A stretch of DNA of 64,000 nucleotides from Blasia pusilla. Taxonomy: Eukaryota. A program made the position numbers and the translations under genes. Under the pieces are notes generated by a model. The model searched no databases and was not told where the DNA came from. It was given only the letters and a program-made list of their open reading frames with translations. How positions within the stretch are numbered: the first letter of the stretch is position 1; each line of letters starts with the position of its first letter. This document shows positions 1-64,000 of the stretch, piece by piece. The stretch spans positions 42,966,001-43,030,000 of the forward strand of contig CM114271.1 of NCBI GenBank assembly GCA_050084515.1. The letters are read 5' to 3'.

Positions 1-653
1 CATTGAAAGCTGAAATGTGAAAGAGATGGAGTTAAATTTAGAAATTTGAAATGTAGCATAGTGAACCGAGGAGAGATGATGCATGATTTTGCACAAATGG
101 AGAAAAAACTAGAGAGATTAGTGGAAAGTAGATCGTGGACAAAAAGAATAGAGAAAAAAAATGGAAATGGTAGAAGTGACTTGCATGGAAAGGAGTGCAT
201 AAAATAAAGGGAGAGGAAAGTACTATACTTGATAATATCATGCATGTTTGCGTTTACTTGGTGAGTTCATCATATTGTTGTTAATGTATGGAGTGGTCTC
301 TAGGTTTTGTCTTGAAGGCAAGTCAAAATCCGGAAGGATGGGAATTGTATTCGACTTGCTAGAATCCAAAGGTGCGATAGGGAGTTATGGCACATCACCA
401 TTATTTTTTGCCAACTTCATGCGTGGGAGTAGATGGGAGGCTTTGATTGAACTTAGGTCAATCAGCATGTGCAATAGTAGACAAAATTCATGGCGGATTG
501 GTCTAAACCGGTCTAGCCTCATCCCTCCCGATGCAAGTGAAAAAAGTCCATTTTCCTAAGTGCGAGTGAGAGTAGTTTCTTTGTAGTGGATTTTAAAAAA
601 TGTAATGGCTTCTTTCTGCAAGACTTGGAAAGTAAGAAGCTTGTGGGAGCATG

Positions 654-1225
654 TTAACGCAAAGAAATTATGGAATATAGGAAGAGAAGTGAATAAGAAA
701 GACAGAAAAAAATACTTGAGGCTGGAGCATCCTTAGTATGAAGAGATAACTTTTTGTTCAAATCTTGGCCTTGGGCAATCATTGTTTGAATTTTTCTGCT
801 TGTAACCCCGTTCTCCCAAAAAGCAGGAACAAGACCAAGATTGTCAAAAAATCTCATTTGGTTTTCAGTGGGTTGGACAAAGCGTAGTGCTTGTACTTCC
901 GGTATACTCTCGATGTCATTAAGGATCATGGAGGCAAAGTCCATATAGCTTGCAAGAACCTGTTGGCTATAAGTTAGAAATAATAAGGTCAGAAAATGGA
1001 GTGAGGTTTGAAAGTAAGTTGAATTACCTAAGATCGGGGTGGAGGAAAATCAGCGTGGTGAGGAGCAAGGTGAGGAGGCGATAGGGCAGGCTCATCGTCA
1101 CGTGATGGGAGCATAGAGGTGGCTGCTTATTGTATGTGCTCCATGTAAGACATAGTGGGTGGTGGAGTTGTTCCTCCAATGACCTTCTTACCCCTAGACT
1201 TGGTGTTGCTATGAGTTGATGCCAT
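654..1225 (-). pseudogene. Decayed spliced ORF of unknown function just downstream of the Helitron helicase
   Basis: ATG at 1225 (MASTHSNTKSRGKK...), two in-frame stops (TAA, TAG; plausibly from CAA/CAG), and a GT..AG intron at 1027-960 that joins in phase to ORF 654-944 (VLASYMDFASMILNDIES...). No recognisable domain. Confidence 0.35.
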
Positions 1226-1333
1226 TTTGCATGAGGAAGAAAGTTGTAGTAAAAGTAGAGAGTGCAAGTTAAACTTGTTGTCCATATGTTACAAAATCAG
1301 AACATTGGAGGGTACCAAGTATTCGCAAGTGAC

Positions 1334-4300
1334 CTATAGTACGGACATATAAACCATACCTGATAGCGTCATATATACCATACCTGGCGCAAAAGCATAC
1401 TTGATGACTACGAGGCATTTTCCATGTATAGTTGAGCCGTGACTTTTATGTGCAGTGAGTGCATAGTCAAGAGACAAAGGGAATGTTTTTTTTGCTATAT
1501 TTCTGGTCTGAACTATAGCGTAGACTAGCATAGTTGGACCTAGTGATGCCCAATGTGTGGCCTGACAAACATGTACGCACAAAAATAGTACAAATGTCAT
1601 TATCTACATAGTGAATATCTACTACAATAGCAGTGGCACCATTAGCACCATGTACTTTCAAGTTTATATTAGAAGTAAGCATTATATTACCTTGCAGCCT
1701 GTTGCAATGAAAGGTATTTGATGGAAATCTGGATCTTGCAGCCAGTCCAAGAACTCAGGTGATGCACGAGCATTTGATAAGACTTGAATATCAATTTTAG
1801 AGGCACTGCCAAATAGACGTCTTAGGTCTATATTTTTGAACGATTGAGCATCAGATCGGTGAGAGCATATTATGGTAGTGTCATATGTAATGAAGTCTAT
1901 TGCGGCGTCTTTGGTAACAAAAGAATCCTTAAGGCAATCATGAATTTCCTAAGCAGAAGGTAATTTGGTTGTGATAGTAGCAAGAAACCTCAAGTATGGT
2001 AAGTCGTCTGCATGCCTCATAGGGGTACTTAACTCATATGTTGTAGCATCATTAAGAAATAGAGATGATGATAAGTGGCAAATATGACAAATGTCATTAA
2101 GTTTGTGGGAACATACAGGGGAAGCTCACACATATCACCAACAAGGATGACAAGTTTGGAACTGAAGGGCTTATTACCTTTGCATTGAGCGCATTCATTG
2201 AGTCTCATGGCGACAACATGAAGAAGGCACAATGTTAACATTGAAAATTTGTCAATAATGATAACATTGGCTTTGATGAGGTTCATGTAATTGTATGATG
2301 TAACTTGAAGTTGAGCAATGTCATCAAAGACTGGGATAGAAAATGCAAAGTGGATTGTGGTAGTTGGAGGATGTAATAAGATTGCATCTATTCCTGTAAT
2401 GGATGTTAGTAGAATGGTCATATGTGTAGACTCCCGGTATTTATGCATAAGTGTTATGAAAACAAATTTACCGCAACCATGAGCTCCTTTAAGAAGAATT
2501 AAGCCACTTTGAACGTGTATGAGTTTCAAGTATAAGTCCATTTGCTCAAGATTGAAAATAGAATGTCAGGTGGGCAAAGTTGGCTTTGTGGATCGTCTAC
2601 TATAGAATTTGCAAGTGGAGAAGGGTTAGAAAGTAGAAGGTACAAATCGTGATGTAGGTAAGGCTAAAGAATATCAATTGATTTGGCAAGTATCTCAATG
2701 GTATGTACCTGGCTACATAAGTGTTGAGTTGCATGTTTTTTTATGAACCATTTTATATTCTCAAAATTAGATATTACACCACGGTGTAGGCATTCATGCA
2801 AGTAAGTCCAAATCAGAAGAGGCATAGGATAGTAAAGAATGTTATGTCCTAAATGGAAATGTTTGTAGTAAGATAGAATAGAAGAATTCATTCCATTGGT
2901 GGAGTGGGCGGAATTTTGTAAACCTCACGATTTTGGATGATTTAAACACAAAATTCCCTAAAGAGTCTAAGCCCACAAGTCTACCCAAGTTTGACTTGGT
3001 TTGAGATATGAAAACCTCATGAGCTTTCGAGTATATGTAAAAAGTGTGGTCTTCTAGGCAATAAGGTCTATTGGAGTTGAGTATCACATGATGTATGCAA
3101 GGCAATGCCAAATTCTTATATAAGACAGTTTGACGAGAGGGAGGGTTAGAATCTAAACACTTGAGAGATTGAGAGCGGAAGATAATTGGAATTTGTAGCG
3201 CTATGAGAGTAGCATTGGATGATACAAATCTGTTGAGTACTACCCCAGATACAAGTTTGAGATGTACTTCATCTAATCCTTCTAGGCCAAGGTAACGGGT
3301 AGATTCAGTGTCTATATCCAGAGATCCAGTCGGCTCAGACTTTAGAGCATACTTTAGAAAGTAAAAAGACTAGTTTGTATTAGTGACACGCCAAATGTTC
3401 GCATGGGCATCCTAGAGAAGTAAAACAACATGATGCTATAGAATTGAAAATCCTATGTTCAGTATTAGGTCTGTAGTATGTCCAACGCATAGTTTTAGGG
3501 TCAATGAAAGGAATTGGTGAAGTTTTGATATTAGCTGGAAAGCCCGTGCGATAGAGAGGTCGCTGGTCTTTTCTTTCGCGTATTATGCAAACACCATCCT
3601 TACATTTGTGAAGTTGTTTATTAATAAATGGGAAGAACATGTAGAAGAATTGAGTAGAAGTGAATTAGATATAAGAGGATGTGGTGAATCTGGAATAGAG
3701 GCACATATTCATGAGGTAACTTGGTCAATATCTTTACTCTCAAACCCAAACTATTCTACAACAGTGTAAGCTACCCCTGCCATGCATCTCTTATCTGATG
3801 ATGTAGTCTACTGTTTTATTAAGAACATATGGGCTGGAAAAAAACGAATTGAGCCAAAAATGTGTGGAGGCGTGTGTGAAAGAGTTGGGCACACATCTGC
3901 GGTTGCATCCCTCAATGTAAAGGTTGGGTTAAATTTAGGGAGTATGTTTTCAATATCGGAGATCTCAGTCCAGGAGGTGTCAGAAGCCTCATCATAAGTA
4001 TGTGTTAAAAAGAAATGTGGCATGCTTAGATAGTGAACCATGGCTTTTAAGTCACGTAGATGACGCCTATGCCAAAATGGGTAGCCTGGAATGTGAGGAC
4101 TTAATGAATGCTTAGATAAGTAGTAGTAGAGATCTTCATCAGGAAGATCAAGGTGATATTTTCTTAATCTCTCTAAGTCTTTCTGCAAGATAAAGGTACG
4201 GGTAGTGGAACAAAGTGAAATAGATTGACAGAGTTGGTGCATAAGAAGAGAAAAAGGCTTATACAACAAAAAGACACTAAACAATTGTTTAGTCATTGAT

Positions 4301-5200
4301 TTGATGTATTGAAGAAAAGATTGTACACCAATGTAATACCCCCATGAAAAAGGAAATAGAAAAGGGATAATTTTTGTCTCTATGGTAAGACGTTTATCGA
4401 TAGAATTACCAGAGGAATTAGTAAGAAACCTCTGAATTGCACCAACGCGAATACAGATAAAACCATCATCAAAAATATTTGAAGATTTAGGTCTTTGATT
4501 TGGTAGTGAATAAGAAACCTCTTGTAGTATGTTTAAGTCCAACTGATATGGATCATATGCCATGCTATGAGTAAGTTGGCCCTTCTACTCAGAAGAATGC
4601 AGAACCGTATTCACCGTCGTGCTACGTAGTACTACTAGTCCGGTAGATGGATCAGGAAGTTCAAGTAGGGCCTTATAGCCTTTGTAGAGTGGATTGATTC
4701 AGAAATTCACCTCTTTAATCTGATTGAGGGTAGGGATAATCTTATTAGATTCTTGGGTACTTCGAGTATTATGGGTCCACTTGATAAGAGGCGAGTCAAG
4801 CAAAGATGTAGCATGAAAGAATCCATTGTGAAGTCCATTGAATTTTCTATGGATTCCCATTCTTGAATTAACAATAGAAAGTTGTTGTAGGTGTAGTGGA
4901 TCAACAACTAATATCTGTCTAATATCCAATGGTGTCATGTAGATATTAAAGCTACGACGAGGTTGTGTTGTGGAACACAAGTCATACATGAAGAATTCAC
5001 CAAGTCTTGGTATAATATAAGGGAGGAGAAATCCATTACATAAAGCAAACGGTGGGTATTGGTCAGAATTGATAGTACACATTATGGAACGGGGGTTGGA
5101 ATAGATGACACAACCACAATAACCGCAACATTGCATCTTGGATATAAATCCACAACGATGAGTTTCCCACCTTGACATCATTTTCTCAATTAGTGGCCAG
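1334..5200 (-). mobile_element. Degenerate Helitron Rep/PIF1-helicase coding region
   Basis: Rep HUH motifs: PHFFLTHT (~4000-4025), LPH.. (~3700-3720), YFLKYALK (~3340-3365). PIF1 helicase motifs: LKGAHGCGK, IIIDKFSML, ILVGDMCELP (ORF 2029-2541), GANGATAIV (ORF 1467-1682), YALTAHKSHGSTI and FAPGMVYMTLS (ORF 1334-1600). Many stops and frameshifts. Element ends not defined. Confidence 0.85.
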
Positions 5201-7311
5201 TGATATGCAATAGGTCTACATACTAGTTTATGGTTTGTAGTATTTTTTTAGTACTGCATTGTGTCTGCATTTTGCCATACGAGTTTTGTTGAGTATTTTT
5301 GGAGTGACATCTACATTGTGTGGATTGATAGCTCTACAAAAGGCATGTTTCCTTCTAGATGGTGCCATTAGAGAAGTTAAAAATAATGCAAGATATGATG
5401 CTTGGAATTGGTGAATTGGAAAGACATAACAGACCCGGAGATGGTGAGGTAATGTAGTAGACAAGTACCGAACTATTGAAGAAGATTGAGATAATTATTT
5501 TGAGTGAGGACCAGGAATATGCTAAGAGATGGAAATATAAGAAGATGGATGGATGGAGTGGGAGAGAAAGTACAAATAGAAAATTTAGTTGGGACAACCT
5601 CTGGATTGCTTATTTGTGCGGGGCAAGAAATCCCCAAGCTTGAAACGTTCTGCATGGACATCAAGTGAATGCTAAGTAAGAAACTAGATAGTAGCATGAA
5701 GAAATGGATTGAAAGAGAAAGAAGCCACATTTGCCAAAGGTGGAATTGTTAACGGTTAACATGGAGGAGTATTCAAGTGAAAAAGGATGTAGTCTCTGGT
5801 GGTAGAGTAGATGTACTAGGGATGAAGTGATCCATATGACCATACAGCCAACATCCAGGCTGGATTGTGCTAACCAGAGAGAGGGAAAGAGATTTTGTAC
5901 ATGAGTAGTGCAATCTTTCTCTCCACACGAGGCGTGTGGAGTGAACCTTCCTAACAAAAATGGTTTTTAGGCGGCTGCAACCGGCAACAATTGCAAAGAT
6001 TTTCTGCATACTAGTGGTATGCTATAGAGATCCAAAAAATTGAAGCAAAGACACTGGATGAATTTAAACTGTCTTCAAGTTGGGGGCTTGAAATTGGCCA
6101 CGGGGCTTGTGCTAAAATCAAGGTTGAAGGGGTATCTAAGACTGAGTTGCAAAGTGGGTTGTACTGATGGCCACAGTCACAAAAGCGAGGGAAGGAGATT
6201 GGAAGTGTGGAGGATGTGGGAACAGAAACTATGGGTTTTGATCCAAAGAAGCCCAACTTTTAGTCGATTCTGAAACTGTATGGGACTTAAAGTGGCTTTC
6301 TTGTATCGGTGATTGGATGTGAACTGGTTCTACTCCCTTTTGGTGTCTCTCTCTATCATGTATTGGCTATTATTCTAATCATTGTGCTTCACAGAGGTGT
6401 CTTGTGGTTAAACCCTCGGGGATAACCAATGGTGATAACTTTTGAGTGGGTGATTGGATTTGCGCTTGTGGCTTCCACAATTACTCTTCCAGGGTTATGG
6501 TAAGCTGTAGGTGACAACACTTATCACGTCGTGCTCATTGGGTGTATCCCCATGCTCATTCATGAAGGGAAAAATTTATCCAAGAAATTGATCAAGGTAG
6601 GGTTTGCGGTTTGCAACGACATTCTATTATAGTTCTGTTGAGAAGAGTGGTCTGTGTTTTGTGTGAATGAACTCTAAAAAGTCTTATATTCTGGTTGCAG
6701 TGCAAACAGTGCCATACTCCATCAACAAGTGTTGTATGCAGTTCCTACTGCATCTAGTATGCCTCCCCAGAACTTTCCGCTTCAAGGTGAATGTTCGGAC
6801 ATAAAGTTTGCTAAGCTACATCGTGATGCACATAATGTGTATGGTAGAAGCATACCTACTTTTGTAGATGATCATTTTCCGAAGGTTGGGATGCCATCAT
6901 CCCCCACGAGAGAGGTGAGTGAGTATCCATGGCAATGTCATCGAGTAATGCACAAATGATAGAGCATGAAGTAGTACACACGGGTTTAATCCGTCCATTT
7001 CATGTCTCATGTAGACGGGATGGGACTTCTAGCAAAGCTTCACAACAAGCACTCAATTGTCACCGATGGAGTGCTTGGCGAGAAGAATTTCAATACAAGA
7101 TTCAACACCAAGACTTGGGACAAGCCAATTTTGACTATATGAGGAACGAGTGCAACCACAAGCATCCTCACTAATTTAGAAAGCTCGCTTGTTTTTTTTT
7201 CCGTCCCCGAAGAAGGTCCTGCAAGTGGGCGTAACGGACGAGAGTAGTAAGCTTGGCAGTGAGCTCATCCATGGAAGCATCAATTCGGAACCTCTAGACA
7301 GTGAGCTCCAA

Positions 7312-7434
7312 AAGAAAATGCGGCCAAAGGTGCTAGGATTTGTTGGGATACAGACAGGATTTGATTCAACTGATCGGCAAAAAGCGCTCAAGAAAACCAT
7401 GATGCCATCAACCCGCAACGATTTTGTTAGGTTG
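7312..7434 (+). pseudogene. Fragment of a GT31 beta-1,3-galactosyltransferase
   Basis: RPKVLGFVGIQTGFDSTDRQKALKKTMMPS resembles the KVLGFVGIQTGF.S..RR..LR.TW.PS block at the start of the plant GT31 catalytic domain. No further exons seen. Confidence 0.7.
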
Positions 7435-7686
7435 AAAAATTTACGAATGTGTAAACCAAGAAACCTTTCCAAACCAAGAGTCAGATGTTCAAGAAACATA
7501 AGAGGCAAAGAATTTTGATGCCTTCCTCTGGCATGGAAGGATGCACAAGGTTAGTATATAGAAGAGTAGAGGTCCGATGGATATGCTCCTTAGAAATTGA
7601 AATCAGCGGCCGTCCCTTGCATCTAGTCTTCTCTCGAGCAATTGTAGTTTCTGGAAGGGCATGTTGCGTGTCGTGACATGAATCCC

Positions 7687-8121
7687 ATGAAGTTAGTGGC
7701 TGCCGCCAAGTTGAGTAGAGCGCAGGAAGCTGTGGTGAATGGACGTCCCTTTTTGGAGAATGTGGTTAAGGTCCTATTCAATGTGAACAACCACCTATAG
7801 AGAGAATATATTGATATCCCTTTGACGCAGATCAAGCATGTGAAGAAAGTCGCTCTGGTTGTATGCACGGGTGATTGCGGTCTGTGCGGAGGATTCAACA
7901 ACTATGTTCTCAAGAAGGCTAAGCAGTGAATGAGGGAACTTAGGAATCTAGGCATGGAATACACAGTTGTGAGTGTTGGAAAGAAGGGAAACAACTACTT
8001 CAAGAGAAGACCTGAAATCCTGGTTGACAAGTTCATCGACGTAGGAAACAGTCCCACTTCCAAGGAGGCGCATGCCATTGCTGACAAGCTTTTTTCCCTC
8101 TTCGTAAGTGAAGATGTTGAT
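7687..8121 (+). pseudogene. atpC: Internal fragment of chloroplast ATP synthase gamma subunit
   Basis: MKLVAAAKLSRAQEAVVNGRPF...VKKVALVVCTGDCGLCGGFNN...SVGKKGNNYFKRRPE...AIADKLFSLFVSEDVD. In-frame stops at 7798 and 7927. No transit peptide and no C-terminal half. Confidence 0.92.
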
Positions 8122-8979
8122 CATCTGATGGGTTCACCTCGAGCAGAATTCTGTTTTGATTGATGATGTTTTGGCTTCTCTGGTCTGATGGCAATCTAGA
8201 AGAGGGAATCTGATGTTCATGATTCTCGATCATGGGGAGGAGACTCACCTCACCTCACTCAGCTTGGGAACAAAGGGAAGTTGCTCTTGGGCCCCGGGGA
8301 GGATATGAGATTCTGAAGAGGAGGGAAGAGGATGGAAGTGAGAAACATGGGCCGAAAATGGGCCTGAATGAGATTAGATGTTGAGGAAAGCGCGCAATGC
8401 GAATGACCTTTTTCATTGCCGGTGGAATCCATTCTGTTACTCCAAAAGATGGGCAACAAGAAGCAAAGCCGCACATACCCAGGCGAAATTCAGAAGCGGG
8501 ATTTCAGGTTTAGAATTTGGGGCAAGGAATAGTCGGTTGTAATTGAACAGAAGAGCAGAGAGTTTCCAAGATAGAGCTATGGATTGGTGTAGGGAGCAAG
8601 GTAGGCGAGATGGTGGTAACGGGGATCTCAGCTTGGGAAACAGGACAAGTTTAGAGATTGAGCGATGGAGTGAATGCAGACTTGCTATGCCTCAAGCATT
8701 GCTGGACAAGATCAAATAACGCAAGAATATTCCAGTTGGAGATGGCATACCTTGATGGTTTTGAGGAAACAAATTGGATAGCAAGCAAGAGAAATTGGAA
8801 ATTGTAGACAACAACTCCACGCGAGCTTTGTGACCAAGACGAGGAGCCATGCGGAAACAATGCATACAAGCTGGATGAAAATGAGACCCGATTAACGCAC
8901 CTTGGGAGTAAATGAATCTTAGGTTCAGCAGATGCAGAAACATGGAAACCTAGAGGAGCTTATTGAGCGCGGAGGAGTG

Positions 8980-9150
8980 TGCAATGAGCACTAACGACTA
9001 AGAGAAAGAGCACATGCAGGTAACTATGATAATGATGAACAGAGCGCACACGTTGATGAACAGAGCACACACGTTGATAATGAGCAATGATGACTAAGAG
9101 AAAGCGCACACCCAAGTAACTACGAACAGAGCGCACACGTTGATAATGAT
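8980..9150. repeat. Imperfect short tandem repeats (GATGAACAGAGCGCACACGTTGAT-like units)
   Basis: AACAGAGC(G/A)CACACGTTGAT occurs three times and GACTAAGAGAAA twice. Confidence 0.6.
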
Positions 9151-10262
9151 CAAGGAAATTTTCAAAGGAATGAAAGTCAATCAGTGAGGCCGGATCACAG
9201 AATCTGTGAGAGCGACGAGTTATAGATATTGCAACGTGATAGCAGACGAACACGCGAAGAAGCTCAGGAATGAAAACAAGGTGGGAGATCGAAACAAGAT
9301 GGGGAATCGAAAGGACATTAGGGAATCAGTAGCACAAGTCATGTGAGCGCGGAAGTGAAGAACAAAGTGCAACAACAAGAACGAGGTGCCAATTTCAAAG
9401 GGAAAATGTGGTGAAATTATGAAAGAATTCGTACCTGAATTTGAGATGGAGAAGGAAGCTCGGCCATCCAATCCTTAGCAATCTTTCACTGACATAGTCT
9501 GTGACGTCGACGGCAGAACCAACGTAGACGGTACTAACATAGGTAGCAGTAGTGAAAATCATAACGTAGGCGCAAGCATTTCACGCGTTTAGGGAGGCTT
9601 GCACCAAGATTGCTTGCGGGGAGAGACCATCCATGGCAGGAGATTGCAACACTAAGAAACAACAACGAGGGACAGTGAAGACCACTCGTGGTAGCAGAAG
9701 ATTCGAGACCTAAAAACACGATCTCGCACGGAGGGCCTTCAAATAAAGCACGTGGTACCCTTGAGACAGGTAAACCACACATTACATTCACTAATTAGAA
9801 GGCTTCTCACGGGGTGAGTTCTGGTCCATTATAAAATAATCCTACGGTGGAGAAATAATCCAAGTAATACTTTTAGCCAAATGGACATAGGCTTGGGTCA
9901 CAATGTGGAACGGAGAGATACAAGAGGGTGGCAGAAGACACCATTTTTAACCGATCCTCCTTGTATAGGCCATAAAGACGTGAAAAACTATGTAATGGGG
10001 GTCTTTTTTTGTTTGCAAATCCAACCACTGTATAGCAAGGGGCAATGTAGGACTAATAAATATACTTTACTTCACTTCCACACCACCTAAGCCTAGTGTG
10101 TATGCACACAACCCAGAGAAAAGAAATGTGGCCAAATTGTCAGTGCACTTCCTTCCACGCATAAAAAATAAAAATCTCTTCAAGCAATAAAAGTTGCTTC
10201 CATCCACTAACATCTCGTCACACACACTTTTTTGACCCATAACCATCATATAGTTGTAGAGT

Positions 10263-10944
10263 CTATACAATCTATACTATTCATGACTTTTTAAAATGCA
10301 AATTTCCATTTGCTTAACACATGAAAACACAATAGAAAATGATATTTTTCACTTTACAGATAATAAAAATATCATAATCTTTTGGATGAGCATAACTTAT
10401 CCCGTGAATAGAGTCTATAGACATTATAAGAATGATGAATGAGCATGGGCAAGACCACAAACTCGGAAGGTATCTATGGATTTCAATTATAGGAGGATGA
10501 TATTCCTATATCCAACAACATTGATTGTTATCAAAATACTCATATTTTCTCGAGAATTGTTGATATTTTCAAAATTTTGGAACGGCTTTCGCAAAAAATA
10601 CAACAACCACTATTCGATTTCCGCTTCTCGCTCCTTCTTGGCCTTGATCATGCAACGCCTCGAATTCGATGTTACGCACTTATCTACTTTTCCACTCTCT
10701 CCACCCAATCTTAAAAGTAATTTTAATTCAAGTCACTAATTAAATTCCTCCTAACCCCCTAATGCATGTTATATTTTCACAAAAATATTTATGTTACTAT
10801 TAGAGAGTCCCCCTTCCTTTTTCAAGCCCTTCTCTTTTCTTTTCACTTTCGTGATTAATAAAATCATTCGAATTTGATTTTAAACGGTGCTTAATAATTA
10901 AAAAAATGAAATACGAGAGAACTTGGCGTACGCCGGGAAATGCT
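10263..10944 (+). mobile_element. Possible non-autonomous Helitron
   Basis: TCTATAC-type 5' start, AT-rich body, 3' palindrome GGCGTACGCC followed by a degenerate CTAC end. Confidence 0.3.
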
Positions 10945-12344
10945 ACAACGGTACAAACAAACAAATATATACTTCGGAGAGTGAGAGAAGCGGGTACCGC
11001 GTTCCATATTGGAAGAGGGTACGGCGATGCCCTGCGATAGGCTCTAATTGACCCTGTGCGGTTGCTATAAATGGAACGCTTTCGGTGAAAGCCGGTGCGT
11101 CTTTCTTTCTGTCAACGCGAGCCTCAGACCAGCGGCGAGCGACCAGACACCGGCTGGATTCGGGAACCGGCTCTGAGAACGGGCGCAGCCGGTGAGCGGG
11201 CGGTTGCCCGGGTTTGCTTGTAGCGACACCAACCAACAACGGAAGAAGCTGCCGCTTTACTTTGATTTCTTCCTTCCTTCCTTCCATGGGAGATGTCGCG
11301 TCTTCGTCACTGCGGTTGAAATGGACGGACACGGATGCAAAGAACGGATTCTATATTAAGTAAACCGAGAGAGTTCGTTGGACGATCCGAGGTTCACAGC
11401 TGAGCGTGGCGGGCAGGGCAGGGCAGGCGGACGGAGTAAACCGAGAAGTGAAGGAAGTAGAACTGTAGTAGTAGTGGCTAATAAGTCACGTATCGTGCGG
11501 CGTCCTGATCTGGTTCCTCGCCTCCTACCGTAGTACCGTCCGGGTGCGAATCCGGGTCCTGCCGTGCGTGTTGTCAGGCAGGGGGTCTCGTGCAGTTCAA
11601 TTCCGGCCGGGGCAGGTCCTGGCTTCTCTCACGCCTCGTCCGCTCGGGCAGAGGAAGGGAGAGAGAGAGAGAGTTGTCGAGGAAAATGGGAGGACATCGA
11701 CGTTTAGGCAGTCAGACGGTGCTTTGATTTTGTTTTGCATTCACTGTCGCCGCGGAGGAGGGGGCCACGGAAGGAAGGAAGGAAGGAAGGAAGAGGGGGA
11801 GGAGGAGGATTGGATGGTGGTTTCGAAATCAAGCAGGAATTGGAGTGGTTGGGGCCCGGACGAGGCTATGCAGAACGGGTGAGCGTTGCGGTTCGGGAAC
11901 TCGGAACCCTATGGGGAACTGGCTCTCAATTTGTGAATTGTGGATCCGACTTGATAGCTGAAACTACAGGGGGACTGGTGGCACAGAGGTTGCCGTCAAG
12001 GTGGGTCGATTGTCGGGAGACGGATTAGTTTTGACGAGAATTTTGTCAATCGGTGAAAGGAGTCGAGATCTACTGGTTGGGTTGGTTTGGATCGAGTTTC
12101 TTGGACTGGGATTGAGCGTTGTTTCAGCCTACTGTATATCGTGGATCACATTGTAAAATAATTTGTGGACGGGTGGGGTATGCCAAGCTCTGAGGAGCAG
12201 CCAGGAGCCGGAGAATTGGGTTGTTGAAAAGAGAGATGTCTGTATACTCTCGGACTTTGTTTGCATTGGGCACAACTGATTATGCCTGTCGATACCTTCT
12301 CCAGTGCTTTGAAGAGGGAATTATATTGAACAAAGAGAAAGCAG

Positions 12345-15300
12345 ATGACTACCAATTCGGAAAAGGAGGAGCAGCCTGCTAAACAGGCTTGTGCTTACAC
12401 ATCCTGGAGCAAAAGGGTTTCGGAGGTGTCTCGATCCCTACATTTGAAAGCAGGAGAGTCTATTATATTGGGTCTGATGGAGAGACAGAGGAATCAAGTG
12501 AGGCGCCTGCATGAGCGATTTTGGGGAGCCAAATGGAGTAGTGGGTCGGCATCTGATAGTGCCATCTGGGTCTTAGGTGTATGCTACCAACTTTCATCTG
12601 AGGGTGGGGACGAGGCTGTTGCTAATCGTGTTGTTGCTGAATTTCTCCTGGATTTCAGTTCGAGACTGTGGCTCACCTACCGGCGCGGTAGGCGAGAGTT
12701 TGTTTCGTGTATTCTCATTTACATGTGTTTTTTTGTCGTCGTACTGTCGTTTGTCAGTGACCACGTAGGGTAGTAAGTTTGTCAGGGTATGGAAGAAATG
12801 TGGCAAGAATTTTTTCCCGTAGGAAATGGTTATGGCTTCCATATGAGAGGGTATCCTACTTCGCTTTGGACTTTTTAAGTCTATGGATAACTCTTTGGTC
12901 ACAAGTAATTGTAAGGCCACAGATATAGGTTTCACTCGTGACCGCTCAATGAAACGCCATGAAAATGACATCGGTTACCGTTTGCTTGACTGTCGAGCAG
13001 GTTTCGAAGCATTGGGGCCATCAAAGCTTACAAGCGACGTGGGTTGGGGTTGCATGCTACGCAGTGGGCAAATGCTCTTAGCTCAGGTGTTTTTTTTACC
13101 TGTCTTGCACGTGTTATTACGTTGCTTGCTCATGTTTTATACATTTTTCTTTCTGGGAGGCGGAATGAACAGCAAGTAAATGTTCGTAGCGCTCATAGGA
13201 TGGCGAGCAAGGATCTGGGAGGAATTTCATTCGACTGCCTGGGGATTTAAAGACCGCAGACCTCTGAGCTCTTTGAATAACTACCCCTTAATCTAGGTTG
13301 CTTTGGAGTACCCTATACATGATCCTTACAGCTTGTTCATCTTAAGAGCCGAGATTCAAGGACCGTTGTTGAATTGCAGGCTCTTCTTTGCCACCATCTG
13401 GGGAGGGATTGGAGAAGGGATGCTGAGCAGGTAACTACGTCTCCATTATGAGTGAAGAATACACCAACGAATTTTCGCCTAAACATAGTATGTGTTTGCT
13501 GCTGGCTGCCAACGTCTCACTGGCTATGCTCATACATCCAGTGTGTCGAAGAGCAAGTGAGGCTCCACTTTGACCTTAGCGAGTGATACTTGCTTGCTCC
13601 AGTAGTGACTGCGTGATTCCTTTGTTGTTTGCAGCCGGTTGAGAAGAAATATTTGGAGATTCTGCAAAGTTTTGGCGATTCTCCTTGCGAATCATGCCCA
13701 TTTTCAATTCATAATCTTTTGGATTCAGGGAATCGCTATGGCTTGGCAGCGGGTTCCTGGTTAGGTCCATATGCGCTTTGTCGGACCATCGAAGGTCTTG
13801 CCTTGACTGACATTGAACTCTCAAAGAGCGGCAAACGTAAGCGTGCACTGCCGATGGCTGTGTGTGTTGTTTCTGGGGATGCTGAAGGTGAACGGGGTGG
13901 TGCCCCTGTGCTTTGTGTGGAGGATGTTGCAGATAGGTGTGCTCATTGGGAAGGAGGCACAGTCAAATGGGCTCCTCTCCTCGTGCTTGTGCCTCTGGTC
14001 CTGGGCCTCGACAAGGTCAATCCAAGGTATGTCAAAAGAACATAGATTGGAAGGGTTGCTAAATTGAGAGTGGATACTATGCACTAGGTTTTAACCAATG
14101 AGACTTCGTGCAGATGATTCTCATGGTGTAACCTTGATTTACTGGTTGGTTTGAGTAAGATGTAAACTAATTGTGCAAAGATGCCATGAAGATTATAGAA
14201 CATTGCTCTATTCCAAATGGCAGGGTGTTCACTTCCATGAGACTAGATGAAGGGATCATTGCCCTACTCATGCTACGTTGATATTGGTCTACCAAATTCT
14301 TGCTCAATATTTTGTGAAAAAAGATTGGGTAGGTATAAGCCGTTTCAGTTCACTTTGCAGCATATTTAGATGATAGGTCGGTCTACCAAGCGTTTTTTTG
14401 GATTTTGTTTCTTCGATATGCATAATTTCTTATGAGATTCTGATGAGACTTGTATTTCCTTCTTCAGAGATAGTGAACTCTACAGAATATGGTCATGGTA
14501 TGGTAGTATCGAGAATAAGCCCTATTATAATTCAATCTCAATGCAAGGATCAGAAGTGGAAAAGCACATAATTGAATGACAATTTTGCACAGTGAGCTTG
14601 CAGTATTTCAGCTGAGAGCTTGATCATGTACAGATTTTTATTGTTTACGAGTGTTTTAGGACGATATATCAGATGTATTAGGGATATTATCCGTCATTAA
14701 TGACATTCATTATGAGAGATGCTTCTACTCTTTATATGAACTGATTGTGAGGAAGGTTATAATGGGGGTTTTTCCCTTTGTTTCCAGATATCTGCCGTCT
14801 TTAAGGGCAGCATTTAGCTTTCCTCAAAGTCTTGGCATTGCAGGAGGAAAGCCTGGAGCATCAACTTATCTTGTTGGTATTCAAGATGACCAGACACTGT
14901 ACTTGGATCCGCATGAAGTGCAACAGGTTTGAAGCCCACATTGAAATTTGCTTAATTCAATTAGCATACACCTTTTGAATGTAGTAAGCACGTTATAAAT
15001 TTAACCTAAACCTTGGGGGATCAATCAAACAAAAATATCTGCTAAGTTGTTAGAAGAGGTAATTATGTTGTATCCAGCCATCCAACAGAGCCATTCTGTT
15101 GTGTTGGTTGCTGTGTATACCTTGGTTTTATGAGGTATCTGGATATTGCGTAGGTCTTTTACCTGCTGTTCGGTTGCAGCATTTCTCTGATCAGTGAAAT
15201 GAATGTGGGCAAATCCACTGAACATTCATTTGACATGGTGTTTGGGCAGGCTGTGAGCATCTCAACTGACGATGCAGAAGTTGATACGAGCTCCTATCAC

Positions 15301-16035
15301 TGCAGGTTTGTTGCCTGGCAATAGTTTGATCCTCGTGGTTTTTGGAGATGAGTTTTGAATGTCAATAATGAAATGGGAATATTAAATCTCTTGGTGGTAG
15401 AATCTGCAGGGCTGCAATATGCTCTACAATCTCTGAATGTGCAATCAATTGACTCAAGATTGTATGCAGTGTTGTGCGACGGATGCCACTAGATGCCATT
15501 GATCCTTCTCTAGCTCTGGGCTTCTACTGCAGAAGTAGGGGTAAGTAATTCCTTTGGGCTGGAAGTTAGGGACCATCTCGTACGAATTGGCAGTTTTCTA
15601 TGTATGTATGTGTGAAGCTGTTCGAGAGACAAATTGCATTGGCATGTCGATTTTATAGACAGGATAATGTGCCTTGTGCCCTTCAAGGTCGGTTGTTTTT
15701 TGTTTTGTCCGAAGATGTTTACAGCTGTGTGTCACGTTCTGTTCCTGGGGTGTAGTTTAGGAAGGGAACTTGTGTAAATCTGTTTGTTTAACATATTGAC
15801 AAGTCGTTTTTCTTTCCCAGAGGAGTTTGATGATCTGTGTGAAAGAGCATCGGAACTTGCAAAGCAGTCAAATGGAGCGCCCATGTTTACTGTTGCACAG
15901 GGTAGGAGCAGAAAGTTGTCGCCCGAAGGCTTGGACCTCGACAACCTTAGTTTGGATGTACAGGAGTCCTCTGAGAGGGACAATGTATCTGTAGATGTTG
16001 CAGCTTCTTCGGAAGAAGATTGGCAGATCCTTTAA
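12345..16035 (+). CDS. ATG4: Autophagy cysteine protease ATG4; exons 12345-12687, 13001-13086, 13380-13430, 13635-14026, 14788-14926, 15250-15305, 15470-15540, 15821-16035
   Basis: DFSSRLWLTYRRGF, SDVGWGCMLRSGQMLLAQ (catalytic Cys), GSWLGP, LVPLVLGLDKVNPRY, GIAGGKPGAS, YLDPH (Asp/His), IDPSLALGFYC and C-terminal AIM/LIR EEDWQIL. All introns are GT-AG and phase-consistent. The start codon is the least certain part. Confidence 0.96.
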
Positions 16036-18377
16036 TTTCTTATTAGTAGATATTCAGAGTTAGGACAATTTTATGAGCTTTCATTCTGCAAATTTGTGAT
16101 AGAAAATAAGGCATACTTTTTTGCCGAGAGCTCTAAAAGTAGCTTAATTCGAGGTGTAGGATGTAGTCTCAGGTAACTAATTTATTGCTGCCCCTAAAAG
16201 TCAATATTCTCTCTGCGACGAGCAATTCCCTTGGGGTGGTTATTGTTTCCTTTCATTTTCTTATTAATTTTAGCTTCAAGGAAAAGAGAAATTGATGGAT
16301 TTTTTCCTCTAGTATGTGCACGGGATTCAACCTTGAATGCTAATTACGCCTCTTCTGTAACGAAACACCAGGAAGTGTCTGGCATGCACGGTCCCACACG
16401 CCCCGGTTCTCCTTTCATAATTCAAAGCGTTTCGTGACGATTATTCTGATGAGTGATTTTGTCCAATTTGATAGTTGTACTTTGATTTAGAGGATGATTT
16501 CAGGTGACAGTTTTACCCCATGATAGTACAAATTTAAAGCCTGACATTGCACGCATTTCCTAATTGACAGGATTGAGTTGATGATCTTTTCACGTAAAGT
16601 ACTAGCCAGGAAAATTTCGAACCCACTCCCGTGGCTAGACATATCACTGTTGGAGTCTGTCAAATTTATCACACATCCTTGCACTCTAGGTTTAAGAAAC
16701 AGGAGGGATTTCCGGATAGGGTGCAACAGAACCACAACCCTCGAGCGAGAGGGACCATACTTGTTGTGGGTAGTGGCACACACATGTACTGTGCACCTCG
16801 AAGCTCTCGTTACTACATGCGTCTTGGGGTTGGGGTTGGGGTTGGGGTTTAGTGACAGGAACCGTCATTAAAGCACAACCCCAAGACGCCTCAAGACCAT
16901 GAACGCCCAAGAAGTTTTTGGTGACAGGCTTGTAGCGCTAGACTGCGAGTTGCACCGATCAACCAGTGCTATGATCTGCGCACGTTCGTGATCGACCCGA
17001 CCACACGTAGGGCTCGCCAACGCACTCCCTCTGCTATTTCTCTCGGAGAACTAACCTCAGACATGGAATACAGTAGGCTCGCAGGACCGAGAGGATAACC
17101 GTCACCATTGGGAAGAAACTTCGTGGGCTCAAGCGGAATACAAAATTTGGACGAAACGTGTCACGGCGTCGTGAAACTGTTGCACTCGAAGATAATGATG
17201 CACGACCAGGAAAGAAAACAAAATCGTTTGAAACAAACCGCGACGTCTAGAAGATGCTCGCACTGAAGACTAATGGCGCAAGAATGGGGCCACATCCTTC
17301 TGCCCGTTTCTGCGGAAACCGACAGAAACTATCCCAAATCGCAGTCTCGCCGAAATAGACATATGGATTTCCCCAGCGTCACGCCAGATGTATGATTACA
17401 ACGATGCTGCGGCATATGATGCCTGAGGTCATTCGCATGTGGGGTGCCGTTGTCAAAGACTGATTTACTCGAAACACCACCGCAACCTCCGCGTCAGGTG
17501 TCTAGAGGGTCCATGTTCCCAGCTCATGTGCTCTATCTACTATTGTGGATTCCACCATCTCTTGTTTTATTAATGCCTTTCATGTGTTTCCTTCTTTACC
17601 CAAACGGTGGAGAGGATGGAGACGTCCGGTGTAGCAGCAGAGTAGGAAAGCTAAACGAAGAAATCTATATTTATTATTGGAGAGTAGGAAAGCTAAACGA
17701 AATAAATCTATATTATTATTATTGCTAGTAAGGTGCCCATGCTGTGCAAGGGGAAAAAAAAAATTTGAGTAGTCTATGTTCAAGGTCATGAAAGGAGGTG
17801 GAGGGAATGAAAGGAGTAATGATGTTAAATAGATTCCATTTTTTTTTTCTTGCTGCCCACAGCTTGTGATTTTTTTTTTTCTGTCCACTTGCCATGTGTC
17901 AAACAGTGAGGTGTTTGCAAATCAAGAAGGCAATCTCCAATAATAATATAAATTGGAGAATGCCCTTTCATTTTGCAAACGCCTCGCCACTTGACACTTT
18001 CAGTCAATAGGATTACTCATTTCTAAGCCAATATGTTTGATAAAAAATGATTTAAAATGGCAATTGAAAATTTGGAGACTTAATTATAGGAGGTAATTTA
18101 AACCAGTGCATCGCATCGGCTTACTCTAGTTGCGATGGTTGATTCCGCCCACCCTCCAAATCGATTGGGCGCAACTGGCTAGAAATAAGATCCTCTAGTT
18201 TCTTTTCTTGTCTTATGACAAAAAAACAACGACGAGTGGAACTGATCTGCCAATAGGGAATTCTCATTTGTGGAAGATATGTTTCTAAATAAGTTACGAA
18301 TTACCAATATCTTAAATTTTCTGTTTTTCACCATTAACTGAAATGCAATTAATGGTGAAAAAGTATGCTAGCTTTTA

Positions 18378-18404
18378 CCCGTGCTGAGCACGGGCACAAG
18401 CTAG
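18378..18404 (+). mobile_element. Helitron-type 3' terminus (hairpin + CTAG|T)
   Basis: Perfect stem CCCGTGC-TGA-GCACGGG, then 6 nt, then CTAG followed by T. Weaker GC-rich+CTAGT ends near 18130, 19012, 31565, 31961 and 37874 suggest several small non-autonomous Helitrons in the AT-rich spacers. Confidence 0.55.
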
Positions 18405-19162
18405 TTCCAATAAGAATAGACTCGTGCTACATAGTGGTCAATTCCTTTAGTTCTTTACATACTAGTTCCGCTCCAAGAAAAAGGCATTCTTTTCAAAAAT
18501 ATTTTTTATTTAAGGCATTTATTTGAATTCTACACCCTTAATAAACATCCCAATCTTCCAATCCATGGCCCTAAATAATCTCATTGTCTTTATAACAATT
18601 TCCATTTCTACTTATGAAAGGAAAAATGGTAATCCTATTAATAAATAGTGTGCTTGATGATTAAATTTAAAACAAAAGGTGCATGTAAATTAAATTAAAA
18701 GAAGATTTGTACATTAAGGATTAAGAAGGGCATTATGGTAGGGAAGCTGATTTCCCACCATAATGCTGATTCCCTCAAGGTAAAGGTTTTTGTTGAGGAA
18801 ATAAGGAAGGTGAAGGGATAGGGGTTTGGTTTTTTCACTTTAAGGGTTGAAGAATTGGAGGTATTTATATATGTTGAAATGAATAGATCGGGAGGGGATA
18901 ATAGAATGAAAGAGTGAAAATAGAATTTAAAAAATTAATATTTGTAAAGAAAAAAGATTGGGATGTTTTTTTTTTCTTTCCAAATCGGCATTGCACACGC
19001 GTACCAACTAGTGTACTATATACCTATGTCAACAAATGCTTATAGAAAGAATTCTCAAAACAAGACAAGGAAAATTTTCAAAATGAGATATAAATTCAAA
19101 AGGCCTAGAGAGTGAGGAAATGAAAGGTTTATAATTGATATGGAAACTTTTATAGGGATGCC

Positions 19163-20899
19163 TTTTTTTGGGGTTGTGGATATATCCACTTTATTATAAA
19201 ATAAACCTCAAAAGAGGACAAAGAAAGGTAATAACATCTCAAAAGAGGAGTAAAAAAATGCATAAAAGAATGCAAAAAGAAAATGGCATCTAGCAAACGC
19301 AAACACCGACGCAACGAGCTACACCATTGATAGCATGAAACAAATCTAAAAAGAACACGAGTGGTTGGTCAGACGTGAATGGACGACGAGGCGAGCGACC
19401 CCCCACCACCTCCGCACGACTCATCAAAGCCAAGGCTTCTGCACGTTGTAAGGCCACTGAGATGCATCGCTGAAAATAAGTAGTAACTAAAGAGAGAGAA
19501 GGACTACGGGAAGGGGCAAGGTGATGATTCTCAAGGGAGTGGTGAGCACATGTTTTCAAGAAAGTATCAAAAGACACATGTAAATGACCGAATACTTCCA
19601 CTGCAAAAGGAATAAATCCATCAGTCGCATGTCTCACAACATAACTTAACTCCTTGATTCTTGTTGTAGCTTCGACCGCCAAACTTTTGGTATGTGCGGC
19701 TCAACACACCATGTCAGAAGGTGTTAGATCAGCAACCACCACATCACCTCGTGTCCAGAATCCACCTCGAGACATAACAAGATCCACTCGCCAACGAGAG
19801 GTTGCTTGTGTGGTTGAGGGTAGGACATGGAGTTGCTCTTGCCCAACCGTGTATCCTGCAATACGAGCCACCGATGCTACCGCCTCTCTAATGACATCAT
19901 GTGTGGTCGTTCGTTCTCCACCATATGCACATCGGAGAATATGGCTACCCTTGGCATCAATGGGATCCCCGCATACAAATTCGGCACACCTAACAGAGAA
20001 GGATGGAGAAGTCCAAGACGTAACCGCAAAGCTATCGAGAAAATACTTCGAGGAAGACGAAATGGAAGAATAAGAGGATTTGCAGTAAGCCAGGCCCTGG
20101 CTCTGGTACCTGAACATGAACGTAGACGAGCTCGATGAGCGTCAGAGGATGCCTCAAAGAGAATGCTGGAAAAGTTTATTTGATGTAATTTCTCGGAGAT
20201 ATGCTCTTTAAGTAGATCAAGCCCTTCCGTAATCAATTGACTGAAAGGGGGTAGAATTGCTTGTATAGCAAGAGGAAGAAGAGCTCGTGCAGATCTCAGT
20301 TGTTGCTGAAATAACAAGTCCCCCTCCTCTACATGGGCGATATTATCCATCAAGATAGGTGTATCTCCTTGGAGAAACCTTGAAGCCATAATCGGTGCTA
20401 CCAACGCCCAACTCCCCAAAAAGGCTGCGGGAGCAGATACGACTGTGGAGGAAAGTTCCACCCCTCCAAAAGAAATAGGCAAGATAGCTTGTTGTGAAGC
20501 CAAGACACCATCCTCTCCCTCAAAGGTATTCGGGCCAAGAAGTTGACCAAAAGTTGCCAAGAAAGAAGTGTCAAAAGAGGCCAACCGATGTAAGAACCTT
20601 GAAGTGGGAGGACAAGTGCAAAGAATGTAGGAAGGATATTGTAGAAAACATTGGGAGAGAATCCTATAAGCCACTTTGGGATCCCCTAGATGAGGTAACA
20701 AATGAAGTCATTCCATGTCTTTCAAAAGGGCCTCATCCAAGAACTTTGAGACATAGTCGATGAAGCCAATTGGGATCCCAAGAACCCTAACCCCTTCAAT
20801 GTAGATGGGAAAATCAGGAGTAGATGGGGTGAATGTTGAGGGAAGGCATGAAGGAGACCATACTCCACATTTACTAGGTTGGACTTTAAGGTTTAAGAA
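19163..20899 (-). mobile_element. CRE-like (restriction-like endonuclease) non-LTR retrotransposon, 3' half
   Basis: RT thumb (LKVQPSKC, VRVLGIPIG, LPISFGG), zinc knuckle CGDPIDAKGSHILRCAYGGERTTTHD, RLE RVDLV...VVVADLT, FIPFAVEVFG, ISVALQRA. AATAAA and an A7 tail near 19163-19194. Frameshifted. Confidence 0.85.
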
Positions 20900-21419
20900 T
20901 GTCACATCTTTTAGGATAGATCGATAAGATCTAGTAGAGCGCCTTCTCGAGTAGTGGAGGATAGGCTCATGAGGTTGAGGATGATCTACTGTGGCCCTGG
21001 AAAACCTGAGAGAGCAGGTTTTCCCTTCGTTTCAGTTCATTTGAAGCCATATTGAGAAACTTACTATTTTAGATAAGTACGTACCATTTTGAGTATATGG
21101 TCGACTTTATATTTTTGGTAAGTGGCCCTTGACCTCCTACATCAGGTCAAGAGCCAAGGAGGTGACTTGGGAGCATACATTACCATGGAGAGAGCTTGGG
21201 GAAGGGGAGGGGTATACTTCAAGGAGAGAGAGCTTGAGAGCTCATTCTCTCTTTGTTGAACCTCTTGGCACGAGGCAGCAGAGCTATGGTCCCTTGCCTT
21301 GTGAGTGTAATCCGAGCCTCTCATTAGGAGAGTGGGTTTGGTTTGACATTGAGAGAGACATGTGAGAGTGCACACATGTGAGAACTATGGTGTTGTGAGA
21401 GAGATTGGATCTCATTTTA
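20900..21419 (+). repeat. E1 5' terminal repeat X1
   Basis: Homologous to 24708-25020 and to the reverse complement of 45711-46224. It is not followed by Y. Confidence 0.85.
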
Positions 21420-22249
21420 CAAAGAGAGAATGAGTGAGTGCGAGAGCTTCATGGGGGAGCTCGCTGGTTGCTCGATGTTTGGTGCAGGTTGGGGAACCAT
21501 TTTCCATGCTTCATGGCTCATGGGAGTGCTCACCGGAGCAAGAGCCGTGCGAGTTTGCTGCTTTGCTTTGCTGTTTTTTTGTACGGCAGAGTGGCACGCG
21601 GAAGCGTTGCCCAATTTTCGATAGGAATTGAGTATGGGGGCGGATTGCTCCATGCCGGTGCTCTTTAGAACACCATGAACCTTGCTGATTTGTGTTCTTA
21701 TAGGTTTTATATTTTTGTTGGGAGAAATCAGCGCGGAAGCGCTGCCAATTTTTGTGTAGGAGAAAGAGGCGTTGGGCTTTATGACAGTCCATGTCAGTTT
21801 TTACTGGAATGTCCGATTCAAATTTGTTTTTGAGACATCGTAGATCATGAAGATTTGCACGTTGTGCAATAGACAATGCGCAATTTGGAGTTGAGAGCAA
21901 AAAGTTATGATCAATCTTGAAAAACTGCCATTGCTAGGGGATTTGTAGGGTTAAATTGTTCAAACCCTAAACCAGCCGCTGTGCCGGCAGTGACTGTCCC
22001 TGTCATAGTATCCCTCAACGATCTACAAATGACGGTCAATTATGACCATCAACGGTCCGCCGTCACCATCAATGGTCAACCGTCATCGTCAACAATCCAC
22101 GGTCCATCATCCACCGTCGGCCGCCGCCGCCTAGCGCTGCTCAGAGCCGCATTTGGCCGTTTTCCACCCTTAGTTTCCATTTCCGACATTACGGAGTGGA
22201 TGGTTTTCCATGACGACCGTTGATTCTCTGACTTGCGCCACCACCACGT

Positions 22250-24258
22250 ACTTTTTTTGGTGATGGTCGAGCACTTCTCGAAGTGGATCGAGTTGGTTGC
22301 ATTGCCTGACGAAGCGAGTGAGGGAGTAGCTTATGCCTTCCTTGACAGAGTGCTAAGTCATTATGGCGCGCCGGCTGAGGTGTTGATAGACCAGGGTACC
22401 AAGTTTCGCGGTGAGTTCCAAGCCTTGTGTGATCAGGGGCTGATCGACCACCGCACGACTTCGCGAGATCATCTCGAGGCGGATGGATTAGCGGAGAGAG
22501 TTGTGCAGACGGTGAAGAGGGGTTTACGCAAGTATGGCTTGTAGAGAGGTCACCTAGGAGATTGGGACCTCCACTTGTCGTGGTTGGCGATCGGATACAG
22601 ATTCAGCAGGCAGGCATCCTTAGCGTCTTTTTCATCGTACTTGCTACTTTATGGCCGAGAGCCAGATTTACCTGCGGCCATTTGTCGAGATGCAGGTGAG
22701 GTGCTGGACCTTGATGACCCAGATGTATGGATGCGAGCATGTTCTCAGAGGGCTGAGTTGTTTCGGAGAGTGATGCCCATGGTGTTCGAGAACTTGGCAA
22801 TTGCGCAACATCGGGATACGTTGAGGAATGCGACTATTCGGGGTGGTGGTTATCGACCAACTATCTGGAGGTTTCATCAGGGAGATTATGTCTATTTGCA
22901 GCAGAAAACACCTACGACATTGGATGTGACTGTAGGGCGCACCATCTTGAGAGTGCATGAGGTTTTTCCATCCGATGTTCTCTTATTGGAGCAACACGAT
23001 GGTATGGTTTGGAAGGACCATGTGCGTAATTGTGCGCCATGTCATCTTTTGAACATTGATGGTACAATTTTTCGTGATCCTCATGACCAAACGAGTGCCA
23101 AGCGGAACATCGGAACATTAGCGGGCTCACGCTAAGATGGTTTGCGTGTTGGAGTAGTCTCGAAGAGGAGACAAGAGACGAGACGCGAGCGAGGCTTCGC
23201 GTTTTAGATGTTGTGGTCGCGACCGAGAAACCTAGACCAAACGCAGAATGAGACTTGAAAGAAGTCGAGTCTAGAAAGTGGGTTGCCAAAAGGAAGAATC
23301 CGGATTTGGAACGCCACTAGCGTTTGAGAGTTTTCGACTGTATTTTTAACCATAACTTTTAGCGCCAAGATGCGTTTGGATTAAATAAGGGTGCTTTGGA
23401 AGGCTTATGAAAAGCCGCTTCAAACGCACTAAAGATCTCTGCAAACTCATAAGCAGCGGATGAGAAACAACCCGGAAACGACTGTAAGTGGAGTCGGGTT
23501 GAGGGCCACAATGAAGGGCCCGACCCTCCTTTTCCAAAGGGGAGGGGGTGTTATTGGAGAACCCTAGAAGTACTAGTAAGGGGGAAGGTCTCCGAGGGTG
23601 CTTGGAACCCGAACCCCACTTTGGGCACCGCGGGGCGGCTCAAGGGCATGGAACGGAACGCGAGTTTGGGAGTGGGGTTGGAAAACCTGCACCAAGTCTA
23701 TTGAGGCGATTTTAGACATCCCTCTTGGATTTCACCCCGCGACTCAATTACTTGGGTCTCGGTTTGGAGCTCACACGAGGTCCGTTGAACAGTTGGGATC
23801 GCTAGGCGCGCAAGTGTCGTTTCAGATCCTTGGACTAACCAAGAAGTCTGTTCCAAGTCTTGAAGGACTTGCCATGTGTTGGAAACTAGGAATTAAGGAA
23901 GGTTGAGCTTGATGAGACGCCGAGTTGAGAACTCGGTAGGTTGGAACGCTGGTTGGCCCGGACCCGACTAACGAGAGTGCGTGTTTGGGTGTAGATCGGC
24001 GATGAGATCGTGTCCTACTGAACGTACGCTTCCGCAACACTAAATATTGACGTTCAAGGAGAGTAGGGGCGCGACACAATTGATCCGAGCTTAGTAGTAG
24101 TTCTTGCCGGCTTGCGGTGTATGTTGTGTGGTTCTGCCCTTGGTGCAACCACTATGCTAGTCTGTGATGGATGTTCGAGAGGATGGCATATGGCATGTTT
24201 GACGCCACCCTTCACTAGGGCTCCCCAGGGGCGATGGATGTGTCCCAGATGTACATAG
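22250..24258 (+). pseudogene. DDE integrase core + C-terminal PHD finger, interrupted by a solo LTR
   Basis: VMVEHFSKWIE, IDQGTKFRGEF, ADGLAERVVQT, GDYVYL; after the insertion it resumes as DPSLVVVLAGLRCMLCG...CDGCSRGWHMACL...WMCPRCT*. Confidence 0.9.
23070..24076. mobile_element. Solo LTR (~1 kb) with 5-bp TSD CAATT
   Basis: Ends TTTCGTG (likely mutated TGTCGTG)...GCGCGACA, flanked by CAATT at 23065-23069 and 24077-24081. Excision restores integrase NIDGT-IDPSL. Confidence 0.8.
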
Positions 24259-24400
24259 GGTAGGTAGTTCTACATTCCAACTTGTGTTTGTGACATGGAT
24301 GACAAGAAGGCGACTAATGATGAGGCCACATGAGCACCCGACCTTCTTGCTCTTAGCGTTTGAGAGATGGTAGGTAGGGATAGATGGCTATCTGGAGTTA

Positions 24401-25147
<747 letters not shown>

Positions 25148-26990
25148 AGAAAGAAAGTTGCTCCACAAAATGGGTTTAAGCAAGAACCACTTCCGAAGGA
25201 GGACCTATAATGTGAGTGTCATCAGCCATAGAAGGGAAAAGACAAGATGGAAATTCTTGCGCTGATGCTCGAAGGGCACGAAAATGGGCAATGGCAAAGA
25301 GTGGGCCATCCATGGGATCACCTTGACGTGTGCCACAAGCCGATTGTAGAATACTATATTCCCCGGAAGTAGCATGATGAGAATAGATAATGGGCGTATC
25401 ATAGGCATAGAAGGAACGAACAAATGGAATGAGACTCGTAAGTTGTCCTCATGCATAACGTAACTCCTCAAAGATGGCCGCACGAGAAATTGAATTGAAT
25501 GCGTTAGCCACATCGGCTTGAATTGCTACCCATTCTGGATGAATATCAAGAGTGGATCGAATCCCATGCACCACAGCCTCACAACCTCCAGGGGTTGCCA
25601 CTCCAAATTGATGAGGAAATAAGTGGGCACTAAAGTGAGGACGAAATTGCAAGCATAGGGATGGACTAACCAAGCGGTATAAAAACTCGCCAATAGCCAA
25701 AGGACGGACACTTGAAGGAGGCTTATCCATAACCAACAAACGACAAGCCCCTAAGAGCCTAGAGATAGAGAATGGGATACGACATGCCGCCATATGTGCA
25801 CACACCTTATATAGAGAGACAAAGCCACTTCTTGAATCTGCCGGGATAAAGCAATCGTGGAGATGCTCAAAAACCATCATTAATAGCTCGCTTGTTGATA
25901 AGCGAGGAGTATGCAAAAAAGCCCTTGTGAAAACCTCCAAGTCAAGCTCCAAGTCAGGGTCCGTTGTATAGTCTTCCACAAAAGGTGGAGCATCGCCAAT
26001 TGAAGGAGGGTAAAGAGCTTCTAAGAGAGCCATTGTTTCCGCACTAGGAACCGCCGGAGAAAGAGGATCCAATGCTCGAGCTGCATGTGAAAACTCATCA
26101 ACCTGCCCCCAAAGTAGACTTTGTCGAAGGCGTTGTTGTATTGAAGGCCTCCCATGATTAGCATGTTGAGTGGGATGAGCCGCAGCTAAGGCCTCTGTTC
26201 ATTCTGAAGATTCTCCCAATCCCCAAACATAAAAAGTTGAATACGTGTGGAGGTTTCACGATGACCCGTGGCACCACCCCTTGGAGGGAGGACTAAAACC
26301 CATTGTGGGAAGAGTAATCAGAGATACCAAGCATTAATATCTGTGGAATCACGCGCTAACCTTTCTAATGGGAAAAGCAAAGCTTGTTAGGTGATGGGGC
26401 GAAGAACAATAGGAATGCAAGTGTAGCGTCTAAAACGAGGAAGACCTGGATGGAAAGAGCGAAGGAGATCAATTTGGCTTAACCAGGTCTAAGCAATTGT
26501 TGTGTGGAATGCAATAGGAGGTGGTATTGGGTTAGGGATTGAAGGCCCATGCATGGATCGATAATATCGCTGATGTCTTTGATCTCATTAGGAGCAAACT
26601 CCTCACCACAAGGTATGCAACGAACCTTTAGTACATATGCTTCAACCTTGGATTGTAGATGAATAGTTCTTGGTCTGTGAAGATGCATTATTAGATGCTC
26701 CATTTTTTCACATTTAGATTGAACTTCAAAATTTTTTCAAAAATGCTGAAATAGAAGGTTTACAAATAGAAGAGGTGGGAGGTGCAAGAGGTGGTGATGG
26801 ACGATGATGAGCGGATAAGTTGGTTGGGGAAGGAGGAGGAGGAAGAAGGAAGATAAAGATAGAATAGATGGGAGTTGGAAGCAAAGGCACAAGTGATATA
26901 TATGAGGATGGCAAAGTTGTAAGATTCAGAAATAATAGATCAAGGTTAGACTCAAACAAAGAAAGGAGAATGGGGAATCAGGAAGAAATA
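25148..26990 (-). mobile_element. CRE-like non-LTR retrotransposon, 5' half with RT
   Basis: VRPLAIGEFLYRLVS, HQFGVATPGGCEAVVH, QADVANAFNSISR, GTRQGDP, MADDTHIIG. The 5' boundary is approximate. Confidence 0.85.
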
Positions 26991-28679
26991 ATATACCTTC
27001 CACACAATTTGATAATGTACTAGTAAAAATGGAGCATTTCATTAATATCTGTTCAATTCTTAGTGTGGTAGATAATTATCCGTTTTCCTCAAAATGGTAC
27101 TCCCAACTCTAAAAGAAGGAAGAGATGTTTATTCACAATGTATGAACTTTCGTTTCTTTCTTATATAATTTTCCGCGATAAACAACCATGAAATAAATTG
27201 TACCATCAAATATCTTATGACAATCAATATGTTCTCGTCCTCATAATCCTCTTTTGAATTCCCTTTCATGTAAAAGATACTTACTTCCCATGACTAACTC
27301 CTTTTTCTCATTAAACTTCATTTAGTCACCTACATGTACACATCTACCCCAACAGGAGTTACTGGAAGATAGTTCTTGTTGGTACTACCAATCCCAACCT
27401 ACAATTCACATATTTGTGGATCTTCCCACTCCCAATGCTACACACTACTAATAAAATCTAGATGATCCCAAGCATCCCAACAGCCTTTGGTTTGTTGATT
27501 CGCGGATGTAATCAAAAGTGCCCCCACTTAATAATCCGTGGCGAAATGCCGTTTGAACGACCTGTAGCCCATGACTCACTATCACATGTGACCGTCGCTC
27601 CCTGCTGATTCCGATCGCGTGATTCTCGCGATTGGATTCTCATCCAAAGTAGGTCAGGGGAATTTGCCTTGGCTAAATCAACACTATTTTAGTGGATTAC
27701 AGAAATGGTATTTTCGCAATCCCAACCACATTTTAGATACGAAATACAAAGAAACACTTCCATTTATGGACAACTTTTTCTCAATTGCAAACAAGAGAGA
27801 AATTTGTAGTTTTGGCCGGCTAGCTCATCGCATAAGCCCTGTTCTCCACCGAAATCGCATCCAAGGTGAGGAATCTAATGGTTTGAAAGTATTCCAATGT
27901 CTTCACCCTGCACCCTATCAAGATAGTTTCCCAGCTGCAACACTTTCCATGCGTCCTTGACTGCAATCGAATGCTCCTTTTCTTCAAAAACACCAGTGAG
28001 GATCCATGACTGCTGTCCAAAGCTTTCCCCCTTCAAAAAGTACCAGTTGTGATCCAGACAGCTCTTAACTTGCCTAGGTTTAGATCGTTTAGGCAAGCAT
28101 ACAGAACCAAAGAACAGAACACACCCAAAACCCCCTTTCGTGTCGTTGTCAAGACACCAAAGAATTGACTCACCCGGACTATGATCCATCTGTTGTCCAA
28201 TGAATGGACTCACTTTAGGTGATTCAACTGCTAGAAAAGTTTGACATCTTTTGAACAAGCAGGGAAAAAAGGTGTAGGCACTCTCGCGCACACACTGTGA
28301 GAGGCGGGACAACATCGGGCAGCAAAGAACTTGCATGCTTTTACACTTCATGTACTTGTGATTGGAGAGCTTTCTGTAGTACATCTTCAGGGTCATACTT
28401 TACAAGGGAGGTCTCAATCCCTGATCCAGAATTCATAAACCTACAGCACCAACAGAGGGATTACATGGACCTTAGGTAATCATACACAATGACATAACAG
28501 AACACACAAGAGCACGTGCCCTCCCTTTTGAACACTCTGACAAAGCACAACCTGATTTTGAGTTGCACTAAATGCCTGGGCGAGTAGGCGCCCACCCTCT
28601 TAACAAAACTTGAATCCTTAGCCTAGTACAGAGTCAGCGATATTAATTCCTAATTCTACCGTATTCCTCTTTTCAAGTC

Positions 28680-30342
28680 CTAAGCACTCTCTTGATCAGA
28701 AGATGAGGTAGGGGCTTTTGATACAGGGTTGGACACAGGGGTGGGTGCTTTGGTCTCAGTGTTTGGTGACTCTGTTGCAGAGGCCTCAACTTCACTTCCA
28801 GGGGCATTCTTTATCTCTGTTTCAAATTCCTTGGCTGCCTGCAATCGACAATTGTGCAAACAGTCATTTCCAGAAACAGGTTGCAAGCATCTCTGCTGGC
28901 ATGAGGATATGGATTCAGATCCAAAGGGTAGACCACAAAAAAATGATGATGTCCACAAAGCCGAGGGTTGTCAAGAACAGAGAGCCTGAACAGTGGGACT
29001 CATACTACCATCATGTTCACTTTTTAATAGGTGCAAATAAGTTGAGATATGCGCAGGTATTTGATGGTAACAATTGCACGAGTAGTAGTCAATCTAAAAC
29101 AGTAAGGACTTCAAGGAACTCTCATGAACATCCCTTTGATTTTGGACAGGTATTTACAGCTGTGGGACATACGCCACTGCCTAAGGCATCTCCTTGTGGA
29201 CTCTTTGAACTAATACTCACTCAAGTCACTCAACTCTTTCGAACTAGCCCGGTGTCACAATTGAATAGAATCGTGCACTAGATCATGGCAGAAATCGGGC
29301 TGTGCTGCATAGTATGTCATATTTTGACTCAAGACGTCCAGAAGTGAATCCAGATGCAGACCTTCTGAGGAGGATCAAAGTAAAAGGAAGCAAGCGAATT
29401 AAACCCACCTGTTGAAAGCTCTTCACCGTCTTCCCCAGGCTCTTTCCAATCTCAGGAAGCTTCTTTGGGCCGAAAAGAATGGCAGCAACACCTGCAATAA
29501 CAGCCAGTTCCGGCACACCCAGACCAAAAAGGCTACGTACAACAAGGTTCTTAGGTTTTTGCTCTCTCCACGTTTGAACGGACCGGGCACTCGAAGAAAT
29601 CCTGTCGAGGGTGAAAATTGGGCTCATACTAGCACCATGAACACCTAAACAATACGACCGCAGACGTTCTCGTCAAACCCTTATAAGGAAACCACTCAGT
29701 CGGTTTCATGGCATGATCGAAAAACACGAAAAGAAGTGAACCACAAATATGGGACTGAAAGAAAGAGCCCCGACACAATATCCACCGACCCCGACGGATT
29801 CTCCGGTCCAAAATGTGGAGATAAAATGGATGCCAACTGCTCGACTAGCTGCTTTCAAACGCGGACGAAGTGAACCACAGAGATGGAACTTAAACAGACT
29901 CCGCACATCCTACCGCCCCAAAGAAGAATTCTCCGGTCCAAAATGTAGAGATTGGAAGCATGCGCAAAAAGGCACAAAGCATTTTGACGGTGAAACTCCT
30001 CAAGTGGAGATTCCGGATTCCAGGTTTCAGGCAAACCACTCGCGCAAGTGTGAATCGAAAGAAAAGCAAAGCACTCGCGTCCCGCCTAAAACGGTCAGAG
30101 AGTAGTAGGAGCCAGAGAGTGGATCAGCGAAATCCCACCCTACCAGGAACGGAACAACACGAATTGGCGAACACCGGAAGAACGAATAGATGAAAATACG
30201 CACCTGATCCCAGAAACGACGAACTCAGTCCCGACGTCCGACACGCACACGGCCTTGATTCGCGAGCAGACTGTGAACTGGTCGCTACGAACGCCGCATT
30301 CGCAACCGGAGAGGCCCAAGCTGTGGACGCCATTGCCGCCAT
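28680..30342 (-). CDS. TATA: Plastid twin-arginine translocase subunit TatA (Tha4); exons 30342-30204, 29644-29409, 28838-28680
   Basis: Ala/Ser-rich transit peptide, then LFGLGVPELAVIAGVAAILFGPKKLPEIGKSLGKTVKSFQQ|AAKEFETE and an acidic tail. GT-AG introns in phase. Confidence 0.95.
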
Positions 30343-31079
30343 CCTTCCAAACAAATTCTACGACCTCCCTCCCCACTCACGCGAAAGTGCGATCGCCCCC
30401 AGTCCCGTTTTCCAATCCCCCTAACTCTCCTCCAGAACCCACCAAAACCCCGCTCCGAAATCCGGTGGAGCCAGCCTCCGAGCTCCGTCCCTCTACAACC
30501 CCTGCCTCCGATTCCGGACTCCGGAGCGCAAGCAAAGCCGCCACCAAACGCGCGCGTAGCAGCGAGACGAGCGCACGACTTCGATGGTTCGTTACTGCGA
30601 TGTTTAGCGGTGGCAGCAGCAGCAGTCTATCTCAAACCCTGCTCCGCCCCTGCGGGCGAAACAGCTGCTGCCGAGTGGCAATCACCTGCGATGCCTCGAG
30701 GGCGGGCAGGATAAGCACTTGGCAGCTAATCGCGCTGACGGTATTGGGCCAATCCGATCACCCCTCGGGCAACATCCGTCTACTCTCTCTCTTTCGCTTG
30801 CTGTCGCCGGGACGCTCTGCCGTGTTCCCCAGGAAGGAAGTGGGTTAAGTAAATAAATAAATCAGTCAGTCAGTGCTTCGTCAGTCACTCGCTTCGTTCC
30901 CTGGTGCACGCGACAAACGTCCGTTTCTGCTTCAATTCCGTTTCGTACACCCCTATTCCTCATCTGCAGAGCTCGATCTCGTTTCGGGTTGTGTGTCATG
31001 CAGAGCCTGCTCCCATGGATATGTGGCGGAGAACTCTTTTTTTCACCATGAATAAGTCTCCACATGATGTAGCAAATTG

Positions 31080-31525
31080 AATTCGTATTTAGTTCTTTCA
31101 GTTGTCTCGGAGTGCCTTCTTGATTTGCAAACATTTTTTTTTGGCAATAAGAAAATACTTCCCTTGGTAACATAAAAACGAATTCAATTGTCTATATTAT
31201 TATCGTGGAGTGCCTTCTTGATTTGCAAACACCTCTTTGGTCATCATGTAGCAATAAGAAAATATTTCCCCTCTATTGGTAACATAAAAACGAATTCAAT
31301 TGTCTATCTTATTATTGTAGAGTGCCTTCTTGATTTGCAAACACCTCTTTGGTCATCATATGGTAATAAGAAAATATTTCCCCTCTATTGGTAACATAAA
31401 AACGAATTCAATTGTCTATTTTATTATCGTGGAGTGCCTTCTTGATTTGCAAACACCTCTTTGGTCAACATGTGACAATCAGGCAGTAAAAAAATATTTC
31501 CCCTCTATTGGTAACATACAAACGA
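31080..31525. repeat. Tandem repeat, ~112-120 bp unit, ~4 copies
   Basis: GGTAACATA recurs at 31166, 31278, 31390 and 31510. The core GAGTGCCTTCTTGATTTGCAAACA also occurs inverted near 17910-17935. Confidence 0.9.
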
Positions 31526-34500
31526 TTTCCTTTCACTCACGTGCATGACATGGGTCGCCCACTAGTAAGCAAAATGAAGATTTTGGAATGGGAGACCCTC
31601 TTTGGTCATATGCCATGGGATCCACTCCTTAGTCAAAAACCCATTTATCAACGCGTAGCGTTATAACCACTTCATTTAATATTTTGAAAGGTAGATCTAA
31701 ATTGATTTGGATGATGAGAATGTTATGGGGCGGCTCTATTTGGACTTAGATTTTATTGAAAGTTTTTTTTATTGTTCCAAACCTATCTTTTTATTGGAGA
31801 GTATCCTTTCTATCTTAGACACTCTTTCTCTTGATTGGATTACCCAATAAAATCATTCAAACTTTATTCCAAAGAGTTTTGGAGGCTATTTAAGTTATGA
31901 ATCACAGGATAATTAACTAATTATTTTAAATTACCACACGCATCACGCCAGCATTCACTAGTTCCTATGATAGAACTAGGGATCATTTAGCTTTTGTGGA
32001 GCCTTTGTCCTCAATGGACAAAGGCTCCACAAAGTTCTTTCTTGGTTAATGACTTTTATACCATCTATACTATTAAAGGTGTCCTTCTCTTCTATGCTGC
32101 TACAAATATGTGTTATATAATGAGGGTAATAGTTTCAAAATAAAGAATATACACATTTGTAAGTCCATGACTTAGATTTTTATAATTTCCTAAAATATTG
32201 AATACAAAAAATTAAGATGAAATTTGAACATTTGTGTTAAAGAATGAGGTTACGCCAGGAGATTCATATTTTTGAAATAAGGGAAGTGACGAGGGTGGGA
32301 TTTAAAAAAAGGTTTTTTATTAAAAATAATGAGGCCGGAATGGGGGTGATCCAAACGAAACCGAAAAAAAGAAGCTATGGCAAAGTAGGAGATACAAATA
32401 AAATCTGAAGATGTCTAATGATTTTATACACTAAAAATAGATAAATGGTGGAGGGGTTCAATGAATGAAGAGATGGAAAAGGGAACTTCAAAAGAAGGCA
32501 ATTTAAAGAGGAAGAAGAAATGAGAGAATGTGACAAAGAGAGAGATTGGGATTTTCTTTTATTTTAAAAGGGCAATGCAACTAGTCTATGTTACTAGTAA
32601 GCTTCTGCCCAATGCTATGCCTCAAGCAAGAGTAAAATATCAGGATTTCAAATTTTATTTGAGAAGCTTCGACGCTCCCTGAGAGTATTGTCCCTCCCTC
32701 GTCAAATACACGGAAGCTCGAGTATAGAATAGTATTACTCTAGAAGTTCTATGTCCATCATAACAAACTTATTAGGTCCTAGTCGAGAGTGAACTTACTC
32801 TAGAGTCTATATGTCAAGTAGATAAGAGTCTTAAAAATTTGAGGTTCCTAGCACCTCAAATGGAGTAGACTAGTAAGGACATGGACCCCTATTTAATAAT
32901 TCTTTCTCCTTACCAATCTCTTTTATGACCTCCTATTAACCAGAAGAAAAGTATTTTTGAAAGAAACATGTGTGGGCTTGAAGGCCACACAGGTTGTATC
33001 TCATGAGACTAGGATATGGAGGAAATGGTTGATTTCAAGGGTGGTGGGCAACATTCAAAATCATCCGAAGTAGGCACTTACGGCGAAGGTGAGATCAAAT
33101 TTATGGCAACCACAAATATGCACGGGAACGTTGAATTCAGTCCTCATATTATCATCCTTTTTACAATGTCCATTGATACGTAAATACTATCTTGCAACCA
33201 AAGAAACATCCTTTCCATAAAGTCAACTAATGAGCAAGTGCTTTTTTGCAACCAAAGGACCATCAAGGGAAATGAGTGGCAAGACATATTAAGCTCTTCG
33301 TTTTGTCCGCAGTGCCTATTTCTCATGGTGGCAACTCCTTCACCATGAGTCCCCTCTCAAAGAATCACATGACGACACGAGGATTGGAGAAGTTCACGAG
33401 GAATCTTGATGAGAGAATGGTCATGCAGCACGCCGCTTATGATCTGCAAAGCTGGACAACACCTGCGAGTTCTACATGTCTACTCTTTTGAATGAGATGA
33501 AAACACCAACAACGTGAGATGCCCCTCTCCTCTAGAGAATTCATAAGGCAAATTTCATCAAAGGACCCTTCCATCTAATCGGTACAAGGTGCAACTCTTA
33601 ATTGCAAGGCCATGTTTACGAAGGTAAAATCGAGTCCCTGGTTCTAGACAAATCTCAAGAAATAACAGCAGCTTTTGCCTGTCAAGCTCTGCAGTGTCAA
33701 GCGAGTCCCGAAAAGCCAAGACGTCTCCAAAGTCATCACCATAGCCACTTCCACTGCATGAATCATCCTGGCAAAGCTTTTCAAGTCTACTCTCCTCAGA
33801 AACTTGCAGCTAACTTCGACCAGTTGATGATTTGCAAAAGCATACAAATTCATTTGAACAATGGATGTACAGCATGGGAAACCCATCTGCCATGATGTGC
33901 TGCAAGTCACAGCTAAAATTTGAGAGACAGCCGGATAGGACATGCTTGTTATCTATTGTTATGAAATAGCATTCGAGGAGGCTAGAATATGAGAGGTGCT
34001 GGTTGAGCGTCAGCAGACTCTCTTCGTGTGCACTCTTGACAAACCAAGGACCTGGTTTGTTAAATCGGATTTATTTGTATGACAAAACCACTGCTGAATC
34101 TTTCACTGCAACCATTTATTGGACGTGTCCTGCGAGTATTAACGACAAACTTTTTCTTCCCCCTCCACCCGCCACTAAATCTTGCACTCAGTCTACTGCA
34201 TTTGTGGGTTTCTTTTTCTCCCAAGTAGTGCTATGTCCGAGATGCGTGGGCATCGACTCCACTGGAACATACTACAAATGGAATTCGTTGTAATCTGCCG
34301 TGACAATGTATACACTGCTGTAGACCTGATGGAAGTTCACCATATCGCCTGAAAATGTATGCGAACCACGAAAACAGAAGGAAATGTGGACATGAAGATC
34401 TGAAACTTCAGAACTGGACATTGCAAACTGAAGATGTGAACTTATGAGAGTCCAGCTCTCCGAACCTCGTCTTTGTGAGGGCGAAATTACAAACAGAAAC

Positions 34501-34992
34501 CTTCTCTGTACTCTACAGTTGGATGTAGTGGAGGTCGAGTACCTACACCAATGGCCTTCCGAATGGCCAAGTCTACTGGAAGCCATCGCAAAGGGGCATC
34601 TCAGAACGAATTAATCTCCTAAATTGTGGAGAGCCTCTCCTCTAATTCCGTACATCTCATAGCTTTAGGGCAACCTCATGATGCAAAACCAACCGAATGT
34701 TCGTCGATTCTCGAGAGAACCGAATGTCTACCTTTCCGATGAATCGTGCCATACCTCGGCTGCGAAGTTCTAGCTCCTCATCTGTCTCGAGAATGCATCC
34801 AGTACATTTCCATCGGCCATCCGTTCAATTGTAAAGTCGAACAGCTTCCCGGTGAAGACAAAGTACCAAGTTGGAGTGTACCAGGTTGCCCTAGCTGGCC
34901 TCCGGTCTACTCGATGGACTTCTAAATCCGGAGCATGCAGGGCACAATCTGACCAGAAACCCACGAGAAGATGTTGCTACGCTACTCCTGAC

Positions 34993-35805
34993 TCATACTT
35001 GAGCGTCCGCTGCATCAGCCACTACAGGAAGCCGTGGGGTTTTCCCAAGAAGGCATGAAAACACTCCGAACAGGAAACAGGCGACCAAAAAAAGGAAAAC
35101 GGTGTTGTAGAAGATGATGAGAAGCTCGAAACCAATTCCACCTCTGGGAGCGAAAGTTCGCTCCACCAATGTCGGCAAAATCAGAAGGACGTCCAAAACC
35201 ACGGCTTGCATTGCATTGAATCTCACATACCGGCTGAAGCTGGGATTCCTCACAACAAACAGGTAAAGGGAGAAGAAAGCGATGAAATTGGAGAAAGGGA
35301 ATCCTTTGTAGGCCGAAAGAAGCGGGAAAAGCGGGCGGATTAAGCTCTCCGCAATTGGAAACTGCATGAAGAAATATCTGCCGTACTGAATCCCATCGAA
35401 AAACGGCAGGACGTATCCCAAAGCCGCCAAGATTCTTTCAGGCGCGTTGATGGAATTGTTCCCCGCTTGCATCCTCACACTCGACCTTCTCCTGGCGTTA
35501 CCCTCCAATCCCAGCCCGCATGGTGCAAAATGTGGCACCAACCCTGCTCCTGACGATGGTGATCCAAATCTACACAACCCTTCCCATTCGGTTAACCCGG
35601 CGGCAGCAGCACCCAACCGACAGGCCTTCTTCGCCTGAGCCCTACCGCTGCTGCTTCTGCTGATACACGAAACACCCAATGAACGAACTGTTCCAGCTCT
35701 CCTCGAACCCCTCCTCCCAGGCTCGCAGCTGCTGCCGCTTGCATGGCACAGAGAGATGGCGGGTTGCACACGCGCTGCGGCCAACACTCCTCGCACTGCG
35801 GCCAT
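34993..35805 (-). CDS. TIC20: Chloroplast inner-envelope Tic20 family protein (Tic20-V/Ycf60-like), intronless, 270 aa
   Basis: Long transit peptide, then ERILAALGYVLPFFDGIQYGRY, FFSLYLFVVRNPSFSRYVRFNAMQAVVLDVLL and GKTPRLPVVADAADAQV. Confidence 0.93.
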   Translation of the reverse strand: MAAVRGVLAAARVQPAISLCHASGSSCEPGRRGSRRAGTVRSLGVSCISRSSSGRAQAKKACRLGAAAAGLTEWEGLCRFGSPSSGAGLVPHFAPCGLGLEGNARRRSSVRMQAGNNSINAPERILAALGYVLPFFDGIQYGRYFFMQFPIAESLIRPLFPLLSAYKGFPFSNFIAFFSLYLFVVRNPSFSRYVRFNAMQAVVLDVLLILPTLVERTFAPRGGIGFELLIIFYNTVFLFLVACFLFGVFSCLLGKTPRLPVVADAADAQV

Positions 35806-37561
35806 GCCTGATATCTGGAAAGCTTGGCTGCCCCGCAGAACCGCGAGACTGATCGTTTCGACTCCTTCGAAATCGTTGAAACACCGAGTGCTGGAGTTGC
35901 TGCAGCTGCCCTCACAATCCCAAGTGACGAGGACGACGAGTTCGCGGCCGCGATTTCCAGCTTCACAGTGGCATCACGTGGCAGCGCCCGAGTGGCTGGC
36001 ATGGCGCAACCGGCCCGGATGTCCTCGAGGATCCACCTGTATTAGCCGGTGAAACATGCACGACGACCAGCTGCAGCGGGTTTCACCCTTTTCCTCTTCG
36101 TTCCTCCACAAGAGAAAAAAAAAGTGACTAACCTCGATAAATATTAGTAAGGTACCCTTTGTTATGAAAAAGTGTTTGAAGTGTTAGTGCGAAGGGAAGA
36201 GATTAATGATGTTGTACAAATTATTTTATGTCGACCATAAATTTGTGAAACATTTTCTAGATAAGCAATTGCCATGGGTCAAACATAGACTTGTTTTCAA
36301 ACCAAGAAAACCCATAACAATACAGGTGCATGATAGAAAACCCATCAGAAAAAACAAAAAAAGGACTCAAAGTGAAGTTGACTCTGGAGATAGGTCTTCT
36401 TCGTCACCCCCACGTTATAGAGTATTTCCTCTACTTCACCTAGCTTCACCTTGAAACACTCCCACCTTGAGATCTGCAAGCGGAAGACTTAGACTAAGTC
36501 CCAAAGACTCAATCGGTTGCGCATCCCGTAGGTAGTTGAGAAGCCTCCAAGCGCAAATCGAGTCGAATCTCCCCCAATGCGTAGCATCTCTCTAAGAAGC
36601 CTCTTCCTCAAGCCTTGACTAATATCCCTAAGTCGCTTGCCTAAACCGGAGTGCGTCGGTTGATTCCTCAAAGTGCATCCCTTAGCGCAAATGTGAAATA
36701 CGGCCAAACATGCATCACAGTTAGTTCTTGGTTCAAGGGTTTGAGCGGAAAGCAAGGGAGAGTGTCCCCTCCTATAGGTACTTCTTGGGTGCTCCAAGAG
36801 AACCTTGCCTTACCTATTGGTTTCCTCGAGCTCTTAATTTTGGCCCTCAACCCAAACGTGGTTTGCGACCCGCAAACCGACGGTTGACTAGTTATCCATC
36901 AAGATGGCTTCGCGGAGGCTTCTTGCAACTTAAACAACCCTTGACTCTCCAAATGCATATTGGATCTTGGACCCGCGTTTCATGTATCTCATGGCTAGCA
37001 CCCATTTTGACTCCCCGTTTGGCATCTCATGGTTGTCTTACCGCCCTTTGTGTTTCGTGACTAGTCACATCATGTCTCCCCATCTTGACTCTCACGTGTT
37101 CCTTGCTTCTCGCCCTTGATTTGGTGCTTGGCTCCAAGGTCTCAAACCTTCCTTGCCTTTGGTTTGTCCCCGAGAGTAGCTACACTCCTTTCTCACCTAA
37201 GGCTAGTCATATGACATGTGCGCATCTCACCTATCATTAGTCCCGCAATCGGTTCAGCTGCCCATCCTCGTCTCACGATTTGCTGGTCTAGGTTGCAACT
37301 TTGGTGGGTCACACCAGAATCTTTCCTCCTTGGACCTACGATAATGACTCCTTTCTCAGGTTCCCGCTAGTATGGCATCATAGACTTATCTATTCACGAC
37401 ATATCGTCGCCGCTCCTTGTAGCAGTCTCCCTTGTGCCACCACCTGGGCTTGCACAACCTCCCATGTAGGATTTTTCAATACAATATCCACCATCACCAA
37501 CTCAACCTCTCGCGTTATATAAAGATCAGCATGAATAAGGGAATCCCGCATGGAGTATTGC

Positions 37562-37570
37562 CTCTCTCTC

Positions 37571-37600
<30 letters not shown>
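37562..37600. repeat. (CT)n microsatellite
   Basis: Directly visible. Confidence 0.9.
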
Positions 37601-37605
<5 letters not shown>

Positions 37606-38156
37606 ATGGAAGCCACTTTGGCAAGAAATATGGAATATGATATCCCGTACAACATCTTTCAAATTGGGGTTTGATGAGTTTGCCCATGGGAGCGAGTGAG
37701 AAAAAATAAAATAATAGGATATTTTTTCTCTTATATTATTATCCATCTCAAGCATAAAAGATATTCATGTATGTCGGCTTTGGATCAAAATTATCTTAGA
37801 ATGCAATGATGTATAATTTAAATTACTCATCACATCTAATATGTGCGTCAATTGCATGCATGGGCATCCACTAGTACTTACTATTTTAGTGTCATGTTTA
37901 GTTTTCCTAAAGTTGGATTCGAGGAGTGTTAGTGTAGGCCTTTTTCTATTTCTAATTTCATCAATCTTTAAGATGGTCATTTTAATATGCTATTTGTCAA
38001 GTTCCATCAAGTATTAAGTGCAACCCACATGATTATCATATTGCCCCTTTTATTCCTTCATCTTATCAAGCCAATGGAAGGGGCTACATGGGGAGTTTGA
38101 GGACCATCCTAGGTCAATTGACACAGCTCTTAGGTCCCCTAGTGTTGACTCTTGTG

Positions 38157-40079
38157 CACTAGATATGACATTTTGTAAGTCCCAAAACTTGCAAATACTA
38201 GTTTGCAAGTCCCCAAACCAAAATCTTGGCCATAAATACCACTCTCCCCTCCAACCCGCTCCATCCTCACTTTTCCTCTTAACTTCTTGAGATCCCTTCC
38301 CTCACTTTGCAACTAGTTTCTTTCTATGGTAGGGCTAAGTCTTGAGACTTTTTTGGGTAGAAAAAAATTTGCTGTTGAAGGACATATAGATGAGTAAAGC
38401 TCTTGATATTACATGTTCTTTTCCCAAAAAATTATTGATTGTAAACTTTTAAAAAAATAAGAAAAACATTCAAATCCATCCTTAAGAAAAATAGTTGGAA
38501 TGAGTCAAATTCCCCCCATAGAAAATTGTTAAAGACCCAAAAATGGGTCCAAACTAAGCCAAAAAATAAACACTTTGTGAGTGTAGAAAACCAATACTTT
38601 GGGAGTCCATTGTGGGTCCAAACCTCTACTTGGACTCACTTATTTGCGACTTAGTTGCAAGTCAATTTTTGCAACCCATTTGTAGCTATGTAGGCTCGCA
38701 ATCACCCACAAAGCTGCGAAAATGTAGTGAGTCCTTTACGAGCACCTTGCAACTATTTTACAATTAAATTGTGACTAGATTGCAAGTGTAAGAAAATGGA
38801 ACTTTTGAGCCAAGTTATTGTCATGATTTGCAAATCCAATTCTTAGATTTGCGAGTCCGAGACTAGCAAAGTTATAAGTTTAGTACGCTTATATTGTGGC
38901 TCTTGAGACTTACAAACTCATTATAAATAAAGTAGTGAGAGTAGAATATGTCTATGGTGAATGGTTTGTGTTTCTCATAACTACCTTGATGTAATCTCAT
39001 CTCTCAAAGGAAAGGGTTTTTAAGTTGAAGGGGCAAGGAATGCAAGAAGAAAGGCTAAGAAAGGGAGAGGGTATTTTTCTTCAACTCATGGGAGAGACAA
39101 ATATAAGACAATGTGTATATTTTTTTTAGAAAATAACTTATGATAAGAACTTCCACCATTGAGCCATGGACAATATTGTCAAGTGACCAAAATGAAACCC
39201 CTTGAAATATGATAATCCTCTTAGCTAACAAGCTAACAAAAACTACTAAGGATTTAGGTGTCAATACAACTCCAATGTGAGTCCATTACCACTACGAGCT
39301 TGTGAGTGCACTTTATGGGACTCCATTACGATTCCATATAGCCATGCAAGTCACCGTTGTTTTGAGAGTCTAGATAACTATCTTGTCATTTTGACTACTC
39401 TGGCTTGCATTGAGATTGCAACTAACTTGTAAAGTGCGACTATAGGGGCTCACATTGGAGTTGGAAGAGACTCACAAATAGCAAGGTCTTTTTTGTGAGT
39501 CCCATAACCAAAACCTTGGCCATAAATTCCACCTTTGACTCTCCTTTTTTGCTTTTTGTCCTAACTTTTTGAGACTCCTCTCTCCTCACTTTGCAATATT
39601 TTCTTGCTATAATGGAGCCAACTCTTGAGTCTTTTTAGTGGGAAGTTTTTTATGTTGATGGTAATTCAGTTCAGTGGAGGTTCATAGTATAACATGGTTT
39701 TTTTCCAATTTTATTGATTCTTAACTATAAGAAATAAAGGAGAAAATTAATCAAAGCCATCCATAAGAAGAAATTGGACGATTCAAATCCTCCTTCAAAA
39801 AAATAAATTTAGAGATAAAAAAATGAGTCCAAACTAAGTGAAAAAGGAACCAAAAAAACTATTTTGCAAGTGCAAAAAACTACTACTTGGACTTGTTTTT
39901 TCACAACTTATTTACGACTATTTTGCAAATCATTTTGTGCAACTACTTAGACTCACAATCAATCATTTTTCAACACTTTGCGACATACTTGAGAGTGTAA
40001 GAAAATAGAAATCTCAGTAGCAAGTTGCAAGTCTAGTACGACTCCTCCGACTTACAAACTAGCTACGAATGTGGTAGTG
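38157..40079. mobile_element. Two degenerate related ~0.8-kb repeats (~38157-38937 and ~39284-40079), possibly non-autonomous CACTA-type
   Basis: Shared blocks (CTTGGCCATAAAT, GTCCAAACTAAG, GACTTACAAACT), CACTA/CATTAC starts and GTAGTG ends, many short TTGCAA/GACT subterminal motifs. No TSD found. Confidence 0.4.
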
Positions 40080-40134
40080 ATATATGATCTAGAAGTTGAG
40101 CTCTCCAAACCATCAAATTATTAGTCATGAAATA

Positions 40135-43100
40135 TTACAACGAAAGATGTTTTGAGGGAGACACTCTCATGTAGTGTGAGTGCTGACCAAACAACGTGTT
40201 TGTGCGGAGCTTCCAAATGTCAACCAAGAAACTATTCACCACACCGTCTACTTTACCTGATTGGGATCCCCAATAGACATTACTTACCAGTGCAATAGCT
40301 TTGGGCAATGAATCAAGCCTACTGGATGTGTTGAACAATTCTGGTGCTACCAACTTAGCAATATCAGCATATGCTCTGGCTTTGTGAGTTGTGAATTTTG
40401 CGCAGGAGACCAAGTAATGACTAGAGGTTTCATCCCCATCGTCACACAAGGCACAAGTGTTTAGTTGTGTTCCCATCCTGCTTTTCTTATGGTTCAAGGG
40501 GATTGCTCACGTTCTGAACTTGAACTTGAGCCGGGTTCCCAAGTAAGGGGTTCCCCGCAAATAGTTCTTCAGTTCTGCCTTCTCGGGATATAACGTCAAA
40601 AGAGAGAAAGGTCAAACATTTTCATGGCTTCCTCCATGATGTTCTGTTGTGAGCGTTTTCCCATTGCTTTGGTTATGGTATCCTCGAATGCTTTCTCATC
40701 TTGCTCCCATAGTTGAGGCCCTGCTGGGAGTTTGGAAGCTTGCACAAACTCTTGAACCTTTTTCGTCCAAGATTTGGCGTGCTTTACGGGTCTTCTTTGT
40801 GTCCAGGTTTTCCCCATCACCTCTTTAGGATAGCGATGGGAGTCCATTGTCTCTAGCTGCCTCCGCCATTTCAACTTGGCAATGTCATGTCTATCCTCCA
40901 AGGGTTCCACACCTAGTTCTGATCTCACACCAACTCGAGCTGTTCGTGATGAGGTTGACATCATACCCCAAAACGCCTTTAGCTATACAGCTTCAAGCCT
41001 ATCCCTTTGTTTGGTGTTGGCATCCTACACTGCTGCCCGTATTCCAGCAAGGGATGAATGGTATGCAAAATGACATAGCGCTTAACTTTTGATGTGATAT
41101 CCCGGCAGTGTAGGAATCTGGACAGACCGTTCACCTTCTTGTGGCCTTTCTCAATAGTCTTCTTAATGTGTGCATCCCACATGCAATCTTCTAAGAATTC
41201 TATGCCTAGATAGGTGTATGTAGCCACACCAAGAATCTCTTGTTTGCCCCATTACCACTATTGGTCTTGGTCCTCCTCTTTGCCATTGAAAATCATCACA
41301 TCACACTTCAGTACATTTGCCTCCATGCCCCACATATCACACCAGATTTTGGTCAGGGAGATCATCTCTTGGAGTTTCTCTCCTATTTCCTCGAGGCCAC
41401 CAAAGTCATCAACAAACATTAGGGCAACAACAGAGCTGTTGCCCACCCGTATGCCTAGTCCACTATCCTCCATTTCTTCCAATAGGGAATTCACAAAAAT
41501 GTTGAAGAGAGTAGGGGAGAGCGGGCATCCTTGAGCCACTCCTTGCTTGATGTCGAATGACCCACTCTTTTGGCCATTCACCACAACTCTACTCCTTGTG
41601 TTCTGGTACATCTTCTCCACCACCCTCCACATTTTCCCTCTAAGCCTTGCCTTCCACAAGCTATAAGATAGCCCCTCACGCCATATAGTGTCGTATGCCT
41701 TCTTGAGGTCCAAGAAGAAGCAATAGGTATGTTTCCCCTCTTTTTTCCTACCTTGGATAATTTGACTGAAGGTGAAGATGTGATCCATGCATCCTCAGGC
41801 TTGCCGGAAGCCATCCTAGCCTTCCTTGATGACAGAATTCTCCTCGAGGTACATAGAGATCGTATTGTTGAGAATACGGAAAACCAGCTTCCCGACTACA
41901 CTCAGCAATGTAATACCCCTGTAGTTTCCAAGGTCTTCTCGCTCACCCTTCTTGAAGGGGTTCATGATGACTTCCACCCGCCATCTTTGTGGGATGACTT
42001 TTTCCCACCAGACCAGGTTGAAGAGACTCACTAGAGAACGAGCCATAGTAGCATCGCCATACTTCAACAGCTCATTCACAAGCTTATCACCACCGCCTGC
42101 TTTGTGATTCACAAGTTCTTTGATCGCTGCTCCCACCTCAGCCAGGGAGAACCAATTGTTATATGGGTTGCCCATCTCAACCTCATCATCTACCTTCTCC
42201 CGTTGTATCTTAACAAAATCCTCCACCACCCTCTCGAAGTTCTGCTCTTCAAGGGATGTCCGAGCGGGCTTCCTGCCTGAATCCTTGTAATGGTCTTCCA
42301 ACACATGTCGGATCTGTTTAGCCGTGGTCACCATTCCAACATCTTTTCTCTTCAAGGCCTTTTCGTCATTTTTTTCCCTGGCCTTTCTCAATTTCTGCAC
42401 TTCCCTCCATAACTTTTTTTGATTCTCAGTGAAATTCTCATTGATGGATGAGTATGTCGCTTGGTTCAATTTCTTCTTGTGTATGCGCACGAGAAGACGG
42501 GTTTCCTTGCATTGGGCCACATACTCTGCCCATAAGGGTGCATCATCCGTGGCTTTGGCACTTGTTACATACGCTTCCCTTTGTTTGGCAATGGCTGCCT
42601 TGAGTTCCAAGGACCACCATTTGACGACTCTGCCGCATATTATCAATTTCCTGCCGGCAGCAATCTCGGCGGCATCTGTCACTCCACGCTCCCACCATGC
42701 CAACACCATGTCCACATGAATGATCTGATCTTCCAATGTCTGTCGCATCTGATCTTCCAATGTCTGTCGCATCCACTGTGATCTTCCCACTGCGTATGTA
42801 GAGTTCCTCATCCACAACTATGTAGTCCACAATGGAGCTTTCATTCTCCTTGAAGTTGACCCTAGTCCAAGCTAGGGAACCCCCCTTATGCCTATCATTC
42901 AATGCCATCAGTTGAAGTTCCCTCAACATCATGATCAGCCGTGTGCTATTGCCATTCACTCTCACATCTCCAAACATCCCGATCTCCGCTTGGGAATCGG
43001 TGCCTTGCCCCACCCAGCTATTGAAGTCTCCCAACAAGACTATTTTCCCCTTTGTCTGGAACCCAAGGCAATCAATTTTCACACTATCAAAAGCTGCCTC

Positions 43101-44200
43101 TATTACAACAGCAGATTCACTGTTTGTAGGCATGTAAATACACCCAATGTACATATCCCGCGAGTTGCACTCTGCTCGGACTTTGACCCATATGTTGTGT
43201 CCATACTCGAGCCATGTGCTGATGATCTCACACTTGTCCACCATGAAGTCTCTGATGGAGAACCCGACACCCTCCATACCTCTGTTGTTGTCCGCGTGGG
43301 TGCTGCACATCTTTCCAAACCATGCATAGTGTGGTACATGGGGTATCTCCATTAACTTGGTTTCCCAAGTTTCTTGACCACCGCATATATGTATTCGATT
43401 TTTCAGCAAAACTTCAGCAACCTCCATCTTCTTTATTGCATGGGTCAGTCCACAGAAGTTAAAGGTACCCAAACAGAGACTTGTCACTAAGTGGGTTGGG
43501 GGTCGGCGGGCATGCTTTTGGTGTAGGTGTGGCTGCTTGCAACATGGAACCTCTTAATATGCAGGCTCTTCATTGCTGGTTCCTTGAAGAGCACTAAAGA
43601 TATTAAGTGTGTACATCACCAACGGTTTTGTGGAGATGGGCCTTTCCTTCAATTTGGAACCACCCTCCACTACCATAGCCCGCCAGTTGTATACACGTCT
43701 TAGTTCTTGAGACACCTGGTTTTTGTGGCAAGCCAAGTATTGGCCTCCTCTGCCCTTGATGGACGCCTTGAAGATACATTGACGACCATTCATCATCCGA
43801 GTAACTACAGCATTAGCCAGGAATTCAAAGCCCAAAGCTGCGCACATGATCTTAAATGAGACGAAGTCTATTGTGGGACGTACACCGAAAATGATCATGT
43901 GGAACCGTTGTCTCCTCCTATAGACTAGATTGAACTCTCTGCCCACATCCAAATTGCAGGGGGCCTTTGATCGTCTCACATAAACATGCCGGTATTCCCC
44001 GCCCAGCTTGGGGATGCTGAACTTTGGTATGCGCCTTTGGCAGGTGAATTGATACTTCTCACAAGCTTGGGAGGACAAAGATATATTGGGCTCAAGGTTG
44101 CTGATTATATGTAGAAGTTTGGCAGACAACTGATTTAGGATATGGGGATAATGTTTAAGCTCCCAGCCCGAGAGTCCAGACAAGGACTCACTGTCCTATT
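40135..44200 (-). mobile_element. Degenerate APE-type LINE (ORF1 remnant, AP endonuclease, RT, C-terminal zinc finger); clade not determined
   Basis: APE: GTFNFCGL, GQETW, GCIYMP, LLGDFNS, SIVDYI, SDH. RT: NYRGITLLS, FLDLKKAYDTI, QGCPLSPTLFN, MFVDD, YLGI. Zinc finger CALC...ETSSHYLVSC. A 24-bp internal duplication lies near 42724-42772. Confidence 0.9.
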
Positions 44201-44626
44201 TGTGCGGAGGGGCTGCCTCCAAGCGGCAAGATGCCCAAAGAGAGCCCGCTTGTTACCCCCAGAGATCATCACTACCTGCAAAGGTGAACAGTCCTGGCAT
44301 TAAGCTGCAAAGGAGGGCCCGTGAATCCAACTTCAAAAGAAGGAGAGGTCTCCATTTCTCCAACTAAGTCAAGTGGACACCTTACTTGTGGCACAACTGC
44401 CACAAGTCATATGGATTACATGACACTAATCCACACCTACCAACCAGGGGAACGACATCGCAAGCTCACTACAAGTTCCAACTACAAAAATGGGCAACTC
44501 GATAGAGAGTATTGCTTTATTGCTTGCACGCGGTTCACTCATTATAAGCTACCCAAGAGCAGTGCTTTGGAACATGTCGTCCCAACATACTAGGCCTGTC
44601 GGGACTTGTAGTTTTGGGGTTTAAAC

Positions 44627-44799
<173 letters not shown>

Positions 44800-45570
44800 A
44801 AGGATTTTTTGCTCTACGTGGCCCTCAACCTAAACATAGCTTTTAACTTCAAACTCATTGTGGGACTCATATTGACTCATATCTTATGGATAATATCACC
44901 CAACCCAACTCTCCCAACTCATGAGTCATCGTCCATAAGCTTCGTGTATTCCATGGCTTAGCATCTCATTGTTGGTGTTGCCTCCATTCATCCTTCTCGC
45001 GACTAGTCTCAAGGTTTAGTGCCCATCTTGACAAGTCCAAGCTTCCCACATATTCCCCTATAGCTTCAAATTAGACTTTGGGCTAAACTGCCTTTCTTGT
45101 TCATGCTACTCCTTTCTAGTGGATCTGCCCTTTAATCCCGCTATACACTTGATGTCTCTTTCACTCGTCTTGACTAGCCTTGCTCCCAAGACTCACCCGT
45201 CGCTCAAGGATGCCTAGAGAGTCTGAAGGTTCTTGCCCTTCCTTACTCCAACTAATGATTTGATCGAGATTCAAGCTTGATAATGACTCCAATGTTTCCT
45301 CATTCTTTGACCAACATTCTTAAGAGAACATCTTTATCAAAATTCTGCCTACCGACATTTGATTATTAAATTACTAATGATGATAGAAGTGGAGATCTTG
45401 CTTTCTATCACAACATCCTCTAATAACCCTCATACAATGAGTTTGCGGCTGGGGAGTGACAAATGAAAAAATTAATTATGACACACTAGTGGAGGACAAG
45501 TGGATAGGTTACATGGAGAGAACTAAATATTGTGGGTAGGCAAGTCCCTAAATGAAGAATTCGACATATG

Positions 45571-46354
45571 TGTTATGCGCATATACATCGCTACGCACTA
45601 TAATAGTTGTCATCGAACACACACAAAAATATGCATAATCCCATGCTAACTCATGGCATCCAAACAACGAGACAAGAACAACCAAAGATTGGATCTTACT
45701 TTACTCCAATAAAGTAAGATCCAATCTCTCTCTACACCATCTCACACCATAGCTCTCAAAGGTGTGCACTCTCTCTCATGTCAAATCAAACCGACTCTCC
45801 TAATGAAAGGCTTGGGTTACACTCACAAGGCAAGGGACCATAGCTCCGCCGCCTTATGCCAAGAGGTTCAACAAAGAAAGAATGAGTTCTCAAGCTCTCT
45901 CTCCATGAGGCATACCTCTCCCCTCTCCCAAGCTCTCTCCATGGTAACCTATGCTCCCAAGTCACCTCCTTGGCTCTTGACCTGATGTAGGAGGTCAAGG
46001 GCCACTTACCAAAAAATAGAAAATCGATCATATACTTAAAATTGTACTCACCTAAAATAGTAAGTTCCTCAATATGGCTCCAAATGAGCCGAAACGAAGG
46101 GGAAACCTGTTCTCTCAGGTTTCCCGGGGCTTCAGCAGGTCATCCTCGACCTACTGAGCTTGTCCTCTGCTATTCACAAAGGCACTCTACTAGATCTCAC
46201 CGATCTATCCTAAGAGACGTGACAACTATCGTGCGCATACACATCGCTACACAATATATATCGCTGTCACCAAACACACACAAAAACACGCACGATCCCA
46301 TGCTAACTCATGACATCCAAACAACGAGACATGAAGTACCAAAATATCTCCAAT
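45571..46354 (-). repeat. E2 3' split repeats: Y1 46354-46227, 2-nt spacer, X2 46224-45711, Y2 ~45710-45571
   Basis: CCCATGCTAACTCATG.CATCCAAACAACGAGACA occurs in both Y copies. X matches E1 X1. Confidence 0.85.
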
Positions 46355-46533
46355 CGCCCCCCTAGCTGGTGGTTAGGTCTCTCTAACTCCAGATAGCCAT
46401 CTATCCCTACCTACCATGACATACATCTCTCGGATGCTAAGAGCAAGAAGGTCGGGTGCTCATGTGGCCCATCGTTTGTTGTCTTCTTGTCATCCATGTC
46501 ACAAACACAAGTTGGAATGTAGAACTACCTACT

Positions 46534-46690
46534 CTATGTACATCTGGGACACATCCACCATCCCTGAGGAACCTTAGTGAGAGGTGGCATCAAACATGCC
46601 ATATGCCATCCTCTCGAACATCCATCACAAACTAGCATAGTGGCTGCACCACGGGCGGAACCACACAACATACACCGCAAGCCTGCAGAA
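46534..46690 (-). other. PHD finger at the E2 integrase C-terminus
   Basis: C4HC3 pattern: CMLC...CDGC..GWHMAC...WMCPRC. Confidence 0.92.
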
Positions 46691-49600
46691 ACTATTGCTA
46701 AGCTTGGATCAACTGTACCGTCAATGTTTGGAAGATGACATGGCGCATAGTTACGCACATGGTCCTTCCAAACCATACCATCGCGTCCCTCCAATAAGAG
46801 AACATCAGATGGCAAAACCTCACGCACTCTCAAGATGTTGCGCTTTCCAGTCACATCCAACGTCGTGGGTACTGTATGCTGCAAGTAGACATAGTCTCCT
46901 TGATGAAACCTCCGGATAGTAGGTCGATAACCACCTCCCCGAATAGTCGCATACCTCAACGTATCCCGATGTTGCACAATCGCCAAGTTCTCAAACGCCA
47001 TGGGCATCACTCTCCAAAACAACTCAACCCTCTCAGAATATGCTCGTATCCATACATCAGGATCATCAAGGTTCAACACCTTACCACTATCTTGACGAAT
47101 GGCCGCAGGAAATTTTGGCTCATGGCCATAAAGCAACAAGTATGGTGAGAAAGACGCTAAGGATGCCTGCCTGCTGAATCTGTATCCCATCGCCAACCAC
47201 GGCAACTGAAGGTCCCAATCTCCTAGGTGACCTCTCTGCAAGCCATACTTGCGTACTCCTCTCTTCATCGTCTGCACAACCCGCTCCGCTAGTCCATCCG
47301 CCTCAAGATGATCTCGTGAAGTAGTGCGGTGGTTGATCAGTGCCTGATCACACAAGGCCTGAAACTCCCCGCGGAACTCTGTACCCTGGTCTGTCAACAC
47401 CTCAGCTCGCACGCCGTAATGACTCAGCACTCAATCTAGGAAGGCATATGCTACTCCCTCACTCGCTTTGTCAAGCAATGCAACCAACTTTATCCACTTC
47501 AAGAAGTGCTCGACCATTACCAACACATAATGACTATGGCGCTCCGTCAAAGGCAAAGGTCTTGCAAAATCCAGACTCCATCTATAACCGAAACCCATGA
47601 TCGAAAGTGGATGCAACTGTGGAGTTGGAGCATTGAACGATGCTCGAACTCACCATGCATGTGGCAACAAACTGTTGAACGTCAGTCTGCATGCCTTGCC
47701 ACCAATACTGAATCTGGAGCAAGCTATATATCCGCTTCACTCCAAAATGACCCAACTCCTCATGGGCATGACGCACCAAAGGTGCTCTCTGCAAAGGATG
47801 AGGCACTACACGCAGTCTACCATCCTCCCACACTCGCAACACATGTGTGCCCTCCCACCGAAACCGTCTGGCTTGCTGTAGGATCCGATCCCGCTCTCTA
47901 GCATCCACTGTGCTCGCGACCCTGCCAGTACGCACGTACTCCAAGACCACTCTATCGTCATGAATGTCTCGGCCACCTATCGTCTCCTCACCGGCCTTCG
48001 GATCTAAGGACTCTCCATCAGACCTCGCCATCAAAGTCTCAGCAATCTGGCTCTCCATAGCCAACAAGCCCAAATAGGTTGACGCATGCCATCCTGACAC
48101 CAACTCCTCATCACTCTCACCATGCCAACGAGCTCCAGTGGCATCTCGCTGACTCGGGCATGGGTTACGGCTCAAACCATCTGCATCTTGGTTGAGCGTC
48201 CCAGGTCTATGCACCACTTGGAAGTCATACTCCTGCAACAAAAGAGCCCACCTCGCAAGCTTCCGTGTAAGCTTGTCGGACTCCATCAACCACTTAAGTG
48301 GCTGATGATCAATAATGATGGTAAAGGGATTGCCGAATAGATAACATCTAAAATATGCAACAGCCCACACTGTAGCCAAGCACTCACCCTCATACGAGCT
48401 ATAATTTGCCTCTGTAGCATTGTTCGGGCGACTAGCATAACCCACCAGGAACTCTCTACCATCATCATCATGTTGGGTGAGCACCGCTCCAAGCCCCAAC
48501 ATGCTCCAATCTGTGTGCAACTGGAAAGGACGCCCCCTGATCAGTCTCCTCAAGATGGGCGTGGACATCAATTTTTCCTTGAGCAGATGAAATGCTCGCT
48601 CTTGCTCATCCCCCCAGTGCCACTCATGATCCACCTTGGTTAGCAAGGTTAGTGGCTTCGCAATCAAACTGAATCTCTTGACGTACCGCCAATAGAAGTT
48701 TGCCAATCCCATGAATGCACGAACGCGGCTCACATCTGTAGGGCGTGGAATGCGTGAAATAGCCTCTATCTTTGTCTTTTGAACACCAAGGCTACCTAGG
48801 TATATCGTATGACCCAAGTACTCAATCTGGTCGTAGAAGAACTTACACTTGCTTGGATGTAGCTTCAGCCCATGTAACTGCAATCGTCGAAACATCTCCT
48901 CTAGATGTCGCTCATGCTCTTCAACCGTGGCACTAAAGACTACGATGTCATCAATATAATACCTAGCAAAATCCAGACCTACCAAGATCCTATCCATGAC
49001 CCTCTAAAACTCATCCGGGGCATACTTTAACCCAAATAGTAAGAACTGCCATTGGTACAAAAAATCCTTCCCGTGAGGATCGATGCCCAAAATATCGTCT
49101 TTTGCCTGTCCTCCAATCTGATAGGCAGCTGATGGTATCCGGCTCCCAAATCCAATGAACTAAAGACCTTTGCGTGACCAATTGCATCAAAGATCTCCTC
49201 AGGAGTGGGCATGGCATATCTATCAAACTTCATCTACCGATTGATAGGCCGATAATCCCCACACATCCTTCTTGGCAGGCATGACAGGGGCAAATGCATA
49301 CTCCCCATGCGACATCTCCACTAGTCCTGTTCCAACCAAGTCTTGGCTCCTACTCTAAATCACAGCCCTCTCCATATCACTCTATCTGTAGGGTCGTCAG
49401 AAGATCGGCGTATCACTCGACAACTCAATGCGGATCCCTGGTCCTTTCAGAGTACCCAAATCTTCCATGCTAAATGCAAAGCAACTCCTCTAACTCCTAA
49501 GGAACTGATGTATCCGGCGCCGCTCTTCTCCTCTCAACTTAGGGCCCATATATGGCTCCCAAGTCTCCATTGTGACTACGGTAGGACTCTCCAGCACTAG

Positions 49601-49899
49601 TATCGATGGTTGCTATGGTGCAACCTCGTCTCAAACACCAACACTTGGCCGCTCTCCTACAACCAACTGCAAACTCTGATCTCCTCCACACGCAATGCCT
49701 AGAACCACCCTCGATGTTGTGGCTATCATCTCCTGGCGTACCCGCAAAACATCCCAAGAAGTCCAAGGATGTCTCTCCCGATCTCCCCTAGTGTGTCGAT
49801 CTCCTCGGGTCTCGCCCCCAACCACTGCCTCCACCATCTCGGTAGGCATGGGGCTCACCAACGCAACCGATGTGATCTGTCGCGATCTCATCTGACGCT

Positions 49900-50763
49900 G
49901 CTCAGCCACTCCCAAGCTGAAGATCCATGTCAAGCAATTCAAGTCCATCGCCTGACCTAAGACATGGCGTCGTGATGCCTGTGACATTGACCGTACTTCC
50001 GTCACGCCTAAGGGAAATCCATCGCCCGCTCTCTCTCATTGGCGTTGGGCTCCACCAACCTTTGAACCTGGTCATCCCAAACCAAGCCAGGACCGGCCTC
50101 CTTGTATGCATAAGAAGCGGGAAAACTCACAAATGTGGGAAAGGCTACTCGCGGTCGGCCTACCTTATTGACCGTACTCAATGGCGTTCGATCATCGTGC
50201 CTCACTGCCTGTAATCGACGACCTGGATCTAGAATGGAATCCACTAACAAGTGGGAGGGGCGCTCCACTCTTGCATACGCCCTGCGCAACACCTCGTGTG
50301 GTACCATGTTGGTCCACCATAGACGCGGGCGATGTGTTGGAGAAACCACACTCGCTGCATCCAAAACTAATGTTGGGCCTATCCAGGCACGCACATGATG
50401 TGCACTTGTTACCACCTCGAATGGCCCAAGATTGGTACATTCTCCAAAATGTAACCTGGAGAACGAGACTGATGCTCATGCAAATATCTCAAGACCCTCA
50501 ACATCTCCCAAAACAACGTGGATCGAGTGTCAGCGAACCCGATGCCTCGTCCAGCACTCGATTGACCCTGACATGGCCAACGTGCAATGACCAAATCAAT
50601 GGTCCCTACCCGCTCCAAGTCCTGCGCCCTGTGCAACGAAATATCCCTCGGTAGGGAACTCTGGTACCCCTGTGCCGTGGACGTAGACAACAAGTTGGGA
50701 AAACGTAGGTGTAACTGCGCCACATGTCGTTGTGAGATGTGCCTTGCAACATCATCACTCTCC
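49900..50763 (-). pseudogene. C5 cytosine methyltransferase domain (motifs IV-X) inside E2 pol
   Basis: DLVIARWPCQG (IV), YILENV (VI), THRPRLWWTN (VIII), ERERAMDF (IX), RRHVLGQAMD (X). Confidence 0.88.
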
Positions 50764-53731
50764 CCCTAGCGAGCATTTAAAGCAGCAGATACTTGTAGAG
50801 GCCATAAATATTTGTTTTGGTAATTTAGAAATATTATCGTTATAAATTTATTTTCCAAAATTTTAAAAGAGTAATAAAGTTTCATTTATGCCTGACTCCC
50901 CTAAATAGTTTCAATTTCACTCTTCCATAAAAGTTTGAACAAGACCTATTCTTCCGTTTTCATTCGTCTCACCAAAATAATATCCACTAATTAAATCGGT
51001 GTGCGACCTTGAGACGGTGGAGAAGAAAGTAATTAACATATACTTGCATATGACACGAGGATAGTCTAGATGGCCAGGAAATAAACAAAAAGAACTTGTG
51101 GAGGCCATAATTATCCGCTAATTTTAATTAATTAAATCATTTCCTTTTTCTAGTAAAATTCTTTTCATTTCCCAAGATATCAAATTTAAATTAACTTGAT
51201 TATTTTTTTAAATAATCATATTTTTCATTAAAAATTTTATATATCATTTTTATTTCTTAAATCTTAGAAGAGTAATAATATTCCTCTCTTCTAAGCAATT
51301 CCACTCCTCGATTAAAGTTTAAATGATATCCCAATCTCCAAAATAATTCCACCCTTCCATAAAATCTCCTCTTTCTCCATTAGAATCCTTTTTTCCTTCC
51401 CATAAAAATGAACTAAGGGACAAACTTACAAATTTTTTTTCTCATTTTTCTAATTATTCCATTATTTTTTCTTATTATACACCTAATATCAAAGGATCAC
51501 CCATTATATTATAAAATTTTTAAATTAATAATTAATAAAAAAATCCTTTTTCCACCCAAATTCATTCCCTCTAATATGACTTAAGGAAAAAAAATTCAAA
51601 CATGTTACTCTTTTATCTTATTATCTTATTGTTTTGTCGTATTGGGTTGCCCATTATAATAAAGATTATGAAACTTGTCCTTCGTATCTCACCCCTCATA
51701 AACTTATTTCTCCTCTCCCACAATTCATGCATGCACCTCAACTCCCCCCTTTTCTTTCTCTCTTGCATGATCCCATTTCTCTTTCCGAGGAACTTAAGTA
51801 TTGCTAATTGCTTTTTTGCCCTCTAAGTTTTATTCCTTCTTCCTTCTCTCCTAATAATCATCCTCTTAATTTATTTTCACCATTTTGTCTCTTTCCACCA
51901 ACGATATGTTTTGCTTCCATGAGAGAAGATGATAATAATGGCTTTTTGAGCTCTATATTTTGTTATGTTAACTCAAACTCTTTCATATTCTTAATAGTGA
52001 ACATTGGAGGGCTCTCTTTCATTCCCATAGCACATTCATTCTATTCCACCTCATCTTTTCGTATATGTAACAAAAAACTATTTCATTACATGGGATTGTC
52101 TTTCAATGAGAAGAAATCATTACTGAGGCTAAGATTATTTTCATGTTAGTAGTTAAAGTCAAGTATTGAATTCTTACGTCCTACCTTGGATAATGCAATA
52201 TATAGTTGGCCATGAGAAAACACAGAAGTAGGCATTGAGGCACGTACATTCCAACTTTTTGTAGTCTAAGAGTTTGACCTTATGACTTATTCACAACCAT
52301 GGCAAAAGCAAGACGGATAGGGAATTGAAATCTATGTGGATCAAAAGGTAAATTGGAGTCAGACGTTATTTATGGGATATGTGGGATATCTTTTTCCTTC
52401 CCAAGGTTTTAAATTAGTACAACCCAAATATTAAGGTTTTTATTTTAAGAAAATCCCCAAAATTCATGATTTTTAAAGGATTTTTGGAGTCAAAATGAGC
52501 GTGCAGGCTAGCGCCCTTAATTATGTCCGCCCCCCCCTTCCCCACCCTTACCAAAAAACATTTATTCTACATATGGACCCTACATTTCATTTCTACCTCA
52601 TTCTTATCGTTTTCCTAAAAGGGAGAGTTTGTTGTTTGTACCAACTCCCTAGATACTTTAGGTGGAATGCAATTAAAAGAGATATGTATATTTTGTGTGG
52701 ATGAATGTCGTGGTATTGGTGTTTACAAGTGTTTGAGGTGTGGATATTTTGTATCTATGGATTTGATTAGGCACGCTACACACTATTATATTTGATTACA
52801 AACATAATACATTTTTTCGTTATTGACGATCCCTGTTATTTTGAAACGAGTAATATCATATTATTTGGGTATGATTTTTTAAAGGTAATTACTCAATTTT
52901 TTCATATGTATTTTTATTAACATTATCATATGCATTAATCAGAAATAAGGAGTTCACCAAATTTTTGGTCTGTTAGTGAAATAGCATGGAAGATTCTTCA
53001 CATGAGGAAGAAGAAATCAAGAGTCACAACTCAACTCTACCATAGTAGGGAAGAGTAAGAGTAAATGGCAGAAGTTAGGGCGAACTAAGAGGAATGGCCT
53101 TGGGGTTGTGTAAGGCCTAAATTTGACAGGAGTGGAGGTGTTGGTGGGTGAGGTTAAATTTTCATTAGACTTATGTTTCATATAGATACTACATCTAGGG
53201 AAGCCAAGATGGATTTAAGAATTTTGTGAGGAAGTTGGTAGAGATAGCTAAAACTGTTGATGAATCTTTCGATGATGGAGAAAAAATCGTTGGTAGATGA
53301 CCTACTAGGATGTGTTAGCTTGGGGGAGTACATTTTTGCAATGGATTTAGGGAGAGAACAATACAATATGGATTGAATCCAACTTGGATTAGAGACTCGA
53401 CTCCTCAACCCGAATACGATGAAATTGTTCATCGATGGGGATGGAAAGTGGGAACAATGGTTTGCATCCCAAAACGTATTACCTAGCTTGGGGTTAAGTG
53501 AGTTGAAGAGGGAGATGGTTACATGGCATAGGGAGCATGTTGAAATCATTGGTCTAGTTGTTTCCCTTCTTGTTATGAGTACTCCCACTCTTCTATTTCC
53601 CCTTAGGAATGTTGGAAGTCTCCTGAAGATGTTGAAGAGGATGGATTTAATAATCACTACTAGAGTTTGGTTAGACAATCCTCACTTTGACCAATATAAG
53701 GTGTTCATGATGAGAACGGTTGACAATGCCT

Positions 53732-54314
53732 TGTCGTGCGAATCCACATCGTCATACAACATACATCGCTGACATACCATACTCACATACATACATAACA
53801 TAGACGAGAGTATCCACAAACATAAGTGTACCACAACTGAAATTCGTGAAAGACCTATTGTCATAAAACACGTATAGAATCACATACAATCGAGCCAAAC
53901 CCACTCCACGATGGGAGAATCTAGGTCGAAGCTTGCGGGAAACACCATAGCCAAGAGCTCTACTGACTACCAAGACTAACTCCCAACGCAACAGGCTCAA
54001 CACAAAGAACTGACTGTTCTTTGGGTGCACTCCACACTATATCCTCCAACCTAAGAGCGGGCCCTATTGGGAAAGTCACCCCCAACTCAGTAACCCCCAA
54101 CCCTATGTATGAAACCGCATCTCTACCTAGCCACTACGATCCTACATAAGGTATGGCCTCTACTAGCACACTATACTCTACGACATAATCCGTATGGTCA
54201 TGATAGTTGTCGTGCGAATCCGCATCGTCATACAACATACATCGCTGACATACCATACTCACATACATACATAACATAGACGAGAGCATCCACAAACATA
54301 AGTGTACCACAACT
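53732..54314 (-). repeat. E3 3' split repeats: Y1 54314-54208, 2-nt spacer, X2 54205-53839, Y2 53838-53732
   Basis: Y1 and Y2 (~107 bp) differ at 2 positions by eye. X2 matches 63072-63437. PPT-like TAGGGGGCG lies immediately upstream of Y1. Confidence 0.92.
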
Positions 54315-54486
54315 CGCCCCCTAACTCGCGGTTAGGTCCCTCTAACTCCCAGGTAGCCCTATACATCTACTACATGCTATACACCTTCGTGGGTGCACGA
54401 ATCAGAAGGCCGGGTGCTAGGTTGCCCCATCGTTAGTCGCACATCTGTAATCCATATCATGCAAAGATCAAGTCATCTACCTCTCC

Positions 54487-57250
54487 TAAGTACATCGAGG
54501 ACAAACCCACCTTCCAATAGGAACAACATCCAAACGTGGAGTCAAACACATCATGTGCCAACCCCTAGAACACCGATCACACACCAACATACGGGTGCGT
54601 TACAGTGAGACCCACACAACATGCACCTCAAGCTAGCACGTATCATGGCTAAGCTTGGGTCAAGATACCATCCACATTTGAAGATGACATGGCGCACAAT
54701 TACGCACATGGTCCTTCCAAACAACTCCATCACGACCCTCCAACATGAGAACTCCGAAGCTAACACCTCACGCACTTCGTAAAATAGTGCGCCTGCCGTC
54801 ACATCCAACGTTGTCGGGCATGCTACAAATAGACATAGTCCCCACATGGAACCTACGAATCGATGGTCGATAACCTCCACCCGAATGGTTGCATACCGCA
54901 ACGTATCCCCTGTGTTGAGCAATGGCAAGATTCTCAAAGGTCGTTGGCATAACTCTCCGAAAGAGCTCCGCCCGCTGAGAACACACCCTCATCCACATCT
55001 CGGGTCATCAAGGTTCACCACCTCACTAGACTCGACAATTCTTTGCTAGCAAGTCCGGATCTCGGCCGTATAATGTAAAATAAGGTGAGAAGGAAGCCAA
55101 GGATGCTTGGCGATCGAACCTATACCCCATGGCTAACCATGGCAATTGAATATCCGGTCTCCAAGATGCCCTTCAGAGGCCATACTTGCGCAATGCCCTC
55201 TTCACCGCCCGAACCACACGCTCAGCCAAACCATCGCTCTGGATGATCTCGAGGCGTGGTCCGATGATCAATCAACGCCTTGTCACACAAGACTGAAACT
55301 CACCCCTGAAACTCTCTAGTGGGTCACAAGACTTCACGGTGGTGCACCAAAATGACTAAGCACTCTATCAAGAAACGCGACGCCGTTCCTCACTTGCCTT
55401 GTCGTAATCCCACCAACTCAATCCACTTGGAGAAGTGCTCCACCATCACCAACACATATCCATGATGTCAAATACCACGGTAACGGTCCCGCAAAGTCCA
55501 CACTCCAACGGTAACCCAACCCCATAATAGGCAAGGGGTGTAACTGTGGTGTAGGGGCATTGAATGATGCCCTCACCCAGTCACAAACCATATAACGTGA
55601 CACCAACTGCTGCACCTGAGTATGCATGCCATGCCACCAATACTGACCAAGGAGTAAGCTATACGTATGCTTTACCCCAAAATGTCCCAACTCCTCATGG
55701 GCATGTCACACAATGCGCTCTCTCTGAGCCAAATGCGGCACTACTCGTACTCTACCATCCTCCCACACACAGAGAATATGTGTTGCCTCCAATCGATACC
55801 TCTTAGCATGTTGAAGAACACGGTCTCGCTCCTTGGCACTCACTATGCCTGGCACCCTACTGGTCCGTAGGAACTCCAACACCAATGCATCATCATGAAT
55901 ATCACGATGATCTGTACCTCCATCTCCAACCTTACGATCTGAAGGCTGGCCATCTACCCTCAGACTAGAGTAAGATGTCATGTGGTCCTCCATACTAGAA
56001 TCCACCCCTAACCAACATAAAAAGGCGGATGTATGCCAACGTGGCACCATCTCCTCATCAACCTCGCCATGCCATCTAGCCCCAGTTGCATCCTCTTGGC
56101 TAGTATATGGGTTCCTACTCAACCCATCAGCATCAAGGTTGGCAACTCCAGGTCTATGTACCACCTGGAAGTCATACTCCTGTAAGATAAGAACCCACCG
56201 TGCAAGCTTCCATGTAAGCTTGTCAGACTCCATCAACCACTTGAGCGGCTGGTGATCAGTAACAAGGGTAAAATGTGTGCCAAACAAGTAACACCTAAAG
56301 TGTGCCACAACCCACACTACTGCCAAGCACTCTCCCTCATATGAACTATAGCGCGACTCCGCTGCATTATTCAAACGACTTGCATAGGCCACCACAAACT
56401 CCATGTGCTCATCATCATGTTGTGTCAACACCGCTCCAAGTCCCAACCTACTCCAATCAGTGTGTAACTAAAATGGGCGCCCTCTGATAGGTCTCCTCAA
56501 GATAGGCGCCGCCACCAACTGGGCCTTAAGCTCCACAAAAGCTCTCTCCTGATCATCTTCCCAGTGCCACTCTTGATCTGATTTCAGAAATTGGTTCAAA
56601 GGCTTTGCCATAGCACTAAATCCCTTCATATACCTCCGATAGTAGTTTGCCAATCCCATGAATGCCCGAACTCTACTCACATCTACCGGACGCGGAATAA
56701 GTGCAATAGCCTCCACCTTTGCTTGCTGAACTCCCAAAGCACTTGGATAGATCAAATGACCCAATTACTCAACATCCTCATGGAAGAACTTACACTTTCT
56801 TGGATTCAAACGTAGACCATGAGCTTTCAACCGCTCAAACACAATCTGCAAATGTATCTGATGCTCCTCCACCGTGTTAGTGAATACCAAGATATCATCA
56901 ATGTAACACCGAACAAAATCCAACCCTCCTAGGATCCTGTCCATCACTCTCTGAAACTCGGCAGGTGCATTCTTCAACCCAAAGGGTAAGAATTTCCACT
57001 GGTACAAACAATCCTTGCCATGAGAGTTGACACCCCAAAATCTTTGTCTTGGCCTTGTCACTCTCCGAATCGGCAATTGATGGTATCTGCCGAAGATCCA
57101 AAGTACTGAAAATCTTTGCTGTCCCACCACATCAAAGATCTCTCAGTGTAGGCATGGCATACCTATCGGCCTTGGTTTGCCGATTGATAGACGGTAATCT
57201 CCACACATCCGCCTATCCGTGTAGTTGCCATGCATATCCTTTTTAGCATG
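54487..57250 (-). pseudogene. E3 RT, RNase H, integrase and PHD finger (frameshifted)
   Basis: FLPFGLKNAPAEFQRVMD, CYIDDILVF, TDHQPLKW, NLDADGLSR, GHFGVK, WSVDFAGP, LRCMLCGS...CDRCSRGWH...CPRCT*. Confidence 0.92.
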
Positions 57251-57819
57251 ACAAAGTGGGCGATGCATACTCTCCATGCGAGAACTCCACTAATCCAGCC
57301 TCCAAAAGGTCCAACGCCCTACTCAATCAGGTCCTCTCCATATCACTATATCGGTAGGGACGACGGAAGATTGGCGTATCACTAGCCAAATCAATCCGTA
57401 TACCGGGTCCAACCAGAGAACCCAACTCCTTCATGCTAAAGGCAAAACAACTCCTATAAGCACGTAGGAATTTTATCAGCGTCGTTTCTCACCTCCCGTA
57501 AGCTTGGGCCCAAGTAATGGCTCCCAAGTCTCCTCCTTTGGCACACTAGAGGAGAGGACGATGCCATTGGTCGCTCACATAACCCCCTCACAAGATGGTA
57601 TACCCTTAGCTACACCATCATCGAGCAAATAACTCCTCCACCAAAGATGAGCAACCAACTTCACATGCCCAACCATTACATCCCATTTACTCCAAGGATG
57701 CAAAATACTACTCTCTTCGCCCCCAGCCGATGCCTCTACCGTCCCGGTAGCCATCGAGCTCATCACAAGGGGTGGAAGAGCCACACACATAGTCCGAAGT
57801 CGATGCGTTGCTCGGCCAT

Positions 57820-58790
57820 ACCAAGACTCAAAATCCAAGTCAAACAATTCAGGTCCATGGCTTGACCCAACACATGACGTCGTGAAGCCTCAGAAATAGA
57901 AGCAATCGCTGTCACGCCAATAGTAAATCCCATCGCACGCTCTCTCTCATCAACGTTAGGCTCCACCAACTGTCGCACATGAGAATCCCATACAAGCCCC
58001 GGACCACTTTCCCTGTAGGCATGTGACGCGGGAAAACTCACAAATGTGGGTAGTGCCATCCTAGGCTCGCCCACACGGTTCACCACTGCCATGGGTGACC
58101 GATCAATAACCCTCACCATTTGAGAAAGTCGCCCAAAGATTCAAGATACTATCCTTTGTAAGGCGAGGATCATTTGCACTTTGCATCATATGCTCGACGT
58201 AGAACCTCCCTAGGCAACAAGTTTGTCCACCACAAGCGTGGACGATGTGCACGCGAGTCAACTCGCGGTGCATCCAACAACACCGCTGGTCCAATCCAAG
58301 AGCGCACCTCATGAACACTCGCCATCATCCGGGTCTGAGTGTCACCCAACAATGGAACATTCTCCAGAATGTAAGCTAGAGCACGTGCCTGATGAACCTG
58401 AAGATGTCGTAACACCCGTAACATCTCCCAAAACAATCGAGACCTAGGGTCATGTAATCCCTCACCACGACCACCACGTGTATGAACCTCACATGGCCAT
58501 CCAGCAATCACCAAATCCACAGGACCAACCCTCTCAAGGTCCTGCGCCCCCAACAATGCAATGTGTGATGGTAAAGCATGCAGGTACCCACAAATAGCTG
58601 ATGGCGGCAACAACTCAGGATATCTCTGCATCAACTGACCAATATGTCGGGATGAGACTCTCTGGGCTGTCTCATCTCGCTCCACATACACGTATCTCCG
58701 CACAGGAATACCGGCCTGCAACATTGCCGCCAAACCAGTGCTAATCCCACCAAAGAGATCTAACACACAAATGCCCTCCGGCGGATACTG
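57820..58790 (-). pseudogene. Complete DNMT3-like C5 cytosine methyltransferase domain inside E3 pol
   Basis: Motifs in canonical order: I VLDLFGGISTG, II YVERD, IV GPVDLVIAGWPC, VI YILENV, VIII AHRPRLWWTNL, IX ERERAMGF, X RRHVLGQAMD. Frameshifts near 58110-58180. Confidence 0.93.
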
Positions 58791-59439
58791 CCATACAATG
58801 GGTGTAGTATCCAAAGGGGATAACCCAACTGGGCCAGAAGTAGGAGTCCGCCGTGGGGCCTCCTCTTCCTCATGAGGTATAATGACCTCACACCAAGCCT
58901 CTGCACTAGGCGATCGCCTCTGCCGTAGTGCACCGCCTCTGAACTCCAAAGTGGCACATCCAACGATGAGGATGCCTTTGCTGCAAAAAAAATAGGGACC
59001 TCCTCTACCTCCTCATGCGCAGGAGAATCCATAGCGAAACATTACCCTCCAAAAAGTCTCTGGCCAAGTGACTACTCCACTAAAACCAGCCACAGATGCT
59101 AACATCTTTGGGGAGACCCTCTGGTCGAGCCCCATAAATAAATCTCACAGAACTTGGCTCATACGTCCATCCCGGACTGCCAACCAGGTCTATAAGACGC
59201 TCTCTCGGTCCACTAATCCATCTGAAACCCATCGGGTACAATCGCTCCTCCAACTAGTACATCATACGACTGGCCGATGTGACTACGTGATACTCCCAAC
59301 CGGGAGCTATCGTCGCATGATCTGGTCTCAACTGTCATGAAAACTTCTCCCGTGTCATGAATTCAGACCTATCATTGGCTCCTCCAAGTGATGTTTGAAT
59401 CTGGAATGGGCAAGGCTCAAGCTCTGACCTCCGAATACC

Positions 59440-59520
59440 CAAACCAATACATGCCGCCTTTCCCAACATCAAAGGTCGGGCACCGAGTCTAACAAGACTC
59501 TATCTGGTCTATACACACAT
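59440..59520 (-). pseudogene. E3 aspartic protease active-site region
   Basis: PDRVLLDS(G) motif with a frameshift, lying between gag and the MTase. Confidence 0.6.
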
Positions 59521-60099
59521 CTGTAGGACTCACCAATCGGAATATCCCACTCCGGTTGTCCAACATACATACACCAGGTGTAAGCCTCTCACGATCAATG
59601 GTGGCCGGGATGGTAATGCATCCACCTTCGCTGGCCGCCTCGCTAAGTAGCACCGGTACTCAATGCTACTCTTGACATAGAGGGTCGCTCCACCGCAATA
59701 TCCTCATCCACCTCAACACGTAGCAAGAACTCCCCACGTTCACACAATGTGGTCGCTAGCTGAAATACTGAGGAGCTAAGTCAACTCCTAAAGCCATCGC
59801 CCTCGTGGCCGAAAACAATGGGGATCCCAACACTTTGAAGTTGCCATCCGCACATCTTTCGATCCGCATCCGTGTCTACTACACGCGATGTAGATGCCTC
59901 GATCCACCATCGCTCACTCAATAGGTGCGTAGGAACCATGGATGGAGTCCTAAGCACCTCGGACAACAAGAATGATGGGAAGCCTAGCTCGCCTCCCACC
60001 TCACCCCTTTGTGGGTCCAACTCACAAGAGCACCACGTGGCTCGACGCTCGAGTGGCTCCTCTCAGAATCGCTGATGCCTCAACTCGTGCTACACTTGC

Positions 60100-61577
60100 C
60101 ATATAAGAGAGATCATCCCTCCATAAGAGGTGGAAGCCCTTGCTCCCGAACCTGATCTATCCGGATACCACCATAGTAGCCAACTCTCTGCTCCAACTGC
60201 TCAATCTGGCGACCATAGCGACTCTGTCGTAGTGGTAGGGGTAGCCACCGTAGGCTCTCCAACCACTGGTCCACCCCTACCACCTCTACCACCTCGGCCT
60301 CTGAGCTACTCCACCACGGCCACGGCCTGATCTCAACTCGGATGAAGATCAAAGCAACGCTCTCGAGGATAACCTAGTCTCCCCGCAATGATCACACTGA
60401 GTTGGGGCCGACGAGGCCCATCCTCCAAAGTCCATCTCCCATCCTCTTGGGGACAAAACTTCCTAACATGATCACCTCCACATGTCCAACATGATCGTCC
60501 CTTCTGGGGGCAGCAAATGAAGGCAATGGTCTCTGCACAAATGTCCCTCTAGGACTTGACGAGGTCGCGTGTACCCCACGACTCCCACTACTACTACCAC
60601 CACCACTACTACTACGAGGCGTGAGGTGGGCGGTGAACACGAGAAGTAGTAGTTGTATCCCCTCTTGAATGCGAATGTCACCACTCTCTCCTTCACCATG
60701 TTAAGCTCAATCTTCTCAGATAGAGCAAACACATGGGTCAATGTGGGTGAATCATCACTCATAAGAGTAGCATCACGCACCCTACGGCGCAAATCTCTGT
60801 CCAAGATCCCATACCAAAATCGATCGCTGATCCTCAGTCACACACCTGGGTGACTGAAATCAGCCGTCGATACGCGTGTATGCCTCACGAAGACTCTCAC
60901 CAGTCTTTCGCTCAAAGTCCTGAAGATTCCTCAACTTCTCCGTCTTCACTCCTTGATAGTTCTTCTTCAACCTCTTGAAGAACTCTGAACCGAAGCTAAA
61001 CGATGGTGGGGCACTAGTACCTCCACCTTTGGTACCCCACTCCGGCTGCACTCGTACCACTCAACGTCAAATTTGGCCGGGCATAGTAGGAGCACTACTA
61101 CCAATACCACCATGGGTGATAGACACATAGCCTGGAGACCAATATTGTCTCCATGCCTCAATCTCAACAACATGGTCCTTCCTAAACTCATGGTAATCAT
61201 CCATGGGTGGTCCTTCCAAGTCTTTGAAACAACCCTTCCAAGCCAAGAAGGGTGTAAACAACGTGGCGTTCCGCAACATCTGCATATCATACCACGTATC
61301 AAACCTGCATGAAGTCCTCCAACTCAATGGTACCCATCGCACCGAGTATCATCGTGGGCCCTTCATGGCCCCATATCCACCGTCCATGTCCCAAATCAAT
61401 GGAGCGCAACACTCGATAACAACCTAGAAGACTCGGTGTTTGGAACACCTCGCCCTCCTCTTCATCAACCGTCGGAAGTGGAAAAGGTAGCTGATACCTA
61501 AATCCACTCCGTGTGAAACCACCAGTGTCCGCACCACGGTCCCCAACCAGACCACCCGACAGCTCCGTGATGACCAA
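60100..61577 (-). pseudogene. E3 gag
   Basis: EFFKRLKKNYQGVKTEKLRNLQDFERKTGESLREAYTR is typical of retrotransposon capsid. Fragmented. Confidence 0.7.
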
Positions 61578-63071
61578 CGCCGATGCCGCACCACCACAAA
61601 ATTACCAAGTCACGTCGATGTCGTTGTACTATTCTAGCTCTACTAGCTATGGGTGTAGGCAACCTAACTTGTCATCACCACAAGAAGTCTCCCACAATCT
61701 ACTCGTCATCCCTCCAGCCTCACTACCGGTAGCACACAGGAGTAACACTACTCTGGAAATCAGCGTCAACCCTAATAATGGGCGCGCAAGCAAGAGGCAC
61801 GATGGAGGGGATCCAAACACAGGAAATCCAACGACAACCCTCCAATCGCAAATGGAAATCAAGGTAACACAATCCACCAAACGTGGTGCCCTCTGAATCC
61901 ACAAAACCCACCACACAATTCTAACGCAATAGCTACTTTGGGTCGATGATGACGTGCTAGTAACGCAAAGACTGAAAATATCACCTGCATGGAGAGGCTA
62001 CACCGTACTATGCGCTAGAGGTACATCAACCAAAAACCTGAGATGCATAAAGCGCCTAACACATCTCCGAACAAAGACCAAATGAGCTACAATGATGCAG
62101 CACCTGACACGGCATAGTTAAGAACTCGGCGATTAAGCCCCTCTAGGCAGAATAGCCCAAAGATGGGTGACCAGTTATGCAAAACTCAAATCCCAAATCC
62201 TGCAAAAATTGCCTCACGCCCAAGCTTGCTTGCTTGCTCCTTGCTCCTTACTCCTTACTCCGCCTCTCACGCCCACTCGCCCCGAACTACCACGAGTTGC
62301 CTCGAAGCCTCAAAATGCTCGAGACATGCCCCTATCGCCCTGTTCGCCATGCTTCGCTATGGAGAGAGGTCCAACCAGGGCGCCCCCAACGGGATAGGCG
62401 TCTCCAAAAATGAACGAGTCACCAACCAACCAGCCCCTCCGATCCGCTGTCCACCATAGCCAGACCTTGAGCTAGTCCGCGAAATTTCGATCAGAAATTA
62501 CTTCACAAATACGTGACCAAAATCAAATCTGTTTCGATCAAAATTCAATTGACCACCATAGCTATCTCCCCACAAAAACTCAACTACAACCGAGCTCCGT
62601 ACTCCGAGCTAAAAATCAGACAAACTTGCTGTCCATACACCTCTAGAACCGCAAATCCGACAGCGCTTCCGCCAAGTTTCATGCACGCAGAAATCCGCAA
62701 CGCTCCACGCACTCGAGCAGATGGCTTCACATGAGATCACAATACAAGTAGCAATAGGAACCTCTCACCCAATCTGGATGAACTTCAACAGAGCTTCCGC
62801 ACTCCAAGCTCTCCACATCAGAAAACTGTCGAACACGACCAGAATCTTCAATGCTTGATAACTTCCAACTCCCTTGACGAAATCCGGCGATCTACAACGC
62901 GTTGGAAAGCTCTCAGCAAGGCGCTTCTTTCCCAGCCAACCGCACACCAGATTCACACCTCCAAAATAGGCCACAAGCCACGAACATCCACGGCTGAGTA
63001 CACAATCAGCCCTAACCAGATCCTACTGATCTACAATCGAAGCTACCATCGATCTACTCCAGTTCTTTGAG

Positions 63072-63437
63072 TGAAATCCGTGAAAGACCTACTATCATAA
63101 AACACGTTTACAATCACATACAATCGAGCCAAACCCACTCCACGATGGGAGAATCTAGGTCGAAGCTTGCGGGAAACACCATAGCCAAGAGCTCTACTCA
63201 CTACCAAGGCTAACTCCCAACGCAACAGGCTCAACTCACAAAGAATCGATTGTTCTTTGAGGGCAAGCCACCTTATATCCTCCAACCTAAGAGCGGGCCC
63301 CACTGGGAAAGTCACCCCAAGTGAGTAACCCCAACCCTATGTATGGAACCGCATCTCTACCAAGCCACTACGGTCCTACATAAGGAATGGCCTCTACCAG
63401 CACTATACTCTACGACATAATCCGTATGGTCATGACA
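63072..63437 (-). repeat. E3 5' terminal repeat X1
   Basis: Homologous to 53839-54205 and starts TGTCATGACC. No Y on either side. Confidence 0.9.
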
Positions 63438-63689
63438 CATATTCTTCCTCGTGTACAAGCGTAAAATAGTTTGTAGGGATTTTATAGTTAGGAATTTTGG
63501 GGTCCGATGTTACGAAGAAGTGATCGCCTCGGCACTTCCATTTGTGATACCTGTCGTGAGAGAATGGAGAGTGTACATCATAATTTTGTATTGAAAAAGG
63601 AGAACTTATTAGAGAGTTCACCTTGCATCGGCCGCATCTACCGCAGCTAGAAGGCCCGCCCTTGTTCGAAGAAAGACTCTCGACACGAC

Positions 63690-64000
63690 AACGCGAGTTG
63701 GCTTGCGTGCACATCGTCCACGCTTGTGGTGGACAAACTTGTTGCCTAGGGAGGTTCTACGTCGAGCATATGATGCAGTGCAGCGGGATCCTTGCCTTAC
63801 AGTGGATAGTATCTTGGATATTGGGCGACTTTCTCAAGTGGTGAGGGTTATTGATCGGTCATCCATGGCAGTGGTGAACCGTGTGGGCCAGCCTAGGATG
63901 GCACTACCCACATTTGTGAGTTTTCCCTCGTCACATGCCTACAGGGAAGGTGGTCTCGGGCTTGTATGGGATTCTCATGTGCGACTGTTGGTGGAGCCTC
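63690..64000 (+). pseudogene. Third retrotransposon MTase copy (family B-like), motif VIII onward, running off the window end
   Basis: RAHRPRLWWTNLLPREVLRRAYDAVQRDP...RMALPTFVSFPSSHAYREGG, close to the reverse complement of ~57960-58265. Confidence 0.9.

What the first reader, a model, noticed from the sequence alone, without database searches (positions are those of the whole stretch)
57820..58790. Gypsy retrotransposon carrying its own DNMT3-like cytosine methyltransferase between protease and RT
Seen: a full C5-MTase motif set (I VLDLFGGISTG, II VERD, IV GWPC with catalytic Cys, VI ENV, VIII HRPRLWWTN, IX ERERAMGF, X LGQAMD) on the pol strand, in the order gag-PR-MTase-RT-RH-IN-PHD. Known: motif wording resembles DNMT3 (VLSLFDGIATG, DLVIGGSPC, AHRARYFWGN, EMERVFGF). 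From memory, DNMT-bearing retrotransposons were reported in dinoflagellates and charophyte algae (de Mendoza et al. 2018; please verify); I do not recall them as a described feature of land-plant genomes. Inference: the MTase is released from the polyprotein, packaged in the particle, and methylates the element's cDNA or insertion site (self-silencing or host mimicry).
Basis: partly seen in the sequence, partly recalled or inferred. Interest (0 to 1): 0.92.

Follow-up and report, generated by a model that had tools for sequence, protein, structure and literature searches.

The report
Bryophyte retrotransposon carrying its own DNMT3
A decayed jumping gene in a moss-or-liverwort-type plant genome carries its own DNA cytosine methyltransferase. 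This kind of element has been described in an alga, but I found no report of it in land plants.

Summary
On the minus strand at 57,805-58,790 there is a complete C5 cytosine-methyltransferase motif set, inside a 9.7-kb Gypsy-type retroelement (63,437 to 53,732). The order is gag-PR-MTase-RT-RH-IN.

**Copies in the window.** This copy is dead, with frameshifts and in-frame stops. A second family, about 60% identical in protein, has the MTase in the same place at 45,571-50,765. A third fragment lies at 63,613-63,999.

**What the domain is.** It is DNMT3-like by sequence (DNMT3A, E 2e-12) and by fold (TM 0.74-0.81). It is under purifying selection (dN/dS about 0.12 between the two families). The catalytic Cys is kept in 103 of 104 diverged relatives and the ENV Glu in 106 of 106.

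**Relatives.** Named relatives come from Marchantia polymorpha (15 proteins), Calypogeia, Sphagnum, Closterium and chlorophytes, plus many metagenome contigs.

- In this clade a single in-frame stop (UAG-CAR-YYA in 3 of 3 intact or near-intact loci) separates gag-PR-MTase from RT-RH-IN-PHD. The MTase would therefore be made at Gag level.
- The terminal repeats follow the split pattern A-internal-B-A-B.
- A sister lineage has the order RT-RH-MTase-IN.

**Verdict.** The kind is known (KnitGypsy-Dnmt3, de Mendoza 2018). Its presence in land plants was not found in print. What the MTase does remains untested.

The parts
63072..63437 (-). 5' terminal repeat A1 of element A. It begins TGTCATGACC at 63437.
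   Evidence: 93.1% identical to A2 over 362 aligned bases. Start located.
61388..63071 (-). Untranslated leader between A1 and gag
   Evidence: Homology to residue 1 of Marchantia P0003 starts at 61387.
59977..61387 (-). gag, with a CCHC zinc knuckle at about 60339-60506 (decayed)
   Evidence: tblastn with P0003 residues 1-474, 37-55% identity. CWTCGGDHVRKFC is in ORF 60333-60548. Pfam finds nothing in these pieces.
59086..59614 (-). Aspartic protease region (decayed)
   Evidence: tblastn with P0003 residues 594-777, 46-70% identity. The matching region of relatives hits Pfam Asp_protease_2.
57805..58790 (-). DNMT3-like C5 cytosine methyltransferase domain, motifs I to X. Broken by frame changes near 58140-58182 and at about 57805.
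   Evidence: Pfam PF00145 6.2e-07. PDB phmmer best hit DNMT3A, 2.1e-12. tblastn with P0003 58-73% identity.
57575..57577 (-). In-frame TGA between the MTase tail and RT, at the place where ORF1 ends in relatives
   Evidence: Same frame as RT. By projecting the alignment and P0003's length of 1278 residues, the end of Marchantia P0003 falls within about 2 codons of it (my arithmetic). L001, L002 and L003 have TAG at the matching place.
56765..57530 (-). Reverse transcriptase
   Evidence: Pfam RVT_1 6e-24 on ORF 56765-57142. Homology to Sphagnum P0024 runs up to about 57479.
55706..56764 (-). RNase H region, interrupted by in-frame stops at 56468 and 55706
   Evidence: Pfam RT_RNaseH 1.9e-33 and RT_RNaseH_2 3.3e-20.
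54551..55705 (-). Integrase: H2C2 zinc domain, DDE core, and a decayed remnant of the C-terminal PHD finger
   Evidence: Integrase_H2C2 2.9e-10. Core matches P0024 at 55164-55580. Only CMLCGS remains of the PHD. No Pfam hit.
54207..54314 (-). Repeat B1, followed by 2-3 bases and then A2
   Evidence: 98.1% identical to B2. Sequence read.
53838..54203 (-). Repeat A2
53732..53838 (-). Repeat B2. The element ends ...CGCACGACA at 53732.
45571..50765 (-). Element B, a second family, truncated at its 5' end inside the MTase. MTase 49742-50765; in-frame TGA 49631-49633; RT-RH 47774-49197; IN-PHD 46534-47770; B1 46232-46343; A2 45687-46231; B2 45571-45686.
   Evidence: tblastn 47-78% identity to element A's pieces. 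Pfam DNA_methylase 2.4e-10 and PHD 2.8e-10. Repeats.
63613..63999 (+). Fragment C: C-terminal half of an MTase of element A's family, on the opposite strand. Open for 129 codons and cut by the window end.
   Evidence: 87-93% protein identity to A. 93.9% DNA identity over 310 bases.
20900..25147 (+). Element D: an internally deleted copy of element B's family, with no MTase left. A1 is at about 20900-21419, the integrase end at 22257-24406, A2 at 24711-25019 and B2 at 25020-25147. It has TG...CA ends flanked by AGAA on both sides.

Best explanation
**What it is (shown).** The finding is the methyltransferase domain of a dead copy of an autonomous Ty3/Gypsy-type retroelement. The family carries a DNMT3-type C5 cytosine methyltransferase as a fixed, selected part of its polyprotein. 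The order is gag-protease-MTase-(in-frame stop)-RT-RNase H-integrase-PHD. The host is a bryophyte.

**Family history (shown).** The family is old. Two families about 60% identical in protein lie side by side in the window. Relatives occur in liverworts, mosses, Closterium, chlorophytes and many environmental contigs. The catalytic residues are conserved throughout.

**How it works (inferred).** In this clade the MTase is translated with Gag and protease as ORF1. RT-RH-IN-PHD is made only by leaky readthrough of a UAG-CAR-YYA stop. My odds that this readthrough happens in the intact relatives are about 60%. If so, the MTase is produced and packaged at Gag level.

**Most likely role (inferred, about 35%).** The MTase methylates the element's own newly made double-stranded cDNA de novo, in the particle or pre-integration complex. 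The copy would then arrive already carrying the host's repeat-type methylation. The PHD finger on the integrase would help choose the chromatin in which it lands.
For: **Identity**
- Pfam DNA_methylase matches on A (6.2e-07) and on B (2.4e-10).
- In the PDB sequence search with the window's own ORF, 29 of 46 hits are DNMT3A/B/C, best 2.1e-12. Six are DRM (best 5.3e-06) and 11 are bacterial HaeIII or HhaI (best 1.2e-04).
- An AlphaFold model of relative P0021 (pLDDT 78.6) was searched with Foldseek. Every row listed, ranks 1-50, is DNMT3A/B/C, with target-normalised TM 0.41-0.81 (0.74-0.81 against chains of the catalytic domain alone).

**Not a one-off capture**
- The window holds three MTase-bearing copies of two families.
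- The first protein search gave 31 hits: 15 M. polymorpha, 2 Calypogeia fissa, 2 Sphagnum, 2 Closterium and 10 unnamed.
- The representative search gave 2325 proteins at E<=1e-3.
- 231,026 of 10.5 million contigs of DNA run X1 lie on the element at 90% identity or more.

**In frame with pol**
- P0300 is a single 2327-aa ORF: CCHC, protease, MTase, RVT, RNase H, integrase.
- L001 and L003 each have ORF1 (protease, MTase) and ORF2 (RT-RH-IN-PHD, 1047 aa) in one frame, separated by one TAG.

**Selection**
- A against B gives MTase dN/dS 0.12 over 275 codons (pN 0.23, pS 0.72). RT-RH-IN gives 0.17 over 563 codons.
- Among 106 relatives thinned so that no two kept domains are 70% or more identical, the catalytic Cys is kept in 103/104. 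The ENV Glu is kept in 106/106 and the Asn in 100/106. The motif I Gly is kept in 105/106, and the motif VIII arginines in 102/105 and 103/104.

**Readthrough**
- TAG CAG TTA (L001, L002) and TAG CAA TCA (L003) fit UAG-CAR-YYA. The motif itself is from Firth 2011, PMC3159437, passages read.
- A and B have an in-frame TGA at the matching place.
- At least 17 relatives of this architecture end 87-178 residues after the MTase.

**Host**
- A Tic20 gene at 34996-35805 has its best named matches in liverworts and mosses.
Against: **No activity data**
- The only tested relative of this kind, the K. nitens domain, gave no methylation in yeast. The authors called this inconclusive because human DNMT3B also failed.

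**The window's own copies are dead**
- They say nothing about present activity.
- A against C shows 10 non-synonymous and 1 synonymous difference over 88 codons. This fits neutral decay.

**The readthrough reading is weak for the window itself**
- In A and B the stop is TGA followed by GCG or GAC. That fits no known readthrough motif and could be a decay mutation.
- Several other relatives with the same domain order have no stop there (P0300, P0173, P0320, P0028).
- L001, L002 and L003 are 69-87% identical to the query, so they are not independent.

**Self-methylation leaves no visible trace here**
- CpG observed/expected in elements A and B (0.71 and 0.68) is no lower than the window as a whole (0.63).

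**The selection estimate is rough**
- Synonymous sites are saturated, so dN/dS of 0.12 is approximate.

**DNMT3 placement is indirect**
- It rests on PDB sequence and fold ranking. No cellular DNMT3, DRM or K. nitens sequences could be put in a tree.
- The language-model atlas returned only generic phage and bacterial DNA_methylase clusters.
Confidence: 0.75

Rival explanations
1. The MTase is active but works on chromatin, not on the cDNA. As part of the intasome or as a free product, it methylates the insertion site and its surroundings or other genomic DNA in trans. Alternatively it helps tether the complex to chromatin together with the integrase PHD finger.
For: A chromatin reader (PHD) is always found at the integrase C-terminus in this lineage: B, P0166, P0189 and P0209, L001 and L003. 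The catalytic residues are conserved. De Mendoza 2018 raises effects on the chromatin of the insertion site.
Against: In this clade the MTase lies in ORF1, apart from integrase and PHD. That argues against a fixed physical coupling with the integrase. No methylome data were available.
Confidence: 0.2
2. The domain is kept for a non-catalytic job, such as nucleic-acid binding, particle assembly or a spacer in the polyprotein. It no longer methylates DNA.
For: The K. nitens domain showed no activity in yeast. In the sister architecture the Pro of the Pro-Cys motif is often Glu (GWECQ).
Against: The catalytic Cys (103/104), ENV Glu (106/106), SAM-binding Gly (105/106) and motif VIII arginines are kept across relatives less than 70% identical. 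A purely structural role would not require this.
Confidence: 0.1
3. The enzyme methylates RNA (m5C on the genomic RNA or a primer tRNA) rather than DNA.
For: De Mendoza 2018 raises RNA methylation for the LINE-borne DNMT. Placement in ORF1 next to Gag would put it close to the packaged RNA.
Against: The best sequence and fold matches are DNMT3 DNA enzymes. No Dnmt2-type tRNA enzyme appears among the hits listed.
Confidence: 0.05
4. The MTase is a piece of a host DNMT3 gene, or a nested insertion caught once in this copy. It would then be an accident of this locus or of annotation.
For: Only that copy A is broken and that Marchantia gene models of such elements are partly spliced predictions (P0012, P0024).
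Against: The position is the same in two families of the window. It is the same in unspliced metagenome ORFs and loci. Relatives run into the thousands. MTase and RT-RH trees agree on the split between the two architectures.
Confidence: 0.01

Closest known systems
KnitGypsy-Dnmt3 of Klebsormidium nitens (de Mendoza et al. 2018, Nat Commun 9:1341, PMC5890265)
   Same: Both have a non-rearranged DNMT3-type domain inside the coding region of a Gypsy-type element of a streptophyte. Both have repeats arranged as in DIRS elements (A-coding-B-A-B). Both show purifying selection on the DNMT: Ka/Ks < 0.2 there, about 0.12 here. In both, function is unproven.
   Different: The host here is a land plant (bryophyte), and the relatives named are liverworts and mosses. 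Here the MTase lies between protease and RT, in this clade upstream of an in-frame stop. The domain order of the K. nitens element is shown only in a figure and supplements that I could not see, and no K. nitens sequence could be compared. Direct kinship is therefore likely but untested.
SymbioDIRS-Dnmt3 and SymbioLINE-Dnmt of Symbiodinium (same paper)
   Same: They are retroelements with a C5-MTase in the polyprotein. SymbioDIRS has the same A/B repeat layout and a DNMT3-type domain, which was shown to methylate CG de novo in yeast.
   Different: They are DIRS elements (tyrosine recombinase) or LINE elements in dinoflagellates. The element here has a DDE integrase, a Gypsy-type pol and TG...CA ends.
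Cellular DNMT3A/3B/3C (animals) and plant DNMT3/DRM
   Same: These are the best sequence and fold matches. The motif order is I to X, as in DNMT3 and unlike the permuted DRM.
   Different: There are no PWWP or ADD reader domains. About 25% identity. There is a longer region between motifs VIII and IX with its own conserved PTLV...S.AFR block. It is embedded in a retroelement polyprotein.
Gammaretrovirus and tobamovirus type stop-codon readthrough (UAG-CAR-YYA; Firth et al. 2011, PMC3159437)
   Same: A single in-frame UAG separates an abundant upstream product from the polymerase. The six bases after it fit the plant-virus consensus in L001, L002 and L003.
   Different: The stop lies after protease and MTase, not after Gag. 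Readthrough has not been measured. The window's own copies have TGA in a context that fits no motif.

Membership tests
C5 cytosine DNA methyltransferase (Pfam PF00145) | Motifs I (FxGxG), IV (PC), VI (ENV), VIII (RxR), IX and X in this order, and a profile score above the cut-off | tested here: met
   All motifs were read. Pfam scores are 29.6 bits (A) and 40.8 bits (B) against a cut-off of 22.
DNMT3 clade | Closer to DNMT3 than to DNMT1, CMT, DRM or bacterial enzymes | tested here: met
   By sequence, DNMT3A scores 2.1e-12, DRM 5.3e-06 and HaeIII 1.2e-04. By fold, all rows listed to rank 50 are DNMT3A/B/C. This is a ranking against solved structures only.
DNMT3 clade | Placement inside DNMT3 in a tree with cellular DNMT1, DNMT3, DNMT5 and DRM references | not tested
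   No cellular reference sequences could be obtained. The 150 best representatives were all of the retroelement type.
DNMT3 clade | N-terminal chromatin readers (PWWP, ADD) joined to the catalytic domain | tested here: not met
   Pfam finds no PWWP or ADD in A, B, P0003, P0300, L001 or L003. The neighbours are protease and RT. A PHD finger sits on the integrase instead.
Ty3/Gypsy (Metaviridae-type) retroelement | Pol order PR-RT-RNase H-IN, with RVT_1, RT_RNaseH, Integrase_H2C2 and rve | tested here: met
Ty3/Gypsy (Metaviridae-type) retroelement | Two identical long terminal repeats at the ends, TG...CA termini and a short target duplication | tested here: inconclusive
   The termini are TG...CA. 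The repeats are split: A1-internal-B1-A2-B2 in A, B1-A2-B2 in B, and A1...A2-B2 in D. D is flanked by AGAA on both sides. A has no matching flanks. PBS and PPT were not examined.
KnitGypsy-Dnmt3 family | DNMT3-type domain within the polyprotein of a Gypsy element of a streptophyte, with the DIRS-like repeat layout and purifying selection | tested here: met
   set against the description in PMC5890265.
KnitGypsy-Dnmt3 family | Sequence kinship with the K. nitens copies and the same domain order | not testable with these tools
   No K. nitens element sequence appeared among named hits. The figure and supplements are not held.
DIRS retroelements | Tyrosine recombinase instead of a DDE integrase | tested here: not met
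   rve and Integrase_H2C2 are present. No Phage_integrase hit was found.

The most novel reading that the evidence does not exclude
Land plants (liverworts and mosses, including the transformable model Marchantia polymorpha) harbour a large, old family of retroelements. These make a DNMT3-type de novo methyltransferase in Gag-level amounts, from ORF1 upstream of a leaky UAG. They use it to methylate their own cDNA before integration. This would be a retroelement that installs its own epigenetic mark. The family spans chlorophytes to bryophytes, changed its domain order once, and was not seen in vascular plants.
Probability: 0.25. Interest if true: 0.8.

Novelty: new member of a known kind. Interest (0 to 1): 0.58.

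Why it matters
Nobody knows what retroelement-borne DNA methyltransferases do. The known hosts, Symbiodinium and Klebsormidium, are hard to manipulate, and the Gypsy-borne enzyme has never been shown to be active.

If the same kind of element is common in bryophytes, the question becomes testable. At least 15 annotated proteins of Marchantia polymorpha belong to it, some with uninterrupted gag-PR-MTase frames. Marchantia has genetics, methylomes and mutants of the host methylation enzymes.

There is also a practical warning. DNMT3-like genes counted in bryophyte genomes may partly be retroelement genes. UniRef names two of these proteins 'DNA (cytosine-5-)-methyltransferase'.

Two further features give concrete handles on how the element expresses and replicates itself. 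One is the placement of the MTase before a probable readthrough stop. The other is the split terminal repeats combined with a DDE integrase.

Tried and rejected
- **Whole genome of the window:** none is held. Copy number, intact copies and insertion ages in the host could not be measured.
- **Earlier notes of this scan:** there were none for this genome or for this sequence.
- **Language-model atlas:** it returned only generic phage and bacterial DNA_methylase clusters at 0.94-0.95. That was no help for classification.
- **Cluster look-up of 10 distant representatives:** only one carried an organism name that fits the family (Closterium sp. NIES-53). One 151-aa member of P0181's cluster is labelled a betaproteobacterial MAG, which I take to be a mis-binned fragment. 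The rest were unnamed metagenome proteins.
- **Naming K. nitens relatives:** none appeared among the named hits. Both searches depend on shared words and on length windows, so this shows nothing.
- **Vascular plants:** none appeared among the 31 hits or the 57 hits. This is a lead, not proof of absence.
- **CpG depletion as a trace of self-methylation:** elements A and B (0.71, 0.68) do not differ from the window (0.63). Uninformative.
- **Substitution spectrum A1/A2 and A/C:** there is no clear excess of CG transitions. Uninformative.
- **Sequencing runs:** no RNA holder is listed.
- **Laying three runs guessed to be RNA (X15, X18, X20):** 28-101 short contigs covered most of the element, including the MTase, at 90-99% identity. 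The RNA label is only a guess, so I draw no conclusion on expression.
- **Joints 54313 to 63072:** they are most simply contigs of the A-B junction of other copies, mapped onto A1 and B1. They do not show circles.
- **Terminal repeats on metagenome contigs L001 and L003:** none were found. This is expected if the assemblies stop at repeats.
- **Literature:** 9 full-text searches found no report of DNMT-bearing retroelements in bryophytes. I also searched term passages in PMC12344493, bioRxiv 10.64898/2026.05.21.726589, PMC11982613, PMC6453930, PMC5784723 and PMC11244446. Six Marchantia gene identifiers occur in no paper of the library.
- **Sources I could not read:** Iyer, Abhiman and Aravind 2011, which de Mendoza cites for DNMTs linked to RT domains, is not in the library. 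Either may bear on the novelty claim.
Full report
**1. The observation**

VLDLFGGISTG, VERD, GWPC, ENV and HRPRLWWTN are in ORF 58170-59012. ERERAMGF and LGQAMD are in ORF 57763-58140. Pfam DNA_methylase matches at 6.2e-07, 29.6 bits against a cut-off of 22.

Downstream on the same strand are RVT_1 (6e-24), RT_RNaseH (1.9e-33) and Integrase_H2C2 (2.9e-10). Upstream, gag with a CCHC knuckle and the protease region are collinear with the Marchantia protein P0003 from its first residue, at window 61387.

The copy is dead:
- The MTase is split over three frames.
- RT-RH-IN has at least four in-frame stops.
- Five of the 31 most conserved MTase positions covered by the fragment are changed.
It is intact in the neighbouring element B (2.8e-10).

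**2. What lies around it**

Element A runs from 63,437 to 53,732 on the minus strand. The window holds further members:
- Element B (45,571-50,765, minus strand) has MTase-RT-RH-IN-PHD in the same order. It is 47-78% identical in protein and is truncated at its 5' end inside the MTase.
- Fragment C (63,613-63,999, plus strand) is the C-terminal half of an MTase. It is 87-93% identical to A and runs off the window.
- Element D (20,900-25,147, plus strand) is an internally deleted copy of B's family with no MTase left.

The window also holds host genes. There is a single-exon Tic20 gene at 34,996-35,805 and an ATG4 exon (Peptidase_C54, 1.2e-19) at 13,617-14,045. Other mobile elements are also present.

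The best named matches of Tic20 are liverworts (Marchantia paleacea 75%, Riccia fluitans 85% over 61% of the query, Calypogeia fissa 67%) and mosses (Ceratodon, Physcomitrium). Lycophytes, ferns, seed plants and algae are well behind. The host is therefore a bryophyte. I could not narrow it further, and no genome is held for the window.

**3. What the domain is**

*By sequence.* The window's own ORF finds 46 solved-structure sequences. Of these, 29 are DNMT3A/B/C (best 2.1e-12), 6 are DRM (best 5.3e-06) and 11 are HaeIII or HhaI (best 1.2e-04). The Marchantia relative P0003 gives the same ranking.

*By fold.* An AlphaFold model of relative P0021 was built from a 39-row alignment. Its mean pLDDT is 78.6, and above 90 through most of the domain. 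Every Foldseek row listed to rank 50 is DNMT3A/B/C, with target-normalised TM 0.41-0.81 (0.74-0.81 against chains of the catalytic domain alone).

The motif order is I to X, as in DNMT3 and unlike the permuted DRM. There is no PWWP or ADD domain. I could not place the domain in a tree with cellular enzymes, because none could be obtained.

**4. It is an integral, selected part of the element**

Between families A and B the MTase has pN 0.23 and pS 0.72, giving dN/dS about 0.12 over 275 codons. RT-RH-IN gives 0.17 over 563 codons. Synonymous sites are saturated, so these ratios are rough. Even so, the MTase is at least as constrained as the polymerase.

The young pair A and C shows 10 non-synonymous and 1 synonymous difference over 88 codons. 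That is what decay after insertion gives.

In 106 relatives, thinned so that no two kept domains are 70% or more identical, the key residues are kept:

| Residue | Kept |
|---|---|
| Catalytic Cys | 103 of 104 |
| ENV Glu | 106 of 106 |
| ENV Asn | 100 of 106 |
| Motif I Gly | 105 of 106 |
| Motif VIII Arg (first) | 102 of 105 |
| Motif VIII Arg (second) | 103 of 104 |

This speaks for retained catalysis.

**5. Relatives**

The first protein search gave 31 hits: 15 from Marchantia polymorpha, 2 from Calypogeia fissa, 2 from Sphagnum, 2 from Closterium and 10 unnamed. The HMMER search of 1.84 billion representatives gave 2325 proteins at E<=1e-3 and 516 at E<=1e-10. Of the 48 listed representatives of 900 residues or more, 36 also carry Gypsy RT or RNase H.

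A profile search added Cymbomonas tetramitiformis and Chlamydomonas eustigma. No vascular plant appeared in either named list. That is only a lead.

DNA run X1 lays 231,026 of its 10.5 million contigs on element A at 90% identity or more. The family is therefore abundant and diverse in at least one organism.

**6. Two architectures, one switch**

Among 143 near-complete MTase domains there are two orders:

| Order | Count |
|---|---|
| gag-PR-MTase-RT-RH-IN (T1), RT seen downstream of the MTase | 13 |
| Protease seen upstream of the MTase, taken as T1 | 38 |
| RT-RH-MTase-IN-PHD (T2), RT or RH seen upstream of the MTase | 58 |
| Integrase seen soon after the MTase, taken as T2 | 7 |
| Undecided | 27 |

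On the MTase tree (107 rows, quick IQ-TREE search) all 52 T2 rows fall in one clade with SH-aLRT 97. That clade also holds 14 undecided rows and P0176. My rule labelled P0176 T1 because of a short RNase H hit, but its integrase follows the MTase as in T2.

The RT-RH tree (47 rows) separates 6 T1 from 41 T2 by one branch, support 99. The domain and the polymerase have therefore travelled together, and the order changed once. The trees are unrooted, so which order came first is open.

The window's MTase sits in a 5-row clade (support 100) with M. polymorpha P0011 and P0025, Sphagnum fallax P0024 and the metagenome protein P0008. That clade lies inside a 14-row T1 clade (support 98).

**7. The stop between MTase and RT**

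Metagenome loci L001 and L003 are intact. ORF1 (protease, DNA_methylase) and ORF2 (RVT_1, RNase H, integrase, PHD; 1047 residues in both) lie in the same frame and are separated by a single TAG.

The next six bases are CAG TTA in L001 and in the partly decayed L002, and CAA TCA in L003. All three fit UAG-CAR-YYA, the consensus for efficient readthrough in plant viruses (Firth 2011, PMC3159437, passages read). The loci are 69-87% identical to the query, so they are not independent. The motif does survive two synonymous-type changes.

At least 17 T1 proteins end 87-178 residues after the MTase. In the window, A and B each have an in-frame TGA at the matching place, 14 and 22 codons before the conserved ETWEP block. 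By projecting the alignment and its 1278-residue length, the end of Marchantia P0003 falls within about two codons of A's TGA (my arithmetic). TGA followed by GCG or GAC fits no known motif, and these copies are decayed.

Other T1 clades have one uninterrupted ORF (P0300, 2327 residues).

My reading is that in the clade holding the window's element, the MTase belongs to the abundant Gag-protease product. RT-RH-IN-PHD is made by readthrough. I give this about 60% for the intact relatives. It has not been measured.

**8. Terminal repeats**

Element A has this layout:
- A1 (63,437-63,072)
- the internal part
- B1 (54,314-54,207)
- two or three bases
- A2 (54,203-53,838)
- B2 (53,838-53,732)

Element B shows B1-A2-B2, and D shows A1...A2-B2. 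In neither A nor D is A1 preceded by a B copy.

The outer ends are TG (start of A1) and CA (end of B2) in A and D, and CA in B. D is flanked by AGAA on both sides. A has no matching flanks. Its A1/A2 pair is also more diverged (6.9%) than B1/B2 (1.9%), so its two ends may come from different copies.

The internal B1-NN-A2 stretch is thus a copy of the element's 3' end joined to its 5' end. De Mendoza 2018 describes this layout for SymbioDIRS ('A-coding region-B-A...'). The paper also says the K. nitens Gypsy element has the same repeat structure as a DIRS element.

How such an element replicates with a DDE integrase is unexplained. I note the layout as support for kinship with the K. nitens family and as an open question.

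**9. Comparison with what is known, and novelty**

The kind is known. KnitGypsy-Dnmt3 is a DNMT3-type domain inside a Gypsy polyprotein of a streptophyte alga, with Ka/Ks below 0.2 and unproven activity. Later papers cite only this case for streptophytes.

I found no report for bryophytes or any land plant in 9 full-text searches and in the papers looked into. Six Marchantia gene identifiers occur in no paper of the library. Iyer et al. 2011 and the supplements of de Mendoza 2018 could not be read and may bear on this.

I therefore file the finding as a new member of a known kind. It comes with three new details that need confirmation: the stop before RT, the single switch of domain order, and the reach from chlorophytes to bryophytes.

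**10. Mechanism**

*Shown:* domain identity, position, conservation of catalytic residues, purifying selection, and co-divergence with RT.

*Inferred:* expression with Gag, packaging, and de novo methylation of the element's cDNA. The last is the published hypothesis, and I give it about 35%.

*Rivals:* action on chromatin at or near the insertion site (about 20%), a non-catalytic role (about 10%), and RNA methylation (about 5%). A one-off capture or annotation artefact is excluded.

**11. Verdict**

Interest is moderate to high, mainly because Marchantia would make the open question of what these enzymes do experimentally accessible.

Noticed in passing
window 53732-54314 and 63072-63437; 45571-46343; 20900-21419 and 24711-25147: The terminal repeats are split: A1-internal-B1-NN-A2-B2, with TG...CA outer ends. 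The internal B1-NN-A2 stretch is a copy of the element's 3' end joined to its 5' end. This layout is typical of DIRS or Ngaro elements, yet the element has a DDE integrase. How it replicates is unexplained.
   Followed up: partly
L001 5083-5091; L003 4661-4669; L002 2081-2089; window 57575-57577 and 49631-49633: A single in-frame stop separates gag-PR-MTase from RT-RH-IN-PHD. In the three metagenome loci it is TAG followed by CAG TTA or CAA TCA, which fits the UAG-CAR-YYA readthrough consensus. In the window's decayed copies it is TGA in a context that fits no motif.
   Followed up: partly
proteins P0166, P0189, P0209 and 50 or more others: A sister lineage has the MTase between RNase H and integrase (RT-RH-MTase-IN-PHD). 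It is known mostly from metagenome contigs, with named members from Chlamydomonas eustigma and Cymbomonas. Many of them have GWECQ instead of the Pro-Cys motif. P0209 also has a G-patch domain between MTase and integrase.
   Followed up: partly
window 20900-25147 (+), with 19877-20707 and 25449-26198 (-): Element D seems to be inserted into a LINE-like element. The LINE's RT-bearing ORF pieces lie on either side of it on the minus strand (RVT_1 7.1e-06 for 25449-26198). D is flanked by AGAA on both sides.
   Followed up: partly
window 24401-24707 and 44629-44797: There are long microsatellites. One is a GT/CA-rich array with an 8-base period inside element D, where its B1 repeat would be expected. 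The other is a perfect GA/TC-type array of about 170 bases.
   Followed up: no
window 41258-43553 (-): A LINE element with endonuclease (Exo_endo_phos 3.3e-06) and reverse transcriptase (RVT_1 1e-23).
   Followed up: partly
window 2029-4584 (-): A Helitron-like remnant in an AT-rich stretch: PIF1-like helicase (5.2e-13) and Helitron_like_N (5.2e-04, below the cut-off).
   Followed up: partly
window 34996-35805 (-) and 12330-14045 (+): Host genes sit between the repeats: a single-exon Tic20-type chloroplast import gene, and exons of an ATG4 cysteine protease (Peptidase_C54 1.2e-19).
   Followed up: partly
window 63436-63688: About 250 bases between the 5' end of element A and fragment C match nothing I looked at. 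Fragment C's homology to A starts abruptly at 63689, so C is truncated there.
   Followed up: no
proteins P0006, P0007, P0025: Public databases name some of these retroelement proteins 'DNA (cytosine-5-)-methyltransferase'. Counts of DNMT genes in bryophyte genomes may therefore include retroelement copies.
   Followed up: no
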